NCBI GenBank assembly: GCA_028717245.1
Contig: JAQUOD010000003.1
Span: forward strand, 85,636 to 149,635
Source: Candidatus Omnitrophota bacterium
Lineage (GTDB): Bacteria > Omnitrophota > Gorgyraeia > Gygaellales > Profunditerraquicolaceae
DNA length: 64,000 nt
Reading direction: 5' to 3'
The number at the start of each line of letters is the position of its first letter. Within the stretch, counting starts at the first letter, position 1. This document shows, one piece after another, positions 1 through 64,000 of this stretch. The notes beneath the pieces are model-generated. The model ran no database searches, was not told the DNA's origin, and saw only the letters and a list, made by a program, of their open reading frames with translations. The translations under genes were made by a program, and so were the position numbers.

Positions 1-372
1 TTCCTGCTGTGGGCAATATGTTTTTTGTGGGGGGCCTTTGCCAGGGATAAACACCTTTATTGGGTCATCGGCGCTTTAGCCGGTGTAGCCTTGGGTTCTA
101 CTTGGACAGTGACGCGCGCTATGGCGATTAATATTGTACCGGTAGAAAAAGTAGGCGAGATTTTTGGCCTTTTTAATCTAGTCGGGTATCTTTCTGCTAT
201 GGTGGGGGTCATTTTCTGGGGAGTCCTGATTTGGTTTCTCTCTCCTTTGGGAGAAGCAGGATACCGCATCACGCTTTTGAGTTTAATTTTATTTATTGCC
301 CTGGGTTTTATTTTTCTGTTACGCTTGCCAAATAATAAATCAACCTACGGCTACTCCGGTCTAAAGACTTAG
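1..372 (+). CDS. C-terminal fragment of a polytopic membrane transporter (MFS-like), truncated by window start
   Basis: ORF open from base 1 in frame 1; hydrophobic helices typical of MFS C-terminus. Confidence 0.45.
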   Translation, partial: FLLWAICFLWGAFARDKHLYWVIGALAGVALGSTWTVTRAMAINIVPVEKVGEIFGLFNLVGYLSAMVGVIFWGVLIWFLSPLGEAGYRITLLSLILFIALGFIFLLRLPNNKSTYGYSGLKT

Positions 373-453
373 AGTCCGTCACGGTTGATACTGAGCGGCC
401 AAGCTCCATCTGTGTCCTAAAGGGACGTGAGTTTTGTGGCCGCGAACGTATAA

Positions 454-3114
454 ATGCCTGAAGAAAACTTAACTATACCACAGATATTCAATCAGGTTGC
501 CTCCCGATTTCCGGATAAGGTAGCCTTAAAGATTAAAAGGGGCAACCAGTGGCAGAATTTTACCTACCGGGATGTGCAGGAACGCTCTTTGCAGGTAGCT
601 ACTTTTTTGATCCAGGCCGGATTCCATAAGGGGGATGCCGCCATATTAATAGCGGAGAACCGTCCGGAATGGGTAATGATTTACCTGGGCATTGTCCGTG
701 CGGGATTAATCTGCGTTCCGCTAGACCCGCAGTTAAACGCGCAGGAAATAAAAAATCTGGTTAGTGATAGCGCGGCCAAAATTATATTTTGCTCTTTGGC
801 CATATTTAAGGAAAAGATTAAGGAGTATATCCAAAATGGCGCTATAAAAACCGTTGTCTTAGATGCCCCAGGCCTTGGCCATGAGAACCTGATAGATTTT
901 TCCCGCTTTAAGGATGTGCCTTCGGATAAAAATATGATGCCGGATATCACCCGGCAGGATATCGCCTCGCTTATCTACACCTCAGGCACAACCGCTACCC
1001 CCAAGGGGGTATTATTAAGCCACGCCAACATCTGCTCTAATTTTCAGAGCATAGCAAAACTGAATATTTGTCTGCCTTCGGATAATTTCCTGGCTATTTT
1101 GCCTTTGCATCATACCTATGCCTTTATGATTACTTTAATCGTGCCTTTATTTTTAGGCACTACCATTACTTATTGCCTGAGTTTTAGCCCTTCTGAAATA
1201 AGCCGGGCCCTGAAAGAAGCAGATATCAGTATCTTGGTAGGCGTGCCGCAACTTTTTTCAATGTTATATAAAACCATATTTGAACGGATTAAGAAAATCC
1301 CCGGCTCATTCTTGCCTCTTGCCTTATGGCCGCTAAGAATTAAAATACGCCGGGAATGGAGGGGTTTGAGGTTATTAGTGAGCGGCGGAGCAAGGCTTGA
1401 GCCAAAGATCGCCCGGGGTTTAACAAAATTATTAGGGATTAAGTTAGTTGAAGGATATGGCCTGACTGAGACTTCTCCTGTAGTCACCTTGAATCCCCCG
1501 CAGAAGATAAAGTTAGGTTCAGTGGGTAAACCCATACCGGATGTCCAGATTAAGATTTTTAATCCCGATAAATCAGGCATAGGTCAGGTTTTAATCAAGG
1601 GGCCGAATGTAATGCAGGGGTACTTTAAGCATCCGGAGTGGACTGAAAGTGCGATAAAAGAGGGTTGGTTTTATTCCGGGGATTTAGGCTATATAGATAA
1701 GGAGGGTTATCTATATCTGGTGGGCAGGGAGAAAGAAGTGATTGTTTTAAGTTCAGGTAAGAATATCTATCCCGAGGAATTAGAGGAATACTACGGCAGG
1801 AGCCCTTATATAAAAGAAATATGTATCCTGGGGTCTGCGGAAGAAAAATTCGGCCAGCCGATAATATCCTTGTACACCGTAGTGATACCTAACTTAGAAT
1901 ATTTCCGCAGGATGAAAGAAGCGAATATCCGCGCAAAAATCCGTTGGGAACTGGAGAACCTGGGCAAAGGCGCGCCTTCCTATCAACATATCATGGGTTT
2001 TACCGTGGCCAAAGAAGAATTACCGCGCACGGCCTTGAAGAAGATTAAGAGGTATCAGGTTAAAGAGAAATACCTTAAGGAGATAGAGACGCCTTCTGTT
2101 TCCCCGGCAGTTCCCGTAAAAGATAATTTAGAGGGTTTAAATAAAGATATCGCCGGAAGAGTCATCCGTTACATATCTCAACAGACACGTAAGAGCGTAT
2201 ATTCAGAGAGTCATTTAGAGCTGGATTTGGGCATTGATTCTTTAACTAGGGTAGAATTGGGTTTAGGGCTAGAAGAGATCTTCAAAGTGAAAATACCCGA
2301 TGAGCTGCTTTATGGCGCGGATACCGTAAAAGAAATTATCCTGAATCTCTCAAAACTCATCGAGGCGCCTCTTGCTGTAACGCAGAAAGCAGGCGCAACC
2401 GCTGCGGGAAATTGGAGTTATATTTTAAGCCAAACCCCTGAAGATAAAATTCTGCGGAAAATCAGAATAGAGCCGCGTTTTCTGGATAAGCTGTTTACCC
2501 GGATACTCCAGGGTATTCTCTTATCCGTCTTTCGGGTATTCTGGTTTTTAAGGATAGAAGGCAGTAGTAACCTTCCCTTAAGCGGGCCGTATATCATTTG
2601 TTCTAATCACGCCAGTTATCTAGATGGATTCCTACTTTTTAGCAGCATTAAACCCGTCCGGGCAATAAATTTATTCTTCTTAGGTTACAGCGCTATCCTG
2701 GAGAAACCTTTTATAAGCTGGGCAGCCAAGTCAACGCGCCTCATCTCTATTGACCCCAATATGCACTTAATTCAAGCCTTGCAGGCTGCTTCTTTTGTGC
2801 TGGCGCAGAAAAAGATAGTCTGTATATTCCCGGAGGGGAGGCGTTCTATAGACGAGAATATGGGCGAATTCAAAAAAGGCATAGGCATTCTGGTTAAGGA
2901 ACTGGATGTAGCAGTAGTGCCGGCTTATATTAAAGGTTCGCACTATTCCTGGCCGAGGACCAGCCGCCTGCCGCGCATATATCCTTTAAAAATTATCTTT
3001 GGCCGGCCCTTATCTAAAGAAGAATTATTAAAAAATAAAGAAGGCCCCGCAATTGATGATTATGGGTTGATTGCGCAGAGATTAAGGGAGGAGATCGCAA
3101 AGTTGGCATGTTAA
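454..3114 (+). CDS. Tri-domain fusion: AMP-dependent acyl-CoA/ACP synthetase + phosphopantetheine-binding carrier domain + 1-acyl-sn-glycerol-3-phosphate acyltransferase (PlsC-like); Aas-like
   Basis: AMP-binding motifs (YTSGTTATPKGV, GYGLTE); carrier-protein DLGIDSL serine motif; PlsC NHASYLD (HX4D) and FPEGRRS motifs. Confidence 0.8.
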   Translation: MPEENLTIPQIFNQVASRFPDKVALKIKRGNQWQNFTYRDVQERSLQVATFLIQAGFHKGDAAILIAENRPEWVMIYLGIVRAGLICVPLDPQLNAQEIKNLVSDSAAKIIFCSLAIFKEKIKEYIQNGAIKTVVLDAPGLGHENLIDFSRFKDVPSDKNMMPDITRQDIASLIYTSGTTATPKGVLLSHANICSNFQSIAKLNICLPSDNFLAILPLHHTYAFMITLIVPLFLGTTITYCLSFSPSEISRALKEADISILVGVPQLFSMLYKTIFERIKKIPGSFLPLALWPLRIKIRREWRGLRLLVSGGARLEPKIARGLTKLLGIKLVEGYGLTETSPVVTLNPPQKIKLGSVGKPIPDVQIKIFNPDKSGIGQVLIKGPNVMQGYFKHPEWTESAIKEGWFYSGDLGYIDKEGYLYLVGREKEVIVLSSGKNIYPEELEEYYGRSPYIKEICILGSAEEKFGQPIISLYTVVIPNLEYFRRMKEANIRAKIRWELENLGKGAPSYQHIMGFTVAKEELPRTALKKIKRYQVKEKYLKEIETPSVSPAVPVKDNLEGLNKDIAGRVIRYISQQTRKSVYSESHLELDLGIDSLTRVELGLGLEEIFKVKIPDELLYGADTVKEIILNLSKLIEAPLAVTQKAGATAAGNWSYILSQTPEDKILRKIRIEPRFLDKLFTRILQGILLSVFRVFWFLRIEGSSNLPLSGPYIICSNHASYLDGFLLFSSIKPVRAINLFFLGYSAILEKPFISWAAKSTRLISIDPNMHLIQALQAASFVLAQKKIVCIFPEGRRSIDENMGEFKKGIGILVKELDVAVVPAYIKGSHYSWPRTSRLPRIYPLKIIFGRPLSKEELLKNKEGPAIDDYGLIAQRLREEIAKLAC

Positions 3115-3851
3115 GTTATATAATATTGGGGATAATCCAGGGCATCACTGAATTTTTTCCGGTGAGCAGCTCTGCTCACCTGGTTATCGCCCAAAAACTC
3201 CTTGGCGTAAATGAACAGGCGCTGGTTGTGTCGGTAGTGTTGCATTTGGGCACATGTGTAGCTTTAATCATCTTCTTTTTTAAGGATATATTAAATTTAT
3301 TGCGCAATTTTAAGCTACTCTCGTATATAATAATCGTTACCTTAATCACGGGCATCATTGGTATTTCAGGGAAGGATTTTTTTGAGAAGCTCTTCGGTTC
3401 TCCGGTGCTGGTTGCCCTGGCATTAATTGTTACCGGAGCAATCCTTATTTTTACTAAGAAGTTCATCCGGGCAAAGAGGAATAGCCCGAATATAAAAGAT
3501 GCCCTTACTTTAGGCCTTACGCAGGGTATTGCGATTATACCGGGCATTTCGCGCTCCGGGATAACTATCTCCACGCTTTTGTTCAGGGGGGTAGACAGAG
3601 AAACGAGTTTTCGTTTTTCCTTCCTTGCCTCTATCCCCGCGGTCTTTGGCGCGGCAATATTAGAATTGAAGGATATCAGCCTCTGCGGTAATTTAGGAGC
3701 GGGGAATCTGGCTATTGGTTTTGTCTTCAGCCTGTTAACCGGGATCCTCTCCCTTAAAATATTAAAGATGATCTTAGGTAAAGCCAAACTTTACTATTTC
3801 GGATATTATTGTATAATTATTGCTGTGGTTACCTTATTGTTTATAAAATGA
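3108..3851 (+). CDS. uppP: Undecaprenyl-diphosphatase (BacA/UppP)
   Basis: N-terminal ...GIIQGITEFFPVSSSAHLVI... signature, 8 TM helices, ~247 aa. Confidence 0.9.
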   Translation: MLSYIILGIIQGITEFFPVSSSAHLVIAQKLLGVNEQALVVSVVLHLGTCVALIIFFFKDILNLLRNFKLLSYIIIVTLITGIIGISGKDFFEKLFGSPVLVALALIVTGAILIFTKKFIRAKRNSPNIKDALTLGLTQGIAIIPGISRSGITISTLLFRGVDRETSFRFSFLASIPAVFGAAILELKDISLCGNLGAGNLAIGFVFSLLTGILSLKILKMILGKAKLYYFGYYCIIIAVVTLLFIK

Positions 3852-4747
3852 GTATTATTGTTTTAGGGACAGTAGCCTTAGACACGGTCAAGACGCCTTT
3901 TGGCAGGAAGGAACATCTGCTGGGCGGTTCAGCCGCGCATTTTTCCATGGCGGCGCGGCTCTTTACCGAAGTGCACCTGGTAGCGATTATCGGTGAAGAT
4001 TTCCCCGATAAACATATTGATTTTCTGCGCAAGAAAGGCGTAGTCTTAACTTCCCTTATTAAAGAAAAAGGCAGGACCTTTAAATGGGAGGGAGAATATA
4101 AGGGCGATTTAAATACTGCCCTTACCCTGAATACGGAATTAGGCGTACTCTCCGCTTTTCGTCCGGTTATCTCCGAAGAGCAGAAGAGGATTAAACACAT
4201 ATTCCTGGCTAATGTCGACCCTGATATCCAAAGGCACCTTCTGGATAATATGCGTTCTCCTGCCCTTGTGGGTTTAGACAGCATGAATTATTGGATACGC
4301 CATAAGCGTAGTGCGCTCCTGCGTTTATTAAAGCGGATAAATATATATGTAGCCAATGACCAGGAAGCCAGGGCATTATCGGGCGAGAATAATTTATTGA
4401 AGGCGGCCAGGCATTTATCTTCCCATGGGCCGAAGATGGTCCTGATTAAAAAGGGCGAACACGGAGTAATTTTTTACAGCGATAAATTTATTTTTTGTAT
4501 CCCGGCGTATCCCACGGATAAAGTAGTTGACCCTACAGGTGCAGGGGATACCTTTGCTGGAGGGTTTATGGGTTATTTAGCGAAGGTAAGAAAAATAAAT
4601 GCTGTCAGTATTAAGAAGGCAATTGCCTACGGCACCATAGCCGCTTCCTTTAACGTAGAGGATTTCGGGCTAAACAGGACTAGCTGTCTTACGCCAGGCG
4701 ATTTAGAACGCAGGTTATCCAGGTTCAGGGGCCATATTTTGTTTTAA
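3848..4747 (+). CDS. PfkB/ribokinase-family carbohydrate kinase
   Basis: DPTGAGDTFAGGF anion-hole motif, GG dipeptide near N-term; ATG at 3848 overlaps uppP stop (ATGA); ORF-track start 3809 less likely. Confidence 0.75.
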   Translation: MSIIVLGTVALDTVKTPFGRKEHLLGGSAAHFSMAARLFTEVHLVAIIGEDFPDKHIDFLRKKGVVLTSLIKEKGRTFKWEGEYKGDLNTALTLNTELGVLSAFRPVISEEQKRIKHIFLANVDPDIQRHLLDNMRSPALVGLDSMNYWIRHKRSALLRLLKRINIYVANDQEARALSGENNLLKAARHLSSHGPKMVLIKKGEHGVIFYSDKFIFCIPAYPTDKVVDPTGAGDTFAGGFMGYLAKVRKINAVSIKKAIAYGTIAASFNVEDFGLNRTSCLTPGDLERRLSRFRGHILF

Positions 4748-4757
4748 CCAGGGGGTA

Positions 4758-5216
4758 TTGATGTTAGAAGAAAAAATTTTTAATGACTATAAAGAAGCGA
4801 TGAAGAACAGGGACAGTTTGAAGAGCTCGGTATTGAGTTTTTTACGCGCCAGCTTCATGAATACGGCGATTGAGAAGAAAAAGAAGAATCTTGATGACAA
4901 CGATTGTATCGCGGTGATAAAAAAACAGATAAAACAGCGGCAGGATTCCATAGAGCAGTTTCAGAAAGGTAACCGTCAGGACCTGGCGGATAAAGAAAAC
5001 AAAGAATTGGATATCCTCAAATCATATGTCCCCGCGGAAATGAGCGTTGATGAGATCCAGAAGATAATTGAAGAGGTTATTTTGTCTGTCGCCGCATCAG
5101 GCATGAAGGATATGGGTAAGGTCATGAAAGAGGTAAACGCTAAAATCGCCGGCAGGGCAGACGGCAAGTTAGTCAGCGACCTGGTAAAGACGAAGCTTTC
5201 CCCGCCCGCGCCTTAA
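4758..5216 (+). CDS. GatB/YqeY domain protein
   Basis: ~150 aa, YqeY-like helical pattern (KEAMKNRD...LSFLRA). Confidence 0.7.
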   Translation: MMLEEKIFNDYKEAMKNRDSLKSSVLSFLRASFMNTAIEKKKKNLDDNDCIAVIKKQIKQRQDSIEQFQKGNRQDLADKENKELDILKSYVPAEMSVDEIQKIIEEVILSVAASGMKDMGKVMKEVNAKIAGRADGKLVSDLVKTKLSPPAP

Positions 5217-5225
5217 GTTTTTGCC

Positions 5226-5254
5226 TTGACAAGAGCGATTAAATATAGTATTTT
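5226..5254 (+). promoter_or_regulatory. Candidate sigma70-type promoter for hydrogenase-associated operon (TTGACA-17-TATTTT)
   Basis: TTGACA at 5226-5231, 17-bp spacer, TATTTT at 5249-5254. Confidence 0.3.
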
Positions 5255-5329
5255 AGAGTCACATTTTATTTTTTGAGAGGGTTATCTTGTGATAGTTTTC
5301 ACAATATCCCGCCCAACAAATTCTCCGTT

Positions 5330-6391
5330 ATGCACCAGATATATTATATTGAATCCAATCAGTTAGAGACTCTTTTCCAGAAATTAAAAAAGAGCTATAA
5401 GGTATTCTCTCCGGTAGCTAAAGGGCCGAATTACACCGCAAAGGCGGATTATTCCTATAAAGGCCTCGCCGAAGGCGAAAGCCCCGTGTTTAATCCTTAC
5501 CGGGCAGTTGAACCCCTTAAGTCCTTCTTTACCTATGCCCAGGATCAGGCCGCAGAATATTTTAACCGCGACGAACCGGTTTTGGATTCAATGCAGGTTA
5601 TAGTATTCGGCGTTAAAAGTTGTGATATAGCAGGCCATAAGGTGCAGGATTTTGTATTCTTAGAAGGCGTAGAGGTAGATTCTCTATACCGTTTAAGGCG
5701 GGACAACACAATACTTATTTCCGGTGACTGCACTGATTTCAAGGATGTCTGTCATTGTCTTGCCTGGGATATACTGCCGCACCCCACAGAGGGTTTTGAC
5801 CTTAATTTCTCGCCTCTGAATGATGGGTATTTAGTAGAGGTGGGTTCAAAAAAAGGCGAAGGCCTTATCCAACAATACCAGGAATATTTCACTCCGGCAA
5901 AGGAAACCCAGATAGCAGGCCGGCGGGTAAAAAGGGAGAATCTTATCGAGCGCCTTAAAAGGCATCTTTTACCGCAAAAATTGGTTTCCAAGGATAGTGT
6001 GCAAAGATTAATGAGAGAGGGCTATAACCTGGATACCTGGCAGCAGTTTATGCTTACATGCGTCGAATGCGGCGGATGTAATCTTATCTGTAATACCTGT
6101 CATTGTTTTCTCCTGGCGGATAAGAAAGAAGGTAATATTAACAAGAAAGTCAAAGTCTGGGATTCCTGTCAATACGCAAATTTCACCAGGGTCGCCGGAG
6201 GGGCCAACCCTTTAAAGACCAGGACGCAGAGGTTAAGAAACAGGTTCCTGAAAAAATTCGATTTTTTCGTGGATAATTTAGGCATGCCTGCCTGCTGCGG
6301 ATGCGGCAGGTGTATTGAGGTCTGCCCCGGTAAGATTGATATCCGGGAAGTTTTAAAAGACGTAGCCAAAAAGCTTAGTGCCTCCAAATGA
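5330..6391 (+). CDS. Sulfhydrogenase beta subunit / anaerobic sulfite reductase subunit A (HydB/AsrA)-like Fe-S protein
   Basis: Cys clusters CVECGGCNLICNTCHC and CCGCGRCIEVCP; size and position before PyrK-like gamma subunit; start uncertain (ATG 5330 preferred over TTG 5273). Confidence 0.55.
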   Translation: MHQIYYIESNQLETLFQKLKKSYKVFSPVAKGPNYTAKADYSYKGLAEGESPVFNPYRAVEPLKSFFTYAQDQAAEYFNRDEPVLDSMQVIVFGVKSCDIAGHKVQDFVFLEGVEVDSLYRLRRDNTILISGDCTDFKDVCHCLAWDILPHPTEGFDLNFSPLNDGYLVEVGSKKGEGLIQQYQEYFTPAKETQIAGRRVKRENLIERLKRHLLPQKLVSKDSVQRLMREGYNLDTWQQFMLTCVECGGCNLICNTCHCFLLADKKEGNINKKVKVWDSCQYANFTRVAGGANPLKTRTQRLRNRFLKKFDFFVDNLGMPACCGCGRCIEVCPGKIDIREVLKDVAKKLSASK

Positions 6392-7203
6392 AGAATATTT
6401 ATCGGCCCATAGAAGCTGTGCTTGAAGATATCATTACCGAGAGCCCTACAATAAAGACATTTGTTTTAAGGCCCAAAGAGCCCTTTGAATTCAGGACCGG
6501 GCAATTTATCGAGTTGACTTTACCCGGGGTGGGCGAAGCGCCTTTTACGCCTTCATCTGACCCTAACCTGAAAGACAAGATAGATGTGACCATAATGAAT
6601 GTGGGTGAGGTCACCGCGCTTTTACATTCCAGCGCCAAAAATATATCCTTAGGCATACGCGGCCCCTACGGCAAGGGGTATCCCCTGGATAAATTTGAGG
6701 GTAAAGATATTTTAATCGTCGGCGGAGGAGTGGGGCTGGCGCCTTTACGTTCTTTATTATTCAGCCTATTTGCCGATATTGATAAATACAATAAAGTAGT
6801 ATTGCGTTACGGCGCGCGTACTGCCAATGACATCATATATAAGGAAGCCATTCCGCATTGGGCAAAAAAGAAGAAGGTTGACCTGGTTACGACAGTGGAT
6901 ATGGGTAGCCCCGAATGGAAAGGAAACGTCGGCTTAGTAACCACGATATTAAAGGACCTGCCCCTGGATTTGAAGAAAGCAATTTGCGTTGTCTGCGGCC
7001 CGCCCATCATGATGAAATTCGTCACTTTGAAATTACTGGACTTAGGGTTTAATCCTAAAGACATATACCTGTCTATGGAAAAGAATATGTCCTGTGGCCT
7101 GGGTAAATGCGGGCATTGCCGTATCGGCAGTTATTACATTTGTAAGGACGGCCCGGTGTTTACTTATGAGCAGTTAAAGGATTTGTACGATATATGGGAT
7201 TAG
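6388..7203 (+). CDS. Sulfhydrogenase gamma subunit / AsrB / PyrK-like FAD-NAD(P)-binding oxidoreductase with C-terminal 2Fe-2S
   Basis: RTGQF flavin motif, GGGVGLAP NAD(P) motif, C-terminal CGLGKCGHC...C cluster. Confidence 0.75.
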   Translation: MKNIYRPIEAVLEDIITESPTIKTFVLRPKEPFEFRTGQFIELTLPGVGEAPFTPSSDPNLKDKIDVTIMNVGEVTALLHSSAKNISLGIRGPYGKGYPLDKFEGKDILIVGGGVGLAPLRSLLFSLFADIDKYNKVVLRYGARTANDIIYKEAIPHWAKKKKVDLVTTVDMGSPEWKGNVGLVTTILKDLPLDLKKAICVVCGPPIMMKFVTLKLLDLGFNPKDIYLSMEKNMSCGLGKCGHCRIGSYYICKDGPVFTYEQLKDLYDIWD

Positions 7204-7207
7204 ATAG

Positions 7208-7699
7208 ATGAAACGTTTATTTGTCGACTTAGACATCTGTAACCAGTGCAAAGATTGCAGCGCATTCTGCGATTATTTTTATCATCCGCAGAATAACGGG
7301 ATCACTTCTTTGCGCGAATATGCCACCTTTGCTACTATCTGCCGGCATTGCGAAGAGGCGCCCTGCGTAAATTCCTGTTATCATAATGCCTTGGAACGCT
7401 CAAGCGACGGTCACATTAAACGTTATAAGATGCGCTGCACCAGCTGTAAATCCTGTTCTGTAGCTTGTCCCTTCGGGATAATCTTTCAGGATTTCATCCT
7501 ATATCTAGACTCCAGGTGTGATTACTGCGTAGGCAAGAGCGCTAAGTTGCCTAAGTGCGTAACCAGCTGCCCCCATAAGGCCATAGAGATTAAAGAAATA
7601 GAAGAGGATTTGGAGAAAAATATTTATTTTGTAGGCGAACATCTGGCTGTGCATACGCGTAAGTGGTCGAAAGAAGACTTGCAGCCAAAAAAGAGATGA
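7208..7699 (+). CDS. Polyferredoxin-like 4Fe-4S cluster protein
   Basis: Four Cys-rich motifs (CNQCKDCSAFC, CRHCEEAPCVNSC, CTSCKSCSVACP, CDYCVGK...C...CP). Confidence 0.6.
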   Translation: MKRLFVDLDICNQCKDCSAFCDYFYHPQNNGITSLREYATFATICRHCEEAPCVNSCYHNALERSSDGHIKRYKMRCTSCKSCSVACPFGIIFQDFILYLDSRCDYCVGKSAKLPKCVTSCPHKAIEIKEIEEDLEKNIYFVGEHLAVHTRKWSKEDLQPKKR

Positions 7700-7705
7700 C
7701 AAGTT

Positions 7706-7782
7706 CGTTATAGCGTTATAGGGTTATAGCGTTATAGCGTTTGTCAACACAGGTAGCCCGATAACGCAATAACGAAATAACG
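7706..7782. repeat. Intercistronic period-8 inverted-repeat array: (CGTTATAG)x4 then (ATAACG)x3
   Basis: cgttatagcgttatagggttatagcgttatagcgtt ... gataacgcaataacgaaataacg; second half is reverse complement of first. Confidence 0.7.
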
Positions 7783-7787
7783 AAAAT

Positions 7788-8702
7788 ATGCTAAAATTAT
7801 TTTTTCAGTATTTAATATTTCCCGGTTTTCTTTTTAGTGCCTGCGTAGGCTTAATCGCCGGATGGATAGATAGAAAAGTCAGCGCCCGCATCCAGTGGCG
7901 GGTAGGCCCGCCCTGGTATCAGAATTTTGTGGATATCGTGAAATTATTAGGTAAGGAGACCATTGTGCCTGAAGGGGCAAAACTAACCTTTTTATTCTCG
8001 CCCTTTTTAGGCCTATTAAGTTTGATTTTAGTAGCAACAATCTTGGGATTGAATATGTATTCTGCTCCGGCAGGCTTTAGCGGAGATATCATTGTAATCT
8101 TATATCTTTTGACTGTCCCTGCGCTGGCAGTAATCATGGGCGCTTCTTCTTCCAGGAACCCCTTGGCCTCCATTGGTGCCTCACGAGAGATGAAACTGGT
8201 TTTAGGATACGAATTGCCGTTTATATTAGCCGTGATTGCGGTAATAATCAGGTCCGAAGGCGCGATAAAAATCGGCTCGGTCTTAGGGCATCAGATAAAT
8301 GCCGGCTCAAATCTGGCATCCTGGTCAGGGGCCCTGGCGTTTCTGGTAGCCATAATTTGTATGCAGGCAAAGTTGGGCCTGGTGCCGTTTGATATGTCCG
8401 AAGCGGAGCAGGAGATTATGGGCGGGGCCTTTATTGAATATTCGGGCCTGCCTCTGGCTATCTTTAAATTGACAAAGGCGATTTTACTTTATACAATGCC
8501 CCTGTTCTTGATCAGTTTATTCTGGGGTGAGGGCTTAAGCATTTTAGCTTTAACAGGTAAATACATCGCCATATTAGTCATCATCATCCTGATTAAAAAT
8601 ACCAACCCGCGTTTACGCATTGATCAGGCATTAAGATTCTTTTGGGGGCCGGTGACTATTTTAGCGGTGATTGCGGTTGTATTAGCGTTGTTTGGTATAT
8701 AA
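7788..8702 (+). CDS. Membrane-bound hydrogenase subunit MbhM / NuoH-HycD-like
   Basis: DRKVSARIQWRVGP NuoH signature; 8 TM helices. Confidence 0.85.
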   Translation: MLKLFFQYLIFPGFLFSACVGLIAGWIDRKVSARIQWRVGPPWYQNFVDIVKLLGKETIVPEGAKLTFLFSPFLGLLSLILVATILGLNMYSAPAGFSGDIIVILYLLTVPALAVIMGASSSRNPLASIGASREMKLVLGYELPFILAVIAVIIRSEGAIKIGSVLGHQINAGSNLASWSGALAFLVAIICMQAKLGLVPFDMSEAEQEIMGGAFIEYSGLPLAIFKLTKAILLYTMPLFLISLFWGEGLSILALTGKYIAILVIIILIKNTNPRLRIDQALRFFWGPVTILAVIAVVLALFGI

Positions 8703-8822
8703 ATGTTAGAATGTTCAAATGTTGTAAAGTTTGAATGTTGTATATGTTTGTATAAATCTTAGAAAACATTTTAACATTAAAACTTAACATTAAAACATTA
8801 TAACTTTATAACATTCTAACAG
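8702..8822. repeat. Intercistronic period-8 inverted-repeat array: (AATGTT)x5 then (AACATT)x5, outer 12 nt perfectly inverted
   Basis: aatgttagaatgttcaaatgttg...ttgaatgttg ... aacattttaacattaaaacttaacattaaaacatta...ataacattctaaca. Confidence 0.7.
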
Positions 8823-8829
8823 TAAAAGC

Positions 8830-9255
8830 ATGGACCTTAAATTAAAAGCATTAACAAAATCAATCTGGGTTTTTCATGCAGCGACGTCTCCCTGCAACAA
8901 TTGCGATATTGAAATCCTGGACTTACTTACTCCCAGGCACGATGTCGAACGCTTGGGGATAGTTTTAGTAGGAAGCGTGCGGCAGGCTGATGCCCTTTTA
9001 GTAACGGGGGTGCCTAATTATAAAACCAAAGAAAGGCTAAAAAAACTCTATGCTCAAGCGCCTAAACCTTGTTTGGTTGCGGCAATCGGCGGCTGTGCCT
9101 GCGGAAGGATAATTTTTCAGGAATCCTATAATAGCCCCTGCGCAGTGGATGAAATAATTCCTGTAGATGTCTATATCCCCGGCTGCCCGCCTAAGCCGGA
9201 GGCAATGATCGCGGGAATCGCAAAGTTGATAAAGAAAGTTAGAGGCGAAAAATAA
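8830..9255 (+). CDS. [NiFe] hydrogenase small subunit MbhJ / NuoB-like
   Basis: Cys ligands SPCNNCD, GGCACG, PGCPP; ~140 aa NuoB fold. Confidence 0.85.
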   Translation: MDLKLKALTKSIWVFHAATSPCNNCDIEILDLLTPRHDVERLGIVLVGSVRQADALLVTGVPNYKTKERLKKLYAQAPKPCLVAAIGGCACGRIIFQESYNSPCAVDEIIPVDVYIPGCPPKPEAMIAGIAKLIKKVRGEK

Positions 9256-9683
9256 TGTCTATAGCGGATGAGATTAAAGATAAATTGGCCGGTAAAATAG
9301 CTCATTGGCATGAGCACTCGGCAAAGAGGATATATTTTTCCATCAATCCTCAGGATATCAGGGGCGCAGTGAGTTTCTTATTCAAAGATTTGGGTTTAAG
9401 GTTTGCTACTGCTTCGGCCCAGGATACGCCGCAGGGCTTAGAGATATTATACCATTTTAGTTTTGATGAGACCGGAGAAATGGTTTCGGTGCGGGTTTTG
9501 ATAGAAGATAAAAAGAATCCCCAGATAGATTCTATCGCCCCGCTTTTTAAGGGCGCAGAGTGGATTGAGCGTGAAGTATGGGAGCTATTGGGAATTAATT
9601 TTATCGGGCATCCGGATTTAAAGAGGTTACTCCTGGCTGATGAATGGCCGGAAAATAAGTATCCATTAAGAAAAGAAAAATAG
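9255..9683 (+). CDS. Hydrogenase subunit MbhK / NuoC-like
   Basis: NuoC-like ~140 aa protein between NuoB-like and NuoD-like genes. Confidence 0.75.
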   Translation: MSIADEIKDKLAGKIAHWHEHSAKRIYFSINPQDIRGAVSFLFKDLGLRFATASAQDTPQGLEILYHFSFDETGEMVSVRVLIEDKKNPQIDSIAPLFKGAEWIEREVWELLGINFIGHPDLKRLLLADEWPENKYPLRKEK

Positions 9684-9759
9684 TTCGTTGAGTTTTTAGA
9701 GTTCATTGGGTTCGTAGAGTTTTAACTCAATAACTCAAGAAACTCAAATAACTCAATAA
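9684..9759. repeat. Intercistronic period-8 inverted-repeat array: (GAGTT)x4 then (AACTC)x4
   Basis: agttcgttgagtttttagagttcattgggttcgtagagtt ... aactcaataactcaagaaactcaaataactca; begins with same AGTTCGTT 8-mer as array at 7701. Confidence 0.7.
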
Positions 9760-9765
9760 ACAAAT

Positions 9766-10962
9766 ATGTCGCACAAAGTTATAATACCAATTGGCCCCTA
9801 TCATCCTCTGCAGGAAGAGCCGGAACTCTTCAGGCTTTATGTAGAGGGGGAGAAGGTAGTGGATATCGATATCGTCTTAGGCTATGTGCACCGGGGAATC
9901 GAAGAACTCTCTGAGCACAAGCATTTTGACCAGGTCCCGTTTCTGGTCGAGCGTATCTGCGGTATCTGTTCCTCTAGCCACCCCTATGCCTATGTGTTGG
10001 CAGTAGAGGATATATTAGGCGGCGAAGCAAAGGTGGTGCCCGAGAGGGCGCTCTATATACGCACGATTGTAGATGAACTGCAGCGTATTCACAGCCATTT
10101 ATTATGGCTGGGCTTAGCCGGCCACTTTATCGGATACAATACCGTCTGGATGTGGGCCTGGAAATACCGCGAGCCGGTATTGGATTGTTTTGAAATGATT
10201 TGTGGTAACCGCAATCATTACGGTATGAGCAAGGTCGGGGGCGTGCGCCGCGATATAAAAGATGAGGATATACCTATATTAAAGAAGGTTATAGATGAGT
10301 TAGCCCCGGCCGTGGACATGTTTAAGGGCGCAGTAATGGATGACCCAGTGATACAGGCAAGGCTTAAGGGAGTAGGTATTTTAACCAGGCAGCAGGCTGT
10401 TGACTGGTGCGTTGTCGGCCCGACGGGGAGGGCCTCGGGAGTAAATATAGATGTGCGCAGGGACGACCCCTACGGCGTATTTGATAGGGTAGACTGGAAT
10501 GTAATTATAGAAAAAGACGGGGATGTATTCGCCAAGACAAGAGTCCGGATCTTAGAGCTTTATGAATCAATAAGCATTATCCGTCAATGCCTGAATAAAA
10601 TGCCTAAGGGTGAAATCGACGCCGATATAAAGGATATACCTGCCGGAGAAGGCATAGGCCGCGTTGAGGCGCCCAGGGGAGAGTGTTTTCATTACGTAAG
10701 AAGCGACGGCACGAACAGGCCGATCAGGCATAAAATCCGCGCCCCCAGTTTTATGAACGTAGCTTCTAATAAGGTCGCTGTAATCGGAGGCACCATATCA
10801 GATGCGGCCATTACCCTGGCAGCGGTTGACCCTTGTTACTGTTGTACGGAGAGGCTGGCGGTTTTAGACAGGGGTAGCGATAAAAAGGTGATGAACGGCT
10901 GGGACCTGATAAAATTATCCCAGGAAAAGACGGAGAAGTTGAAAAAAAGCCGTAAGTTGTAA
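9766..10962 (+). CDS. Group 4 [NiFe] hydrogenase large (catalytic) subunit MbhL / NuoD-HycE-like
   Basis: N-terminal RICGICSSSH (L1 Ni-Fe ligand motif) and C-terminal DPCYCCTER (L2 DPCxxC motif). Confidence 0.85.
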   Translation: MSHKVIIPIGPYHPLQEEPELFRLYVEGEKVVDIDIVLGYVHRGIEELSEHKHFDQVPFLVERICGICSSSHPYAYVLAVEDILGGEAKVVPERALYIRTIVDELQRIHSHLLWLGLAGHFIGYNTVWMWAWKYREPVLDCFEMICGNRNHYGMSKVGGVRRDIKDEDIPILKKVIDELAPAVDMFKGAVMDDPVIQARLKGVGILTRQQAVDWCVVGPTGRASGVNIDVRRDDPYGVFDRVDWNVIIEKDGDVFAKTRVRILELYESISIIRQCLNKMPKGEIDADIKDIPAGEGIGRVEAPRGECFHYVRSDGTNRPIRHKIRAPSFMNVASNKVAVIGGTISDAAITLAAVDPCYCCTERLAVLDRGSDKKVMNGWDLIKLSQEKTEKLKKSRKL

Positions 10963-10980
10963 GTTTATATTATAGCTAAA

Positions 10981-12651
10981 ATGATAAACTTTTTTTACCC
11001 TTTATTTAAATGGGATAGTTTAAATAGTTTTGTGGTCCTGGCAATAGGTTTATTCTCCGTCCTGACCATAATCTATTCTTTTGGCTTCATGAAAGGAAAA
11101 CAGCGGCTTTTTCAATATTATACCTATATTATCTTAACGGCAGCCGCCTCTGTGTTAGCCGTACTTTCTAACCATCTGGCTTTACTTTTATTGTTCTGGG
11201 GTTTTTTGGGCCTGACGCTTTATCTTCTTGTGAATATGGGCGATAATGCCAGCGCTATAGCCAAAAAGACCTTTATTATCGTAGGCGGTTCGGACGCATT
11301 AATGTTATTGGGCATAGGCATTATTTATTATCTTGCGGGCAGCATGCAGATGGATATGATTAAAATCAGGCCGGATAGCGGCCTAGCAATATCGGCCTAT
11401 CTTTGTATTGCCGTTGCCTGTTTTGCCAAGGCCGGTGCCATGCCGTTTCATTCCTGGATTCCGGATACAGCCAAAGATGCCCCGCTTCCGGTGGTAGCGT
11501 ATCTTCCCGCTGCGCTGGATAAATTATTAGGGATTTATCTTTTGGCGCGGCTCTCCCTGAATTTATTTGTAATGAACAACGGCTTAAATATATTCCTTAT
11601 GGTTATCGGCGCCTTTACTATCGTGGCTGCGGTGATGATGGCTTTAGTCCAGCACAATATGAAGAAACTCCTGGGTTACCATGTGGTTTCACAGGTAGGG
11701 TACATGATTTTAGGTATAGGCACGGGTAATCCTATTGGTATTGCCGGCGGCCTCTTCCATATGCTAAACAACGCAATATATAAATCCTGTTTATTTTTCA
11801 CCAGCGGCAATGTTGAGTATCGCACTAAAACCAGCGAATTAGATGAATTAGGCGGCCTTGCCAGGGCAATGCCCCTTACCTATATATCCGCGCTTGTGGC
11901 CAGCCTTTCGATATCCGGGATTCCGCCTTTTAACGGATTTTTTTCCAAATGGATGATCTATCAAGGAATTGTTGAAATGTTTAAAAGTTCAAATATTTAC
12001 GTGTTTAAAAATCTTTTATGCATGTTATGTTTAATTGCAGCGATGCTTGGAAGTACTTTGACTTTAGCATCATTTATGAAAATAATTCATGCTGTTTTTT
12101 TAGGACAATCGCCTAACATTAAAACATTCCAGCATTCCAACATTTTAACAGAAGTCCGTTGGGCAATGTGGCTTCCCTGCATTATTTTGGCAGGCCTTTG
12201 TATTATCTTCGGCGTATTTGCTGTGCAGCTGCCCATGAAATATTTTATTTTACCCGTCGTGGGCCCGGTTGTTTTTATCGGGGCATGGTATGCGGGCTTA
12301 TCGATGCTACTGATAGTTGTTGCTTTAGCCATAGGTATTTTTATAGTGGGTTTTGGTTTATTAAAGACTTCTCTGCGCCAGGATGTGGCATTCACGGGTA
12401 CAGAATCCCTCGATTTAGAAGAGCACAGGGTCACGGGAACGGAATTTTATAACACTATCAGGGAATTCGGCATTTTTAAAGCGCTTTATAAAAAAGCAGA
12501 GGCAGGATTATTCGATATTTACGAAGGGCTTAAGAAGCTGGTATTTGCCGTATCCGGGGCAATGCAGTATTTACATAACGGCATATTGCCGACATACCTG
12601 GTCTGGTGTTTATTAGGGATGGCGGTTTTATTTTTCTGGTTTTTTAGATAG
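10981..12651 (+). CDS. Mrp antiporter subunit A / NuoL-like membrane subunit (MbhH-like)
   Basis: 556 aa, ~16 TM, NuoL/MrpA family motifs (WIPDTAKDAPLPV, VSQVGYM). Confidence 0.8.
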   Translation: MINFFYPLFKWDSLNSFVVLAIGLFSVLTIIYSFGFMKGKQRLFQYYTYIILTAAASVLAVLSNHLALLLLFWGFLGLTLYLLVNMGDNASAIAKKTFIIVGGSDALMLLGIGIIYYLAGSMQMDMIKIRPDSGLAISAYLCIAVACFAKAGAMPFHSWIPDTAKDAPLPVVAYLPAALDKLLGIYLLARLSLNLFVMNNGLNIFLMVIGAFTIVAAVMMALVQHNMKKLLGYHVVSQVGYMILGIGTGNPIGIAGGLFHMLNNAIYKSCLFFTSGNVEYRTKTSELDELGGLARAMPLTYISALVASLSISGIPPFNGFFSKWMIYQGIVEMFKSSNIYVFKNLLCMLCLIAAMLGSTLTLASFMKIIHAVFLGQSPNIKTFQHSNILTEVRWAMWLPCIILAGLCIIFGVFAVQLPMKYFILPVVGPVVFIGAWYAGLSMLLIVVALAIGIFIVGFGLLKTSLRQDVAFTGTESLDLEEHRVTGTEFYNTIREFGIFKALYKKAEAGLFDIYEGLKKLVFAVSGAMQYLHNGILPTYLVWCLLGMAVLFFWFFR

Positions 12652-12657
12652 GAGAAT

Positions 12658-13179
12658 ATGGAGATTTATCTGCTTTTATTATTTATGATTGTGGCTGCCA
12701 TAGCTGCGATTGAAATCAAGGATATGCTCTCTAGCGTCATTGCCTTGAGCACGGTAGGCCTGGGCCTATGCCTGGCGTTTTTGATTTTAAAGGCGCCTAA
12801 CCTGGCTATTATGCAATTGGTTATTGAGCTCTTATGCCTGATCCTGCTTATCCGCGCCACCATCAACAAGGACCTGCCTCTGGTCAGGGATGGGCGCTGG
12901 CTCTTTAATACTATAGCTAGCGTATTATTTATTGCCGTATTTTTAATTTTTGCTTATTTTGCGCTCCTTGAGCTGCCTCGTTTCGGTGAGCCGATTATGC
13001 GCGTTTCGCAGGAATATATTGCCCGGGGGTTAGAAAAAACCGGTTCGGCTAATATTGTGACGGCAGTCGCCCTTAACTTCCGCAGTTACGATACGTTAGG
13101 CGAGATTGCCGTGCTGGCGACTGCAGTAATAGGCATACTTGCAGTGATGAGGAAGACAGGAAGGATACATGGAAAATAA
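12658..13179 (+). CDS. MrpB-like (DUF4040) membrane subunit
   Basis: small polytopic protein in Mrp module position. Confidence 0.55.
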   Translation: MEIYLLLLFMIVAAIAAIEIKDMLSSVIALSTVGLGLCLAFLILKAPNLAIMQLVIELLCLILLIRATINKDLPLVRDGRWLFNTIASVLFIAVFLIFAYFALLELPRFGEPIMRVSQEYIARGLEKTGSANIVTAVALNFRSYDTLGEIAVLATAVIGILAVMRKTGRIHGK

Positions 13180-13555
13180 GGAAGCAGGGATGGGTATAAT
13201 CGTTAAGACCATTACCCGTTTGACTATCGGCCTGATATTTATCTATGGCATATATGTCAGCCTGCACGGCCATATGCGGCCGGGCGGCGGATTCGCCGGG
13301 GGGCTAATCATTGCGCTTTCTTTTATCCATGTCCTGCTTGCCTTCGGCAAGGATGTTGCCTTGAAGAAATTGAATCAAACATTCCTGTTATCCCTGATGG
13401 CCTTGGCAGCAGCGGTTGTTTTGCTGATTTTAATATCCAGGCCAGCGAATTTAATTATTCTTTCTTTATGCGATATAGCCATATGTTTTACCGTGGGGGC
13501 GGGGTTGTTCATAATTTTTTTGGCTTTAGCTTTGATAAAAAAAGACGGGGCGTAG
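13169..13555 (+). CDS. MnhB/MrpB-like membrane subunit
   Basis: 128 aa hydrophobic, Mrp module context. Confidence 0.5.
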   Translation: MENKEAGMGIIVKTITRLTIGLIFIYGIYVSLHGHMRPGGGFAGGLIIALSFIHVLLAFGKDVALKKLNQTFLLSLMALAAAVVLLILISRPANLIILSLCDIAICFTVGAGLFIIFLALALIKKDGA

Positions 13556-13558
13556 ATT

Positions 13559-13897
13559 ATGATGATATATATATTGTGTTTTATACTTTTTTCTATCGGC
13601 CTTTACGGCGTATTGCGTAAGAGAAACGTCATCAAGATTATCATCGGCCTGGTAGTTATGGATTACGCCGTCAATCTATTCCTGATCCTGGTAGGTTATC
13701 GTTTAAAGGGCCGCGCGCCCATATTTGCCAAGGACCAGGTAATTTTAAATATGGTCGACCCCTTACCCCAGAATTTAGTTTTGACTGCCATGGTCATCGG
13801 CCTGGTTATTACTGCTTTATTGGCGGCTATTGCCATAAGGATATACGAAAAGTACGGTACATTCGATATCACTAAAATAAATAAACTGAAAGGTTAG
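13559..13897 (+). CDS. MrpC / NuoK-like subunit
   Basis: ~110 aa, 3 TM, NuoK-like pattern. Confidence 0.65.
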   Translation: MMIYILCFILFSIGLYGVLRKRNVIKIIIGLVVMDYAVNLFLILVGYRLKGRAPIFAKDQVILNMVDPLPQNLVLTAMVIGLVITALLAAIAIRIYEKYGTFDITKINKLKG

Positions 13898-13901
13898 GTT
13901 T

Positions 13902-15404
13902 ATGCATCAGGTATCGCCGGTATTATTTGTCGCTATTCCTTTAACAGCAGCATTCTTTATTATCCTTTTAGCGAGGGCATTAAAGCAGCTGGAGTATATT
14001 TTTTCTATACTGGCCAGTTCCGTACTTTTTTTGTTATCCTTAAGCGTCTTATTCTTTATACCCAAGGCAACAAATAATATATTTGTTTATAAACTGGGCG
14101 CCTGGCTTCCGGCGCTGGGCGTATCTTTGGCCCTTGACGGTTTGAGCGCTTTAATGCTGGTTACGGTCAATCTGATTAGTTTCTTAGTTACAATATATTC
14201 TTTAGGTTATATGCAACGCTATAGCGACAAATGGAAATTCTCTGCCTTATTTATGCTGATGTTGGCAGGGATGAACGGGATAATTATAAGTGCGGATTTA
14301 TTCAGTATCTATGTATTTTTGGAAGTCGCCTCTATAGCCGGTTATGCCTTGGTTGCTTTTGGCACTGAGTCAGAAGACCTGGAGGCCTCTTTTAAATATG
14401 CGGTGATGGGTTCTGTGGCTTCTATCTTTATTCTCCTGGGCATAGCCATGCTCTATAGTTATACTTCTACCTTGAATATGGCGGATATGGCCGCGGTATT
14501 ATCCGCGAAACCCCAAGGTATGATCATTCGATTTGTAACGGTTTTATTCTTAGCCGGTTTTGGCCTGAAGGCCGCAATAGTCCCTTTTCATGCCTGGCTG
14601 GCGGATGCGCATCCGTCTGCCCCGGCGCCGGTATCCGCAATTCTATCAGGGGTATTTATTAAAACCTCAGGCATATATGCCTTAAGCAGGGTTATTTTTA
14701 ATATCCTGGGAGTTTACGGTAAAGTGCTCTGGGTTTTTATAATCCTGGGGGTATTGTCAATGGTAGCAGGGGCATTTCTGGCAATAGCGCAGAAGGATAT
14801 TAAAAGGATGTTTGCCTATTCTAGCGTCAGCCAGATAGGTTATATTATCTTTGCCCTCGGGATTAACACGCCCTTAGCTATTTTTGCTGCCTTATTCCAT
14901 CTGGTCAATCATGCCTTATTTAAGTCGCTCCTCTTTTTGGATGCCGGCGCAATAGAGTATTCTACCGGCACGCGCCGGCTCGATAAATTAGGAGGGTTAA
15001 GCAGCCGCCTGCCTGTTACGTGCTCCACAAGTTTAATCGGTTCCTTGGCTATTTCGGGCATTCCGCCTTTGGGCGGTTTCTGGAGTAAGTTACTTATTGT
15101 TATAGCAGCAGTCCAGGCGCGCTACTTTGGACTGGCCCTGACGGCAGTGCTGGTGAGTATAATCACCCTCGCTTATTATTTAAAATTCCAGAATTTTACA
15201 TTTTTCGGCAAATCCGAAACCAGCCGGAAGGATATAAAAGAGGTACCCCTGAGCATGAAGATGCCTATGATTATTTTGGCAGTTATCTGCGTATTGAGCG
15301 GGTTATTATTGGCCCCTGCATTCAGGCCTTTTCTTCAGAGGGCAGCCGAGGTTTTATCGTCAGGCAATAATTATCAGAATATCTCCGCGGGTGCAATAAA
15401 ATGA
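13902..15404 (+). CDS. MrpD / NuoM-N-like antiporter subunit
   Basis: 500 aa, ~14 TM, NuoN/MrpD motifs (VPFHAWLADAHPSAPAPVSA, SSVSQIGY). Confidence 0.8.
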   Translation: MHQVSPVLFVAIPLTAAFFIILLARALKQLEYIFSILASSVLFLLSLSVLFFIPKATNNIFVYKLGAWLPALGVSLALDGLSALMLVTVNLISFLVTIYSLGYMQRYSDKWKFSALFMLMLAGMNGIIISADLFSIYVFLEVASIAGYALVAFGTESEDLEASFKYAVMGSVASIFILLGIAMLYSYTSTLNMADMAAVLSAKPQGMIIRFVTVLFLAGFGLKAAIVPFHAWLADAHPSAPAPVSAILSGVFIKTSGIYALSRVIFNILGVYGKVLWVFIILGVLSMVAGAFLAIAQKDIKRMFAYSSVSQIGYIIFALGINTPLAIFAALFHLVNHALFKSLLFLDAGAIEYSTGTRRLDKLGGLSSRLPVTCSTSLIGSLAISGIPPLGGFWSKLLIVIAAVQARYFGLALTAVLVSIITLAYYLKFQNFTFFGKSETSRKDIKEVPLSMKMPMIILAVICVLSGLLLAPAFRPFLQRAAEVLSSGNNYQNISAGAIK

Positions 15405-15898
15405 TAAAGACGCGTATAATCCTGTTTATATTGGCATGGCTAGTTTACCTATTATTAAGCTGGTCCTTGTCTCTGGGGGATTTAATTGCGGGGGTGCTCT
15501 TGGCTTTGACGGTTTCCTGGTTAACCCACGATTTATTTATACAGGATCCCCATATTTTTAAGGATCTTAAGCGCTACCTCTGGTTTATTTATTATATTCC
15601 TTTATTTATCTGGGAATGTATCAAGGCAAATGTTGACAGCGCCTACCGTATAGTGCATCCTGCCTTACCTATACGGCCGGGGATCGTCAAAGTAAAGACT
15701 ACCCTGAAGTCGGATATTGGGTTAGTATTCCTAGCCAATACCCTCACCCTTAAGCCGGGCACTATGACTGTGGATATCGATAAAGAAAATGGTTTTTTAT
15801 ATGTGCACTGGGTTGAGGTTGGGAGTGAAGATATGCGGCAGGCAACAGACATGGTTATCGGCAAGTTCGAACGCATACTGAAGAGGATATTTGAATGA
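15401..15898 (+). CDS. MrpE-like subunit
   Basis: position and size in Mrp order A-B-C-D-E-F-G. Confidence 0.55.
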   Translation: MIKTRIILFILAWLVYLLLSWSLSLGDLIAGVLLALTVSWLTHDLFIQDPHIFKDLKRYLWFIYYIPLFIWECIKANVDSAYRIVHPALPIRPGIVKVKTTLKSDIGLVFLANTLTLKPGTMTVDIDKENGFLYVHWVEVGSEDMRQATDMVIGKFERILKRIFE

Positions 15899-16254
15899 AG
15901 AGGCTGCGCTGGTTTTTGGGGCTAATAATTATTTTATTTATTTTTTCCGCGATTCTGTTTTACCCTTTACCGTCTTTACTGGAATGGCAGTCCGTATTTT
16001 TAAAAAAGGCATTTTTTATCCTGCTTTTCTGCGGCGTATTCTGTTTGTGGCGCGTATTAAAAGGCCCGACCGCCGTGGATAGGGTGGTAGCTATAGATAT
16101 CCTGGGGATTATCATTGTGGGCTTCTGCGCTATTTTAGGCATTCCTACGGGCCGCGACTGGTACATTGATATCGGTATTGCCTGGGCGCTGCAGAGTTTT
16201 ATTTCCATTTTGGCTTTGGCTAAATACCTGGAAGGAAAAAATTTTGAGGAATAA
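15895..16254 (+). CDS. MrpF-like subunit
   Basis: ~119 aa, 3 TM, Mrp module order. Confidence 0.55.
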   Translation: MKRLRWFLGLIIILFIFSAILFYPLPSLLEWQSVFLKKAFFILLFCGVFCLWRVLKGPTAVDRVVAIDILGIIIVGFCAILGIPTGRDWYIDIGIAWALQSFISILALAKYLEGKNFEE

Positions 16255-16260
16255 ATAAAA

Positions 16261-16587
16261 ATGAATGAGATTTTCGGCATGGTTATGATTATGGTCGGTT
16301 TGGGGTTTAATTTTTTAGGTTGCCTGGGGCTGATAAGGCTGCCCGACGTCTATAACCGCTTGCATGCCTCTATCAAATGCGTGACCTTAGGGACCAGCAG
16401 CATACTTTTCGGCTTATTCCTCTATAAAGGTTTTACTGCCTGCGGGGCGAAGGCCCTTTTATGCATATTATTTCTGGCATTAACCGCTCCTGTGTCAGCT
16501 CACGTCTTATCCAGGAGCGCGCATAAATCAGGCGTGAAGCTTTGGGAAAAGTCAGTCTGCGATAAGTACGCAGAAGATAAAAAATGA
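16261..16587 (+). CDS. MrpG-like subunit
   Basis: ~108 aa, MnhG-like hydrophobic pattern. Confidence 0.65.
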   Translation: MNEIFGMVMIMVGLGFNFLGCLGLIRLPDVYNRLHASIKCVTLGTSSILFGLFLYKGFTACGAKALLCILFLALTAPVSAHVLSRSAHKSGVKLWEKSVCDKYAEDKK

Positions 16588-17183
16588 AATATCCCAAACT
16601 AAGAGAATTAAAAGAAGCAATAAGGGCACTCATCAAGGGTCCTTACACTTCTAAGTTTCCTTACCAGCCGCATAAGCCTTTTGAGAGATTCCGGGGAAAG
16701 CCGGAATTCCACGAGAAAGATTGCGTGGGTTGCGGCGCCTGTTTTCAGGTCTGCCCGTCAGGGGCAATCAAGATGGAAGATACCAGAGGCAAGAGGGTCC
16801 TGACGCTGAATTGGGATATGTGCATATTCTGCGGGCAATGCCAGGCCAATTGCATAACCGGTAAAGGCATTATGCTTTCCAATGAATTCGATTTAGCGAC
16901 AACGGGAAAAAGAGGGGAGCTAAAACAGACGATAGAAAAGGAATTTATTGTTTGCTGCTGTTGCGGTGAAAACATTATACCTTACGCGCAGATGCTCTGG
17001 GTAGCCAATAAACTCGGCCCGCTTTGTTTCTCCAATGCTTCGTTGATGCTTTTTTATCTAAAAGACTTAGGACTCGCCCCTGAAACAGAATGCCCTCCTA
17101 AGGAAGGATTCGGATTCCGGCGCGCTGACCGTATAGAAGTCCTCTGCCCCCGCTGCCGGCGCCTAGCTGTGCTCAAATCCTAA
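16584..17183 (+). CDS. 2x[4Fe-4S] ferredoxin subunit MbhN / NuoI-like
   Basis: CVGCGACFQVCP and CIFCGQCQANC motifs. Confidence 0.8.
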   Translation: MKYPKLRELKEAIRALIKGPYTSKFPYQPHKPFERFRGKPEFHEKDCVGCGACFQVCPSGAIKMEDTRGKRVLTLNWDMCIFCGQCQANCITGKGIMLSNEFDLATTGKRGELKQTIEKEFIVCCCCGENIIPYAQMLWVANKLGPLCFSNASLMLFYLKDLGLAPETECPPKEGFGFRRADRIEVLCPRCRRLAVLKS

Positions 17184-17184
17184 G

Positions 17185-18384
17185 ATGCTCTCTTCATTAA
17201 AAGTAAGAAATTACCGGCTCTATTGGCTGGGGATGTTTATTTCGCTTATCGGCACCTGGGTCCAGGCAGTAGCCCAGAGCTGGCTGGTATTCCAAATCAC
17301 GGATTCGGCATTTTTGCTGGGGTTTGTGGGCTTCTTAGGTTCCATACCGGTCTTTCTTTTATCTTTATTCGGCGGGGTAGTAGCAGACCGGGTGAATAAA
17401 AAGATTATCCTTCTTTTTACCCAGAGCGCTTTTATGATTCTGGCATTTTTTTTGGCAGCCTTGACGCAGATGAAGGTGATTACACCCGGCCAGATAATGT
17501 TTATCGCGGTATTAAACGGTATGGTTATGGCCTTTGATGCCCCCAGCCGCCAGGCAGTGGTGGTAGAGTTAGTCGGCCGGGAGCATTTATTTAATGCCAT
17601 TGCCCTTAATTCCATAGCTTTTAATTCCAGCCGGATAATCGGCCCGGCTTTAGCCGGCGTGCTCATCGCAGGTATTAGTATGAGCGGATGCTTTTATATA
17701 AACGCCATAAGTTTCCTGCCGCTGATAATTATTCTTTTGTCTATTAAGATCCATAATAACCCCAGGGCCCCGGGGAATAATACAGTGGCGAGAGACCTGG
17801 CCGAGGGCCTGAGGTTTATAAAAAATAGCCGTTTGATATTGGTATTGATTACCATGGTCGGTATCTCCAGCTTATTCGGCATTTCTTATGTTATACTCAT
17901 GCCTGTTTTTGCCGAACGTATATTAAAGGTAGGTGCCGGGGGTTTAGGCATACTGATGTCTTCCAGCGGATTCGGCGCTTTGATTGCGGCATTGGTCCTG
18001 GCGGCCCTGGGGGATTTTAAATATAAAGGCAGGCTCCTCGTTTTTTCTTCCCTAGTATTCTCCCTTGCTTTAATATTATTTTCTTTATCAAAAATATTTT
18101 TGTTATCAGTTATTGCCCTGATGTTGATCGGCTGGGGTTCTGTTATGGCCATAGCGGTAATAAATACCCTCTTACAGGTTAGTGTCAAAGATGAATTCAG
18201 AGGCAGGGTGATGAGCGTATTTATGTTTACCTTTGCCGGCTTTATGCCTTTTGGTAACCTGCTGGCGGGAATCTTATCGCAGGCATGGGGGGTCTCTCTT
18301 ACAGTAATGGTAAGCGGTATTATCTGCGCCATATTTTTTACGGTTATCAACATAGCATATCCGGATATAAGAAGGCAACATTAA
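17185..18384 (+). CDS. MFS transporter
   Basis: 12 TM, MFS loop motif GGVVADRVNKK. Confidence 0.75.
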   Translation: MLSSLKVRNYRLYWLGMFISLIGTWVQAVAQSWLVFQITDSAFLLGFVGFLGSIPVFLLSLFGGVVADRVNKKIILLFTQSAFMILAFFLAALTQMKVITPGQIMFIAVLNGMVMAFDAPSRQAVVVELVGREHLFNAIALNSIAFNSSRIIGPALAGVLIAGISMSGCFYINAISFLPLIIILLSIKIHNNPRAPGNNTVARDLAEGLRFIKNSRLILVLITMVGISSLFGISYVILMPVFAERILKVGAGGLGILMSSSGFGALIAALVLAALGDFKYKGRLLVFSSLVFSLALILFSLSKIFLLSVIALMLIGWGSVMAIAVINTLLQVSVKDEFRGRVMSVFMFTFAGFMPFGNLLAGILSQAWGVSLTVMVSGIICAIFFTVINIAYPDIRRQH

Positions 18385-18397
18385 AGTTTTATTTGAT

Positions 18398-18459
18398 ACA
18401 TTCGGCGACCCTGCAAAAGGCGGGGTCGCAATTAGGCATACGAATGTGTTGATTTTTTT
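18398..18459 (+). terminator. Rho-independent terminator (nested stems acattcg/cgaatgt and gcgaccc/gggtcgc, then T-tract)
   Basis: inverted repeats followed by ttgattttttt. Confidence 0.6.
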
Positions 18460-18578
18460 GAAAAAAGTATTAGAATAAATAAAGACATCCGCCTTTGGCG
18501 GATTAAATTCGCACTTATAACTTACTTATACTGCGTATCCGTAAGTTATGTGCTCATTTAAGAAAGGGGGAGTGGGGT

Positions 18579-19031
18579 ATGAAGAAGTTCGTATTTATCG
18601 TTTTAGCCTTAGTAGTGAGCATTTCTCTGTTTAGCTGCGCTAAAAAAGAGCAGTCCCTTACAGAAATGCAAGAACCGCTTTCCATAGAGGAATTAGGTAA
18701 CCAGGGTTATGTTTCAACGCCCGAAACAACTTCTAAAACCGCTACACCCGCAGTAACAATAGTTCCGGTTGAGACAAAAACAGAACTGCCCTTGCCGCCT
18801 ACAACCTTTAAGCCCACGGTTGAAGAGATTCAGACCGCGCTTAAGAATTCCGGTTACTATACGGGATTGGCGGATGGCAAAAAGGGACCCATGACCAAGA
18901 AGGCAATTGAGGATTTCCAGAGGGCAAATAATCTGGAAGTTGACGGTAAAGTCGGGCCTAAGACCTGGGCCTTATTGAGCCAGCATCTTAACCCCGCGTC
19001 CGTTTCGTCTACGTCCAAGAAAAAAAGATAA
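18579..19031 (+). CDS. Lipoprotein with C-terminal peptidoglycan-binding (PG_binding_1-like) domain
   Basis: lipobox LFSC; GKKGPMTKKAIEDFQRANNLEVDGKVGPKTWALL repeat typical of PG-binding domain. Confidence 0.65.
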   Translation: MKKFVFIVLALVVSISLFSCAKKEQSLTEMQEPLSIEELGNQGYVSTPETTSKTATPAVTIVPVETKTELPLPPTTFKPTVEEIQTALKNSGYYTGLADGKKGPMTKKAIEDFQRANNLEVDGKVGPKTWALLSQHLNPASVSSTSKKKR

Positions 19032-19147
19032 CCCTGCTTTTTTAAAAGAGGTGTAGCATCAAACCCACAGGCCATGTTATCTGCACTTTAACTATCAGTG
19101 GGCTGGTTTATCTATTTTTCAGGTCTACTATAGCATTTTTTGCCTCT

Positions 19148-19477
19148 TTGGCTGCCGGCATATTGATAGATTCAGACCATGTTCTGGATTATTATGCCAA
19201 CCAGGGGATAACGCTAAAAATAAAAGATATATATGCCTGGTGTGTAGAGGAGAAATACCGCCTTATAGTCCTCATTTTTCATTCCCTAGAGTTAGCAATC
19301 CTATTATGGATTCTCATCTGGTTCCTAAGATTAGGCATATTCTGGATTGCCCTTGCCATTGGTATAACACAACATATGGTCTTTGACCTCCTTTTTAATC
19401 GAAAGCTAAAGATTTTCGCTTATTTTTTCACATTTAGGATTATCAAAGGGTTTAAAGGCGAAAAGATATTTAGATAA
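19148..19477 (+). CDS. Hypothetical small membrane protein
   Basis: ORF with 2-3 hydrophobic helices; TTG start, weak support. Confidence 0.3.
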   Translation: MAAGILIDSDHVLDYYANQGITLKIKDIYAWCVEEKYRLIVLIFHSLELAILLWILIWFLRLGIFWIALAIGITQHMVFDLLFNRKLKIFAYFFTFRIIKGFKGEKIFR

Positions 19478-19531
19478 TTTAGGCGTATCCTCACCTTGAA
19501 AAACAGGTAATTATAGTGTATACTTATATTA

Positions 19532-19714
19532 GCCGATAAAGGTAAACCCGCCGAAAGGCGGATAACGCAAAGCCACAGGCCTAAGTTGCTTTAGCCGGTC
19601 GTTTCTATCGCGAATTTTTCGGGTAGAATAGTGAGGCGGTGAGTAGCAATATGGTAGCTGGGTTGCCGTAAGTAAAGGTGTTGCAAGCTGCGTAAAGCGG
19701 GCACCTTTATCGGC
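19532..19714 (+). ncRNA. Candidate structured RNA or MITE-like element bounded by perfect 12-bp inverted repeats (gccgataaaggt ... acctttatcggc)
   Basis: 12-bp perfect terminal IR enclosing 159 nt with internal GNRA hairpin (ccgccgaaaggcgg); immediately followed by intrinsic terminator. Confidence 0.3.
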
Positions 19715-19730
19715 ACGTTTATCCTCAAAA

Positions 19731-19761
19731 ATCCCAACAAAAAGTTGGGATTTTTTATTTT
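19731..19761 (+). terminator. Rho-independent terminator (atcccaac / gttgggat stem, T-tract)
   Basis: 8-bp stem, loop aaaaa, followed by ttttttatttt. Confidence 0.65.
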
Positions 19762-19765
19762 AGAG

Positions 19766-19823
19766 TGCTATAATAAGTGAGTGCACAATTTATGGAACGT
19801 TAGTGAACATAAATTGTATGCAC
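19766..19823 (+). promoter_or_regulatory. Extended -10 promoter (TGcTATAAT) with downstream palindromic operator (gtgcacaatttatg N13 cataaattgtatgcac) upstream of beta-glucosidase gene
   Basis: TGn-TATAAT at 19766-19774; 14-bp arms inverted repeat 19781-19823. Confidence 0.45.
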
Positions 19824-19901
19824 GAACTTACCCCGCCCTTTTGGCAAGGCAAGCAATCGTAGCAGAATCTGCCTAAAAGAGCGGGGTTTCGCGGAGACAG
19901 A

Positions 19902-21122
19902 GTGATTCAATTCCCTAAAGATTTCTTCTGGGGTGCAGCCACATCTTCCTATCAGGTAGAAGGCAACAATATAAATAGCGACTGGTGGGAGTGGGAGAAG
20001 AGAGTCGGTTTAAGGGACGCCTCAGGCCAGGCCTGCCGCCACTATGAGTTTTATAAAGAGGATTTTGCCTTAGCAGCTAGCCTTAACCATAACTGCCACC
20101 GTTTATCCATAGAGTGGAGCCGCATTGAACCCCGGGAGGGGGAGTTTTCAGCATCAGAAATACAGCGCTATAAAGAAGTAATCCTTTCCTTAAAGGCCAA
20201 CAGCCTTGAACCTGTAGTTACCCTGCATCATTTTACTAACCCGCTTTGGTTTGCAAAATTAGGGGGTTGGCAGAATAAAAAGTCCGGCTTTTACTTTTTA
20301 CGTTACGTGGATAAGGTGGTGCGGGAGCTGGCTCCAGGAGTGCGCTATTGGGTAACTATAAACGAACCTCTGGTTTATGCCTATCATGCCTATATCCTGG
20401 GTGTCTGGCCGCCCCAGGAGAAATCCATTCTTAAAGCTAACCGCGTCCAGGAAAATTTGATCCGCGCCCACATAGAAACCTATCGTTTGATCCGGCGCAT
20501 TTACGAAGATAAATCCTTAAATTATCCTTTAATAAGTATCGCCAAGAATACGCAGGCGTTTGTTGCCTGCATCCCCACCCTAAGAAATAAGATCGCTGTT
20601 TATTTAAGAAACAGGTATTACAATCTTGATTTTGTAGAGAGGCTGCTACGTGCCAAGACGCTGGACTTTATAGGCATAAATTATTATAGCCGCAGCCTGG
20701 TGGAGACGCAAGGCTGGGGCATCAGGAACCTGACAATGGATGTCTGCCAGGGAGGCCATAGTTGCCTTAAGAAGAACTCTATGGGCTGGGATATTTATCC
20801 TGAAGGTTTATACAGCGTGCTCTTAGAATTTAAAAAATATAACCTGCCGCTGTTTATTTTAGAAAACGGCGTATGTACTGACGACGATAATTTAAGGTGG
20901 GATTTTATCTATGCGCATTTAAAAAATTTACATCTGGCGATACAGGCAGGGGCGCCTCTCTTAGGCTATATTTACTGGTCGCTGATAGACAATTTTGAAT
21001 GGGATAAAGGTTTCGCCCCGCGTTTCGGCCTTATTGAAATAGATTACCATACTTATAGGCGCACTGTCAGAGAAAGCGCAAAGAGACTTTCTTTAGTCTG
21101 TAAGACGGGCAGGTTGGAGTAA
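19902..21122 (+). CDS. Glycoside hydrolase family 1 beta-glucosidase
   Basis: FPKDFFWGAATSSYQVEG N-terminal GH1 signature, TINEP and ENG catalytic Glu motifs; GTG start. Confidence 0.9.
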   Translation: MIQFPKDFFWGAATSSYQVEGNNINSDWWEWEKRVGLRDASGQACRHYEFYKEDFALAASLNHNCHRLSIEWSRIEPREGEFSASEIQRYKEVILSLKANSLEPVVTLHHFTNPLWFAKLGGWQNKKSGFYFLRYVDKVVRELAPGVRYWVTINEPLVYAYHAYILGVWPPQEKSILKANRVQENLIRAHIETYRLIRRIYEDKSLNYPLISIAKNTQAFVACIPTLRNKIAVYLRNRYYNLDFVERLLRAKTLDFIGINYYSRSLVETQGWGIRNLTMDVCQGGHSCLKKNSMGWDIYPEGLYSVLLEFKKYNLPLFILENGVCTDDDNLRWDFIYAHLKNLHLAIQAGAPLLGYIYWSLIDNFEWDKGFAPRFGLIEIDYHTYRRTVRESAKRLSLVCKTGRLE

Positions 21123-21124
21123 AA

Positions 21125-23134
21125 ATGGAGACCGTAAATAAAGACTACATCTTCCAGGAGATTCCTTTATTTTTAGGCTTATCCCGAATAGAATTAGATA
21201 TTATTAAGGAAAAAAGCAGTTTCGTAGAATACAGGAAGGGAGAGCTTATTTATAAAGAGGGTTCGCCTCCGGATGCCTTTTATTGCATTATTCTAGGCAG
21301 GGTAGTCATCTATACCCAGGACACCCAGGGCAACGAAACAGCCCTGGAGTATCTGCACCGCGGAAAATATTTCGGGATTATCTCGCTTTTGACAGGCGAG
21401 CCCCATTCCGTTACTGCCAGGGCCATAAATGACAGCCTGCTTCTGGTGATTAAGAAAGAAGACTTCGATTTTGTTTTGAAGAAGATCCCGCGCCTGGCTA
21501 TTGATTTAAGCCAGACCTTATCCCGCAGGCTCAAACGCAAGGACATCCACCAGAAGACGGTTTTTGAAAGCGCTATTATTGCCGTATTCAGCTCTTATTC
21601 GCAGGCCGGTAAGACTGTATATGCGCTGAATCTGGCTTTAAGCCTTCAAAAGGAAACGCATAAGTCTGCGGCCATATTGGATATATGCCTTAAGGATAAT
21701 ACCCACAGCCTGCCCGCAAAATTAGAAATTAATACCAACTATCCTGTTTTTAGTCTCTCTGGCTCTACGGCAGATGCCCCTGATAAGATAAAAGATTTCG
21801 TTTTACATAATAACTTCGGCATGGATTTAATCTGTTTTTCTTACGAACAGGAAGATGCCTCTTGCGTGAAAAACCTGATCGCTGTTTTAACCCTTTTAGT
21901 GAACGATTATCACTACCTGATTTTAGACTTACCTTCGGCCATGGACCGCGCGGTCTTTGATATGCTGCATCAGTCAGACGTGATTAATATCCTTACCAGC
22001 CCTGAGCCTGTGGATTTAAAGAGGACGCGCCATTTGATAGAAAGGCTTAAAGCAGACTTTCATTTCCCCGAGAAAAAGATAAAAGTCATCATTAATGAAT
22101 ATAAACTCTCCAGGCTTACGCATGAAGGGCAAAGAGAACTTTTGGGTCAGCCGATATTCGCTACCCTGCCTAAGATAGAATTTTCCAGCACTGACAGGCT
22201 GGTATTGACGGGCCCGGATAGCGAATACGCCAAAGCTGTAAAAAGAATCGCGCGCCAGATGGGGGATTGTTTGGTAGGCCTGGCATTAGGCGTGGGCTTT
22301 GCTTATGGTTTTTGCCATATCGGGGTCTTGAAGGTAATTGAGGAGGAGAAGATACCCGTAGATGCGATCGCCGGCTCCAGTATCGGCGCGGTTATCGCTG
22401 CCCTTTGGGCGACAGGTAAGTCATCTGGCGAGATACTCCAGATAACCAAAGAATTCAAAGAGCCCAAATACATCTGGAGTTTTATAGACCTGACCCTGCC
22501 GCTAATGGGCTTTATTAAAGGCAATAAACTCTATAATTTCCTGAAGAAACACTTAGGAAATAAGACTTTTTATGATGTCAAGCTGCCATTGATGATTATC
22601 GCCAGCGATGTAAAAAAGAAAGAATCCCGGATTATAGATAAAGGTTTGCTGATAGACGCGATTATGGCCAGCTGTGCCATGCCCGGCGTATTCAAGCCCT
22701 TTAAATTTAAAGAGGAAATATTGTTTGACGGAGGAGTGATCAATCCTTTGCCTACGGAGGCATTATTTAAAACAGGCATGAAAAAGATTATTGCCGTGAA
22801 TGTCACGCCCTCTAAAGAGGATATACTCAGCCAATACGAAAAAGTAAAGGAAGCCATTGATATAAAGGAGATAAAAAAGAAGAAGTGGTTCGGTTTAGGC
22901 AGCTATATTAGGGATAAGTTCAAAGATAATATAGTCGGCATCATATTCAGCAGTATCGAGATGCTGCAGTCGGAAGTGGCGCAAAAAGAGGCGCAGCTGG
23001 CGGATATCGTGCTTCATCCGGATACCGGCGGCCTGCATTGGCTACAACTGCATAAGTCAGAAGATTTTGCCAAAAGAGGAGAGGATGAAACGCGTAAGAA
23101 CCTAGATAAAATCTGGCAGGTCATTAATGAATAA
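21125..23134 (+). CDS. Tri-domain protein: cyclic-nucleotide-binding domain + degenerate ParA/MinD-like domain + patatin-like phospholipase
   Basis: cNMP-binding pattern (FQEIPLF...GELIYKEG...ITGEPHSVTARA); SQAGKT and YHYLILDLPS ParA-like motifs; patatin GxGxxG (GVGFAYG) and GSSIG serine motif, DGG. Confidence 0.8.
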   Translation: METVNKDYIFQEIPLFLGLSRIELDIIKEKSSFVEYRKGELIYKEGSPPDAFYCIILGRVVIYTQDTQGNETALEYLHRGKYFGIISLLTGEPHSVTARAINDSLLLVIKKEDFDFVLKKIPRLAIDLSQTLSRRLKRKDIHQKTVFESAIIAVFSSYSQAGKTVYALNLALSLQKETHKSAAILDICLKDNTHSLPAKLEINTNYPVFSLSGSTADAPDKIKDFVLHNNFGMDLICFSYEQEDASCVKNLIAVLTLLVNDYHYLILDLPSAMDRAVFDMLHQSDVINILTSPEPVDLKRTRHLIERLKADFHFPEKKIKVIINEYKLSRLTHEGQRELLGQPIFATLPKIEFSSTDRLVLTGPDSEYAKAVKRIARQMGDCLVGLALGVGFAYGFCHIGVLKVIEEEKIPVDAIAGSSIGAVIAALWATGKSSGEILQITKEFKEPKYIWSFIDLTLPLMGFIKGNKLYNFLKKHLGNKTFYDVKLPLMIIASDVKKKESRIIDKGLLIDAIMASCAMPGVFKPFKFKEEILFDGGVINPLPTEALFKTGMKKIIAVNVTPSKEDILSQYEKVKEAIDIKEIKKKKWFGLGSYIRDKFKDNIVGIIFSSIEMLQSEVAQKEAQLADIVLHPDTGGLHWLQLHKSEDFAKRGEDETRKNLDKIWQVINE

Positions 23135-23147
23135 AATGGAGGAAAAA

Positions 23148-23705
23148 ATGTTAAATCCCAAATCCCAATTTACAAATCCCAAACAAATCCCAAATCCCAA
23201 TTTACAAAATTATAAACAAAAAATTTTCAGTCATTGGTTATTATTGGGAATTTGCTACTTGATGTTTGGAATTTTAATGAGCGGTTGCGCTTCGCTGACC
23301 GAGGCGGCTAAAGGGTTCGCCGGCATTTCTACCAAAGTTCTGGAGGACAACCGTAGTTCTGCCATCACTAAGGTCTTTAATTACGATTACTTTAGCTCTT
23401 ATACCAAAACGCTGGATATCCTTAAGCGCATGGAGGCATACATTTATAAACAGGACATTAAAAAGCATATGATTGCTATTTATGTTTCCCGCGAAGATAC
23501 TACTGTGGTGGGTTTATTTTTTAAAGAGATAGACGCTAATAATACCAAAATAGAAGTATCTTCGCCGAGCACCTATGCCAAAGAGTTTATTTCCGCAGGC
23601 GTATTTTCTGTTTTGGATAAAACAATGACTTTGGAAGAACTGGAGGTGCGTACCCGTGTACAAAGACAAAAAGCAAAAGAACAAGCAGGACTGGGAGATA
23701 AATAA
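23148..23705 (+). CDS. Putative lipoprotein (start uncertain)
   Basis: GGAGG RBS 5 nt before ATG 23148; hydrophobic segment then Cys (LMSGC); N-terminal region made of a frame-inconsistent 8-nt periodic DNA repeat. Confidence 0.45.
   Translation: MLNPKSQFTNPKQIPNPNLQNYKQKIFSHWLLLGICYLMFGILMSGCASLTEAAKGFAGISTKVLEDNRSSAITKVFNYDYFSSYTKTLDILKRMEAYIYKQDIKKHMIAIYVSREDTTVVGLFFKEIDANNTKIEVSSPSTYAKEFISAGVFSVLDKTMTLEELEVRTRVQRQKAKEQAGLGDK
23155..23215. repeat. Period-8 ATCCCAA repeat block (23-nt unit aaatcccaaatcccaatttacaa x2)
   Basis: aaatcccaaatcccaatttacaa atcccaaac aaatcccaaatcccaatttacaa; partial inverted copy attgggaatttg at ~23236. Confidence 0.6.
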
Positions 23706-23985
23706 ATTTATCAGGGAATGCCACCGTATCGCTAAAGATAAGGGTTGGTGGGACAGCGAACGTAACGACGGAGAGCTCATCGCCCTGATGCATTCGGAGT
23801 TATCCGAGGCCTTAGAGGCGATGCGTAACCACGGCCACAAAGATAATATTGCGGAAGAATTGGCAGACTGCTGCATCCGTATCTTTGATTACTGCGGGGC
23901 CAGAGATATTGACCTGGAAAAAACCCTCCTGAAGAAAATAGAATATAATAAGACCCGTCCCTACCGGCATGGTAAAAAATTCTAA
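23656..23985 (+). CDS. MazG-like nucleotide pyrophosphohydrolase
   Basis: EINKFIRECHRIAKDKGWW...LIALMHSELSEALEA...EELADCCIRIF helical NTP-PPase pattern; GTG start with GGAGG RBS. Confidence 0.65.
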   Translation: MYKDKKQKNKQDWEINKFIRECHRIAKDKGWWDSERNDGELIALMHSELSEALEAMRNHGHKDNIAEELADCCIRIFDYCGARDIDLEKTLLKKIEYNKTRPYRHGKKF

Positions 23986-24628
23986 ATTGCTCACTGCAAG
24001 GCAATCAAAAGATATCGATATAAAGGCGCGTGAAGTTTTCGGTATTTCTACTCTCGTCTTAATGGAGAATGCCGGGAGAGGGGTTTCTGAGGAAGCAATA
24101 AAACTACTGCGCCGCAAGGAAAAGAAGGTGGCGATATTTTGCGGTAAGGGCAATAATGGCGGCGATGGGTTTGTAACAGCGAGGCATCTTTTAACGCAGG
24201 GGATAAAACCCGATATTTATTTAGCCGGCAGTATCGCTGAAGTAGAAAATGAGGCGAGGCCGAACCTGGAGATTTTGTTAAAATTAAAACAGAGGGTGCT
24301 GGAAATTAGTGAGGAAAATTTGCATTTAGTAAAAAATAAGATTTCCGGATATAATCTGATTATTGATGCGCTTTTGGGAGTGGGTTTAGCGGGCGAAGTA
24401 AGGGGTATTTATCGGGACTTAATCGGCATCATCAATATCTCCAATGCCCATATCTTATCCGTGGATATACCTTCGGGTTTGGATGCTACAACAGGAAGGG
24501 TATTGGGTTGTTGTGTAAAAGCTGATACAACCGTGACCTTTGTGGCTAAGAAGCGCGGTATGCTTGTTGGCGATGGGCCGAAGTATTGCGGTAGAATCGT
24601 AGTCAAGGACTTAGGGATACCGATATAG
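23969..24628 (+). CDS. NAD(P)H-hydrate epimerase (YjeF N-terminal domain, NnrE)
   Basis: CGKGNNGGDGFVTARHL motif. Confidence 0.8.
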   Translation: MVKNSKLLTARQSKDIDIKAREVFGISTLVLMENAGRGVSEEAIKLLRRKEKKVAIFCGKGNNGGDGFVTARHLLTQGIKPDIYLAGSIAEVENEARPNLEILLKLKQRVLEISEENLHLVKNKISGYNLIIDALLGVGLAGEVRGIYRDLIGIINISNAHILSVDIPSGLDATTGRVLGCCVKADTTVTFVAKKRGMLVGDGPKYCGRIVVKDLGIPI

Positions 24629-24639
24629 TATTTTGCTGC

Positions 24640-25020
24640 GGGCTTTGCTCGCGTGCTGAAATTGTTCGCTGACGCACGAAGGCTTACGTCTCGCTTTCGC
24701 TCGCAACTTACGCTGGTAAGAGTAGGTTACTCAGGCTTTGAGCTTGACGTAATTCCTCGTGCACCTTTGCCGAACAATTTCTATTGCACGCTCGCAAACC
24801 CTCCGCAAAATAACATGAAATTCCATTTACCATAAATATTAATAGATTTATTTGAACGGATGACTTGGCTTGCTTTCACACAGCATGTAGTTTGTGCGAG
24901 CGGCCAAGGTTCACCCGCTATTTAAATAATCAGTGAGAGCGAGCACAAACTTCAAGCGAGAAATTCCTCGGTGGGGAATTTGGAGCGGTGCTGCGGGAAA
25001 GTAAGACAAGGCAGCCGTAG
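24640..25020. other. ~380-nt noncoding region dense in nested imperfect inverted repeats and gcgagc/gctcgc words
   Basis: ~35-nt arms gcgtgctgaaattgttcgctgacgcacgaagg / cctcgtgcacctttgccgaacaatttctattgcacgc; ttacgtc/gacgtaa; gtttgtgcgagc/gcgagcacaaac; tgctgcggg at both ends. Confidence 0.35.
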
Positions 25021-25026
25021 AAAGTC

Positions 25027-25497
25027 ATGTTAGACCATCTTAAATCTCACCTAAAAGGTAAAGTGGCCATCGTGGGTATCGGCAATACCATGCGTAGTGA
25101 CGATGGGGTGGGGTCAGTTTTGGCCAGCCGCCTCAAAGATAAGGTAGCGTTTAAAGTTTTTGATGTTGGCGTAAGCCCGGAAAACTACTTAGAAAAGATT
25201 ATCAAAGAAGAGCCCGACACTATAGTGATTATAGACGCGGTGGATTTCGGGGCTAAGCCGGGAGAATTCCGGATTCTGGAGGCGCGGGATTTAAAAACAA
25301 CCAATCTCTTTGCCACGCACAATGCCTCTATTTCCTTGACCATAAATTACTTGCAAAGCAATTTAAAGGCGGATATAATTATTTTAATTATTCAGCCGGA
25401 ATCGATTGCTTTCGGGGAAGGATTGAGCCGGGAAGTGGCCCGGAGACTGGATAGGCTGGAGAGTTGGTTTCATGATACAGGCAAAGAAGAGGGATAG
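25027..25497 (+). CDS. hycI: Hydrogenase maturation protease (HycI-like)
   Basis: VAIVGIGNTMRSDDGVG N-terminal protease motif, ~156 aa. Confidence 0.8.
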   Translation: MLDHLKSHLKGKVAIVGIGNTMRSDDGVGSVLASRLKDKVAFKVFDVGVSPENYLEKIIKEEPDTIVIIDAVDFGAKPGEFRILEARDLKTTNLFATHNASISLTINYLQSNLKADIIILIIQPESIAFGEGLSREVARRLDRLESWFHDTGKEEG

Positions 25498-27043
25498 CTG
25501 GGGTTCGCGCTTAGGCATAATCATGGCAGTAGCAGGTTCTGCCGTAGGTTTAGGGAATTTTTTAAGGTTTCCTGCCAAGGTCGCCTCAAACGGCGGCGGC
25601 GCATTTATGATCCCCTATTTCATCTCTCTTTTTTTATTGGGTATACCACTGATGTGGATTGAATGGACCCTGGGCCGTTACGGAGGCGGCTTTGAGCACG
25701 GTACAGCCCCCGGGATATTCCACAGCATCTGGCAGAAGAACCGTTTTATTAAATATTTCGGCGTTATCGGAATATTCGGCCCCTTAGTTATATTAATATA
25801 TTATACCTATATAGAGTCCTGGACCTTAGCCTACAGTTTCTTCGCCCTTTTGGGTAAATACAGCAAATTGGCCGACCAGGCAGCAATGCAGAGTTTCCTA
25901 AGGGGTTTTCAGGGCCTGGAGAATAACCAGTATTTTCACGGGTTAGGCCCGGCATATTTATTTTTCCTCATCACCTTTATTTTAAATATCTGGGTGATAT
26001 ATTATGGTATAAAAGGGGGCATAGAGCGGCTCTGTAAATGGGCGATGCCTCTTTTATTTATCTTTGGCGTAGTACTCTTAATAAGGGTTGCGACTTTAGG
26101 CACGCCTGACCTAACCAGGCCTTCTTGGAACATAATTAATGGCTTTGGTTTCTTATGGAATCCGGATTTTTCTGCCTTAAAATCCGCCAAGGTGTGGCTT
26201 GAGGCAGCAGGCCAGATATTTTTTACTTTAAGCGTAGGTATCGGAGTAATACTCACCTATGCCAGCTATTTATCTAAAGGGGATGACGTTGTCCTCTCCG
26301 GTTTGACTGCTGCCAGCACCAATGAAATAGCCGAGGTTATTTTAGGCGGCAGCATTATTATACCCGCGGCCTTTGTTTTCTTCGGCCCGCAGGATATACA
26401 ATCTATCGCCCGTTCAGGGGTATTTAATCTGGGGTTTGTGACTATGCCTTTGGTTTTGAATAAATTACCGCTGGCGCAGATTTTAGGATTCTTCTGGTTC
26501 TTTCTGTTGTTTTTAGCAGGGATAACTTCTTCGGTATCGCTTGCCCAGCCGGCAGTAGCATTTTTAGAGGATGAGTTTGATATCAGCAGAAAAAAGGCAG
26601 TAGCGTTATTCGGTATCGTAACTTTTATCCTCTGTCATGCCGTAATATTCTTTTTAGGCAACGGCGTAGTGGACGAATTGGATTTCTGGGGCGGGACATT
26701 CTTTTTGGTTTTATTTGCTACCATTGAAACTATACTCTTTGCCTGGGTTTTCGGCATGGAGAAGGCCTGGGATGAGATACACAGGGGAGCGGATATGCGG
26801 GTGCCTAAGGTTTATAAGTTTATTATCCGTTATATCACTCCTTTATTCTTATTTTTTATATTGGGGATGTGGTTCTGGCAGGAGTGGCTCCCTATTATAT
26901 TCATGAAGAATGTCTCTTCGGTAGACCGGATTTTTATCTTAGGCACAAGGATAGGGCTGCTTTTAATATTCTTGACCCTGGCAGTCCTGGTAAAGATAGC
27001 CTGGCAGCACAGAAGGCCTAAAATGCAAAAAAACATAATATGA
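25472..27043 (+). CDS. Sodium-dependent neurotransmitter:sodium symporter (NSS/SNF) family transporter
   Basis: RLGIIMAVAGSAVGLGNFLRFP and GGGAFMIPY LeuT-like motifs. Confidence 0.85.
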   Translation: MIQAKKRDSWGSRLGIIMAVAGSAVGLGNFLRFPAKVASNGGGAFMIPYFISLFLLGIPLMWIEWTLGRYGGGFEHGTAPGIFHSIWQKNRFIKYFGVIGIFGPLVILIYYTYIESWTLAYSFFALLGKYSKLADQAAMQSFLRGFQGLENNQYFHGLGPAYLFFLITFILNIWVIYYGIKGGIERLCKWAMPLLFIFGVVLLIRVATLGTPDLTRPSWNIINGFGFLWNPDFSALKSAKVWLEAAGQIFFTLSVGIGVILTYASYLSKGDDVVLSGLTAASTNEIAEVILGGSIIIPAAFVFFGPQDIQSIARSGVFNLGFVTMPLVLNKLPLAQILGFFWFFLLFLAGITSSVSLAQPAVAFLEDEFDISRKKAVALFGIVTFILCHAVIFFLGNGVVDELDFWGGTFFLVLFATIETILFAWVFGMEKAWDEIHRGADMRVPKVYKFIIRYITPLFLFFILGMWFWQEWLPIIFMKNVSSVDRIFILGTRIGLLLIFLTLAVLVKIAWQHRRPKMQKNII

Positions 27044-27140
27044 AAATATACGGCTTGATTTTTATTATTCTATCCTGGGGTATAATCTTGGGGCTTACCG
27101 GCCTTTGTTTCGTAAAAGTTTTTTCCAAAAAGGTCTTAAA

Positions 27141-27521
27141 ATGAAAAAGACAGCCTTATTTTTATTGCCCTGTATTCTTTTAGTTATTTCAGGATGTGCG
27201 CCTTTAATCGTGGGAGGCGCAGTAGGCGCTGTAGGAGGTCATGCCTCAAGCAGGGATACCATACAAGGCGAAACGGATAAATCTTATGATAGCCTTTGGG
27301 CTTCTGCTCTTACCATCAGCAAGATCCGCGGCCAGATAAAATACGAGGATATGGCCAAGGGCTATATTGAGTTGGAAGCAGAATCAAGTAAGGTATATAT
27401 TAGGTTAATCCGGCTGACGGCTACGACTACCAGGCTTAAGGTCTCGGCGCGTAAATACCATTTTCCCAATTTAGAATTAGCCCAGGATATATTTGTGAAG
27501 ATTATGGAGCAGGCCAAATGA
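27141..27521 (+). CDS. Lipoprotein, unknown function
   Basis: MKKTALFLLPCILLVISGC lipobox; start at 27141 preferred. Confidence 0.5.
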   Translation: MKKTALFLLPCILLVISGCAPLIVGGAVGAVGGHASSRDTIQGETDKSYDSLWASALTISKIRGQIKYEDMAKGYIELEAESSKVYIRLIRLTATTTRLKVSARKYHFPNLELAQDIFVKIMEQAK

Positions 27522-27525
27522 ACCC

Positions 27526-27597
27526 CGCCCTTCCTAAAATTTATAAAAGTATTATAACAGTGAAAGGTTGGGGTATATATCGGAAAGGAAGGGCGGG
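27526..27597 (+). promoter_or_regulatory. Perfect 12-bp inverted repeat hairpin (ccccgcccttcc ... ggaagggcgggg) abutting the pssA GTG start
   Basis: 3' arm overlaps the purine-rich RBS-like sequence immediately before GTG 27598. Confidence 0.4.
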
Positions 27598-28308
27598 GTG
27601 AACCTTTTGGCGAATTCCCTTACTTTCTTAAGCCTAGCTTGCGGTTTTCTATCTGTTATTTTTTCCTTGGAGGCCCATTTTACTTTTGCTGCCTGGGCGA
27701 TAATCCTCTCGGTTATCTTTGACGGGCTCGATGGCCAGGTTGCGCGCAGGAACTCCATCCCGAGTGCGTTTGGAAAAGAACTGGACTCCCTGGTAGATGT
27801 AGTATCTTTTGGCATTGCGCCGGCTCTGTTGGGGTATATATTTATTTGCCGGCACTTTTATTTCTGGGCGACTGCGGCATTATTTATTTATCTTTGTTCT
27901 AGTGTAATGCGCTTGGCCAAATATAATATTACCGCGAAAGAAAAAATGGTAAATTATTTTTATGGCTTGCCCACTACCGTAAGCGGCGGTATATTAGCCT
28001 CTTTTATTCTTATCTACATAAAAGGAAAGGATATCTCTCCGTTGCCCCAATACGTACCCGTGGTTTTTCTGCTTTTAGTGCTGTTGTTGGCTTTCTTGAT
28101 GGTTTCACGGGTAAGATATTTAAATCTTGATGGCTTAAAACAATTATTAGGTAAGCAGGTAAGATTTACGGTTTTAATTTTATTTATTCTTTTAATCTTG
28201 ATTGCTTTCTCAAAAAAGGCAGGCGTGGGCATATTTACGCTTTTTTTAATCTACTTGCTTTTTTCTCCATTTGTGGTAAAAAGATTAAATAGCACCCAGC
28301 CGAGGTAG
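27598..28308 (+). CDS. pssA: CDP-alcohol phosphatidyltransferase (phosphatidylserine synthase-like)
   Basis: DGLDGQVARR...G...D...D motif, multiple TM helices; GTG start 27598 preferred. Confidence 0.7.
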   Translation: MNLLANSLTFLSLACGFLSVIFSLEAHFTFAAWAIILSVIFDGLDGQVARRNSIPSAFGKELDSLVDVVSFGIAPALLGYIFICRHFYFWATAALFIYLCSSVMRLAKYNITAKEKMVNYFYGLPTTVSGGILASFILIYIKGKDISPLPQYVPVVFLLLVLLLAFLMVSRVRYLNLDGLKQLLGKQVRFTVLILFILLILIAFSKKAGVGIFTLFLIYLLFSPFVVKRLNSTQPR

Positions 28309-28394
28309 CTCTTCTGCTACGCCCTTTGATTAGCAAATGATGGTAGGGCTTCGCAGGATTCCTGCCTGCCGGCAGGCGCCAACAAAAAGATTTA

Positions 28395-28466
28395 GCCGAG
28401 GTAGCTCAGTGGTAGAGCGCGGCCCTGAAAAGGCCGGCGTGGGGGGTCCGATTCCCTCCCTCGGCA
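28395..28466 (+). tRNA. tRNA-Phe (anticodon GAA)
   Basis: Acceptor gccgagg/cctcggc, D-arm tagctcagtggtagagc, anticodon stem cggcc/ggccg with loop ctGAAaa, T-arm ggggg-tccgatt-ccctc; integrase immediately downstream. Confidence 0.75.
28453..28466 (+). repeat. attL core: 14-bp direct repeat TCCCTCCCTCGGCA (3' end of tRNA-Phe)
   Basis: identical 14-mer recurs at 39339-39352. Confidence 0.65.
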
Positions 28467-28499
28467 TTTAAATTTATAAGCATCTCGTAACTATATTAC

Positions 28500-28528
28500 T
28501 TGACAAGTATTTACAAAAATGCTACTAT
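28500..28528 (+). promoter_or_regulatory. Sigma70-type promoter for integrase (TTGACA-17-TACTAT)
   Basis: TTGACA 28500-28505, TACTAT 28523-28528. Confidence 0.5.
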
Positions 28529-28537
28529 TTCCAATAG

Positions 28538-28560
28538 GTGCCAGTGCCCAAATGGTGCCC
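28538..28560 (-). promoter_or_regulatory. GGCAC(A) triple direct-repeat operator-like site in int leader
   Basis: ggtgcc agtgccc aaatggtgccca = revcomp tGGGCACcatttGGGCACtGGCACc, between -10 and int start. Confidence 0.45.
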
Positions 28561-28587
28561 ATAGAAACATGAAAAAGTGAGGAAATT

Positions 28588-29613
28588 GTGGCAACTCTCC
28601 GTCGGAGAAACGAATCATACTTTGTTGACTACCGGATTAACGGTAGGCGCTTCCGTAAAAAAGTAGGTCCTTCCAAAAGAATAGCCGAGCTTGCCCTAAA
28701 AGATATAGAAGTTAAAATAGCTAAGGGTGAATTAGGTTTTTCACCAAAAGACAATTCTCTAGAGAAGCTATTTGAAGAATATCTTAAATACTCCAAGATA
28801 AACCACGCTCCGAATACTTACGAAAGATACAGGGGGATTCTTGATAACTTCAAGTCTTTCCTTGCTACTCGCCCCTATGTAAATAAGATTTCTCATTTAG
28901 ATCCTAAGTTATTTGAAGATTATAAGCATTTCCGTAAAGAGGGGAAAGCTGAAGATAAAACAGTTAATATAGAGCTTCAGATGCTCCGGGGTATGTTTAA
29001 TTTGGCACGGAAGTGGGGTTATTCTCAAAATAATCCCACAGAAGGCGTAACTTTCTTTAGAATTACCAAAACCCAGGAGCCAAGATTTCTCTCAAAAGAA
29101 GAATGCGAGAAGTTGCTAAATAATTGTGGAGAAGAGTTATATCCTATATTCTTTACTTTTCTTAACACTGGCATGAGAAGAGGTGAGTTGCTTAATCTTG
29201 AATGGAAAGATATAGATTTTAGCAGGAAGAGACTACAAATAAGAGCTAAAGAGGATTGGGAGCCTAAAACCTCAGAACGGTATATTCCTATGAACGATAG
29301 CTTGATAAAGGTACTAAAGAAGCATAAGGAAAAGAGTAGAGGCAGTTTAGTATTTACTGATAATAAAGGCGAGAAAATTCATAAAAACGAAATTAGGAAG
29401 GAACTTATTCGGATCACAAAGAAAAGCGCTTTTCCCGATGTAACAAAATTGCATAGTCTCCGGCATACTTTTGCAAGCCATTTGGTTATGAGCGGAGTAG
29501 ATTTGCCCACAGTAAAAAAACTAATGGGGCACTCAGACATAGAGACAACTATGATTTATTCTCACTTAGCGGATGAACACGTAGATAGGGCAGTAGAAAA
29601 ACTGGAGTTTTAG
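28588..29613 (+). CDS. int: Tyrosine-type site-specific recombinase (phage integrase family)
   Basis: C-terminal catalytic HSLRHTFASHLV...GHSDIETTMIYSHL (R..HxxR..Y) motifs; GTG start. Confidence 0.9.
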   Translation: MATLRRRNESYFVDYRINGRRFRKKVGPSKRIAELALKDIEVKIAKGELGFSPKDNSLEKLFEEYLKYSKINHAPNTYERYRGILDNFKSFLATRPYVNKISHLDPKLFEDYKHFRKEGKAEDKTVNIELQMLRGMFNLARKWGYSQNNPTEGVTFFRITKTQEPRFLSKEECEKLLNNCGEELYPIFFTFLNTGMRRGELLNLEWKDIDFSRKRLQIRAKEDWEPKTSERYIPMNDSLIKVLKKHKEKSRGSLVFTDNKGEKIHKNEIRKELIRITKKSAFPDVTKLHSLRHTFASHLVMSGVDLPTVKKLMGHSDIETTMIYSHLADEHVDRAVEKLEF

Positions 29614-29630
29614 TAGAGTGAGCTCTGAGA

Positions 29631-30425
29631 ATGAATAATAACTATATGCAAAAAAGTCAAAAAAAGACAAAACCAAATGTGAGGGATGAGCTCTCGAGGC
29701 GGGACACCTTACCCAGAGACTTTTTTGTTTTGTTTAATTTCTTTTCTGATCCAACCAGAGATATTTTATCGAAAATATTCTATAAGGCAATGAAGGTCGT
29801 TTATTTTAAGTTCAAAAGGAAAAAGGATATTTGGGAAGCAAAATTGATACGCAAAAATAAACCCTTGAGAGATTTTTATCCTCTCAGCAAAACAGATATT
29901 TCAAATTCCATTTATCTAGTAGATCATTATTTATCAAATCTTTATATTATTCCACCAGAGTGCGATCCTTTATCAAAATTTGGTCATTTTCCTTATGATG
30001 ATGCTATCAAGTTTTATGAGGAATATGTAGAAGGTAGTGTTAAAGATATTTATGGTAGAGAGATTGTTCTTGATGAAAACGGCCTAAATTCATTATTTGA
30101 TCATGATCCAGATCTTAATCCGAAGAACTATAGCGAGTCTCGAGGAAAACGACTTCCCTGGATAATACCAACACTTAGAAATTCTAAAGGAATCTATGAA
30201 TTTACCGAGCGATCCTGGACAACTTATTATTATATTAGCGCATTAAATGTGCCATATAAAGACAAAGCAACGGGAGAAGTATCAAAAGTTATGCATTACT
30301 TCTTTATTGTTATTAGAAAAGAGGCAGGGAAGCCACTAACTCTTATTACTGCATATCATTTTGATAAAGAATTAATGTTTTTGAAATTCTTAGAACCAGC
30401 ACACCCATTTATATATATGCCATAA
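29631..30425 (+). CDS. Hypothetical protein, co-transcribed with integrase
   Basis: 264-aa ORF 18 nt after int stop; no recognisable motif. Confidence 0.45.
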   Translation: MNNNYMQKSQKKTKPNVRDELSRRDTLPRDFFVLFNFFSDPTRDILSKIFYKAMKVVYFKFKRKKDIWEAKLIRKNKPLRDFYPLSKTDISNSIYLVDHYLSNLYIIPPECDPLSKFGHFPYDDAIKFYEEYVEGSVKDIYGREIVLDENGLNSLFDHDPDLNPKNYSESRGKRLPWIIPTLRNSKGIYEFTERSWTTYYYISALNVPYKDKATGEVSKVMHYFFIVIRKEAGKPLTLITAYHFDKELMFLKFLEPAHPFIYMP

Positions 30426-30616
30426 ATAAAGCTTGCAAATCTAAGATAAATGTTGTATGCTTATATCAGTTGAAGATTGCGGTGTAGGTTATCTGTTGTT
30501 TCTACTGGCGGGAATGACAGTCAAGCCTTGCCGCATAACACCAGCCTAAAAATACCAACCAAAAGTTGGTATTTTTTGTTTTATAGAGAGAAAAACAGTT
30601 CAGTTATTAAAAATTA

Positions 30617-30633
30617 GGCACATTTTGGGCACA
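30617..30633 (+). promoter_or_regulatory. GGCACA-TTTT-GGGCACA direct-repeat operator-like site
   Basis: aGGCACAttttGGGCACAg upstream of ORF 30708. Confidence 0.45.
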
Positions 30634-30707
30634 GAAAGACAGGTGATATTCATAACTTATTGAAAAGTAATAGATAAGAGTCGATTGATGTAGAACGAGG
30701 TGTTCTA

Positions 30708-31469
30708 ATGGATTGTTGGTTAAATTTAGGGATCACCGGAGGGTGTTGCTGGCCTACTGAGGACAAAAAGATTTTATTTGGCGGGCATGAATTTCTTCTA
30801 AAACCTGCGACTAGGGAAACAGAACAGTCTATTCATATTAACATTAGTAAGGAAAAAATGTCTCGTATTGATGCGATGACTCTTGTTAACAGGTTTTTAA
30901 GTATTATTTCATGGTGTGATGGTGGGAATGGAGGTATGGATATTATATATGATATCGGTGTGTCTAATGTCGCCCCTATTGCTATACCGATGAGAAGGAG
31001 AATGCTAGGTTCCTCAATAGATTTTCCATTTTACCGGGATATAGAAAAGAATCATAAAGCGTCTTTAGCGCTTGCCCTTTACAGAGAAGGCTTAGTAACG
31101 GATTCTGTTCCTTTGTCTTTCTTGAGCTTCTTTAAGATTATAAATATCTTTTATAATGACAAAACTACAAGAGTAAATAAACAGAAGCCTCAGAATGAAT
31201 TGATCGCAAGCCTAGGAAGTTTACTTCAGCATATAAAGTGTGACCTTGCCACGAAAAGAATAGATGAGCTCAAAAAATCAGTAAATGACATCCCGAAGTA
31301 TTTATATGAACGCCGGTGTGCAATCGCTCATGCATTTGTAGATCCAACAATTGATCCGGATAATGTGGCTGAATCAAGGGATTTATCTCAAGATACATGG
31401 ATTATAAGGGCGATAGCAGATTATCTAATAGAGAAAAAACTCAATGTTTCAAAATCAATATTGGGGTAG
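30708..31469 (+). CDS. Hypothetical protein with C-terminal HEPN-like Rx4-6H motif (candidate RNase/Abi-like)
   Basis: ERRCAIAHAF (R-x4-AH) near C-terminus in predicted helical domain. Confidence 0.5.
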   Translation: MDCWLNLGITGGCCWPTEDKKILFGGHEFLLKPATRETEQSIHINISKEKMSRIDAMTLVNRFLSIISWCDGGNGGMDIIYDIGVSNVAPIAIPMRRRMLGSSIDFPFYRDIEKNHKASLALALYREGLVTDSVPLSFLSFFKIINIFYNDKTTRVNKQKPQNELIASLGSLLQHIKCDLATKRIDELKKSVNDIPKYLYERRCAIAHAFVDPTIDPDNVAESRDLSQDTWIIRAIADYLIEKKLNVSKSILG

Positions 31470-31512
31470 TAAGCACATTAAAAGATAGAGGAGCATTTAA
31501 CTTGAACCAATT

Positions 31513-31530
31513 GGGCACAAGTTAGGCACA
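31513..31530 (+). promoter_or_regulatory. GGGCACA-N5-GGCACA operator-like site
   Basis: ttGGGCACAagttaGGCACAaat upstream of ORF 31637. Confidence 0.4.
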
Positions 31531-31636
31531 AATTTAATCATGGTCAATCCTATCTGCTTGGATTATAACAAGTAGTAGTTATTAGTATTAGATCAGTATA
31601 TTCTAAACTAATCTTGATTGTTACAAGGAAAACAAG

Positions 31637-33199
31637 ATGCCGAATGCTATAGAAGGTAAATATTGCATTTTTAATTACTCTGAATTCCCACAGCTTAAAG
31701 ATAGGGCTTTTCAGTTATTCCAGTATTTTGAGAATAAATACCCAAAGATTCTACAGCTCGTTGATCTTCCAATGCGTGAGAGGGTTAATATCGTTATGAA
31801 AACATTACCCTTAGGGCCACCAGCTGGGAAGACTGGCCATAGTGATATCTATTTGGATCCGAACCAGCTTGATCCTAAGGATTTAGGAGTCTTAGTCCAT
31901 GAGGGAACTCATGTGGCACAAGATTTTCAAGATGATAACTTTGAAAATATTGATAATAAATTATGGCTTATAGAAGGAATGGCTAATCATGTGCGATTGT
32001 TGTTGGGATGGGATGGTCCGAATCAACCCAAATTCGAACCAAGCAAAATAAAAATAAATACTAGCTTGAAAGAGCAAAGAGACTATGATGTGTGGGCTGA
32101 ATTTTTTAAATGGTTAGCAACAAAATATTCTAAAGGAAACTTGCTTGTTGATTTTACAAATGCGTTGAAAAATAGCGAAACAGATGAAGCTTTCCTCAAA
32201 AGAGAATTTGGTAAGTCTAGTGGACAACTCTGGGGAGAATTTGAAGGTCGAGTACTTTTTGAACAATTCAAGGTTAAAAGAGAATTATGGATAGAATGCC
32301 TCTCCGGTAAAGACCGTAATTCTATATTCAATCAGATTTTTGACATGGTTTGGAATGCTGCCGTTTTTAGAGTAATTAACGAGGCGCGCAAGATAACTGC
32401 GGAAAATGAAGAAGGTCAGAAGGAAATCAATGGGATGTTACATCACTTTATAGATGAGTGTTTCTTCGATAGTCAATTTCTTGCTATTCGCCGGTTAACA
32501 GATCCAGCTTATGAGCTACGTGATGCCGAGAGAGGGATTTTTTCTCTATTTGCATTATTAAATGATATGAGGAAAAATATAGCGTTATTCACTAGGGAGA
32601 ATTTTTTTGCAGCAGAAGGTCTCGAATATGATTACGAGGCTATTGAGAAACGAGAGCAAGAGTTTATCGCTGAACAAGTAAAAAATGGACAACGGGTTAT
32701 TTGGGGGCCGCGAGACTTAGATAGTTGGCCGATAAAATTACGTCATGAAGCAATTGATGCGTTATCTGGAGTAAGCGCAGAGCAACGCAAGCCTTCTGAT
32801 GTTATCCAAGAAAAAGTCTTAGATTGTTTAATTAAGATACTTAAAGACGTATCGACAGACATTAACCTATACGTGAATAAATACATAGCGCATCTCGCTA
32901 CGCCTCAGAGTCGGGAGCATTATAAGGCTGATGAAGTATCGATTACCTTAGGTCATTTGTGGAATGCATATAAAGTAATATGTCAGGTTGCTAATTTTGT
33001 CGATTCATATATGCTTACGGGAGCGAGTCACAGTTTTTTACCAGTTCCACAATTTAATAATTTTGAATTTATTGAGAAGTCCTTGGTTTCTTATTCAAAT
33101 ATCGAGGTTTTAAGCAAGGCATGGGATGATTTTTCTAAGGAAACAAGTTCTTGGGGTTCTTGGGGTCTGAAAGAGCTCCGTGAACAAAGTGGGCTTTAG
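31637..33199 (+). CDS. Multidomain protein: N-terminal HExxHxxQ zinc-metallopeptidase-like domain (BSP/basic-secretory-protein-like) + ~320-aa C-terminal domain of unknown function
   Basis: HEGTHVAQD motif at ~aa 88-96; rest unmatched. Confidence 0.5.
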   Translation: MPNAIEGKYCIFNYSEFPQLKDRAFQLFQYFENKYPKILQLVDLPMRERVNIVMKTLPLGPPAGKTGHSDIYLDPNQLDPKDLGVLVHEGTHVAQDFQDDNFENIDNKLWLIEGMANHVRLLLGWDGPNQPKFEPSKIKINTSLKEQRDYDVWAEFFKWLATKYSKGNLLVDFTNALKNSETDEAFLKREFGKSSGQLWGEFEGRVLFEQFKVKRELWIECLSGKDRNSIFNQIFDMVWNAAVFRVINEARKITAENEEGQKEINGMLHHFIDECFFDSQFLAIRRLTDPAYELRDAERGIFSLFALLNDMRKNIALFTRENFFAAEGLEYDYEAIEKREQEFIAEQVKNGQRVIWGPRDLDSWPIKLRHEAIDALSGVSAEQRKPSDVIQEKVLDCLIKILKDVSTDINLYVNKYIAHLATPQSREHYKADEVSITLGHLWNAYKVICQVANFVDSYMLTGASHSFLPVPQFNNFEFIEKSLVSYSNIEVLSKAWDDFSKETSSWGSWGLKELREQSGL

Positions 33200-33203
33200 A
33201 ATA

Positions 33204-33220
33204 GGCACATTTTGGGCACA
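33204..33220 (+). promoter_or_regulatory. GGCACA-TTTT-GGGCACA operator-like site
   Basis: taGGCACAttttGGGCACAaat upstream of ORF 33364. Confidence 0.45.
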
Positions 33221-33363
33221 AATAAACGGTAATCTTTATAACTTCTTGTATTTCATGAAACAAAGAAAAGTAGTTTAGAACAGATAGTTCTAACTCGCTC
33301 AAAAAGTGATATAATGATTCTATAATCACAATAGGTTGCAAATAAGATATGAGAAAAAAGTGA

Positions 33364-33678
33364 ATGGATGATAAAATGCAGCCAATAACTTGGGAAGATT
33401 TTGTATTACAAAGATACGAATGGACGAAAGTTTCTAGGTATGCAGTAACATTGGATGGTATCTTAGTGCGAGACGATAGTAAACCCGACAGTCCCTTTTA
33501 CATGTGCCTATGGGAAGGCTGGTGGGAGCCGCAGGGCTTGCCAGCAGTCGGCGTGAGCATAAGAGATGTACTTGAGGCAAAACCGGTCAGCACGGAAGAA
33601 GCGAGAGAGATAATACGCCGGGAAGCAAAACCTAGAGTAATGAGACCAGCGGAAAGAAAAAACTGGAGATTTGATTGA
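33364..33678 (+). CDS. Hypothetical protein (104 aa)
   Basis: ORF with Trp-rich segment WEGWWEPQG; no motif. Confidence 0.4.
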   Translation: MDDKMQPITWEDFVLQRYEWTKVSRYAVTLDGILVRDDSKPDSPFYMCLWEGWWEPQGLPAVGVSIRDVLEAKPVSTEEAREIIRREAKPRVMRPAERKNWRFD

Positions 33679-33772
33679 TACAAATTATTATTGATTGTTT
33701 TCTTTGTTGAGGTAATATTGAGTTAGACAATCTGGTCCAATAGCTTTACCTTAAAGAGGCTTTAAGGCCTCT

Positions 33773-33851
33773 AACAGTGACGTAAGGTAAGCTGCATTAC
33801 TCCCCGAAAGGGGAGGGGGAAATGCAGTCTTATCGGATTTACGTCACTGTT
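33773..33851 (+). other. 79-nt three-tier hairpin: 13-bp perfect stem (aacagtgacgtaa/ttacgtcactgtt), 8-bp inner stem, 6-bp stem with GAAA tetraloop; T-tract 15 nt downstream
   Basis: perfect inverted repeats; ctccccgaaaggggag GNRA hairpin at centre. Confidence 0.55.
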
Positions 33852-33911
33852 GCCGGTAGGAATATGCGCCCCCTTTTTTGTTAAAGTGGGTATATATAAA
33901 GGAGGGATAAG

Positions 33912-34445
33912 ATGAATATTTTAGAGCAAATTATGATAGGATTCATAGGAAGGCCAATCTTAACTCTTATTAAATGGTTAAGATGGTATTTCTTTCTTGG
34001 TGGGATAATGTTCAATACGGTTGAGATATATGATCCAGCTACTAAAAGCATAGTTTCAAGCCAGTTTACTATAATCCCTTTTCTTTTGGGTTTAGTTTTA
34101 TTAGCTATTGGATTGACAGTTAAGAGATATGATGAAAATGTTGCTACGCTTCACGGTATCTCTATGTTGGAAGGATTGCAGGGAAAGATAAGAAAAGCCT
34201 ATCAAAATGGTAAGGAAGCAGATGCACAGGAGAGGGTGGACAAGGATTACCAAGAAACGCTCCAATTGTTAGCGGAGGGGCGGCAAGTACTCAACAAAGC
34301 GAGATCGGAGCGGTTGAGAGACGACAGCAGTCCGTTCAATCCGAGATTAAGCGAGAACGAAGCCTCTGGGGTTATTAAGAAGTCAGTAGAAGCTATTGAG
34401 CAAGAAGAGAAGCAAAATAAATCTAAACAAGATAACAAAAAGTAA
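33912..34445 (+). CDS. Hypothetical membrane protein (2 TM + charged coiled-coil C-terminus)
   Basis: two hydrophobic helices, then E/K/Q-rich tail. Confidence 0.4.
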   Translation: MNILEQIMIGFIGRPILTLIKWLRWYFFLGGIMFNTVEIYDPATKSIVSSQFTIIPFLLGLVLLAIGLTVKRYDENVATLHGISMLEGLQGKIRKAYQNGKEADAQERVDKDYQETLQLLAEGRQVLNKARSERLRDDSSPFNPRLSENEASGVIKKSVEAIEQEEKQNKSKQDNKK

Positions 34446-34623
34446 TATTATATTTTCTTAGTCTTAATCGGTCCCCCCCCCTAAGAGCTTCGCAATCTAT
34501 CCAACCAAATAGTGCTTTTCTTTCGTTCCTTTGCGTCTCTACCTGTTTTGTGCTTAAATTTTGCCATTAAGATGGTTTTTTTTCTTTATACTCTATTTAA
34601 AGTAGTAATTTGGTATATGCGAT

Positions 34624-35640
34624 TTGTGGTATAATTATATAAAAAGCGAGGAAGACGTGGCTTTAAAGACTAAGAAGAAACTATTTGAAAAATTAAACAA
34701 TGTAGAAGAAGCGCTCTGTTTATCAAAAATATCTCAACCCGAGTTTTTTGAGGCATATTTAGAACTTGAAACAAATCTCCACAGTATTTTTAAAAAAATA
34801 GGGGAAGTTTACGAAAAAAATAAAATTAGTCATCAAAATAATCCTGAATACATTAAGCTAAAACAACATAAAAAGAATTTAATAAGTAATTTCTACAAAA
34901 AATGGGGAATATCTCCTTCATCTTTTAAAGTAGTTAATAGTAAAATAGAGATAGACGAATCTATTAAAAACATAGACGGGATTGCGGTGCATATTGATAC
35001 TCCTCTTCCTGAAATAATCGGGAAGATCGTGCCTGCTAAGGAAAAATATTTAACTTTGTTGATAGACACCTTCGAAGAAAAAGAAATAATTTTAGCCGAA
35101 GTTTCCCGGATCTATGATTGGATAAATGAGATGCGAACAGAAACGGGAGTAAAGCTTCCTAAAGACAAATGTCATGTAAAGGTATTGGTTAGGAGATACA
35201 AAGTATTTAATCTAAGAAACCAAAGACCCCCAATGAAATTCAAGGAAATTGTTTTTCATATGATAACGAAAGGATTTTATAAAGATGAAACATTAGAAAA
35301 AGCAGAAAACTTAGCAAAAAAAGATTATGCAGCGGCTTATAGGAAGATTCACGGTATTCCATATAAAGAGCATAATAAATCGCAACTTAAGAAATCAAAT
35401 TTCAAAGGTTGCGCGTCTTGTGAAGCAAGACAAAAATGTAAAGAGCCTTGTTCCCAAGCAGAGTATTATTTATCTTTAGATGAAAAGAAGCAATCAGAAC
35501 TGCTTTTTAATAGGGGCGTAACTGATATTATTCATCCCGAAGATCTTAAAGAGGCGAAACAGAAAAAAAGAGCGATGATGTCAGAAGATGAAGAAGAGTG
35601 GAGACAAGAAGAGATTGAAAGGGGTATATATAAAAAGTAG
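34624..35640 (+). CDS. Hypothetical Lys-rich protein with C-terminal Cys cluster (CASCEARQKCKEPC)
   Basis: 338-aa ORF; start could be in-frame GTG at 34657. Confidence 0.4.
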   Translation: MWYNYIKSEEDVALKTKKKLFEKLNNVEEALCLSKISQPEFFEAYLELETNLHSIFKKIGEVYEKNKISHQNNPEYIKLKQHKKNLISNFYKKWGISPSSFKVVNSKIEIDESIKNIDGIAVHIDTPLPEIIGKIVPAKEKYLTLLIDTFEEKEIILAEVSRIYDWINEMRTETGVKLPKDKCHVKVLVRRYKVFNLRNQRPPMKFKEIVFHMITKGFYKDETLEKAENLAKKDYAAAYRKIHGIPYKEHNKSQLKKSNFKGCASCEARQKCKEPCSQAEYYLSLDEKKQSELLFNRGVTDIIHPEDLKEAKQKKRAMMSEDEEEWRQEEIERGIYKK

Positions 35641-35655
35641 TGTTTAGGGAAAATT

Positions 35656-35693
35656 AAATCAGGGTAACCCGATTTTTCACTTTTACAAGGGTG
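35656..35693 (+). repeat. 38-bp direct repeat copy 1 (aaatcagggtaacccgatttttcacttttacaagggtg)
   Basis: identical to 35738-35775. Confidence 0.8.
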
Positions 35694-35723
35694 AGGGCTT
35701 AAAAACTCTCACCCTTTTTGTTT
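35688..35723 (+). terminator. Rho-independent terminator (agggtgag/ctcaccct, T-tract) overlapping repeat copy 1
   Basis: 8-bp perfect stem + tttttgttt. Confidence 0.65.
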
Positions 35724-35737
35724 ATCCAGGCTTTTAA

Positions 35738-35775
35738 AAATCAGGGTAACCCGATTTTTCACTTTTACAAGGGTG
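35738..35775 (+). repeat. 38-bp direct repeat copy 2, 20 nt upstream of SpoVG-like gene
   Basis: identical to copy 1; contains near-palindrome atcagggtaacccgat. Confidence 0.8.
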
Positions 35776-35795
35776 GAAGGACAAATTTAAAGAAG

Positions 35796-36119
35796 ATGAG
35801 CGAAATAGTGGTCTCCGAAGTTCAAATTATTCCAGTTAAACCCAGAGAGGGCCTCGTTGCTTTTGCTTCTTGTGTTATCAACGGCCATTTTTATCTTGGT
35901 GGATTAGCGATTTATACCTGTCTTTCTTCCTCAGAAGGTTTCCGAGTGACCTATCCTACCAAAGTTTTAAATAACGGCACTAAATTAGATCTAGTTTATC
36001 CAATAACACGCGAAGTTGGGTTAACAGTTCAGAAGAAAATTGTCGAAAAATACGTAAAACTCATAGAAGATTTAACGAAAGGGAATGGTAAAAATGAACA
36101 AGAGCCGAGATTTACTTAA
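35796..36119 (+). CDS. SpoVG-like nucleic-acid-binding protein
   Basis: VSEVQIIPVKPREGLVAFASCVINGHFYLGGLAIY...GFRVTYPTK...VYPITREVGLTVQKKIVEKY matches SpoVG fold pattern; ATG 35796 preferred over ORF-track 35718. Confidence 0.5.
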   Translation: MSEIVVSEVQIIPVKPREGLVAFASCVINGHFYLGGLAIYTCLSSSEGFRVTYPTKVLNNGTKLDLVYPITREVGLTVQKKIVEKYVKLIEDLTKGNGKNEQEPRFT

Positions 36120-36399
36120 ACGTTTCGCCTCTTCAAAATCAAAATATTTTGATTTGCCTGATGGCGAAGAAACCCAAGTAAAATTTCTTTATGCAGAAGA
36201 AGTCCCTAATCATTTTGATGGCGGAGAAACAGTTTGTATTCGCTATCACTTTGACGTTGATGGTAAAGAAATGCTTTGGGATAGAACTTCGAGAGAGTTA
36301 GCTAAACAAATAGCTTCGATTTCTGAAGGAGAAACAATTTTAATAAAAAGAACCGGTGAAAAAAGTAAAACTAAATATTTTATCAGGAAAGTTGAATAA
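36085..36399 (+). CDS. Hypothetical protein (104 aa)
   Basis: ORF only. Confidence 0.35.
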   Translation: MVKMNKSRDLLKRFASSKSKYFDLPDGEETQVKFLYAEEVPNHFDGGETVCIRYHFDVDGKEMLWDRTSRELAKQIASISEGETILIKRTGEKSKTKYFIRKVE

Positions 36400-36616
36400 T
36401 GACATCAACAAGGCCCCTGTCAATTTTTCATCGCTCTGACCTACTTACTCTGTCAACGATGACCTATACAAGCATGCAGGGGCTTTGTTTTAGATTTAGA
36501 TATTGCTTTAGAGATATGCTTGGTAGGAATAAAGAGTAAAGCTTAGGCCAATAGAACGTAATTAAGTTATTTATTTCTATATATAGATAATAGTCATTTA
36601 AGAGGAGGGGAAGGAT

Positions 36617-36868
36617 ATGGGATTAACCGGAGTTAACAAATTATGTGCTCAGTGTATAAATAAATGTAAGCAGTGGAGGGAAATCAAGGTAATCAGCTGT
36701 CCACTTTTTATAAGCACGCAAAGAAAAAAACCTGATCTGAATGGCAGAAATTTTCAAGGCATACCCAACAAGCACAGGGGAATGGCGGAAATGCCATTCT
36801 TTGAGGCGTTTTCTGAAGAAAGGAATAAAGATATGGCTTCTGAGTTTATGGATACCCTGCAAGCGTGA
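36617..36868 (+). CDS. Hypothetical small protein with CxxC..C zinc-ribbon-like N-terminus
   Basis: CAQCINKCKQW; GGAGGGG RBS. Confidence 0.35.
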   Translation: MGLTGVNKLCAQCINKCKQWREIKVISCPLFISTQRKKPDLNGRNFQGIPNKHRGMAEMPFFEAFSEERNKDMASEFMDTLQA

Positions 36869-36912
36869 GATATTAGTACAAACTATACTAAACTATACCA
36901 CATTGAACGGAA

Positions 36913-37299
36913 ATGGATAAAAAGACGAAACTGTCAAACAGGCAATTATTAACAGTCAGTCATATCATTACTTCTCCTACCCTTGAAGAAGCCAGAAGGA
37001 AAGCTAAGGTAAGTAAGGGAACTTTATACGCTTGGTTAAAAGAAGAAGCCTTTAAGGTTGAGTTGAAGCGTCAGAGAGATGAAGTTATTAAAGAAGCGCT
37101 CTCTCGGTTAAAGAGTGCTATATCCCAGGCTGTAGAAAAATTGGTTAAGTTACTTGATAATGAAAAGCCAGATTTGAGGCGCCTAGTTTGTAGGGATATA
37201 CTGAATTATGCTTTAAAGAGCATTGAACTAGAAGATATCGAGACAAGGATAGCCAATCTGGAAGAAAAAACAAAATTAGCACGGAAATTTCACAGATGA
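36913..37299 (+). CDS. HTH DNA-binding protein (terminase-small-subunit-like or regulator)
   Basis: TLEEARRKAKVSKGTLYAWLK helix-turn-helix. Confidence 0.45.
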   Translation: MDKKTKLSNRQLLTVSHIITSPTLEEARRKAKVSKGTLYAWLKEEAFKVELKRQRDEVIKEALSRLKSAISQAVEKLVKLLDNEKPDLRRLVCRDILNYALKSIELEDIETRIANLEEKTKLARKFHR

Positions 37300-37553
37300 G
37301 AATTGAGAAGAGATTAGAACGGCTCGAGAAAGATATAGGGGATAAATTTCAGCCAGACCCCGGAGAAATTATTATCAATGGCAAAAGGTTAGACCAAATG
37401 ACAACGGAGGAGTTGATAGCAGATGTCAATAAGAAGGTTAAGGCCATGGAGGATACAGAGTATGGAAGGAAAATAATGAAACTATCCATAGACGATAAAA
37501 TAAAACGTCTAAACCAATGGGCTATTACCGGCGTTTGTCCACCATTAGATTAG
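37296..37553 (+). CDS. Hypothetical coiled-coil protein (85 aa)
   Basis: ORF overlapping upstream stop (ATGA). Confidence 0.35.
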   Translation: MRIEKRLERLEKDIGDKFQPDPGEIIINGKRLDQMTTEELIADVNKKVKAMEDTEYGRKIMKLSIDDKIKRLNQWAITGVCPPLD

Positions 37554-37581
37554 CCAAATTTATGGGGAGAATATGAAAAAA

Positions 37582-37609
37582 GGCATTTTTTGGGCATTTT
37601 TTGGGCACA
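37582..37609 (+). promoter_or_regulatory. Triple GGCA/GGGCA/GGGCACA direct-repeat operator-like site upstream of xis
   Basis: aGGCAttttttGGGCAttttttGGGCACAaaat. Confidence 0.45.
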
Positions 37610-37688
37610 AAATTAAGGTTATCTTTTGTTATGTATTGCAAACAAAGAAGTTAGTAAAAGTTAGTGCAGAATAAGGAAATCTAACCTT

Positions 37689-37895
37689 GTGGAAAAGTTA
37701 CTTACGATAAGCCAATTAAGTGAGTTATTACAAGTTAGTCCAAAGACAATTTATCAATGGACGCACATAGGTTTTGTTCCTCACTATAAATTCCCTAAAG
37801 GTGTTCGTTTTAGGATAATAGAAATAGAAAATTGGTTAAAAAGCAGGAAAAAAAGAGGGAGAGCTTCGTATGTCTTGGTTGACAAAGGACCATAA
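37689..37895 (+). CDS. xis: AlpA/excisionase-family HTH protein (Xis)
   Basis: LLTISQLSELLQVSPKTIYQW...GVRFRIIEIENWL pattern typical of phage excisionase/AlpA. Confidence 0.7.
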   Translation: MEKLLTISQLSELLQVSPKTIYQWTHIGFVPHYKFPKGVRFRIIEIENWLKSRKKRGRASYVLVDKGP

Positions 37896-38775
37896 TTATG
37901 TTATTTTAAGGCAGCATAAGGAGATAACTTTGAAAGGTACAATTCAAGAAAAAACAAAGATTGCATACCTTGGTCCGGAAGAAACCTTTAGCCATCAGGT
38001 TGTAGATGAGCTCTTTGGAGATTCGGCAATATACCTACCTCAAGATAATTTTCCCTCAGTTATAAAACTTATATGCGACGGCAAGGCAGACAGAGGTGTT
38101 ATTCCATTCTTTAACCCCTATGAAGAACATATACGCGAATGTCAAGAAGAGCTATTCAAAACCGATTTAATAGCAACAAATGTTCATAAGATTGATATTG
38201 ATTTATACTTAGCAACTAACAGATTACGTTTGGATGAGGTAAAATCAATACGATCTAATGAGCATGTGTTTAAACAATGTGATGTTTGGTTAAGTCAACA
38301 TTTACCAGAAATACGTTTTGATGGAAGAGGTAGCACCGCGGGAGCAGCCGAGGATATAAAAAAAATACCTTATGCCGCGGCAATCTGCTCATTTAAAGCT
38401 GCCATAAAAAACGATCTGGATATTTTAGCAAAAAGCATACAAAATACAAAGAATTTCACATTATTTTTTGTTATACAAAAAGCAGATACCATAGAAGAAT
38501 GGGAAGACTATTCATTTCTTTGTTTCAAGATAAAAGATGCTAAAGAACAAAAAGCAATATTGGATATTCTTCAGAAACATCGTTTCAGAAGTTCGCAAAA
38601 GTGGGATTTTCCTCATCCGACGGGGGAATACATACTTTTCTTCTTAGAGTTTTTTGGAGCTTATCTTGATGCAAATGTTGTTTCTTTTATCGCAGAGGTT
38701 AAAAAATACTTTCCAGACTGTAAACTGATAGGGACTTTTAAGGAGAGTATTACGAGAAGAATGGTTGAAATTTAG
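37870..38775 (+). CDS. Divergent prephenate-dehydratase (PDT)-like domain protein
   Basis: IAYLGPEETFSH, SNEHVFKQC, STAGAAE, N-FTLF (cf. PDT IAYLGPEGTFS, SHPQALAQC, STAAAA, N-TRF); Arg of TRF replaced by Leu. Confidence 0.45.
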   Translation: MSWLTKDHNYVILRQHKEITLKGTIQEKTKIAYLGPEETFSHQVVDELFGDSAIYLPQDNFPSVIKLICDGKADRGVIPFFNPYEEHIRECQEELFKTDLIATNVHKIDIDLYLATNRLRLDEVKSIRSNEHVFKQCDVWLSQHLPEIRFDGRGSTAGAAEDIKKIPYAAAICSFKAAIKNDLDILAKSIQNTKNFTLFFVIQKADTIEEWEDYSFLCFKIKDAKEQKAILDILQKHRFRSSQKWDFPHPTGEYILFFLEFFGAYLDANVVSFIAEVKKYFPDCKLIGTFKESITRRMVEI

Positions 38776-38776
38776 T

Positions 38777-38806
38777 TTGACAAAGTGAGAAAAGATACTA
38801 TATAAT
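38777..38806 (+). promoter_or_regulatory. Sigma70-type promoter (TTGACA ... TATATAAT)
   Basis: TTGACA 38777-38782; tactatataat 38797-38806. Confidence 0.45.
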
Positions 38807-38831
38807 AGAGTACATCCTATCCTATCACAAT

Positions 38832-39095
38832 ATGACTAAAAACGAAGAAATGAAACCATTTCTGAACTTGACAACTGTCCAGATTAACGGTTGGGCTATG
38901 GCTTTTTGCCCTGAATTTGAGGTATCTGCTTGTGGTCCTGATCGCGATGCAGTGGTCGAGGATTTATTTGATATGGTCAAAAGGAACGCAAGCATATTCT
39001 TGCAAGAAGAGTCAACTTCTCCGGCTCTAAGAAAATGGTCGAAAGAAGTTGTTGATCATCAGGATCGTATTGCAGATTTATTCAAAACAGCTTAA
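38832..39095 (+). CDS. HicB-like (UPF0150) antitoxin-fold protein, solitary
   Basis: INGWAMAFCPEFEVSACGPDRDAVVEDLFDMVK resembles HicB N-domain; no HicA partner seen. Confidence 0.35.
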   Translation: MTKNEEMKPFLNLTTVQINGWAMAFCPEFEVSACGPDRDAVVEDLFDMVKRNASIFLQEESTSPALRKWSKEVVDHQDRIADLFKTA

Positions 39096-39187
39096 TAGTA
39101 GTAGTCATTTGTCACGGTTTTTATAAAAACAGAAGTGGTTAATTACTTCTGTTTTTTTATTTGTAATTTTATAAAATAAGATACTTC

Positions 39188-39205
39188 TGTGCCCAAAATG
39201 TGCCC
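39188..39205 (-). promoter_or_regulatory. GGGCACA-TTTT-GGGCACA operator-like site (reverse orientation) near island right end
   Basis: tgtgcccaaaatgtgccca. Confidence 0.4.
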
Positions 39206-39338
39206 ATCCAAGTGAAAAACATCGGGAAACAAAGGGTAACATCAGGCAACATCCAGACTCGCTAATCCATTGACAATAAAAGCATTGGATATTTAATACA
39301 TTAAAACACAGAGGGTTAGGGAAATAAGCACGATGGAC

Positions 39339-39352
39339 TCCCTCCCTCGGCA
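39339..39352 (+). repeat. attR core: 14-bp direct repeat TCCCTCCCTCGGCA
   Basis: exact copy of tRNA-Phe 3' end (28453-28466). Confidence 0.65.
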
Positions 39353-39358
39353 CCATAT

Positions 39359-39400
39359 AAAAACGAGAGGTTTCAGTAAGCCTCTCGTTTTGCTTTATTT
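39359..39400. terminator. Bidirectional intrinsic terminator (aaacgagagg/cctctcgttt 10-bp stem)
   Basis: perfect 10-bp stem, A-tract upstream and T-tract downstream. Confidence 0.6.
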
Positions 39401-39496
39401 AGGCGTAATTGGTTAAGTTATGAAGCGGTTTACGTCCCTTTTATTCGTTTAGGGACGCTTGGAAAGATTGCATAGTTTTATATAACATTGATTCTT

Positions 39497-39516
39497 AATG
39501 GCACGCTAATGGCACA
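39497..39516 (+). promoter_or_regulatory. AATGGCAC direct-repeat pair ~150 bp outside attR (same half-site and 11-bp phasing as island motif)
   Basis: aatggcacgctaatggcaca. Confidence 0.3.
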
Positions 39517-39674
39517 ATTCTAATTTTCTTACCTGACACAGAGAGTCTTTCTGTCGCGCCGTATTTCTAGACGTCCTTAGCGGGGATACCTCTCAAATTT
39601 ACAAATAGCTGTTTACAGAGAGTCCGCCCCTTTATCGAATATTACTGCCCGAGCGGGGCCACCTTAAAAAATAC

Positions 39675-39719
39675 TTGACAAAAAATCAGAATAGTGTATA
39701 TTTAATAATGAAAACCATT
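39675..39719 (+). promoter_or_regulatory. fur promoter (TTGACA-16-TGtATATT) with overlapping Fur-box-like palindrome (taataatgaaaaccatt)
   Basis: TTGACA 39675-39680; TATATT 39697-39702; AATGaaaacCATT immediately downstream. Confidence 0.4.
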
Positions 39720-39735
39720 CCCAATAAGGAGCGAT

Positions 39736-40209
39736 ATGCTAAGAAGCGAATGTAGAGGGCAAGGGTGGTGGCACGGTAAATTCAGAGGCTGCGGCTATAG
39801 GCTTACCCTGGGCCGGGAGGCTATCCTTGATGTCTTATCGAAGGCCGAAGGCCACTTAAGCGCCGAAGATATATACTTGAAGATACATCCGAAGCATCCT
39901 AACGTAGGTTTGACTACCGTTTACCGGACATTAGATGTATTATCAGGCCTTGGTATGGTTTATAAACTTGATTTCGGAGACGGTCGTTCACGCTATGAGT
40001 TTGCCGAAGGGCCTAAGGGGGCACACCACCATCACCACTTAGTCTGTACCCAGTGCAATAAGGTGATTGACTACACCGATTTTATAGACGATGAGGTTGA
40101 ATTGCTCAATCAGACCGAAAAAGGCTTAGGGCAAAAGTATAAGTTTAAGATCACAAATCATCTGATACAGTTTTACGGTTTGTGCGAGGATTGTAGCGGT
40201 AAAAAATAG
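39736..40209 (+). CDS. fur: Fur-family metal-responsive transcriptional regulator
   Basis: winged-helix LTTVYRTLDVLSGLGMV, His-rich HHHHH..C..C and C-terminal CxxC; N-terminal start uncertain. Confidence 0.8.
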   Translation: MLRSECRGQGWWHGKFRGCGYRLTLGREAILDVLSKAEGHLSAEDIYLKIHPKHPNVGLTTVYRTLDVLSGLGMVYKLDFGDGRSRYEFAEGPKGAHHHHHLVCTQCNKVIDYTDFIDDEVELLNQTEKGLGQKYKFKITNHLIQFYGLCEDCSGKK

Positions 40210-40272
40210 CCGCTATATTTTTTTACTTCTAAATGAAAATCATTTTCATTAAGTGTAAGGAGGGTAAAGGTT

Positions 40273-40788
40273 ATGCCAAGATTTGACGGTACTGGCCCTT
40301 TAGGTAAAGGGCCGTTTACCGGAAGAGGGATGGGGTATTGTGTGATTAAATTAGATTCTAAAAACGATGATCTTCAAAAAAATGAAGGGAAGGAGGTACT
40401 TAATATGCCAAGAGGAGACGGAACAGGGCCGATGGGATTAGGTCCCATGACCGGAAGAGCGGCAGGTTTCTGCGCTGGATATTCGGTGCCCGGCTATATG
40501 AATTCGATTCCCGGCAGGGGTTATTTTGGCAGAGGAAGAGGATTTTATGGTCGTGGCGGCGGAAGAGGGTGGCGCAATTTGTATTATGCCACGGGTATTC
40601 CTGGCTGGCAAAGAGCCTCAATGGGGATGCCTGCTTTTGGCGGAGCGTATCCTTATGCTCCGGAAATGACTTCGAAGCAGGAAGCGGATATCTTAAAGAA
40701 TGAAGCAGATTTTTTAAAAAAACAGCTTGAAGATGTCCAGGCCCGTATCGAGGCGTTAGAAAAAGTTCAGGCAGAAAAGAATGAATAG
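40273..40788 (+). CDS. DUF5320-like protein with duplicated MPRxDGTGPxGxGPxTGR motif and C-terminal coiled coil
   Basis: MPRFDGTGPLGKGPFTGRGMGYC and MPRGDGTGPMGLGPMTGRAAGFCAGY internal repeats. Confidence 0.55.
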   Translation: MPRFDGTGPLGKGPFTGRGMGYCVIKLDSKNDDLQKNEGKEVLNMPRGDGTGPMGLGPMTGRAAGFCAGYSVPGYMNSIPGRGYFGRGRGFYGRGGGRGWRNLYYATGIPGWQRASMGMPAFGGAYPYAPEMTSKQEADILKNEADFLKKQLEDVQARIEALEKVQAEKNE

Positions 40789-40858
40789 CTGCTATGGGGT
40801 GAGGGGATGAAAATAAGCTTTATCCCTTCACTCTGATTATTTTTTAAAAGGAGGAATT

Positions 40859-41275
40859 ATGCGCGTAGCTATATCTACAGATGGAGAGTTTGTATCTGCC
40901 CATTTTGGCAGGTGCCCTTCCTTTACTCTTATCGATATTGAAAATGGCAAGATAACCAAAAGGACGGAAGTGGCAAATCCCGGGCATCAGCCGGGGGCTA
41001 TCCCGCAGTTTCTGCATCAAAAAGGCGTAAATTGTATTGTTGCCGGAGGTATGGGAGCGCGGGCAACCTCATTTTTTGAGGAATATAGCATCAAGACGAT
41101 TGTAGGGATAAGTGGAAAGATAGATGATGTGGTGGAACAGCTTAAGAAGGGTACTTTGGAAGGCGGAGAAAGCCTTTGCAAGCCCGGTGTGGGAAAAGGG
41201 TATGGTTTAGATAAGTCGATATGCGACCATCCGCACGAAGATAATTGTGATCATTCGGGAGGTGAGAATATATGA
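40859..41275 (+). CDS. NifX/NifB-type (dinitrogenase FeMo-cofactor-binding fold) protein
   Basis: MRVAISTDGEFVSAHFGRCPSFTLIDIENG ... CIVAGGMGARA pattern. Confidence 0.7.
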   Translation: MRVAISTDGEFVSAHFGRCPSFTLIDIENGKITKRTEVANPGHQPGAIPQFLHQKGVNCIVAGGMGARATSFFEEYSIKTIVGISGKIDDVVEQLKKGTLEGGESLCKPGVGKGYGLDKSICDHPHEDNCDHSGGENI

Positions 41276-41649
41276 AAATATGCATTACTTCAGAAAGCGG
41301 CAGTTTAGATTCTAAGGTAGATCCGCGATTCGGTAGGTGTCAATATTTCATTATTGCTGATACCGATACTTTAGAATTTGAGGTTATTGTAAATCCGAAT
41401 ACCGAATCTATGGGAGGAGCGGGGATTCAATCGGCGCAGTTAGTTAGTTCAAAACAGGTAAAGGCCGTGATTACGGGAAATGTAGGTCCTAATGCCTTTC
41501 AGACTTTACAGGCTGCTGGCATAGAAATTTTTACCGGCGCATCAGGTACGGTAAAAGAAGTAATTGAGAAATATAAAAAGGGAGAATTTAAGGCAGTTTC
41601 CGGCCCCAGTGTTGGTTCACATGCCGGAATGCCGGGAAAGAAAAAATAA
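41272..41649 (+). CDS. NifX/NifB-type cofactor-binding fold protein (paralog)
   Basis: MKICITSESGSLDSKVDPRFGRCQYFIIAD ... AVITGNVGPNA. Confidence 0.7.
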   Translation: MKICITSESGSLDSKVDPRFGRCQYFIIADTDTLEFEVIVNPNTESMGGAGIQSAQLVSSKQVKAVITGNVGPNAFQTLQAAGIEIFTGASGTVKEVIEKYKKGEFKAVSGPSVGSHAGMPGKKK

Positions 41650-41753
41650 TAGCACTCAATCCTATTATGCATCCTGCCGTATTGAATCGGCAGGTGCGCC
41701 CGCCGCCTTTGCGGCGATAGATTGGCGTAAAGTAACTGGTTAAGGAGCAGCTT

Positions 41754-41921
41754 ATGGCAGCGAAGGTAGACAAAAAGAAATGTAACGGTTGCGGCACATG
41801 CAAAGATATTTGCCCTGTAAACGCTATAAAGATAGAAAAAGAAAAGGCGGTTATCAGCGATGATTGCGTGGAATGCGGCGCGTGCGTAAATCAGTGCCCG
41901 AATGAGGCAATCTCAATTTAG
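41754..41921 (+). CDS. Small 2x[4Fe-4S] ferredoxin (55 aa; below ORF-track cutoff)
   Basis: [12 protein letters not shown] and [12 protein letters not shown]; AAGGAG RBS. Confidence 0.7.
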
Positions 41922-41929
41922 GAGGTTTG

Positions 41930-43108
41930 ATGGATAGGCATAAGTATTTTTTTAGCTCCGAATCAGTTGGAGAGGGGCATCCGGATAAGTTATGCGATCA
42001 GATATCAGATGGGGTATTAGATGAAGTCTTAAAACTTGACCCTAATAATGAAAAAAGCAGAGTTGCCTGCGAGACTTACGTTACAATGGGGCTTCTGGTT
42101 ATTGGAGGGGAGATTATGACTTCCGCCTATGTTAATATCCAGAAACTTGCCCGTGAGATTATTCGAGAAATAGGTTATACCCACCCGAAATATGGTTTTG
42201 ATCACGAGACCTGTGCTATTGTAAATACCATTAATAGCCAATCTCCTGATATCGCGCAAGGAGTGAATATCGGAGGGGCGGGAGACCAGGGGATTATGTT
42301 TGGTTATGCTTGTAATGAGACCAAGGAGTATATGCCGCTACCGATAACACTGGCGCATAAATTGGTTAAACGCATGGCCGATGTGCGCAGAGCCGGTATT
42401 TTAAAATATCTTGGCCCGGATTGCAAATCGCAGGTAACGGTAGAATATCACGATGGCAAGCCTAAGCGGATAGACGCAGTTGTGCTTGCTTGTCAGCATA
42501 CCGATACTATCTTGGACAAAACAGGAAAAAATATAACTTCAAAGGCGCGTCAAGAGCTTATTGACGTTATCGCTAAGCCTATTTTAGAAGGTTTGGTAGA
42601 TAGGAATACAAAATATTATGTTAATCAAACGGGAAAATTCTTAATCGGCGGGCCGCAATCCGATACCGGGATGACCGGCAGAAAAATAATTGTGGATACT
42701 TATGGCGGAACCGTCGCCCATGGCGGCGGGGCATTCTCAGGAAAAGACCCTACAAAGGTCGATCGTTCCGCAGCCTATATGTGCCGTTATATCGCTAAGA
42801 ATATGGTTACCGCAGGGCTTGCTGAGAAATTTCTTGTTCAGTTGGCTTATGTTATCGGTTATTCAGAGCCGCTTTCTGTCTATGTAGAAACCTATGGCAC
42901 AGGGAAATTACCTAATGAGCAACTGGTTAAGCTTATTCGCGAAAATTTTAAGCTTACGCCAAGGGGTATAATTGATTCACTAAAATTACTCAGGCCGGTT
43001 TATAGGAAAACTGCCTGTTACGGGCATTTTGGCCGTGATGACGCAGGTTTTAACTGGGAATTGACGGATAAGGCAGAGGCGTTAAAAAAACAGGCTTCGA
43101 GATTATAA
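41930..43108 (+). CDS. metK: S-adenosylmethionine synthetase
   Basis: [21 protein letters not shown]-terminal signature, [19 protein letters not shown]. Confidence 0.9.
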
Positions 43109-43129
43109 ACAAAAGAGGAGGTGATTTGT

Positions 43130-43381
43130 ATGCCATTTTTTGAGCCGTTAGAAAAGTTGGATCCTAAGCATGTTGATTTAGAAAGAGCAAGAAAATCCCT
43201 GAGGGAAGAGCTTGAAGCAGTAGATTTTTATCAGGAGCGGGTTGACGCAACCGATGATGAGTCATTGAAAAAGCTTCTTGCGCATAATATGAATGAGGAA
43301 AAAGAGCACGCGGCAATGCTTATGGAATGGATTAGAAAGAATGATTCAACGCAAGACAAGATGTTTAAAGAGCATGATTAG
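43130..43381 (+). CDS. Encapsulated-ferritin-like (EncFtn-like) protein
   Basis: EELEAVDFYQERVDATDDESLKKLLAHNMNEEKEHAAMLMEWIRKND matches EncFtn ExxH di-iron motif; GGAGG RBS. Confidence 0.65.
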   Translation: MPFFEPLEKLDPKHVDLERARKSLREELEAVDFYQERVDATDDESLKKLLAHNMNEEKEHAAMLMEWIRKNDSTQDKMFKEHD

Positions 43382-43393
43382 GAGGTGATTAGT

Positions 43394-43645
43394 ATGCCAA
43401 GAGGCGATGGAACTGGCCCTTTAGGTCAAGGCCCAGGTATGGGAAGGGGCATAGGAAGAGGCCGTGGTAGAATGCCTGCCCGTCCGGCAGGCGGGAGCGG
43501 CGGCCGTTTAGGAGCAGGGCCAGGAGGGAATTGCGTCTGCCCAAGCTGCGGGACTAAAGTTGTGCATCAGGCAGGCACACCCTGTTCTTCGATGAATTGC
43601 CCTAAATGCGGGATAAGAATGGTGCGGGAAGGATGGATTGGATAA
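43394..43645 (+). CDS. DUF5320-like MPRGDGTGP-motif protein with C-terminal zinc ribbon
   Basis: MPRGDGTGPLGQGPGMGRG..., CPSCG...CPKCG. Confidence 0.55.
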   Translation: MPRGDGTGPLGQGPGMGRGIGRGRGRMPARPAGGSGGRLGAGPGGNCVCPSCGTKVVHQAGTPCSSMNCPKCGIRMVREGWIG

Positions 43646-44249
43646 AGAAGTTTTAGAAAACCACAAAAAATATCTCGAGCGAAAAACCCTATATAAAAGT
43701 TTTGGCTGCGATGTTGACCAGGAAAGGGCCTTTATTATCGAGAAGGCCCAGCCTCTTTATGGCGATATATTGGAAGCCGGAACCGGTAAGGGCCATTTTG
43801 CGCTCGCTTTGGCTAAAGAAGGCTACCGATTTACTACCTTTGATATTTCCAAAGAAGAGCAGAAATTCGCGCGGCTAAATCTAAAATATTTTGGGCTTGA
43901 CCAGTTGGTAGATTTTCGTATTGAGAATGGCGAATCCTTAAGTTTTAAAGATAAGAGTTTCGACATAATTTTTTCAATAAACACCTTCCACCACTTGGTA
44001 AATCCCTATAAAGTCCTTGATGAGCTAATCCGCCTACTTTCCTTTGAGGGAAAGCTTATTTTAAGCGATTTTACCAAGGAAGGAATGGCATTAATGGATA
44101 AAATCCATGCCAGCGAAGGGAGAAAACACGAAGTCAGTAAAACCACTCTGGCTGATATAGAGCCATATTTAATAAAGAAGGGTTTTAAAATTAATAAGGC
44201 AAGCAGTAAATTTCAGGGAGTTTTAATAACGTACCATCAATTAATATGA
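43638..44249 (+). CDS. Class I SAM-dependent methyltransferase
   Basis: ILEAGTGKGHFALALA motif I. Confidence 0.7.
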   Translation: MDKEVLENHKKYLERKTLYKSFGCDVDQERAFIIEKAQPLYGDILEAGTGKGHFALALAKEGYRFTTFDISKEEQKFARLNLKYFGLDQLVDFRIENGESLSFKDKSFDIIFSINTFHHLVNPYKVLDELIRLLSFEGKLILSDFTKEGMALMDKIHASEGRKHEVSKTTLADIEPYLIKKGFKINKASSKFQGVLITYHQLI

Positions 44250-45100
44250 TTATTTCAGTTGCCAGCGGAAAAGGCGGGACAGGAAAAACAACAGTTGCGG
44301 TAAATTTGGCTTTATCCATAGATAATGTGCAGTTTATTGATTGTGATGTTGAAGAACCCAATGCGCACATTTTTTTAAAACCAGCCATTAAGGAGCAAAA
44401 GAAAGCTTACATACCTGTTCCAGAAATCGATGAATCGAGATGTAATTATTGTGGTAAATGCGCCACGGTTTGTGTTTATCATGCCATAGCGGTTTTACCT
44501 TCCTCGGATAGTAAAAAAGGAAATACTTTAATTTTTCCACATCTTTGCCACGGCTGTGGCGCTTGCAGCGCATTATGCCCGGAAAAGGCGATAAAAGAAG
44601 TAAATAGAGAGATTGGTGTCGTGGAGTTAGGCAATTGCGGGAAGATAGATTTTGTTCACGGAAAGCTCAATATCGGCGAAGCGATGTCTCCGCCACTTAT
44701 CCGGCAGGTTAAAGAAGAGATAAATCTTGATAAAACCGTTATCATTGACGCTCCTCCGGGTACTTCCTGTCCGGTAGTTGCTTCGGTTAAGGACAGTGAT
44801 TTTTGCGTGTTAGTTACCGAGCCTACGCCGTTTGGTTTAAATGATTTGATTTTAGCTGTAGAAGTTCTAAGGAAATTAAAGATTCCTTTCGGTGTAGTTA
44901 TCAATCGCTCGGATTTAGGAAATAATAAAACCGAAGAGTATTGCCAAAAGGAAAATATTCCGGTATTGATGAGAATACCCTTTAGAAAAGAAATAGCCAT
45001 GGCCTATTCAAAGGGAGAACCCATGGTTAAGGCATTCCCGGAATCTAAAAAAGATTTTCAGAGCTTTTTTAATAAAATCAAACATGGAAAATCTAATTAA
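44246..45100 (+). CDS. MinD/ParA-family P-loop ATPase with inserted 2x[4Fe-4S] ferredoxin domain
   Basis: ASGKGGTGKTT Walker A; CNYCGKCATVC and CHGCGACSALCP. Confidence 0.8.
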   Translation: MIISVASGKGGTGKTTVAVNLALSIDNVQFIDCDVEEPNAHIFLKPAIKEQKKAYIPVPEIDESRCNYCGKCATVCVYHAIAVLPSSDSKKGNTLIFPHLCHGCGACSALCPEKAIKEVNREIGVVELGNCGKIDFVHGKLNIGEAMSPPLIRQVKEEINLDKTVIIDAPPGTSCPVVASVKDSDFCVLVTEPTPFGLNDLILAVEVLRKLKIPFGVVINRSDLGNNKTEEYCQKENIPVLMRIPFRKEIAMAYSKGEPMVKAFPESKKDFQSFFNKIKHGKSN

Positions 45101-45473
45101 AGATTTCTTACAGCAAAAACGGTTCGCTGTAATAGGCTCTTTTAGGAATAAAGAAAAATTTGCTTATAGGATTTTAGCTAACTTGATTGAAAAAGGCTAT
45201 GAGGTTTTTCCCGTTAATCCTCGCTTAAAGGAGATAGAAGGCAGGACCTGCTATAAGACTATAAGCGATATTCCATATAGCGTGGATGCCGCTAATATAG
45301 TTACGCCTCCTTTAGTGACGAAAAACATTTTAAAAGAATGCCTGCAAAAAGGCATAAAAAAAGCATGGCTTCAGCCGGGCGCGGAAAGCCAAGATGCTAT
45401 ACAATTTTGTCATGATAACGATATAAAAGTGATCCACAGCATGTGTATAATGCTGGAATTGTTGAGAAAATAG
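45084..45473 (+). CDS. CoA-binding domain protein
   Basis: FAVIGSFRNKEKFAYRI...GYEVFPVNP pattern. Confidence 0.65.
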   Translation: MENLIKDFLQQKRFAVIGSFRNKEKFAYRILANLIEKGYEVFPVNPRLKEIEGRTCYKTISDIPYSVDAANIVTPPLVTKNILKECLQKGIKKAWLQPGAESQDAIQFCHDNDIKVIHSMCIMLELLRK

Positions 45474-45480
45474 GAGAATC

Positions 45481-46831
45481 TATGAACAAAAAAGCAGATA
45501 TTCTTATTATCGGCGCGGGCCCTGCGGGAGTTGTATGCGCCATAACTGCAAGAAAATACTATCCCGACAAAAGTATCCTGGTGATGAAAGATATCGCAAA
45601 TGGAGTTATCCCCTGCGGAATTCCCTATATGTTCGTTAGCCTCGATAACCCCGAAGAAAATAAGCTAGGGATGGTATCACTTGAAAAAAATAATGTTGAG
45701 GTTGTTGTTGATTCCGCCGTAAGCATAAACCGTAAAGATAAGACTATAGAAACAAGAAATAAAGATACGTATTCCTATGAAAAATTAGTTTTAGCGATAG
45801 GCTCAACTCCGATAATTTTACCTATCAAGGGAGTGGATAAAAAAGGGGTATATCCTATAAATAAAGAAATGGGCTATTTAAAAGGCGTGATAAACCAGAT
45901 TAAGCAGTGCAAAAATGTGTTAGTTATAGGAGGAGGATTTATCGGCGTCGAGTTTGCCGACGAGCTTTCTAAAATCAAAGGGATTAACGTTGTCTTAATA
46001 GAAATGCTTCCGCAAATACTCGCTAACTCTTTTGATCCGGAATTTTCGCAAGTTGCTGAGGCGCGTTTGCGGGAAAAAGGAGTGATTGTTTTGACCAATA
46101 CTAAGGTTGAGGAAATAATCGGACAGGATAAAGTCGAAAAGGTGAAGCTTGGTGACGGAAGAGAGCTTCCGATCGAAGGCGTAATTCTTGGGGTAGGTTC
46201 AAAGCCGAACGTCAAAATAGCCGTAGACTCCGGATTAGAGATCGGATCCTGTAAAGGTATTATGACCGATGAGTACATGCGTTCGTCAGCGGACCCGGAT
46301 ATTTTCGCCATCGGAGACTGTGCCTGTAAGCGTGATTTCTATACCCGTAAAGCAATTCCTGTAATGCTAGCTTCTACCGCGACGGCCGAAGCCAGGATTG
46401 CGGGTGCTAATCTTTACCAGATTAAGGTAATCCGCGAAAATAAGGGGACTATTGCGGTGTATTCGACGTACATCGATGGATTAGTTTTAGGTTCGGCCGG
46501 GCTTACCGAGAAAACCGCCCGAGAAGAAGGTTTTGAAATTGTCGTCGGAAGTATCGACGGCGTGGATAAACATCCCGCTTCTTTGCCGGGTGCCTGTAAG
46601 GGCAAGATAAAACTGATTTTCTCCAAGCAATCGGGGATCATTTTGGGAGGGCAGGTAAGCTGCGGTATGTCCTGCGCGCAGATGATAAATATCATAGGTG
46701 TTGCGATTCAGAAGCGCATGTCGGCCACGGAATTGGAGACTTTGCAAGTAGCGACGCATCCTTATTTGACTAGCGCCCCGACAATGTTCCCCATAGTGTT
46801 AGCAGCTCAGGACGTGTATGGGAAAATATAA
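45481..46831 (+). CDS. Pyridine nucleotide-disulfide oxidoreductase of the CoA-disulfide reductase / NADH oxidase family
   Basis: ILIIGAGPAG FAD motif; single redox Cys in VIPCGIPY; AGGAG RBS before ATG 45481. Confidence 0.7.
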
Positions 46832-46846
46832 CGAGGATAAGATTAT

Positions 46847-47698
46847 ATGAAGCAGATAGTTGTGATAAGCGGGAAAGGTGGCACGGGTAAAACAGTAATT
46901 ACGGGAGCGTTTGCCGCTTTAACGAAAAATAAAGTTATGGCTGACTGCGATGTTGACGCGGCAGATTTACATTTATTATTGCAGCCAAAAATCAAAGAAC
47001 GCCATGACTTTAGAAGCGGTTTAAGCGCGTCAATTGATAAAAAAATCTGCCAGCAATGCGGCAAGTGCATCGCAGCCTGTAGATTTAACGCCATAAGCGA
47101 CAGCTTTGTAGTTGATCATGTGCCTTGTGAGGGGTGCGGTTTTTGCAGCCATATTTGCCCGGTGGGCGCCATAAAGATGGAGGAAAACCTTGCCGGAGAG
47201 TGGTTTATTTCCGAGACGCGCTTTGGCCCTATGGTGCACGCTAAGCTTGGGATAGCTGAAGAGAATTCAGGCAAGCTTGTGTCTCTAGTGAAAAAGCAGG
47301 CAAAAGACCTGGCAGAGAAGGCAAATTTCGATTGGGTAATTATTGACGGCGCTCCTGGTATAGGCTGTCCGGTAATTGCTTCGCTTTCTGGCGTAGATTG
47401 CGCAGTAGTAGTAACTGAACCTACGCTATCCGGTCTTCATGATGCGTTAAGAGTTATAGAAGTAACGAACCACTTTAACGTTCCGTCTAAGATGGTAATT
47501 AATAAATATGATTTAAATATGGAAATGTCAAATAAAATTGAGGAATATTGCGCAAAGAACAGGATTCCATTGATCGGCAAGGTCGGGTTTGATAAAGCAG
47601 TAGTAGAAGCTATGGTAGAGGGTAAGACGATTATGGAATATAAAGACACTCCTGTTAAAGATGAGATTATTAGGATTTGGGAGAAGCTGCAAGTTTAA
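46847..47698 (+). CDS. MinD/ParA-family P-loop ATPase with 2x[4Fe-4S] ferredoxin domain (paralog)
   Basis: SGKGGTGKTV; CQQCGKCIAAC and CEGCGFCSHICP. Confidence 0.8.
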   Translation: MKQIVVISGKGGTGKTVITGAFAALTKNKVMADCDVDAADLHLLLQPKIKERHDFRSGLSASIDKKICQQCGKCIAACRFNAISDSFVVDHVPCEGCGFCSHICPVGAIKMEENLAGEWFISETRFGPMVHAKLGIAEENSGKLVSLVKKQAKDLAEKANFDWVIIDGAPGIGCPVIASLSGVDCAVVVTEPTLSGLHDALRVIEVTNHFNVPSKMVINKYDLNMEMSNKIEEYCAKNRIPLIGKVGFDKAVVEAMVEGKTIMEYKDTPVKDEIIRIWEKLQV

Positions 47699-47710
47699 AA
47701 TAAGGCTCTT

Positions 47711-48700
47711 ATGGATAAGCGGGATATACACGTATTAAAATATTTTTCATCTTTTGTGAGCGTGTCTTACGGAAAGGTTATCAATATTACCGAGCCGACA
47801 CTTACTTTTTGCCCATTGGCAAAGCATTTATACAGGGATTTTAGTGGTATTTCGGGTAATAACAAGAAAGCTCTTAAAAATGCCATAAAAAAAGCGATTG
47901 AGTCAAAAATAAGAGACTACGGTTTTTTCACGTATAAACGAAAGATTTCATCTGATGGTGTTGCAATACCGTATGGCGCCTCAGAGATGATCAGTTTTGC
48001 GTTAAGAAAAAAGGCCGTTGACGCGGCGGTTGTAGTGTGTGAAGGGGCAGGAACAGTGGTTACGAATAAGCCGGAAGTCGTCCAGGGTATTGGCGCCCGA
48101 ATGAATAGTCTATTGTTAACCTCGCCCATTAAAGAGATTATCCATAATCTTAAAAATTCCGGCTGTCGGGTAGTATTTGAAAACGCGCTTATTAATCAGG
48201 TACGGGGAGTTGAGGATGCGATAAAAGCCGGGTATAAGACTATTGCTGTTACTGTATGCGGCCATTCAGCCGAGGACTTAAAAGTATTCCGTTCATTAGA
48301 AAAAGAAGACAGCGTTAAAATAATTTCTTTAGCGGTATGTACGACCGGTATATCTAAAAACAAAATCAATATGATACGTGACTACGCTGATCTGGTGTGG
48401 AGCTGCGCTTCTTTTGATATACGTCGTATGATCGGGCATTTGGCCGTATTACAGCTATCCCGGCAAATACCTGTTTTTGTTTTAACGAAAAAAGGCATAG
48501 ATTTTGTTTCAATGTATTCCCGGGAAGAAGAAATTATAAAGAATTTGGATATCCATAAGCAATACCTTTTTTCAAATGAGCTGAACGGGCAATGTGTTCA
48601 TATGGGGGATTCCAAGGTATTTATCAACGAGTCTAAATTACCGGTTAGCTCCCGGAAGGAGCCCGTACTTGAAAATAAAAGCGAATACGCGGCCATATAG
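47711..48700 (+). CDS. Hypothetical protein (329 aa)
   Basis: ORF; not assignable by eye. Confidence 0.4.
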   Translation: MDKRDIHVLKYFSSFVSVSYGKVINITEPTLTFCPLAKHLYRDFSGISGNNKKALKNAIKKAIESKIRDYGFFTYKRKISSDGVAIPYGASEMISFALRKKAVDAAVVVCEGAGTVVTNKPEVVQGIGARMNSLLLTSPIKEIIHNLKNSGCRVVFENALINQVRGVEDAIKAGYKTIAVTVCGHSAEDLKVFRSLEKEDSVKIISLAVCTTGISKNKINMIRDYADLVWSCASFDIRRMIGHLAVLQLSRQIPVFVLTKKGIDFVSMYSREEEIIKNLDIHKQYLFSNELNGQCVHMGDSKVFINESKLPVSSRKEPVLENKSEYAAI

Positions 48701-48727
48701 AAATATTACATTCGGGAGGGAATTTAT

Positions 48728-49123
48728 ATGAAGAATTCAAGTAGCAAAGAGGGAACCCTCGGCTATCCTACGGAAGTAATAAGTCTTTTAAATAGCCCTA
48801 AGTTTTTTGGCAGGATGAATGACCCCACAGCTTCTTCATATTTAAAAGGGCCTTGCGGAGATTCTATGGAATTCTACCTGGTGATAGAAGATAAAAGGAT
48901 TACCGATATCAGATATTACGCAGATGGATGTGGAGCTACCAGGGCATGCGCTGCAATGGTTGCGTATTTGGCTTACGGCAAGACTGTCAATGAGGCTTTA
49001 AATATCTCGGCGGGAGAGGTGATTAAACGATTAAAGGGGCTACCGGAAGACCACTTGCATTGTTCGATACTTTCTGTAAGCACGCTTTACCGGGCGATAG
49101 CGGATTATTTATTAAAGGCATGA
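48728..49123 (+). CDS. NifU N-terminal / IscU-like Fe-S scaffold domain protein
   Basis: GPCGDSM...GCGATRAC...HCS three-Cys scaffold pattern. Confidence 0.65.
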   Translation: MKNSSSKEGTLGYPTEVISLLNSPKFFGRMNDPTASSYLKGPCGDSMEFYLVIEDKRITDIRYYADGCGATRACAAMVAYLAYGKTVNEALNISAGEVIKRLKGLPEDHLHCSILSVSTLYRAIADYLLKA

Positions 49124-49776
49124 TTATAACTAAACAAAAACCGATAGAGGAGATTCTCGATTATATTAAAAATGATTCGGCTGTTTTTTTAGTTGGCTGC
49201 GCTGTCTGCGCGACTACCTGTAAAACCGGAGGAGAGGTTGAAACAAAACTGTTATCTGAGTTGTTTAGTGCTAAAGGTAAAAAAGTAACCGGTTGGGATA
49301 TTCTTAATCCGGCTTGTTATCTTTTAGAATCAAAAAAGCTTCTCAGGCGTAAAGAAAAAGAAATAGCCGCAGCAGAATCAATTATCAGCCTTGCCTGCGG
49401 CGGAGGCACGCAGGCCATAGCGGAAGTGACAGGAAAGCCCGTATATCCGGCAAATGATACGTTATTTCAGGGAGAGATAATACGGCTTTCCCCACAGGAA
49501 GACCGTTTTGAGAAAAAATGCCTTATGTGCGGAGAGTGTATTCTCGGCAGCACCGGAGGAATATGTCCGGTGACGCGGTGCCCCAAAGGCCTGCGTAACG
49601 GCCCTTGTGGCGGGACTAATAGAGGAAAGTGCGAAGTTGACCCTGAGCGGGATTGCGTTTGGTCGCTTATTTACGATAAACTTAAAGAACTTGGGAAACT
49701 TGAAAATGTAAGACTAATGAGCAAGGCAAGAGATTATAGTGACGAAAGAAATTATGTCTTAATAAATAAACGGTAG
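49120..49776 (+). CDS. Cys-rich protein with MTHFR-C-terminal-like CPKGLRNGPCGG motif
   Basis: CAVCATTC, CLMCGEC, CPVTRCPKGLRNGPCGG; ATG 49120 overlaps IscU-like stop. Confidence 0.45.
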   Translation: MIITKQKPIEEILDYIKNDSAVFLVGCAVCATTCKTGGEVETKLLSELFSAKGKKVTGWDILNPACYLLESKKLLRRKEKEIAAAESIISLACGGGTQAIAEVTGKPVYPANDTLFQGEIIRLSPQEDRFEKKCLMCGECILGSTGGICPVTRCPKGLRNGPCGGTNRGKCEVDPERDCVWSLIYDKLKELGKLENVRLMSKARDYSDERNYVLINKR

Positions 49777-49793
49777 CGGAATGAAAGACAAAT

Positions 49794-50621
49794 ATGGAAT
49801 CTAGAGAAGCGGAATATTCAGTGCAGGAAAAGCGGCTTAAAGAGAGGATATCTAAAATAGGGCATCCTTTAATCGTGATGAGTGGCAAGGGCGGGGTGGG
49901 TAAATCAACGGTGGCGGTAAATCTTGCGTATGCGTTATCGCTTTCCGGTAATATGGTTGGCATTTTAGATATCGATCTTCACGGACCTAATATCGCCAAG
50001 ATGCTCGGGATTGAGAAACAATCAATTTTTGCCCTTGAATCCGGAATAGAGCCGGTTGAGGTCAGCAAAAACCTTAAAGCTGTTAGCATCGCCCTTTCGG
50101 GGTATAGCCCGGATCAGCCGATAATCTGGCGCGGGCCTGCTAAGTCCGCGGTTATCCGGCAATTCTTAAGCGATGTGAATTGGGGAGAATTGGACTATTT
50201 GGTTATTGATTCGCCTCCGGGGACGGGGGATGAACCATTAAGCGCCTGTCAGTTGGTCCCTAATGTAAGCGGCATAATCATTGTGACTACACCTCAAGAC
50301 GTTGCCATACTTGATGCACGAAAGAGCGTTTTATTTGCCAGAGAGATTAAAATACCGGTTGTAGGCGTCATTGAGAATATGAGCGGGTTTATCTGCCCGC
50401 ATTGCCATACTGAAACAGATATTTTTAAGAAAGGTGGAGGCGAAAAGGCGGCGCGAGAGTTGAAAATTCCGTTCTTAGGAAGGGTGCCGTTTGAACCGGA
50501 ATTTGTCGAGTTTGGCGATAAAGGGACGCCGTTTGTTTCCTTTGAACATAAATCAAAGTCTGCCGAAGCGTTTATAGAGATTGTGGCTAGAATAAAAGAA
50601 TTCGTCGGGGATAACCAATGA
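49794..50621 (+). CDS. Mrp/NBP35 (ApbC-like) Fe-S cluster carrier ATPase
   Basis: SGKGGVGKST Walker A; C-terminal CPHC. Confidence 0.85.
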   Translation: MESREAEYSVQEKRLKERISKIGHPLIVMSGKGGVGKSTVAVNLAYALSLSGNMVGILDIDLHGPNIAKMLGIEKQSIFALESGIEPVEVSKNLKAVSIALSGYSPDQPIIWRGPAKSAVIRQFLSDVNWGELDYLVIDSPPGTGDEPLSACQLVPNVSGIIIVTTPQDVAILDARKSVLFAREIKIPVVGVIENMSGFICPHCHTETDIFKKGGGEKAARELKIPFLGRVPFEPEFVEFGDKGTPFVSFEHKSKSAEAFIEIVARIKEFVGDNQ

Positions 50622-51409
50622 AACCTGTGTTTAAATATATTTACGGCCCGGTGCCCTCTTGGAGGCTGGGGAGCTCTTTAGGCATAGATCTGCTTTCGCA
50701 GGAAGAAAAAATCTGTAATTTTGATTGTGTTTATTGCCAACTTGGCCCGGTTAAAAAGCACACAATTGAAAGAAAAATTTATGTTCCAGTTGAAAAGATT
50801 ATAGAAGAATTAGAGATGTTACCTCAGACGCATATAGATTATATTACTTTTTCCGGCAGGGGAGAGCCTACTCTAGCGGCAAATTTAGGCGAGGCAATAA
50901 AAGCGGTAAAACTTGTCCGTAAAGAGCCGATTGCAGTTTTAACTAATAGTTCTTTAATGGGGACAAATAAAGCAAGGGAAGAACTGGCTTTGGCAGATTT
51001 TGTTGTTGCCAAGTTAGATGCCTATTCCCCGGAATCTTTGCAGGAAATTAATAGGCCTGCTAATGAAGTAGAATTCGGCAGCATTTTAGATGGTATAAAA
51101 AAATTCAGGAAAAGCTATGGGGGGAAATTAGCATTACAGGTAATGTTTATGGAAAACAATAAAGTGTATATTAGTAAGTATGTTTATTTAGCAAATTATA
51201 TCAAACCGGATGAAATCCAAGTTAATACGCCGTTAAGGCCATGCGGTATCAAGGCATTAACGAAAGAAGAAATTTTTAAGATAAAGGGTAATTTTATTGC
51301 CTCTTGCCAGGGGATTAATGTAGTTTGTGCGTATGATGAGAGGGCGGAAAAGAGCATTGTTTCTTTAAGCGATGAGGAAACATTAAAAAGAAGGGGGAAG
51401 GTTAAATAA
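50618..51409 (+). CDS. Radical SAM protein
   Basis: CNFDCVYC (Cx3Cx2C) near N-terminus. Confidence 0.65.
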   Translation: MKPVFKYIYGPVPSWRLGSSLGIDLLSQEEKICNFDCVYCQLGPVKKHTIERKIYVPVEKIIEELEMLPQTHIDYITFSGRGEPTLAANLGEAIKAVKLVRKEPIAVLTNSSLMGTNKAREELALADFVVAKLDAYSPESLQEINRPANEVEFGSILDGIKKFRKSYGGKLALQVMFMENNKVYISKYVYLANYIKPDEIQVNTPLRPCGIKALTKEEIFKIKGNFIASCQGINVVCAYDERAEKSIVSLSDEETLKRRGKVK

Positions 51410-51413
51410 TATA

Positions 51414-51764
51414 ATGCTGGTAGAGATTTTAAAATCGAAGATTCACGGGGCAATAATTACTAAAAAGGAGCTCTATTACCAGGGGAGTATTGGTATTGAT
51501 AGGGCGATTTTAGCAAAAAGCGATATTGCGGCTAACCAAAAAGTCCAGGTAGTAAATTTCAATAATGGTTCGCGTTTTGAAACATACGTGATTGAAGAAG
51601 AGGAAAACAGCGGACAAATCGTTCTTTGCGGCCCGGCAGCACGTCAGGCGGAAGTAGGGGATAGAGTTTGTATCATTGCGTACGGAATAGTAGAAGATAG
51701 CCAGGCAGAGTTGATAAAACCCCAGGTAATTATTTTAGACGATAAAAACAAAATAAAATCATGA
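51414..51764 (+). CDS. panD: Aspartate 1-decarboxylase
   Basis: KSKIHGAIITKKELYYQGSIGID with G-S self-cleavage site. Confidence 0.85.
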   Translation: MLVEILKSKIHGAIITKKELYYQGSIGIDRAILAKSDIAANQKVQVVNFNNGSRFETYVIEEEENSGQIVLCGPAARQAEVGDRVCIIAYGIVEDSQAELIKPQVIILDDKNKIKS

Positions 51765-52675
51765 AAACTTATTTAGATTGCATCCCTTGTTTCTTTCGGC
51801 AAGCGCTGGAAGGCAGCCGGATTGTCCGGACAACCCCAAAACAGCAAAAACAGATTATAGATGAATTTGCCCGCAAAATTCCGAAGATATCGCTTGAAGC
51901 TAGCCCTCCTGAAATAGCTAGGTTTGGGTACGCTCTTTTAAGAAAGATAACCCCTAATAGAGATCCGTATAAAAAGATAAAACAAAAAAGCAATCGCATT
52001 GCTTTAAGGTTATTAGGCAAATTAAGGAATAAAGTCAATCATTCCCAGGACAGGCTTTTGACAGCGCTGGAGTTGGCTATCGCCGGTAATATCATAGATT
52101 TTGGCGTAAAGAATAGCTTGAATGTAAAAACGGAGTTAAAAAAGATACTCGCAGAGGAAAATAAGGTTATCTATAGACAATCTATATTTCATTACGCAGA
52201 GTTCAGACGGGCTTTAAAGAAGGCAGGGGATATTTTATATCTGGCTGATAACGCAGGAGAGGTGGTATTTGACCGGGTTTTAGTCGAAGAAATAAAAAAA
52301 GAGTATCTGGATAAAAACATTTACTATGCCGTAAAGGAAAAACCCGTTATAAACGATGCGCTATTTGAAGATGCCAAGGTTTGTGGGATCGATAAGACGG
52401 CTCAGGTGATTTCTAACGGCACAGGCGCTCCGGGAACGATTCTTGCTTTATGCTCAAAAGAATTCAAACGAATTTATAAAAGCGCGGATATGATAATCAG
52501 TAAAGGCCAGGGTAATTTTGAATCTCTATCAAACGAAAAAAGACCTATTTTTTTCTTATTTATGGTGAAATGCCCGGTGGTAGCCAGGGAAACCGGATGT
52601 AAGATGGGAAATATAGTTTTATTTTACAATTTAAAGAAAAATGGAGCCATTAGAAATAAAAAAATATCCGGATAG
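51761..52675 (+). CDS. DUF89/ARMT1-family damage-control phosphatase
   Basis: MKTYLDCIPCFFRQAL N-terminal signature. Confidence 0.65.
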   Translation: MKTYLDCIPCFFRQALEGSRIVRTTPKQQKQIIDEFARKIPKISLEASPPEIARFGYALLRKITPNRDPYKKIKQKSNRIALRLLGKLRNKVNHSQDRLLTALELAIAGNIIDFGVKNSLNVKTELKKILAEENKVIYRQSIFHYAEFRRALKKAGDILYLADNAGEVVFDRVLVEEIKKEYLDKNIYYAVKEKPVINDALFEDAKVCGIDKTAQVISNGTGAPGTILALCSKEFKRIYKSADMIISKGQGNFESLSNEKRPIFFLFMVKCPVVARETGCKMGNIVLFYNLKKNGAIRNKKISG

Positions 52676-53141
52676 CGTTTTAAGAAAGAATGCGCTTGAG
52701 ATAAAAGATATTACAGATACAGAAGCAAGGCTTTTTGAAGAGATGCATTTTACAATGCGGCATTTTGCGGGAATTGGTTTGGCTGCGCCTCAAATTGGAA
52801 TTTCCAAAAATTTGATAGTTGCAGATATTGGCGAAGGCGCAATCAAATTGGCTAATCCTGTAGTTCTGAAAACAAAAGGGTTAGATAAGATGGAAGAGGG
52901 CTGTTTAAGCATCCCGGGCGTAGGCGTGGTTATAGATAGGCCGGACGAAATTATTGTCAGTGGATTAAACGAAAAGGGAAAGGTTATAAAATTAGAGGCA
53001 CAGGGGCTTTTGGCGAGAGTGCTCCAGCATGAGATAGACCATTTAAGCGGCAAATTAATCATAGACTATTTAAGCCTAGTAGAAAAATTTAAATTAAAGC
53101 TGCATGCAAGAAGGGAAAATAGACGATATGCCGATTTATGA
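52641..53141 (+). CDS. def: Peptide deformylase
   Basis: GIGLAAPQIG, EGCLSIPG, HEIDHL motifs. Confidence 0.85.
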   Translation: MEPLEIKKYPDSVLRKNALEIKDITDTEARLFEEMHFTMRHFAGIGLAAPQIGISKNLIVADIGEGAIKLANPVVLKTKGLDKMEEGCLSIPGVGVVIDRPDEIIVSGLNEKGKVIKLEAQGLLARVLQHEIDHLSGKLIIDYLSLVEKFKLKLHARRENRRYADL

Positions 53142-53376
53142 ATATAAGTGCAGGGATTGCGGAAAAATCAGCGAATTCCTTACAGGCGTTGGGCAAGAAA
53201 AGGCAGAAATTAAGTGCAGTTCGTGCGGAAGTAAAAAATTAAAGAAGATTTTCTCTCAGAGTTTTATTTCTAACGGTAGTCATATAATAGGCTCGCAGGG
53301 AGGCAAAACCTGCTGCGGCAGAACAGAGCGATGCGATACTCCGCCTTGCTCGGGAGACGGGGTCTGTAAAGGATGA
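53128..53376 (+). CDS. FmdB-family zinc-ribbon protein
   Basis: MPIYEYKCRDCG...CSSCGS. Confidence 0.6.
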   Translation: MPIYEYKCRDCGKISEFLTGVGQEKAEIKCSSCGSKKLKKIFSQSFISNGSHIIGSQGGKTCCGRTERCDTPPCSGDGVCKG

Positions 53377-53454
53377 GATTATCAGACGGCTGCTTAAGAG
53401 TATCGGCAGGCAAGTTAAAAAGGTTAATTCTATTTTAAAAAGGCGGTTTTTAAA

Positions 53455-54168
53455 ATGCGGATAAAAGTGATTTTTGATAAAGGTGCTTTGGAAAATAGCC
53501 TTCGTACTGGTTGGGGCGTATCATTTTTAGTTGACGAGAAAATATTATTTGATACTGGCGAAAAAGGGGAATGGTTACTTCAAAATATGCGCTCTTTAGG
53601 GGTTGATATAAACAAGATTGAAGCGGTAGTAATTTCTCACGACCATTGGGATCACTGGGGAGGGCTGTGGGATATACTCAAAGAAAGAGAGGGGTTTAAG
53701 GTGTATTCCTGCCCTGGTTTCGGCAAAGAATTTAAAGATAAAGTAAAAGAGTTGGGAGGAGACCTTATTGAAGTTCAAAAAATTATAGAGATTGCGCCGG
53801 ATATTTATATTACGGGAGAAATACCCGGCGCTTTTCGTGGAAGGTACATGCCTGAGCAGGCAATCGTATTAAAAACGAATAATGGGCTTACTATAATTAC
53901 CGGATGCGCACATCCCGGGATTTTAAAAATGGTAGAAAAGGCAAAGGCTAAATTTCCTGTTGAGCCTGTTTATTTTGTATTGGGTGGATTTCACCTGATG
54001 GAATCAGATAAACGGGCAATAGAAATAGTAGCCGAGAATTTCAAAAAGCTGAATATAATAAAAGCCGGGCCTACGCATTGCAGCGGTGAGGTAGCGGAAG
54101 ATATTTTTAAAAAATACTATGCGGAGAATTTTGTATCTATAAAAGCAGGGCAGGAGATAGAGGTCTAA
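53455..54168 (+). CDS. Metallo-beta-lactamase-fold hydrolase
   Basis: HDHWDHWGG metal-binding motif. Confidence 0.7.
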   Translation: MRIKVIFDKGALENSLRTGWGVSFLVDEKILFDTGEKGEWLLQNMRSLGVDINKIEAVVISHDHWDHWGGLWDILKEREGFKVYSCPGFGKEFKDKVKELGGDLIEVQKIIEIAPDIYITGEIPGAFRGRYMPEQAIVLKTNNGLTIITGCAHPGILKMVEKAKAKFPVEPVYFVLGGFHLMESDKRAIEIVAENFKKLNIIKAGPTHCSGEVAEDIFKKYYAENFVSIKAGQEIEV

Positions 54169-54172
54169 TAAA

Positions 54173-54805
54173 ATGGCCTATAACATTTTAAAAGAATTAA
54201 AGACGCACGCTCCTTTTACGATATTCGGCACAATTACTGGAATAATTATCATGGCGTTTACATTGAAGCTGCCTTACGAGGCTTCATATAATATTTTTTA
54301 TGTGCTTCATCCCTTGCATGTGTTTTTAAGCGCACTAGTTACCGCGGCAATGTATAAACTTCATACGTGCCCCAGCATAAGCGCTAATTGCATCAAAGGA
54401 AAATGTAATTTTTGGGCTTTAACTATAATAGGCTATGTTGGATCCGTGGGTATCGCGACTATCAGCGATTCCCTTATTCCTTACGTGGCTGAATCCCTGC
54501 TTGGTATGCCTAATAGGGGAATACACCTTGGTTTCATTGAGAAATGGTGGCTGGTTAACCCTTTGGCCATTTTAGGCATAGTGATTGCTTACTTTAAACC
54601 AAGAACAAAATTTCCCCATGCCGGCCATGTGTTGTTAAGTACCTGGGCGTCTTTGTTCCATATAATTATGGCAAAAATAGTGATTTTAAGCTGGTTTTCA
54701 TATGTTACTATTTTTATATTTTTATTTTTAGCAGTTTGGCTTCCTTGCTGCGTAAGCGATATAGTTTTTCCTTTGTTATTTGTGAAAGGCGATAAGATAA
54801 AGTAA
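54173..54805 (+). CDS. Hypothetical polytopic membrane protein
   Basis: ~6 TM helices. Confidence 0.4.
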   Translation: MAYNILKELKTHAPFTIFGTITGIIIMAFTLKLPYEASYNIFYVLHPLHVFLSALVTAAMYKLHTCPSISANCIKGKCNFWALTIIGYVGSVGIATISDSLIPYVAESLLGMPNRGIHLGFIEKWWLVNPLAILGIVIAYFKPRTKFPHAGHVLLSTWASLFHIIMAKIVILSWFSYVTIFIFLFLAVWLPCCVSDIVFPLLFVKGDKIK

Positions 54806-54873
54806 ATCTTTGAAAGGGTAAAGCCGCATGGTTAATTTAAGAAAGCTTATATTATATTTGCTGCTAAGAGCTT

Positions 54874-55194
54874 ATGAAAAACATTGGGCCTTTTGTTAAG
54901 AAGCTTGATGGCCGAAAGAAGTTTAAGCGTATATTTGGTAAATCCGGCAAGAAAAAAGGCTTATCTTCGGGATTTATGACCATTAAAAAAGGCGATACCG
55001 TAGGAATTCATAATACAGGGGGCAAAGAAGAGGTCTTAGTTGTTTTACATGGCAAAGCGCAGGTCAGTATCGCAAATAAACATTTTATCTTAAAGGATGG
55101 GATAGTGTTATATATTCCGCCTGATACTTTGCATGATGTTAAAAATATAGGTACGCGGTTACTTAAATATTTATATGTTACCGCGGCTGTGTAA
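54874..55194 (+). CDS. Cupin-domain protein
   Basis: G(D)TVGIHN...HGKAQ...PPDTLHDVKN cupin pattern. Confidence 0.5.
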   Translation: MKNIGPFVKKLDGRKKFKRIFGKSGKKKGLSSGFMTIKKGDTVGIHNTGGKEEVLVVLHGKAQVSIANKHFILKDGIVLYIPPDTLHDVKNIGTRLLKYLYVTAAV

Positions 55195-55203
55195 AGGGAT
55201 TCT

Positions 55204-55575
55204 ATGCACGAGACAAGATTCATTAACGAAATATTTGCAGTCTTAAAAGAGAAATTGGCTAAAGAAAAGGTTACTGGGCAGGCCGTAGTCAATGTTCGCT
55301 TAAGCCCTTTTAGCCATGTTGCTGCTGAAACCTTGCAAGGTTCCTTTAATGAGTTGATTAAAGGTGAGAATTTTAAGAATGCGCTGCTTAAAGTTCTGCC
55401 CCTTGAAATCCTGTTAGAGTGCAAAAACTGCAAACGTAGCACCCGCATTACCAAGAGGGTATTCGGTTGTCCTTTTTGCAATAGCGCGGATGTTAATATC
55501 CAGATGGATAAGGAATTTTTTGTTGAGTCCATAGAAATTGAGCGTAAAGAGAAGGGAGTAAAAGATGGGGATTGA
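55204..55575 (+). CDS. hypA: Hydrogenase nickel-incorporation protein HypA-like
   Basis: MHE N-terminus; CKNC...CPFC zinc motif. Confidence 0.7.
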   Translation: MHETRFINEIFAVLKEKLAKEKVTGQAVVNVRLSPFSHVAAETLQGSFNELIKGENFKNALLKVLPLEILLECKNCKRSTRITKRVFGCPFCNSADVNIQMDKEFFVESIEIERKEKGVKDGD

Positions 55576-55882
55576 TATAAATGACGGCAATTTTAAGCAG
55601 GAGGTGTTGGAAGAAACTTTGCCTGTTCTGGTAGATTTTTGGGCAGTATGGTGTGGCCCTTGCCTTAGGCTTGCTCCGGTAATTGAGCAGATTGCCAAAG
55701 AATACAAAGGAAAATTGAAGGTTTGTAAGTTAAATGTGGATGAGGCTCCCAAGACAGCTTCCAGCTATGGTATTATGAGCATACCAACGTTAGCGATTTT
55801 TAGGAATGGGGAAGCAGTGGATAAAATTGTAGGCGCGCTACCTAAGGCAGAGCTGGAAACTACGATTAAGAAATACATCTGA
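55565..55882 (+). CDS. trxA: Thioredoxin
   Basis: WAVWCGPC active site. Confidence 0.85.
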   Translation: MGIDINDGNFKQEVLEETLPVLVDFWAVWCGPCLRLAPVIEQIAKEYKGKLKVCKLNVDEAPKTASSYGIMSIPTLAIFRNGEAVDKIVGALPKAELETTIKKYI

Positions 55883-55903
55883 TTAATAACACAAGAGCGT
55901 TTT

Positions 55904-56221
55904 ATGATGGATTTTAAGCAGATTAATGAAGCAAGGAAGATTTTAGGGCTAGGTGAAGAGGCAAGCATGGAAGAGATTAAAGATGTCTTTAGGGATTTAG
56001 CCCTTAAATACCATCCTGATAGATGCAAGGAGAAGGATAAGAAACACTGCGAAGAGATGTTTAAGAAGATAAACCACGCAAAGGATATTATCACAAGTTA
56101 CTGCGCGAATTACAGGTTTTCTTTTAAAGAAAAAGATGTTAAGAAGAATATTATGTCAAAAGAGGAATATGAGCATCTTAAGCGTTTTTTTGACGGCTGG
56201 TTCGGAGATTTGGATTTATGA
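55904..56221 (+). CDS. J-domain (DnaJ-like) protein
   Basis: KYHPDR HPD motif. Confidence 0.65.
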   Translation: MMDFKQINEARKILGLGEEASMEEIKDVFRDLALKYHPDRCKEKDKKHCEEMFKKINHAKDIITSYCANYRFSFKEKDVKKNIMSKEEYEHLKRFFDGWFGDLDL

Positions 56222-56838
56222 GCGATATTTTCGATAAGTATTATAAAAAATATGACGTATGGTATAATAGGCATAAATTTGCTTATTTATCAGAAATTGG
56301 CGCACTGAAAAAAGTTGTACCTAAGAAAGGTGAGGGATTGGAAATTGGCGTTGGTACAGGCAGATTCGCTTCTAGATTAGGGATAAAGTACGGAGTCGAT
56401 CCTTCTGAAAATATGCTTAAAATTTCCAAAAAAAGAGGTATAGATGCACGCCATGCTCAAGGAGAAAGATTACCGTTTGACAGTTCCATTTTTGATTATG
56501 TTGCTATTATTATTACTTTGTGTTTTGTTAAAGATCCCATTAAGGTATTGATAGAGGCAAAAAGGGTTTTAAAGAATCGTGGTAAGATTATTGTTGGAAT
56601 TATCGATAAGGATAGTTTTTTAGGCAATTTTTATCAAAGGAAAAAGAGTCTATTTTATAGGCAGGCTCATTTTTTCGGCGTGAAAGAAGTTACTGATTTA
56701 CTTAAGATGTCAGGTTTCGGCAGAGTTTCGTATTATCAAACGATATATAAATTCCCGGATGAAATAAATTCAGTTGAAAAGCCTAAGAAAGGCTTTGGCC
56801 GGGGTGGGTTTGTGGTAATCTCAGGAGAAAAGATTTGA
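56218..56838 (+). CDS. Class I SAM-dependent methyltransferase
   Basis: LEIGVGTGRF motif I. Confidence 0.65.
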   Translation: MSDIFDKYYKKYDVWYNRHKFAYLSEIGALKKVVPKKGEGLEIGVGTGRFASRLGIKYGVDPSENMLKISKKRGIDARHAQGERLPFDSSIFDYVAIIITLCFVKDPIKVLIEAKRVLKNRGKIIVGIIDKDSFLGNFYQRKKSLFYRQAHFFGVKEVTDLLKMSGFGRVSYYQTIYKFPDEINSVEKPKKGFGRGGFVVISGEKI

Positions 56839-57317
56839 GAGGAGAGCTTAAACTAAAGCCCATTGGAATCATCCATACGCCCTATAGAGAGACTAAGGGT
56901 ATTCCCATCCAGGGCAAATTTGAGAAAGGCGTCAGGGGCACAATAGAGATTTTCCCTGAATATCGGGCGGGTCTAAAAGATATCAAGGGATTTTCATATC
57001 TTATACTAATTTACTATTTTCACCGCTCAAAAGAAGAGCGGCTTGTGGGCAGGCCATTCCTTGAGGATAAGGAGCATGGGATATTCGCTATACGCAGCCC
57101 GCATCGGCCGAATCATATCGGATTTTCAATTGTGAAGCTGGGAAAGGTTAAAGGCAATAATATTACTTTTTCTGAAGTGGATATACTTGACGGAACGCCG
57201 CTTTTAGATATTAAGCCGTATGTGGCGCATTTCGATTCCAGAAAGCGCGTAAAAAGCGGCTGGATTGATAAGTATTTTAGGAATGGCAAGATACCAAAGA
57301 AAACCAGAATACGATGA
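56835..57317 (+). CDS. tsaA: TsaA/YaeB-like tRNA methyltransferase (swapped-hairpin barrel)
   Basis: KPIGIIHTPYRETKGIPIQG...RPNHIG pattern. Confidence 0.7.
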   Translation: MRGELKLKPIGIIHTPYRETKGIPIQGKFEKGVRGTIEIFPEYRAGLKDIKGFSYLILIYYFHRSKEERLVGRPFLEDKEHGIFAIRSPHRPNHIGFSIVKLGKVKGNNITFSEVDILDGTPLLDIKPYVAHFDSRKRVKSGWIDKYFRNGKIPKKTRIR

Positions 57318-57492
57318 AAATTATTCTAAATAAATGTTTGATAATCCTATCCTTCGTACACAGAATTTGTCCTCTTTGCGTTATATCCCGTAAATTCCCG
57401 AGATCGAAATTCGCAAAAATAGTCTTTCTTTGGGGCGAGATTTGCCCCTGTTGCAATATCTATTTTTTGGCTAAGAGAAGGGATCTTATAAG

Positions 57493-57735
57493 ATGAATAA
57501 AATAAAAATAGATTTAACCCAAATGCAGCCAGGAGAAACTGGTATAGTAAAAGAAATTCAGGGAGGCCAAGGCTTCGTAAGAAAATTACAAAGTATGGGA
57601 GTAAGGCCGGAAAAGAAGATAACTAAGGTAAGCTCTCATTTTTGGCGTGGTCCCCAGACAGTAGAGGTAGATAATATACAGATTGCTGTTGGTTTTGGCA
57701 TGGCCAGAAGAATTTTAGTGGAAGTACAGAGATGA
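57493..57735 (+). CDS. feoA: FeoA
   Basis: 80-aa SH3-like, LTQMQPGETGIVKEI. Confidence 0.65.
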   Translation: MNKIKIDLTQMQPGETGIVKEIQGGQGFVRKLQSMGVRPEKKITKVSSHFWRGPQTVEVDNIQIAVGFGMARRILVEVQR

Positions 57736-59447
57736 AAATAGAGAAGATCTTATTGGTGGGGAATCCTAATGTCGGCAAAAGCGCCATATTCTCCAGGCTT
57801 ACCGGAGCAAAGGTAATAATTTCTAATTATCCCGGAACAACAGTAGAGTTTACCCAGGGTAAAATGAAGCTTGGTGATGAAGCAGTAATGATTATAGATG
57901 TCCCGGGAACATATACTTTAGAGCCGACTTGCAAAGCCGAAGACGTGGCTTGCCGAATGGTAAAAGAAGGCGGTTTGGTGATTAATATTATTGATGCCAC
58001 AAATTTAGAGAGAAATCTTTATCTAACCTTACAACTCTTAGAAAAAGGTATGCCGTTTATGGTGGCTTTGAATATGTGGGATGATACCAAGCACCGGGGA
58101 ATTTATATTGATATTAAAAAATTAGAAGAACAGTTAGGAGTACCGGTAATTCCTACTTGTGGTTTAACCGGAGAGGGCATCAAAGGACTAATCGATCGCT
58201 TGCCAGAAACAAAGGCGAGAGATTCATCTGCTTCTTCTGATAGCCAGAAATGGGAAAAAATAGGCAAAATTGTAGAAGAGGTTCAGAAATTAACTCACCG
58301 TCACCACACGTTGTTAGAAAGACTGGAAGATTTAAGTATTAAGCCACTCACAGGGTTGCCGATTGCCTTAGGTATCATATATTGTGCCTTTTGGGTAGTT
58401 CGTTTTGTTGGGGAGAATCTAATTGGGCATATATTTGAACCCTTGTTTACCAAGTTATGGTTGCCTTTGTTGATGAAATTAAGCGCATTTTTGCTGGAGG
58501 GAAGTTTTTTACACCATATTCTTATTGGTAATCTTATAGAAGGTAAAATAAATTTTGGCCAGTCTTTCGGACTTTTAACCACAGGCCTCTATGTTCCTGT
58601 TGCCATGGTGCTACCTTATATATTTAGTTTTTATCTCATATTAGGGTTACTGGAGGATTTAGGATATCTTCCTCGCTTGGCGGTTTTAGCAGATAATTTT
58701 ATGCATCATTTGGGCCTGCATGGATATGCGATAATTCCTTTTATTCTAGGTTTAGGTTGTAAAGTTCCCGGTCTCTTAGCCACTCGGCTTTTAGAGGAAA
58801 GACGCGAAAAATTTATCGCTGCTACTTTAATGGCAATCGGCGTCCCTTGTATGGCGCAAATTGCCATGATTGTGGGATTAGTGGGGCAAAGAGGAGGAAA
58901 GTATGTAGCAATCATATTTTTTGTTCTTTTTCTCCTCTTAATAATTAAGGGCCTGGTTTTAAATAGAGTTTTAAAAGGAGTAAGCCCTGAGATATTAATT
59001 GAAATTCCTCCTTATCGAACACCTCAGATTCAAGCGGTGATTAAGAAACTTTGGATGCGTTTATCCGGTTTTTTAAAGGAAGCGTTGCCTTTGGTGCTTT
59101 TAGGTGTGTTTTTTGTGAATATACTTTATACCTTAAAGATTATAGATTTCTTTGCTTATATTTTTACTCCGGTTTTAACCGGCTTATGGGGACTTCCCAA
59201 AGAGGCTACCTCTGCTTTAATAGTTGGTTTTTTAAGAAAAGATGTTGCTGTAGGTATGCTTGGGCCGCTTAATCTGACTACTAAGCAATTAGTAGTTGGC
59301 TCTACGATATTAGCGGTTTACTTTCCCTGCATTGCTACTTATATAGTTTTAATCGGGGAATTGGGGATAAAAGATACGCTTAAAAGCACATCTATTATGA
59401 TTGTGGTTGCGTTACTAATCGGAACATTACTTAATTTGATTCTTTAA
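57732..59447 (+). CDS. feoB: Ferrous iron transporter FeoB
   Basis: GNPNVGKS G1 motif, DVPGTYTL, membrane domain with gate motifs. Confidence 0.85.
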   Translation: MKIEKILLVGNPNVGKSAIFSRLTGAKVIISNYPGTTVEFTQGKMKLGDEAVMIIDVPGTYTLEPTCKAEDVACRMVKEGGLVINIIDATNLERNLYLTLQLLEKGMPFMVALNMWDDTKHRGIYIDIKKLEEQLGVPVIPTCGLTGEGIKGLIDRLPETKARDSSASSDSQKWEKIGKIVEEVQKLTHRHHTLLERLEDLSIKPLTGLPIALGIIYCAFWVVRFVGENLIGHIFEPLFTKLWLPLLMKLSAFLLEGSFLHHILIGNLIEGKINFGQSFGLLTTGLYVPVAMVLPYIFSFYLILGLLEDLGYLPRLAVLADNFMHHLGLHGYAIIPFILGLGCKVPGLLATRLLEERREKFIAATLMAIGVPCMAQIAMIVGLVGQRGGKYVAIIFFVLFLLLIIKGLVLNRVLKGVSPEILIEIPPYRTPQIQAVIKKLWMRLSGFLKEALPLVLLGVFFVNILYTLKIIDFFAYIFTPVLTGLWGLPKEATSALIVGFLRKDVAVGMLGPLNLTTKQLVVGSTILAVYFPCIATYIVLIGELGIKDTLKSTSIMIVVALLIGTLLNLIL

Positions 59448-59464
59448 TTATACCAGCAGACAAA

Positions 59465-60334
59465 ATGTTAAATCAGAATTTAAAAGAAAAAGTCTTAAAA
59501 GCCCAGAGGAACGAGATTACCGATCATATTGTGTATAGAAGGCTTTCTTCTATTGTAAAAATCAGAGAACATTCGGAAATCTTGAGAAAGATATCCCAAG
59601 AGGAGCTTGAGCATTACGGGATTTTTAAGGATATAACTAATCAAGAGCCAGCTCCTGACCGCTTGAAAATATTCTTTTACGTGTTTATTTCTAAAGTCTT
59701 TGGTTTAAACTTCGGCTTGAGGCTTATGGAAAAAGGGGAAGACCTCGCTAAAGATACTTACGAAGCAATAAAAGAATTATCTCCTAAAATTGAAGAGATA
59801 ATCCGGGATGAGAGTAGACATGAAAACGAACTCTTAGATTTAATCGATGAGGAGCGTTTAAAATACGTAAGCTCTATGGTGTTGGGTTTAAATGACGCGT
59901 TGGTAGAATTAACCGGCGCCTTGGCAGGGTTTACTCTGGCAATACAAAACACAAGGCTTATCGGCATGGTAGGGTTGATTACTGGGATTGCGGCCTCTAT
60001 GTCTATGGCAGCTTCAGAGTATTTATCCACCAAGCAGGAAGAAACGGAAAAAAGCCCTTTAAAAGCAAGCATATATACCGGTTTTGCCTACGTAGGAACG
60101 GTTATACTTTTAATTTTTCCCTATCTTATATTTAAGAATATATTTATCTGCTTAGGTTTTGTATTATCTAATTCCCTCTTGGTAATCCTCATTTTTACTT
60201 TTTATATATCGGTTGCTAAAGGATTGAATTTTAGAAAAAGATTTTTCGAAATGGCGGGTTTAAGTTTAAGCATAGCTATAATCAATTTCTTTATTGGGTT
60301 AATCATCAAAAATGTTTTTGGAATAGAGGCCTAA
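59465..60334 (+). CDS. Ferritin-like/VIT1 (CCC1-family) membrane iron transporter fusion
   Basis: N-terminal ferritin-like E..H helices (EELEHYG, ESRHENE) then 5 TM VIT1 domain. Confidence 0.65.
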   Translation: MLNQNLKEKVLKAQRNEITDHIVYRRLSSIVKIREHSEILRKISQEELEHYGIFKDITNQEPAPDRLKIFFYVFISKVFGLNFGLRLMEKGEDLAKDTYEAIKELSPKIEEIIRDESRHENELLDLIDEERLKYVSSMVLGLNDALVELTGALAGFTLAIQNTRLIGMVGLITGIAASMSMAASEYLSTKQEETEKSPLKASIYTGFAYVGTVILLIFPYLIFKNIFICLGFVLSNSLLVILIFTFYISVAKGLNFRKRFFEMAGLSLSIAIINFFIGLIIKNVFGIEA

Positions 60335-60362
60335 AAGGAACAGAAAATATTTCAGCTAAAAT

Positions 60363-61109
60363 ATGAATAAAGTTATTTCTTTTTGTCTAATTGTAGGGTT
60401 GGTATTTATTTTAAATTCTTGCGTTACCGCGCCTATTAAACCCCCCATAACTCCTGCAAAAGAAGTATATCCGCACACCGCTATGCCGGTTTTAAGGCAG
60501 GATGCCTCTCATATAGTTGCTCCCGGAGAGACACTCTGGCGAATTAGTAAAATGTACAATGTCCCTATAAAGGACATATCATCCGCAAATAATTTAAAGA
60601 CGCAAACCTTAGGTAAGGGGCAACGCCTTTTGATCCCTAATGCTGCGCCCATTGTTCCTGTTATACCCTTATATCATTCCAAGAAATGGAAATATATCGT
60701 TATTCATCACAGCGCAACTGACGAAGGTAATTCCCTGCAATTTGATAAGTATCATCAAAGCAAAGGATGGGAAGGGATAGGGTATCATTTCGTGATTGAT
60801 AACGGCACAAAAGGAAAACAGGATGGCCAGATTGAGGTTTCTCCCCGCTGGATAAAACAAGAAGGCGGCTCTCATTGTAGGGCAGGCAATATGAATGAAA
60901 AAGCAATCGGGATTTGCCTCGTAGGAAATTTTAATAGAGAATACGTATCTTCAAAACAATTAGACGCCTTAGTGTATTTGGTAAATGTATTAAGAAAATA
61001 TTACAAAATTCCTGTTAAAAGAATAACAGGGCATAATCAGGTTTTAGGCGCCAGAACAGAATGCCCGGGCAAAAATTTCCCTTGGACAAGGTTTAAAAAC
61101 AGTTTATAG
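60363..61109 (+). CDS. N-acetylmuramoyl-L-alanine amidase (Amidase_2) with N-terminal LysM, signal peptide
   Basis: LysM (VAPGETLWRISKMYNV...LLIP); amidase YIVIHHSAT...GYHFVID...CPG. Confidence 0.8.
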   Translation: MNKVISFCLIVGLVFILNSCVTAPIKPPITPAKEVYPHTAMPVLRQDASHIVAPGETLWRISKMYNVPIKDISSANNLKTQTLGKGQRLLIPNAAPIVPVIPLYHSKKWKYIVIHHSATDEGNSLQFDKYHQSKGWEGIGYHFVIDNGTKGKQDGQIEVSPRWIKQEGGSHCRAGNMNEKAIGICLVGNFNREYVSSKQLDALVYLVNVLRKYYKIPVKRITGHNQVLGARTECPGKNFPWTRFKNSL

Positions 61110-61178
61110 CACAAAACACTTGACACTGGTTTATTTTGTGCTATTATTTTTATAAAAGTAATACCAGTAAAACCAATT

Positions 61179-61592
61179 ATGAATAAATTATTTAGATTCG
61201 GTATTTCATTAGATAAGGATTTACTAGATAAGTTTGACCGGCTCATCAGGGAGAAGAATTATACTAACCGTTCCGAGGCCTTCCGAGATTTAATCCGCGA
61301 GAATTTAGTAAAAGCTGAATGGAAGAAGAATAAGGAAATCGTAGGCGCAATAACCCTGATTTATGACCACCACAAAAGAGAACTTGTAAATAAGCTTATG
61401 GATATCCAGCATGATTTCGGAGGCATAATAATTTCTTCTCAGCACATTCATCTTGATCACAATAACTGTTTAGAAATCATAGCGGTTAAGGGCCATTCAG
61501 AGAAAGCCCAAAAATTATCCGATAGCCTGAAGTCAGTAAAGGGGGTGAAGCACGGGACATTAAGCCTATCAACTACAGGGAAGGATATTTAG
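61179..61592 (+). CDS. nikR: Nickel-responsive regulator NikR
   Basis: RFGISLDKDLLDKFD RHH domain; His-rich ACT-like domain (YDHH...HIHLDHNNC). Confidence 0.8.
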   Translation: MNKLFRFGISLDKDLLDKFDRLIREKNYTNRSEAFRDLIRENLVKAEWKKNKEIVGAITLIYDHHKRELVNKLMDIQHDFGGIIISSQHIHLDHNNCLEIIAVKGHSEKAQKLSDSLKSVKGVKHGTLSLSTTGKDI

Positions 61593-61789
61593 CGAACTAA
61601 CCGTTATTATTTTTTTGCCCAATCGTAGCACGAAATTAAAAAACGTAGTATAAAATAAACCCCGCCTTCTTCTCGCAAAAGATTCCGGCGGGGCGGTACC
61701 TGGCGTAACATAACGAAACACCAAGCCCAGCCATAAGTATACCATAACTTTAAGCTGGTGCAAACAACAGATGGGATGGGGGTATAATT

Positions 61790-63151
61790 ATGGCGGTTTT
61801 AAAGAAAGCAGCATTATTTTTGGTAGCTTTTTCTTTTCTTTACGCTACGGTAACCTTTGCTGAAGAATTATCTATCAGAGATGAAATTAATCAGCTTAAA
61901 GAGCGTATTGCTACCTTAGAAAAGAAAGTTTTGAATCAAGACGAATATATCGCTACACAGAATTCAACAGTTAAGGTACAGCAACAAACGATTTCAGAAT
62001 ACGAAACAAAGCTATCGCAGTTTGAGGAGAAGCTTAAGCGTGTGCCCGGTGAACCTATGAAACTGATGGAAGGCCTTGAGCTTGGCGTGGGTGCGACCGT
62101 GATTGTCCAGGGGACTAATAACGTTAACTATGCTCCTGAAGGTGAGACAAAAAAGAAAAACCGCACCGATGGCTCATATTCAGCGGATATAACTTTAGCT
62201 AAAGAGTTAAAAGAAGCCGGAGGAAAAGCATTTCTGCACCTTGAGGCAGGAGAGGGTGCTGGCCTTGAGGATAACCTGACGCTTTACAGCAATGTTAACC
62301 GCGATGCCGATGATGAGGATGACATCCGGGTAACCGAATTATGGTATGAGCAGGGCCTGTTTAAGGATAAGGCAGTTATTACCTTTGGTAAGCTTGACCC
62401 GACTGCCTATTTCGATCAAAGCGAAGTTGCTAATGACGAGACTACCCAGTTCTTGGGCAGGATATTCCGTAATAGCCCGACAATCGAATTTCCGGATAAC
62501 GGATTAGGTGTACGCGCTGCCTATATGCCAAAGGAATGGTTGGAATTAGGTTATGGCTTATTGAACGCAAAGAGTAGTTGGGAGAAGATAGGGGATAACC
62601 TTTTTAATATCGGGCAAGCCCACTTTAAGACTAATTTCTTTGATCTTGCCGGTAACTATCGCTTTTTAGGATGGTATAACAATGCCTATCATACAAAATG
62701 GCTTGATGACAGCAAGCAAAAGGAGGGTACTTATGGTTTTGGATTAAGCTTTGATCAAAAAGTTAATGGTATAACGACCGCATTTTTACGCTATGCTTGG
62801 CAAGATCCTAAGGTTTACAATCCTGATATCAAGGCAACGGGTGACCTTAACTATTCACTGGAACATTCCTGGAGCACGGGTCTTCGGGTAGAAGGTAAAC
62901 CTTGGGGTAGAGAAAATGACGTATTGGCTTTTGCGATCGGCCAGGTATTTCCTTCGGGTGATTACAAGAAATACTATAGCTATTCGGCTAAGCCAGAAGG
63001 GCACCTGGAAACATATTACCGGATACACGTTAATAAATATTTATCTTTAAGCCCTGATTTTCAATACATCTGGAATCCATTTGGCGGGGATGTCGGTGAT
63101 GACCCAAATAATATCTTTGTCGGTGGCATGAGGGCGCAGGTAGATTTTTAA
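61790..63151 (+). CDS. Outer-membrane beta-barrel porin-like protein with N-terminal coiled-coil
   Basis: signal peptide, coiled coil, alternating amphipathic strands, C-terminal ...QVDF. Confidence 0.5.
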   Translation: MAVLKKAALFLVAFSFLYATVTFAEELSIRDEINQLKERIATLEKKVLNQDEYIATQNSTVKVQQQTISEYETKLSQFEEKLKRVPGEPMKLMEGLELGVGATVIVQGTNNVNYAPEGETKKKNRTDGSYSADITLAKELKEAGGKAFLHLEAGEGAGLEDNLTLYSNVNRDADDEDDIRVTELWYEQGLFKDKAVITFGKLDPTAYFDQSEVANDETTQFLGRIFRNSPTIEFPDNGLGVRAAYMPKEWLELGYGLLNAKSSWEKIGDNLFNIGQAHFKTNFFDLAGNYRFLGWYNNAYHTKWLDDSKQKEGTYGFGLSFDQKVNGITTAFLRYAWQDPKVYNPDIKATGDLNYSLEHSWSTGLRVEGKPWGRENDVLAFAIGQVFPSGDYKKYYSYSAKPEGHLETYYRIHVNKYLSLSPDFQYIWNPFGGDVGDDPNNIFVGGMRAQVDF

Positions 63152-63174
63152 TTTAAAAAGAAAGGAGGAAAGGT

Positions 63175-63453
63175 ATGTGGTTAGTAACGACTTCTATCGC
63201 GGCAGCGGGTGCGACTTTAGGTAAGTTTGTTATACCTAAGGATTACAAGTTAGGTTTTCTGGCTTTAATGCTCTGGGGAGCGGCAGCAATGGTTCTGATC
63301 GACCATATATTGGGATATGAAGGCGGAGCGTTTTTGGAAAAGACAACAGACGGGATGGTTAAAAATAGCGCTATATTAGGAATAGTAATGTTGGCGCCTG
63401 TGTTTATAACTTGGGGTGTTTCACTTTTAATCTCAAATTTAAAAAGGAGGTGA
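63175..63453 (+). CDS. Small membrane protein (tandem paralog 1)
   Basis: 2-3 TM, similar to next ORF. Confidence 0.4.
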   Translation: MWLVTTSIAAAGATLGKFVIPKDYKLGFLALMLWGAAAMVLIDHILGYEGGAFLEKTTDGMVKNSAILGIVMLAPVFITWGVSLLISNLKRR

Positions 63454-63456
63454 AGT

Positions 63457-63768
63457 ATGGCTTGTTTCTTGGTTCCTACGGCTGCGGCAATAGTAACAAC
63501 TGCTGTCGGAAAGAAAGTTCCCGAAAAATACCATATGAATTGGTTAAATTCAATGTTATGGGGCGGGGTGGTAATGTTGGCAGTCGAACATATCTCTCAC
63601 GGAGAAATCGTTCCCTATCCGCCTTTTCTCACCGCTGGCCTTCCTGAAGTATTTCCAGAGATGATGAGGGTAGGTATCCCTATGACCCTGTCGATTTTTC
63701 TGATATGGGGGGTGATGGTAGCAGTAGCTGTGAGAGCGAGTAAAAGAGTACCATATATGGAGGCGTAA
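63457..63768 (+). CDS. Small membrane protein (tandem paralog 2)
   Basis: shares MLWGxxxMxxxxHI pattern with 63175 ORF. Confidence 0.4.
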   Translation: MACFLVPTAAAIVTTAVGKKVPEKYHMNWLNSMLWGGVVMLAVEHISHGEIVPYPPFLTAGLPEVFPEMMRVGIPMTLSIFLIWGVMVAVAVRASKRVPYMEA

Positions 63769-64000
63769 TAAGAAACTACACTAGAACTGCTAAGAGAGTA
63801 CTTTTAAAAGGCCTTGCTTTTAAGATTATTAGAAGTAAGGTCTTTTAATAATTGTATCCACCTTGCGAGGGTAGACAATAAATAACACTTTATTATGACA
63901 TAATGTAAAATATATTTCGCACTTTTGATATTGTCTAAGGAATAAAAAAGGCATATCCTCTTAGGTTGATAACGCAAATTATTAACCTAACCGGGCTGTT

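Follow-up and report, generated by a model that had tools for sequence, protein, structure and literature searches.

A tRNA-Phe island and its integrase-proximal genes

The window analysed here is a 64,000-nt stretch of an Omnitrophota metagenome-assembled genome (NCBI GenBank assembly GCA_028717245.1, contig JAQUOD010000003.1), in which a 10.9-kb integrative element spanning positions 28467-39352 is inserted at a tRNA-Phe gene (Table 1). Its att core is a 17-nt direct repeat, the two copies of which (attL and attR) are identical at 16 of 17 positions. The limits of the island are drawn from this repeat, from a GC trough at ~29 to 39.5 kb that ends at attR, where GC content rises again from ~0.35 to ~0.44, from an excisionase-like HTH_17 gene that lies inside, and from FUR, which is found with other chromosomal-type genes beyond attR and outside the island. 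A small-terminase-like HTH gene is also carried on the island. Four genes, ORF-A to ORF-D, follow the tyrosine integrase gene (int) and are the integrase-proximal cargo end of the element. An earlier note on this DNA had described them as integrase-linked cargo, a view that the mobile island bears out, and the coordinates and lengths of all five ORFs, int and ORF-A to ORF-D, were confirmed.

Int and ORF-A form a single unit (operon), and ORF-B, ORF-C and ORF-D each lie behind their own exact copy of an element-specific 17-nt repeat unit, GGCACA-N5-GGCACA. A GGCACA motif had previously been reported for each intergenic promoter; this holds for ORF-B, ORF-C and ORF-D, with 17 nt as the true unit, but not for ORF-A, which directly follows int and has no GGCACA-N5-GGCACA upstream. 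When up to two mismatches were allowed, 11 matches were found against 2.3 expected. Further copies are located before int (minus strand) and at 37593, 39188 (minus strand) and 39500, the last of which is ~150 nt beyond attR and outside the island. Because the terminator-like hairpin after ORF-A is followed by a motif before each of the three remaining genes, we regard these as separate transcription units. A second hairpin, located between ORF-D and the next gene, is strongly structured (fold of 33740-33880: -57.7 kcal/mol, z = -5.0, with none of 200 shuffles equally stable) and has no match in Rfam; it is probably a terminator or insulator that closes the cargo block.

Table 1. Features of the island and its integrase-proximal cargo, with positions in the window.
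Feature	Position	Strand	Evidence or remark
tRNA-Phe (GAA)	28395..28466	+	ARAGORN; Rfam tRNA, 63.5 bits; 3' end (28450-28466) is attL
Sigma-70-like promoter of int	28500-28528		Promoter scan
Tyrosine integrase (int)	28588..29613	+	Pfam Phage_integrase, 1.9e-34, plus SAM-like N-domains
ORF-A, 264 aa	29631..30425	+	18 nt after int; co-transcribed with int
Terminator-like hairpin, then T-run	30548..30576	+	12-bp stem; closes the int-ORF-A unit
GGCACATTTTGGGCACA motif	30617..30633	+	75 nt upstream of ORF-B
ORF-B, 253 aa, MauJ family	30708..31469	+	Pfam PF17419
GGCACAAGTTAGGCACA motif	31514..31530	+	107 nt upstream of ORF-C
ORF-C, 520 aa	31637-33199	+	Zincin plus AbiU2-type domain
ORF-C N-domain, residues 1-203	31637..32245	+	BSP-like zincin, PF04450
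ORF-C C-domain, residues 205-520	32249..33199	+	AbiU2-type domain, probably HEPN-like and helical
GGCACATTTTGGGCACA motif	33204..33220	+	144 nt upstream of ORF-D
ORF-D, 104 aa	33364..33678	+	Singleton
Long imperfect hairpin	33755..33860	+	Strongly structured; between ORF-D and the next gene
attR, right end of the island	39336..39352	+	17-nt att core copy

ORF-B, ORF-A and ORF-D

ORF-B matches the Pfam family MauJ (2e-17; 64.6 bits against a cut-off of 28), with residues 121-242 covering profile positions 1-116 of 116. The same profile is matched by all 20 ORF-B relatives tested, and more than 250 homologs were found. The protein, for which an AF2 model was obtained (pLDDT 83.9, pTM 0.82), comprises an N-terminal alpha/beta domain (~residues 1-110) and a C-terminal helical domain (116-244). 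The stretch ERRCAIAHAF (residues 201-210) contains an Rx4H motif, R203-x4-H208 (nt 31314-31331), at the end of a helix within the C-terminal domain, and R203, C204, A205, A207 and H208 are invariant across 20 diverse homologs that are 48-78% identical to ORF-B. The earlier note had matched this stretch to the HEPN RNase motif; the strict conservation of the Rx4H agrees with that reading, but neither profile nor fold searches demonstrate HEPN membership. Among recognised HEPN families, none gave ORF-B a significant profile match: HEPN_Apea reached E=0.088 (13.7 bits against a cut-off of 24.4), and only 2/20 relatives also hit it, weakly. Alignment with the AbiU2-like family by hhalign gave a probability of 6.5%, and structure comparison revealed weak fold similarity to HEPN defence proteins. 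Placement of ORF-B in the HEPN superfamily is plausible. Genes adjoining ORF-B homologs include ParE/antitoxin pairs, Fic, N6_N4 methylase and DUF4160 genes. No mau genes were found in these neighbourhoods or around ORF-B itself, which is flanked by int, ORF-A and ORF-C.

ORF-A belongs to an orphan family of eight clusters, with homologs 49-75% identical, and has no match in Pfam, PHROG, PADLOC or NCBIfam. Its 75% identical homolog P0344 displays a weak, sub-threshold similarity to the RNase family PBECR2 (PF18810; E=0.021; 15.5 bits against a cut-off of 27.1) at residues 144-246, within the C-terminal half that is the conserved half of the family. P0344 is the sole homolog to do so, and the profile does not match ORF-A itself. 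As a lead only, this raises the possibility that ORF-A is a third protein of RNase type, with the BECR fold. ORF-D has no family or domain match in the same four databases, is the only member of its 90% cluster, and has no relatives in viral contigs or in the 45 foreign loci described below.

ORF-C is a fusion of a zincin and an AbiU2-type protein

The N-domain of ORF-C matches the Pfam family BSP (1e-8; 35.7 bits against a cut-off of 23.8), the match being to the catalytic half, profile positions 104-207 of 207. HEGTHVAQ occupies residues 88-95 and includes H88-E89-x-x-H92 (nt 31898-31912), which is followed by E113 (31973-31975). Among 16 N-domain relatives, H88, E89, H92, E113 and R120 are invariant and Q95 is nearly so. 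With PF04450 matched above its cut-off and the zincin catalytic H-E-x-x-H...E intact, the original identification of HEGTHVAQ as a BSP-type zinc peptidase motif stands. The R-x4-H of ORF-B and the HExxH of ORF-C are both conserved in homologs, a check that had been proposed at the outset, so we consider the motifs to be selected and not chance strings. The zincin domain is probably cytoplasmic, since the N-terminus of ORF-C (MPNAIEGKYCIFNYSEFPQLKD), read by eye, contains no hydrophobic signal-like stretch, nor do its standalone relatives. These relatives are 202-212 aa long; one of them, P0193, is 79% identical over ORF-C residues 1-207 and has RT, HsdR, DUF4062, PIF1 and PD-(D/E)XK genes as neighbours, and another BSP-like homolog adjoins a PIN_12 gene.

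The remainder of ORF-C, ~320 aa that had been called unassignable, in fact matches HEPN_AbiU2 (PF18734; E=8.8e-7; 29.0 bits against a cut-off of 26.8), as do 18 of 25 C-domain relatives (best 9.5e-9). The invariant residues are A418-H419...R426 (nt 32888-32914), R285 and R320. This AbiU2-like family does not conserve the canonical Arg of Rx4-6H: N, T or D is found at -5 from the His and K, R, N or Q at -4, and RNase activity of the family is therefore uncertain. The gene for the C-domain homolog P0032 has hsdS on one side and an AIPR gene plus hsdR on the other, within a chromosomal type I restriction-modification (R-M) operon, while the homolog P0067 adjoins a gene with an SLFN_AlbA_2 domain.

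ORF-C is an in-frame, linker-less, end-to-end fusion of a complete zincin and a complete AbiU2-type protein. Residues 1-203 align to P0193 1-203 and residues 205-520 to P0002 4-318, and the two partners are found elsewhere as separate solo genes, encoding a ~205-aa zincin and a ~318-aa AbiU2-like protein. At the junction, the last nine and first three residues of the partners have been dropped, and no in-frame start codon is present. The earlier note had missed both the AbiU2-type HEPN identity of the C-terminal 315 aa and the two-protein fusion. An independent Logan assembly contains an identical ORF-C protein in an identical gene order, and the protein has two NCBI accessions. Among 72 C-domain homologs and 166 N-domain relatives, the fusion occurs only in this element; it is a new architecture, but a singleton, and may therefore have no adaptive meaning.

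Genomic contexts of the four families

Linkage between the families was assessed by hmmsearch with four family HMMs (ORF-A, ORF-B, and the N- and C-domains of ORF-C) against six-frame ORFs of 45 foreign loci, which include 11 distinct ORF-B contexts and three C-domain contexts with flanks of at least 6 kb. Exactly one family was found per locus in this small neighbourhood sample of ~20 distinct contexts, some of them on short contigs, and all four occurred together only in the independent assembly of the same element. As each family is alone in the foreign loci, we conclude that the families are not linked in a conserved way. For each part, close homologs (75-84% identical) stand by themselves in unrelated surroundings, and searches of viral contigs recovered no member of any family. 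The defence-type setting envisaged in the earlier note is corroborated by relatives of ORF-B and of both ORF-C halves, which reside in R-M, toxin-antitoxin and nuclease-rich accessory regions. Its notion of one module acting together is not supported, in view of the lack of co-occurrence in the 45 loci and the separate transcription units. The PADLOC check yielded no significantly matched model: PADLOC-DB v2 gave nothing for ORF-A, ORF-C or ORF-D, and for ORF-B only DzbB (E=0.0039; 14.7 bits) and a type I specificity subunit (E=0.018), neither of which is significant.

Interpretation of the cargo block

The functions given here for ORF-A, ORF-B and ORF-C are inferred, and no role could be assigned to ORF-D. 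The explanation that we favour, with a probability of roughly 0.55, is that the island carries several independently acquired and independently transcribed single-gene modules of toxin or abortive-infection type, and not one multi-protein system. ORF-B and the C-domain of ORF-C would be auto-inhibited RNA-targeting effectors, freed upon infection by a phage or competing element to shut down translation, with abortive infection or inter-element exclusion as the outcome. The sensor or inhibitor of ORF-B would be its own N-terminal alpha/beta domain, while the zincin of ORF-C would gate the effector proteolytically, by cutting either itself or an invader protein. Alternatively, the zincin could be a second, formerly adjacent cargo gene, joined by an in-frame deletion that removed one cassette boundary.

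Such a deletion could also have been accidental, leaving a neutral or decaying ORF-C fusion with a non-catalytic AbiU2-like domain in a block without coordinated or novel activity. We consider this unlikely, although it would be consistent with the restriction of the fusion to this element, the linker-less junction with its 9 + 3 dropped residues, and the non-conserved canonical Arg. Resistance has never been shown for lactococcal AbiUii (= AbiU2), which lowered the effect of AbiUi, reducing resistance rather than conferring any (PMC13064643). An AbiU2-like domain of this kind could serve as an RNA or protein binder, or as a regulator like lactococcal AbiUii. On the other hand, the frame is open over 520 codons and every family-invariant residue is kept in both domains; the invariance of H419, R426, R285 and R320 suggests that an active or binding site has been conserved. 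N-terminal fusions also recur in the AbiU2-like family, since P0067 has a different extension of ~200 aa at its N-terminus.

It is rather improbable that the genes serve maintenance and regulation of the element, with the HEPN-like genes and ORF-A as addiction toxins and the zincin as an ImmA/IrrE-like anti-repressor protease controlling induction. Consistent with such a role, the element is small, the genes adjoin int, and the excisionase-like HTH_17 gene is also present; ParE/antitoxin and DUF4160 pairs are neighbours of ORF-B homologs; and the common motif marks the two ends of the island as well as the cargo genes, as would be expected for an element-encoded regulator. However, ORF-B and ORF-C have no cognate antitoxin or repressor gene as a partner, either in this island or in the loci of their homologs, the zincin is BSP-type and matches no ImmA/IrrE family of Pfam at E<=1, its standalone homologs have no adjacent HTH repressors, and P0032 is embedded in a chromosomal R-M operon.

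Very improbable is a single new multi-component defence or abortive-infection system, with the peptidase as sensor or activator and the HEPN proteins as effectors: adjacency, co-orientation and a common regulatory motif make co-regulation as a regulon possible, and the gene order is kept in the independent assembly, but no pair of the four families occurs together in any foreign locus, the close homologs are solo, and the terminator and individual motifs divide the block.

Comparison with known systems

ORF-B matches the whole profile of MauJ, an accessory gene of methylamine-utilisation clusters, but is located on a mobile island without adjacent methylamine-utilisation genes. Its conserved N-terminal alpha/beta domain of ~110 aa lies outside the Pfam model. 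With BSP, the 'peptidase of plants and bacteria', the ORF-C zincin has in common the HExxH and the downstream Glu and Arg, whereas its closest relatives are solo ~205-aa proteins in nuclease- or R-M-rich islands. AbiU2 is a HEPN family found in R-M operons (Anantharaman et al., 2013; PMC3710099), an association that P0032 shares. Compared with AbiU2/AbiUii of the Lactococcus lactis AbiU locus, the ORF-C version is fused to a zincin, its invariant residues are A-H-x6-R instead of the canonical Rx4-6H Arg, and its subfamily of ~318 aa is from Omnitrophota and Phycisphaerae.

In the solo proteins AbiV, AbiD/F, AbiJ and ApeA, a regulatory N-terminal part precedes a HEPN RNase at the C-terminus, an arrangement that ORF-B and ORF-C would resemble. 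The likeness of ORF-B to such single-gene HEPN defence proteins lies in its weak HEPN_Apea similarity and invariant Rx4H; no significant profile or PADLOC match to any of them was obtained for either protein, and the fold similarity of ORF-B is weak.

In small integrative elements and phage satellites (P4-like, PICI), defence or cargo hotspots adjoin the integrase. Although the present island yielded no genes for a primase/replicase or for capsid redirection and no helper phage was identified, and its host phylum is Omnitrophota, it resembles such elements in being a ~11-kb tRNA-integrated element with int, excisionase-like and small-terminase-like HTH genes, and with a variable block of conflict-type genes adjoining int.

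Borders and contents of the integrative element

The last 17 nt of the tRNA-Phe gene (GATTCCCTCCCTCGGCA, attL) are repeated directly at a right-end copy (attR) with 16 of 17 positions identical, and GC content falls from ~0.43 to ~0.35 across ~29 to 39.5 kb. The repeated tRNA end and the drop in GC content together define a 10.9-kb integrative element. The four co-oriented genes downstream of its tyrosine integrase gene (int), ORF-A to ORF-D, lie as the earlier note had described them, in both coordinates and lengths. A complete prophage was rejected: the element ends at 39352, chromosomal-type genes (FUR, methyltransferase-, ParA/MinD-like- and RNR-like genes) lie outside attR, and no capsid or tail genes were found on the element, which points to a small integrative element instead. 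Within Omnitrophota, it could represent either a phage satellite or a minimal integrative element.

Features of the integrative element and its flanks, in window positions
Feature	Position	Strand	Remarks
tRNA-Phe gene	28395-28466
attL	28450-28466		17-nt att core
17-nt motif	28543-28559	-	before int
int	28588-29613	+	tyrosine integrase
ORF-A	29631-30425	+	264 aa
Terminator-like hairpin	30548-30576		after ORF-A
17-nt motif	30617-30633		exact; 75 nt upstream of ORF-B
ORF-B	30708-31469	+	253 aa
17-nt motif	31514-31530		exact; 107 nt upstream of ORF-C
ORF-C	31637-33199	+	520 aa
17-nt motif	33204-33220		exact; 144 nt upstream of ORF-D
ORF-D	33364-33678	+	104 aa
Long imperfect hairpin	33755-33860		between ORF-D and next gene
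38-nt direct repeat	35656-35693, 35738-35775		perfect
38-nt direct repeat, weaker copy	36681-36718
Small-terminase-like HTH gene	36913-37299		inside element
17-nt motif	37593-37609
HTH_17 excisionase-like gene	37689-37895		inside element
PDT-domain protein	37870-38775		inside element
17-nt motif	39188-39204	-
attR	39336-39352		17-nt att core
17-nt motif	39500-39516		upstream of FUR
Unknown-function protein			177 aa; inside element
Unknown-function protein			338 aa; inside element
SpoVG-like gene			inside element

The island also encodes a prephenate-dehydratase-domain protein (PDT, 9.4e-36), whose gene overlaps the end of the excisionase-like gene; a PDT protein on a mobile island is unusual metabolic-type cargo. 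The two perfect copies of a 38-nt direct repeat stand 82 nt apart, with a small hairpin between them. The SpoVG-like gene probably begins shortly downstream of this hairpin, its listed TTG start at 35718 being likely to over-extend the ORF. The repeat could be iteron-like or regulatory.

Linkage and transcription of the four genes

ORF-A to ORF-D had been proposed in the earlier note to form one defence or abortive-infection module. To assess linkage, 45 foreign loci that carry homologs of the families were collected, and their six-frame ORFs were searched with the four family HMMs. Exactly one family was present per locus in 45/45, and all four were found together only in L046, a locus representing the same element; BLASTP and phmmer runs agreed. 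The four-gene system is thus not upheld. PADLOC, PHROGs and NCBIfam yielded no significant match for any of the four proteins. Profile searches of PDB sequences returned no relatives for the ORF-A and ORF-B families or for those of the two ORF-C domains, and none of the four families, nor ORF-D, was found in IMG/VR viral contigs.

A sigma-70-like promoter lies upstream of int, and ORF-A follows int after 18 nt. This promoter, the hairpin after ORF-A, the separate motif copies and the structure after ORF-D indicate an int-ORF-A unit followed by three monocistronic cassettes. The suggestion that a GGCACA operator precedes each gene holds for ORF-B, ORF-C and ORF-D but not for ORF-A, which has no copy upstream, and the true unit is 17 nt long (GGCACA-N5-GGCACA). 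With up to 2 mismatches allowed, 11 matches were found, where shuffles gave an expectation of 2.3; a good copy sits ~150 nt outside attR. A general host promoter was rejected, as none of the 45 foreign loci, other Omnitrophota contigs among them, contains the motif. The spacing and core of the sigma-54 -24/-12 promoter (TGGCACG-N4-TTGCW; GG and GC 12 nt apart) are matched by (G)GGCAC-N6-GGCAC, although the motif differs from it mainly at -14. Since copies are found on either strand and close to attL as well as attR, a repressor operator or binding sites for a recombination protein would fit equally well.

The region between ORF-D and the next gene is strongly structured (fold of 33740-33880: -57.7 kcal/mol, z = -5.0). 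Its long hairpin, which has no Rfam match, could be a terminator or insulator, or an unrecognised structured RNA.

ORF-C joins a BSP-like zincin to an AbiU2-type domain

Two Pfam families match ORF-C above cut-off: BSP (PF04450; 1e-8, residues 84-202) and HEPN_AbiU2 (PF18734; 8.8e-7, residues 242-457). The motif HEGTHVAQ, previously read as that of a BSP-like peptidase, occupies residues 88-95, and the catalytic-type residues H88, E89, H92, E113 and R120 are invariant among 16 relatives of this N-domain, in agreement with that reading. The ~320 aa that had been called unassignable contain the HEPN_AbiU2 match, which recurs in 18 of 25 relatives of the C-domain. Invariant in the C-domain family are W218, D226, W239, R285, S303, R320, L376, A418, H419 and R426. 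The C-domain was modelled at a pLDDT of ~90; the N-domain model, for which no alignment was used, is of low confidence and hence carries no structural claim.

Nearly all C-domain homologs (70/72) are standalone proteins of ~318 aa matching just the last 60% of ORF-C; P0002 is the closest (84% identical). An exhaustive search with ORF-C 1-216 likewise returned standalone proteins, of 202-212 aa, among them P0193, which is 79% identical to ORF-C over residues 1-207. In alignment, ORF-C 1-203 corresponds to P0193 1-203 (of 212) and ORF-C 205-520 to P0002 4-318, so that the junction is linker-less, and 9 residues of P0193 and 3 of P0002 have no counterpart in the fusion. The fusion is real: there is no in-frame start codon at the junction, the protein has two NCBI accessions, and an independent Logan assembly of SRR22315508 contains the identical 520-aa protein with the order int-ORF-A-ORF-B-ORF-C-ORF-D unchanged, which also leads us to reject an assembly chimera. 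It is also a singleton, in which two known families, BSP zincin and AbiU2, form a new domain architecture with a single occurrence. A metagenome scan with P0193 alone gave 0 matches; 13 BSP-like loci came from an alignment-based scan, and no AbiU2-like gene adjoins any of them. Our literature search found no paper on HEPN and metalloprotease fusions in anti-phage defence.

ORF-B, ORF-A and ORF-D

Residues 121-242 of ORF-B match MauJ (PF17419; 2e-17). Together with the full-length alignment of its homologs, in a family of >250 clusters, and MauJ matches in 20/20 family members tested, this makes its assignment to MauJ solid. ORF-B is therefore a new member of a known, functionally uncharacterised family, for which neither the family libraries nor the literature searched gave a function; a literature search for MauJ with HEPN returned nothing relevant. 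The reported HEPN-type motif ERRCAIAHAF is present at residues 201-210, with R203, C204, A205, A207 and H208 invariant across 20 homologs. This invariant Rx4H makes HEPN membership plausible, but the HEPN_Apea match is only sub-threshold (Pfam, E=0.088). In the AlphaFold2 model (pLDDT 83.9, pTM 0.82), an alpha/beta domain at the N-terminus is followed by a C-terminal domain of six helices, in which Rx4H sits at the end of helix 195-208. Comparison of the ORF-B and ORF-C C-domain families by hhalign was not significant; the top alignment nevertheless paired the ...IAH... helices of both.

Three alphaproteobacterial loci (L014, L016 and L017, from Rhodobacter, Rhizobium and Aestuariivirgaceae) have a MauJ-like region, ~30% identical to ORF-B, as the C-terminal half of a ~470-500-codon open frame, which points to a longer architecture for the classical MauJ lineage. 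Some ORF-B homologs are closely followed by a small gene of 104, 171 or 204 aa (L021-L026 6788-7102; L007 6842-7357; L009 6705-7319), which may be a lineage-specific partner. Two such genes from Nitrospirota resemble each other; the small genes are unrelated to ORF-D and not conserved across the family.

ORF-A has relatives in 7 other clusters (49-75% identity) and no domain match in Pfam, PADLOC, PHROGs or NCBIfam. One homolog has a sub-threshold match to PBECR2, a BECR-fold RNase (E=0.021), across the conserved C-terminal half. ORF-D is a singleton by cluster membership, in viral contigs and in the 45 foreign loci.

Genomic contexts of the homologs

Despite the absent linkage, the contexts of the homologs are conflict-like. 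ORF-B relatives adjoin ParE/antitoxin pairs and Fic, N6_N4 methylase, DUF4160 and TPR genes. Homologs of ORF-A come after a C5-methylase and HhH-GPD block, or after an HNH gene beside an rve_3 transposase gene, with no integrase beside them in the loci examined. Solo BSP-like genes are found among RT, HsdR, DUF4062, PIF1 and PD-(D/E)XK genes, or beside a PIN_12 gene. The island around the closest standalone BSP-like gene (L028, JGI Ga0643576_001738, 1-8633) contains RT, HsdR, DUF4062, PIF1-type helicase and PD-(D/E)XK nuclease genes; its HsdR carries a C-terminal Peptidase_S24 domain, itself an unusual fusion.

Among AbiU2-like proteins, P0067 has a different N-terminal extension and adjoins an SLFN_AlbA_2-domain gene, while P0032 is flanked by hsdS and by an AIPR gene and hsdR. 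This setting is the association with restriction-modification (R-M) given for AbiU2 (Anantharaman et al., 2013; PMC3710099). The P0032 locus, in another Omnitrophica genome (L002; GCA_028707125.1, JAQTUX010000001.1, 2682-11948), is a type I R-M operon in the order hsdM, 181-aa gene, hsdS, AbiU2-like gene, AIPR gene and hsdR, a compact arrangement of R-M with two Abi-type genes.

Interpretation and comparison with known systems

In the best-supported reading, the mobile island carries these genes as independent, single-gene cargo of toxin or abortive-infection type. [quoted passage not shown] Caveats on this reading are that the canonical Arg of Rx4-6H is not conserved in the ORF-C C-domain family and that no PADLOC model matches. 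Lactococcal AbiUii, for its part, was never shown to be protective and lowered the effect of AbiUi (PMC13064643). The zincin may gate the AbiU2-like domain; alternatively, it may simply have been a neighbouring cassette that became joined through in-frame deletion, with loss of one promoter-motif boundary. An ImmA/IrrE anti-repressor was rejected, as the zincin belongs to a different family and no repressor is paired with it.

A joint reading, which we consider unlikely, would take the ORF-C fusion as a Rosetta stone. Cytoplasmic BSP-like zincins would then be an unrecognised defence-island class acting with or gating HEPN-type effectors (here a protease-controlled AbiU2 RNase), and MauJ a widespread, unnamed family of solo HEPN abortive-infection proteins; with a BECR-like ORF-A, three distinct RNA-targeting immunity genes would stand under one element-specific motif.

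If the cargo reading holds, the cytoplasmic BSP-type zincin would join the defence-island repertoire, the zincin-AbiU2-type fusion would offer a directly testable case of protease-effector coupling, the MauJ family would gain a first functional handle, and Omnitrophota would have a documented case of conflict-type cargo on a small element integrated at a tRNA gene. Single-gene HEPN cargo beside integrases is a familiar pattern, and current ideas are not overturned by these findings, which would matter more if the fusion turned out to mark a functional protease-HEPN partnership.

Follow-up and report, generated by a model that had tools for sequence, protein, structure and literature searches.

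A predicted Fur-controlled, orp-type gene cluster with two families of small motif proteins in a Candidatus Omnitrophota bacterium

Gene content and extent of the cluster

The genes from fur through the third MPRGDGTGP-motif protein all lie on the + strand of the 64-kb stretch of DNA that we analysed (the window). Each of the features listed in an earlier sequence-only reading is present. That reading closed the cluster at 43645, which is too early: the cluster extends to about 50.6 kb and probably to 57.3 kb, because the ATPases, Mrp and the radical SAM, ARMT1-like (DUF89), MBL and TrmO proteins recur with it in other phyla. The features are as follows; the thioredoxin-like protein in the last set owes its name to its resemblance to a recurrent locus cluster and not to a Pfam scan.

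39675..39702, + strand: sigma-70-type promoter of fur, TTGACA-16-TATATT (11/12 matches, top of the region)
39709..39723, no strand: Fur box 1, TGAAAACCATTCCCA, predicted autoregulation site (matrix 19.2 bits; conserved position in 19 loci)
39736..40209, + strand: Fur-family regulator with a conserved N-terminal WWHGxFRGCGYR extension (PF01475, 3.6e-32)
40192..40217, + strand: terminator-like hairpin with T-run at the end of fur
40232..40250, no strand: Fur box 2 (predicted), perfect 19-bp palindrome AATGAAAATCATTTTCATT, unique in the window (23.3 bits)
40273..40788, + strand: DUF5320 protein, 171 aa (PF17253, 1.8e-39; alignments, AlphaFold2, composition)
40795..40835, + strand: stem-loop with T-run 3' of the DUF5320 gene (17 pairs in the hairpin scan, 16 in the fold)
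40859..41275, + strand: NifX-like (Di-Nase) protein 1 (PF02579, 1.2e-21; NF041136 positions 265-364, 1.4e-27)
41272..41649, + strand: NifX-like (Di-Nase) protein 2, ORP / MTH1175 type, Orp8-like (PF02579, 1.5e-27)
41754..41921, + strand: 2x[4Fe-4S] ferredoxin, 55 aa
41927..43108, + strand: S-adenosylmethionine synthetase MetK, a non-conserved member
43130..43381, + strand: short EncFtn-like protein, s-FLP class, 83 aa from ATG (PF22277, 4.4e-32)
43394..43645, + strand: motif + poly(Gly/Arg) + Cys-rich ribbon protein, CxCPxCG-x4-H-x5-PC-x4-CPxCG
43638..44249, + strand: class I SAM-dependent methyltransferase
44246..45100, + strand: MinD/ParA-type P-loop ATPase with 2x[4Fe-4S] ferredoxin insert, Orp3/Orp4-like, copy 1 (ParA, CbiA, Fer4)
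45084..46831, + strand: CoA-binding protein and pyridine nucleotide-disulfide oxidoreductase, between the two ATPases
46847..47698, + strand: MinD/ParA-type ATPase with ferredoxin insert, Orp3/Orp4-like, copy 2
47711..49776, + strand: methanogenesis-marker-8 (DUF2099) homologue, NifU_N scaffold-like protein, DUF5981 protein (TIGR03275, PF01592, PF12225)
49794..50621, + strand: Mrp/NBP35 Fe-S carrier ATPase, corresponding to the MrpORP P-loop domain (split form)
50618..52675, + strand: radical SAM protein, PanD, ARMT1-like (DUF89) protein
53104..57317, + strand: FmdB-like zinc ribbon, MBL-fold protein, HypA, thioredoxin-like, DnaJ-domain, second methyltransferase, TrmO-like

We compared the region with 80 related loci, 37 of which are complete, with 5 kb or more of sequence on either side. 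The synteny holds across more than 20 phyla and the cluster type is widespread in anaerobes, with the recurring order Fur-DUF5320-NifX-NifX-(Fdx)-(ribbon)-ATPase-ATPase. Of the complete loci, 35 have a NifX-like gene, 25 the MinD-ferredoxin ATPase, 23 the ribbon protein and 18 Mrp. Across all 80 loci, Mrp occurs in 32, MBL in 28, FmdB-like in 26, DUF89 in 25, radical SAM in 20 and TrmO in 11. The 55-aa ferredoxin has tblastn matches (E<=1e-5) in 45/80, a count that may include other ferredoxin domains. MetK, previously taken as a cluster gene, is incidental (1/80 loci). The methyltransferase at 43638..44249 has tblastn matches in just eight of the 80; a related class I methyltransferase cluster is present in 21, and loci L001 and L088 carry a similar enzyme at the same place. 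The pyridine nucleotide-disulfide oxidoreductase recurs in nine of the 80 and in L088.

The two NifX-like paralogs are both single-domain (Di-Nase) proteins, confirming their earlier recognition. Protein 1 carries AHFGRC near its start and two CDH motifs in its tail, and is of the type of the MrpORP C-terminal domain (motifs compared with PMC6345978). Mrp covers positions 2-250 of 365 in the same NF041136 model (356 bits, cutoff of 450 not reached), and the MrpORP model is split over these two genes. Among solved structures, protein 2 best matches D. gigas ORP (2WFB, 1e-20), followed by MTH1175 (1EO1, 2.4e-20). Both ATPases, with their ferredoxin inserts, have the Orp3/Orp4 architecture of the Desulfovibrio orp cluster (PMC6345978). 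Given these sequence relationships of protein 2 and the ATPases, we assign the core to the orp type of cluster, known from the Orange-protein complex of Desulfovibrio (PMC6345978; PMC8359166; PMC3897727), and this core is not unstudied, as had been suggested that the set may be. DUF5320 is not among the five named proteins of that complex (Orp3, 4, 5, 8 and 9), in a comparison that takes Orp5 and DVU2107 by name only. The DUF2099 homologue passes the TIGR03275 cutoff (235 against 232.7 bits). Many neighbouring NifX-like proteins have basic Gly-rich tails (23/28 in one subfamily).

Predicted control by a Fur-family repressor

The closest NCBIfam model of the regulator is Bacillus-type Fur (136 bits, cutoff of 220 bits not reached) and PerR models match at 88 bits, both below their equivalog cutoffs. 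The protein belongs to the Fur family, with iron as its putative metal. The fur gene lies a median 53 bp 5' of DUF5320 in 21/80 loci. The palindrome earlier noticed at the fur promoter is the imperfect Fur box 1, directly 3' of the -10 element. The perfect palindrome of Fur box 2, 22 bp 5' of the DUF5320 start codon, had gone unmentioned.

Nineteen loci spread over many phyla keep a Fur box, TGAAAATCATTTTCA, at both promoters; the TTGACA...TATAAT arrangement likewise stands 5' of fur in 19 related loci, and every fur-DUF5320 spacer of at least 60 bp has an equivalent of Fur box 2. When a matrix built from the 19 loci was scanned over the window, boxes 2 and 1 were its two top sites and the third best scored 11.2 bits. 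Shuffles of this single window reach up to 21.7 bits with the same matrix, so that the support for the boxes is their conservation across phyla. The predicted boxes indicate that the cluster is very probably controlled by a Fur-family repressor, as had been suggested. Fur-type and sigma54/OrpR-type regulators (21 and 18 loci) never co-occur, and therefore look like alternative controllers of one module. The E. coli suf operon is Fur-repressed and becomes derepressed when iron falls.

The motif proteins and the EncFtn-like protein

A six-frame scan finds exactly three copies of the motif in 64 kb. Two of them, MPRFDGTGPLGKGPFTGRGMGYC and MPRGDGTGPMGLGPMTGRAAGFC, lie at the N-terminus of the DUF5320 protein, followed by a disordered Gly/Arg/aromatic segment and a C-terminal helix; the two copies and coiled-coil part described previously are thus both there. 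The protein is predicted to be disordered except for this helix (AlphaFold2: residues 1-106 disordered, 134-169 confidently helical). NCBI annotates only a 127-aa form (P0024); relatives conserve, at the protein level, the N-terminal motif copy that the 171-aa protein has. An internal Shine-Dalgarno sequence, AAGGAGGT, precedes an ATG at 40405, and such a site occurs in 15/15 tandem DUF5320 genes, suggesting that the 127-aa product is probably made as well.

DUF5320 relatives occur in at least 545 GTDB species genomes, and almost all of the best 150 of 5,882 family representatives carry the motif at their very N-terminus. The disordered segment (medians: 69 aa, Gly 28%, Arg+Lys 10%, aromatic 21%, pI 10.6) is similar in make-up to the IssA tail that binds thioferrate in archaea (70 aa, Gly 21%, cationic 10%, aromatic 20%, pI 10.7; PMC5524996), a likeness of composition rather than of established homology. 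Gly/Arg/aromatic tails replace the helix in 24/93 family members, with (GRGF)n repeats in Planctomycetota examples. The stem-loop 3' of the gene (-23.8 kcal/mol over the 70-nt spacer) has a stable counterpart in 18/33 related loci and is possibly an attenuator or mRNA stabiliser.

The ribbon protein (likely start ATG 43394, end 43645) directly follows the EncFtn-like gene, as reported before. It reaches 21 bits against the DUF5320 profile, below the cutoff, and we found no solved structural relative. Its Gly/Arg-rich segment is without aromatic residues. The family has 51 members in 48/80 loci, about 40 of them sharing the N-terminal motif. The MPRGDGTGP proteins are indeed uncharacterised, but they are not one set: two otherwise different families, DUF5320 and the small Cys-rich ribbon family, have the N-terminal motif in common, and clusters of this type hold both families in more than 20 phyla. 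Natural fusions tie their modules to NifX-like and ferredoxin domains: DUF5320 with a 2x[4Fe-4S] ferredoxin (L033), a NifX domain with a Gly/Arg tail and coiled coil similar to the DUF5320 module (L076), and the ribbon joined to a weak NifX-like match (L067).

The likely true start of the EncFtn-like protein is the ATG at 43130, giving 83 aa as in relatives. Its TIGR04535 match (97.6 bits, cutoff of 125 not reached) covers positions 1-80 of 114 and stops about 34 residues short of the model's end, the part holding the targeting peptide; the lack of a targeting extension had been recognised correctly. The ferroxidase-centre residues are kept (EELEAVD.Y, EEKEHAAM), the PDB matches are 3K6C (2e-23) and 5DA5 (8e-20), and there is a weak rubrerythrin match. 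These similarities place it in the targeting-peptide-less s-FLP class (PDB 3K6C). Because this class is already recognised, the view that EncFtn normally needs a shell is too strong here. It is an accessory member, being present in just 3/81 DUF5320 loci; all six 83-aa relatives sampled lie in or beside orp/DUF5320-type clusters. The noted absence of a nearby encapsulin stands: none (PF04454 or other HK97-fold families) turned up in the scanned window ORFs of at least 240 aa, two of which (29631-30425 and 34624-35640) match no Pfam family at all, and none within 6-7 kb of the six relatives.

A proposed role in metal-sulfide handling and its alternatives

The orp-type homology and the conserved Fur boxes support the earlier idea of an iron or Fe-S handling set. 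We infer, with evenly balanced confidence, that the region may be a Fur-family-repressed, orp-type operon for metal-sulfide (Fe-S) handling. The Fe(II)-bound regulator would occlude both promoters, and a drop in iron would lead to derepression. Mrp and NifU-like proteins would pass [4Fe-4S] clusters to the ATPases, as MrpORP does in Desulfovibrio. The Di-Nase proteins may hold an anionic inorganic metal-sulfide non-covalently, like ORP and IssA; the ligands known are Mo/Cu sulfide in ORP, thioferrate in IssA and a [3Fe-4S]-like cluster in the MrpORP Di-Nase domain. The DUF5320 segment would wrap the metal-sulfide in trans through electrostatic and aromatic contacts, as the IssA tail does in cis; the ribbon protein, its segment being without aromatics, would make electrostatic contacts only. 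The N-terminal MPRGDGTGPxGxGPxTGRG peptide would dock both proteins to one shared partner, for which the Di-Nase proteins are the likeliest candidates, and the C-terminal helix would oligomerise DUF5320. A shell-less EncFtn-like decamer could work locally, oxidising Fe(II) or scavenging O2/H2O2, for Fe(III) supply or to protect labile intermediates, with MetK as a passenger. IssA is made at abundant iron and sulfide, whereas classical Fur repression predicts expression at iron scarcity, a pattern more in keeping with assembly or trafficking than with bulk storage.

As members of the MinD/ParA family, the two ATPases might instead drive a positioning or cell-division system, with the motif proteins as adaptors in the manner of ParB, MinE or McdB. 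The conserved, strictly N-terminal, Arg-containing peptide would stimulate the ATPase, the disordered segment and coiled coil would bind or condense cargo, and the system would set cargo or septum in the cell. McdB-type adaptors have a disordered region and a coiled coil, as does DUF5320, and the motif sits at the extreme N-terminus of two unlike families, as a docking peptide would. Septum positioning is the published proposal for the ORP complex, MrpORP being polar and Orp3/4 having MinD-like amphipathic C-termini (PMC6345978). We nevertheless consider this system unlikely: DUF5320 goes more tightly with NifX-like genes (35/37) than with ATPases (25/37), fusions are known with NifX-like and ferredoxin domains but not with ATPases, and an iron-type repressor would be unexpected in a division system.

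It seems improbable that the cluster is an oxidative or redox-stress protection module, in which a PerR-like regulator or redox sensor would parallel OrpR, which senses redox potential via an Fe-S cluster (PMC8359166). The EncFtn-like and Cys-rich ribbon proteins would then form a split rubrerythrin-like peroxidase/ferroxidase and, with the oxidoreductase and thioredoxin, shield O2-labile Fe-S proteins. The PerR and rubrerythrin matches agree with this, as do the oxidoreductase and thioredoxin-like genes of the array. In the window and several relatives, moreover, the EncFtn-like gene has as its neighbour a gene for a ribbon-type protein that bears two CPxCG knuckles. Against it, the ribbon is in 48/80 loci and the EncFtn-like protein in 3/81, and so the former cannot mainly serve the latter; the core codes for Fe-S carriers rather than detoxification enzymes; and Fur is the regulator's top model. 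Fuangthong and Helmann reportedly distinguished, in 2003, the B. subtilis half-sites TGA (Fur), TTA (PerR) and TCG (Zur); the half-site in the related loci begins TGA.

RGG-type segments and zinc ribbons frequently bind RNA or DNA, and a DUF134 helix-turn-helix protein, joined in some cases to the same ribbon, occurs in 17/80 loci. That the Gly/Arg-rich proteins regulate the cluster or bind RNA with no metal-sulfide contact is nonetheless highly improbable: DUF5320 has no recognisable nucleic-acid-binding fold, the L033 and L076 fusions point elsewhere, most loci already encode a regulator of their own (Fur, sigma54 activator or DUF134), and the hairpin after DUF5320 might go with higher, structural-type expression.

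We know of no sequence resemblance between the motif and Family 1 cargo signals. An encapsulin system with a distant shell gene, with the EncFtn-like protein as cargo and the MPRGDGTGP peptides as loading signals, is scarcely credible despite the EncFtn family membership and the sterically conceivable encapsulation of s-FLPs (PMC11202242), given the missing targeting peptide and encapsulin described above, and the motif as a known type of cargo peptide is rejected, being N-terminal where Family 1 signals are C-terminal (PMC11202242) and belonging to a family of at least 545 genomes with no encapsulin-like family among the recognisable members of its 40 commonest neighbour clusters.

For the metal-sulfide handling operon that we favour, the orp-type core is known; here it is joined by two families of motif proteins, a shell-less mini-ferritin and, very probably, Fur-type control.

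Gene content and recurrence of the array

The window is from a Candidatus Omnitrophota bacterium, and the nearest database proteins carry Omnitrophota/Omnitrophica labels. All genes named in the sequence-only reading were found on the + strand between 39.7 and 43.6 kb. The cluster end that it had placed at 43.6 kb, however, falls mid-cluster, and orp-type genes that it had not recognised continue downstream. The features of the array are:

39736-40209, + strand: FUR-domain regulator (fur), PF01475
40273-40788, + strand: DUF5320 protein, 171 aa, PF17253 at 135 bits (cutoff 27)
40384-40407, inside the DUF5320 gene: internal Shine-Dalgarno sequence and ATG
40859-41275, + strand: NifX1, NifX-like (Di-Nase, Nitro_FeMo-Co), PF02579
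41272-41649, + strand: NifX2, NifX-like (Di-Nase, Nitro_FeMo-Co), PF02579
between NifX2 and MetK, + strand: 2x[4Fe-4S] ferredoxin, 55 aa
after the ferredoxin, + strand: MetK
from ATG 43130 (probable start), + strand: EncFtn-like protein, PF22277
from ATG 43394 (probable start), + strand: motif and Cys-rich ribbon protein, 83-86 aa
44246-45100, + strand: MinD/ParA ATPase with 2x[4Fe-4S] insert, copy 1, ParA/CbiA and Fer4 families
46847-47698, + strand: MinD/ParA ATPase with 2x[4Fe-4S] insert, copy 2, ParA/CbiA and Fer4 families
49794-50621, + strand: Mrp/NBP35 P-loop protein, MrpORP model NF041136 at 356 bits (cutoff 450)

The start of the EncFtn-like protein is likely ATG 43130 because its close relatives are almost all 83 aa long, and that of the ribbon protein is likely ATG 43394 because the ribbon family begins at MPRGDGTGP. 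A six-frame scan of the 64 kb found exactly three copies of the MPRxDGTGPxGxGP motif.

Relatives of DUF5320 number at least 545 in a scan of one genome per GTDB species. We examined 80 loci with such a relative, from Omnitrophota, Planctomycetota, Verrucomicrobiota, Actinomycetota, Bacillota, Chloroflexota, Thermodesulfobacteriota, Atribacterota, NC10, archaea and others, clustered all of their ORFs and counted co-occurrence in the 37 complete loci, which have at least 5 kb on each side. DUF5320 is accompanied by a NifX-like gene in 35 of these 37, by a MinD-ferredoxin ATPase in 25, by the ribbon protein in 23 and by Mrp in 18. Other recurrent neighbours, all of them also present downstream in the window, are MBL-fold, FmdB-like, ARMT1-like (DUF89), radical SAM, methyltransferase and TrmO-like genes. 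The gene order of the window is often shared, and MetK, found in one of the 80 loci, is incidental to the cluster. DUF5320 clusters also occur in the cultivable Thermoanaerobacterium sp. (L013), Caldicoprobacter algeriensis (L009) and Thermovorax subterraneus (L016), in whose loci no Fur gene of the DUF5320-associated type is adjacent. In two loci from candidate division WOR-3 (L081 and L082) the Fur-DUF5320-NifX-ferredoxin-EncFtn cluster looks decayed: the NifX-like gene call is only 57 aa long and the Mrp/ParA gene is in pieces of 117 and 158 aa. These broken genes may be pseudogenes or reflect errors of assembly.

An integrated island of about 10.9 kb (28395-39352) with a low G+C content (0.35-0.38) ends some 300 bp before the fur promoter. 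It is bounded by a tRNA-Phe gene (28395-28466), the 3' end of which (28450-28466) is repeated at 39336-39352, and carries a tyrosine integrase (28588-29613), a peptidase/HEPN-AbiU2-like gene (31637-33199), a MauJ-like protein and prephenate dehydratase. The motif GGCACATTTTGGGCACA occurs three times in its intergenic regions (30617-30650, 33204-33237 and 37593-37626), with a fourth, inverted copy seen by eye at about 39188-39210. A 38-nt direct repeat stands in two perfect copies at 35656 and 35738 and in a diverged one at 36681. On the other side, the array is directly followed by a metal-homeostasis block (57493-61592) of feoA, feoB, a rubrerythrin-VIT1 fusion of the iron exporter type, one further gene and NikR, and then by an OprB-type porin. 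Within the array, a bacterial homologue of 'methanogenesis marker protein 8' (DUF2099; 47711-48700; TIGR03275 at 235 bits, just above cutoff) has the second MinD-ferredoxin ATPase on one side and a NifU-like gene on the other, a placement shared with two related loci (L088 and L003); given its methanogen-marker name, it is unexpected in this setting.

A Fur-type regulator and its conserved boxes

The fur promoter, at 39675-39702, is near-consensus (TTGACA-16-TATATT). The Fur-box-like palindrome that had been noted there from the sequence is present as an imperfect site (box 1, 39709-39723) directly after the promoter. Box 2 is a perfect 19-bp palindrome, AATGAAAATCATTTTCATT, at 40232-40250, between the terminator-like hairpin that ends fur and the ribosome-binding site of DUF5320. 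Both boxes are of the 7-1-7 Fur type, and both positions are conserved. The consensus TGAAAATCATTTTCA lies just past the -10 element of the fur promoter in 19 related loci from many phyla, and a second copy is found in the fur-DUF5320 spacer wherever this is at least 60 bp long. The E. coli Fur consensus was uninformative, its matches being scattered over the window and each having five mismatches; a matrix built from the sites at orthologous promoters of related loci was therefore used instead. With this matrix the two boxes rank first and second in the window (23.3 and 19.2 bits; next best 11.2). Because shuffled windows reach up to 21.7 bits, the case for the boxes is one of phylogenetic footprinting and not of the window alone. 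A candidate site upstream of feoA (57315-57329) scored 9.3 bits, which is under the shuffle background, and we do not claim it.

The regulator has the His-rich regulatory site and the two CxxC pairs of Fur proper (PF01475 and subfamily alignment). Its best NCBIfam model is the Bacillus-type Fur, at 136 bits (cutoff 220), the PerR models reaching at most 88 bits; no NCBIfam Fur or PerR model matches it above the equivalog cutoff. Its subfamily shares a conserved N-terminal extension, WWHGxFRGCGYR, an HHHHH run, and the pairs CTQC and CEDC. As in classical Fur regulons such as that of B. subtilis Fur, palindromic TGAnAAT-N-ATTnTCA boxes overlap the promoters, and autoregulation is predicted. The E. 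coli suf operon is Fur-repressed, and a similar control of Fe-S machinery is predicted here. Unlike classical Fur, the regulator belongs to a distinct subfamily, marked by the extension and genetically tied to one type of cluster in many phyla. DUF5320 clusters are headed by a regulator of the Fur type in 21 loci (median 53 bp upstream of DUF5320), by an OrpR-like sigma54 activator in 18 and by DUF134 in 17; the Fur and sigma54 types occur together in no locus.

Relationship to the ORP system and to short EncFtn-type proteins

Judged by homology, the core of the locus is an orp-type cluster. The locus is largely homologous to the Desulfovibrio Orange protein (ORP) system and is predicted to work like it. 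In D. vulgaris the ORP complex consists of Orp3, Orp4, Orp5, Orp8 and Orp9/MrpORP; MrpORP passes Fe-S clusters to Orp3, Orp4 and Orp8 and localises to the cell poles, the orp operons are driven by sigma54 together with OrpR, which senses redox and contains an Fe-S cluster, and a role in cell division has been put forward for the complex (PMC6345978, PMC8359166, PMC3897727). Like the ORP system of D. vulgaris Hildenborough, the array encodes two paralogous MinD-like ATPases, each with two [4Fe-4S] motifs in an insert; their likeness to Orp3 and Orp4 is one of described architecture and not of direct comparison with DVU2103 and DVU2104. Both systems have single-domain Di-Nase (IPR003731) proteins, including an ORP/Orp8 homologue: the best solved relatives of NifX2 are D. 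gigas ORP (2WFB, 1e-20 over residues 2-113) and MTH1175 (2.4e-20). An Mrp/NBP35 carrier, clustering of the genes and confinement to anaerobes are further points in common.

We count five departures from the ORP system. The regulator is predicted to be a Fur-family repressor acting through Fur boxes, whereas ORP uses sigma54, OrpR and IHF, and no sigma54 activator was found in the array. The layout is a single array of co-directional genes headed by the Fur-family gene and its boxes, in contrast to two divergent operons. MrpORP is split: positions 2-250 of model NF041136 match the P-loop protein at 49794-50621, and positions 265-364, its C-terminal Di-Nase domain, match the stand-alone NifX1 (97 bits), so that the two MrpORP-like halves are separate genes 8.5 kb apart. 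NifX1 carries AHFGRC and CDH motifs resembling those described for the MrpORP Di-Nase domain. Finally, the array adds the two motif families, DUF5320 and the ribbon protein, and the EncFtn-like protein; the five named ORP-complex proteins include none of these. The ORP complex is a physical complex of five proteins with a Mo/Cu-sulfide cluster in ORP.

The EncFtn-like protein belongs to the EncFtn fold family (PF22277, 4.4e-32) and keeps the Glu/ExxH/Tyr residues of the ferroxidase centre, retaining EELEAVD.Y and EEKEHAAM when aligned with 5DA5 and 3K6C. Its best solved relative is Nitrosomonas europaea NE0167 (PDB 3K6C, 2e-23 over residues 6-85), the type example of the short ferritin-like proteins without a targeting peptide (s-FLPs), with which it shares the length class, the ferroxidase-centre residues and the lack of a C-terminal targeting peptide. 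The earlier description of a protein without a targeting extension is borne out: it ends in ...KMFKEHD, and TIGR04535 (97.6 bits, cutoff 125) matches only at positions 1-80 of 114, stopping where the targeting region begins. The shell, too, was said to be missing, and no encapsulin family was matched by the scanned ORFs of the window or within 6-7 kb of six relatives.

Close relatives of 83 aa are numerous and 75-93% identical. Of the six sampled, four belong to clusters that begin with a Fur-type gene and contain both DUF5320 and NifX-like genes. A fifth sits in a cluster headed by DUF134, where MinD-ferredoxin ATPases, Mrp and a NifX-like gene are present and Pfam recognises no DUF5320; the sixth lies beside a DUF134-ribbon gene and a TrmO-like gene only. 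Two more cases in GTDB loci occupy an identical position, NifX2-EncFtn-ribbon. Since it occurs in only 3 of 81 DUF5320 loci, the protein is an accessory specialised on this cluster. Unlike s-FLPs as described, this 83-aa subfamily is embedded in orp/DUF5320 clusters (five of the six sampled relatives), a setting for which we found no report in the searchable literature.

The motif proteins and a proposed working of the array

The DUF5320 family has about 5,900 representatives at 50% identity; among the best 150 of 5,882, the proteins are mostly 115-135 aa long and start exactly at the motif. A literature search for DUF5320, PF17253 or the motif string returned nothing relevant, and searches of the PDB with a DUF5320 profile and with the ribbon protein gave no solved relative, only chance coiled-coil or zinc-finger matches. 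A weak match between DUF5320 and Phage_scaffold (E 0.0095) was discounted, being confined to the coiled-coil helix. Representatives of 200-288 aa were considered as domain fusions but contain no additional Pfam domain; they are either tandem forms or ORFs called too long. AlphaFold2 predicts the window's DUF5320 protein to be disordered over residues 1-106, with a confident helix at 134-169 (mean pLDDT 49). The motif ends in an invariant Cys and is separated from the helix by a Gly/Arg/aromatic-rich segment. About 40 of the 51 ribbon-family proteins share the N-terminal motif, after which come a poly(Gly/Arg) stretch and a conserved CxCPxCG-x4-H-x5-PC-x4-CPxCG module; in some loci the ribbon is fused to DUF134. 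The ribbon protein of the window reaches only 21 bits with the DUF5320 Pfam model (cutoff 27), over the N-terminal half of the model, and its Gly/Arg-rich segment is without aromatic residues. The array shared by these Arg-Gly-repeat-rich proteins also encodes two class I SAM methyltransferases (43638-44249 and 56218-56838), MetK and a radical SAM enzyme.

Two-motif DUF5320 genes probably yield both a long and a canonical short product. In all 15 of them (the window's and those of L001, L004, L015, L024, L036, L040, L044, L047, L048, L059, L061, L065, L070 and L072) a perfect Shine-Dalgarno sequence, AAGGAGGT, read in frame as K-E-V, precedes the in-frame ATG of the second motif by 6-8 nt; of the other internal Met codons, 8% are preceded by one. 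NCBI annotates only the short form (P0024, 100% identical over its 127 aa). Downstream of DUF5320 lies a hairpin of 17 pairs with a T-run (40795-40835), and 18 of 33 related DUF5320-to-NifX spacers also contain a stable hairpin. This suggests attenuation or mRNA stabilisation, with expression of DUF5320 above that of the downstream genes.

The segment of DUF5320 resembles the thioferrate-binding tail of IssA, the iron-sulfur storage protein of Pyrococcus furiosus. Compared by the composition figures printed in PMC5524996 and not by sequence, the medians of 93 DUF5320 members (69 aa, Gly 28%, Arg+Lys 10%, aromatic 21%, pI 10.6) are nearly identical to the figures for the tail (70 aa, Gly 21%, cationic 10%, aromatic 20%, pI 10.7). 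Several further findings point in the same direction. In 24 of the 93 proteins the helix is lacking and the chain ends in Gly/Arg/aromatic tails, with (GRGF)n repeats in those from Planctomycetota; many neighbouring NifX-like proteins in related loci carry basic Gly-rich tails; and fusions join a NifX domain to a Gly/Arg tail and coiled coil (L076), DUF5320 to a 2x[4Fe-4S] ferredoxin (L033) and a weak NifX-like match to a ribbon (L067). The Di-Nase domain family is likewise shared, MTH1175, the best-matching solved relative of NifX2 besides D. gigas ORP, being IssA-type and having been used to model IssA. The likeness extends to domain family and tail chemistry; the defining feature of IssA, a tail on the same polypeptide as the Di-Nase domain, is found in some relatives but not in the window, where the tails of the NifX-like proteins are short or acidic/His/Cys and the IssA-like composition sits on a separate DUF5320 protein with its own motif and coiled coil. 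Unlike archaeal IssA, which binds thioferrate and forms nanoparticles, the system here belongs to a mesophilic bacterium. A membrane-bound respiratory complex elsewhere in the window (5273-15404), with a Complex1_49kDa/NiFe-hydrogenase-like large subunit, NADHdh and two Proton_antipo_M subunits, resembles Mbh/Mbs-type complexes; the sulfane reductase of P. furiosus, of this type, is co-induced with IssA (PMC8219758).

We propose that the locus is a Fur-repressed, orp-type array for metal-sulfide handling, a reading that we hold to be about as likely as not. Its computed basis is homology, synteny, conserved boxes, predicted disorder, the composition match and fusions. With Fe(II) at hand, the Fur-type repressor would silence both fur and the DUF5320/orp array, and iron scarcity would release them, as has precedent in the Fur-repressed suf operon. 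Mrp and the NifU-like protein would deliver clusters to the two ATPases. The Di-Nase proteins would bind, by non-covalent contacts, an anionic metal-sulfide species. DUF5320 and the ribbon protein may dock via their common N-terminal peptide, and the cationic/aromatic disordered segment of DUF5320 may wrap the anionic species, as proposed for the IssA tail in cis. A decamer of the EncFtn-like protein could provide local Fe(II) oxidation or oxidant scavenging.

In the main rival, which we consider unlikely, the MinD-type ATPases belong to a positioning or division system and have the motif proteins as their ParB/MinE/McdB-like partners. This reading agrees with the published proposal for ORP and with the strictly N-terminal position of the peptide, but accounts less well for the co-occurrence figures and the fusions. 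A redox-stress module is less probable than this, and nucleic-acid binding by the motif proteins is more doubtful again. That the EncFtn-like protein is encapsulin cargo, with the MPRGDGTGP peptides as loading signals, is close to excluded for this locus.

Beyond the metal-sulfide handling array as such, we speculate that the DUF5320 and motif-ribbon proteins do in trans what the IssA tail does in cis. Together with tail-less Di-Nase proteins, a shell-less EncFtn-type ferroxidase supplying Fe(III) and the two MinD-like Fe-S ATPases, they might build, and perhaps position, a protein-coated cytoplasmic store or condensate of thioferrate-like iron sulfide. We hold this extension to be unlikely. 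One point that speaks against storage is that IssA responds to plentiful iron and sulfur, which runs counter to classical Fur derepression and to the iron scarcity predicted to regulate the array.

New here are the predicted Fur-type control as an alternative for orp-like clusters, the likeness in composition between DUF5320 and IssA together with the Rosetta-stone fusions of DUF5320, the finding that an s-FLP subfamily resides in orp/DUF5320 clusters, and the internal, translated Shine-Dalgarno sequence in all tandem DUF5320 genes. The locus and its relatives link components of the ORP complex, described in 2011, with an iron-type regulator, IssA-like tail chemistry on a separate family and the short EncFtn class, and so provide hypotheses that can be put to the test for four families that are uncharacterised or little understood. 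If the store exists, anaerobic bacteria of many phyla would possess a shell-free body for Fe-S storage, and the 'orphan' non-encapsulated EncFtn class would gain a physiological partner. To our knowledge, IssA-type iron-sulfide storage has been demonstrated in one archaeon only; if the tail does act in trans, iron-sulfide storage or buffering would be general in anaerobic bacteria rather than an archaeal curiosity.
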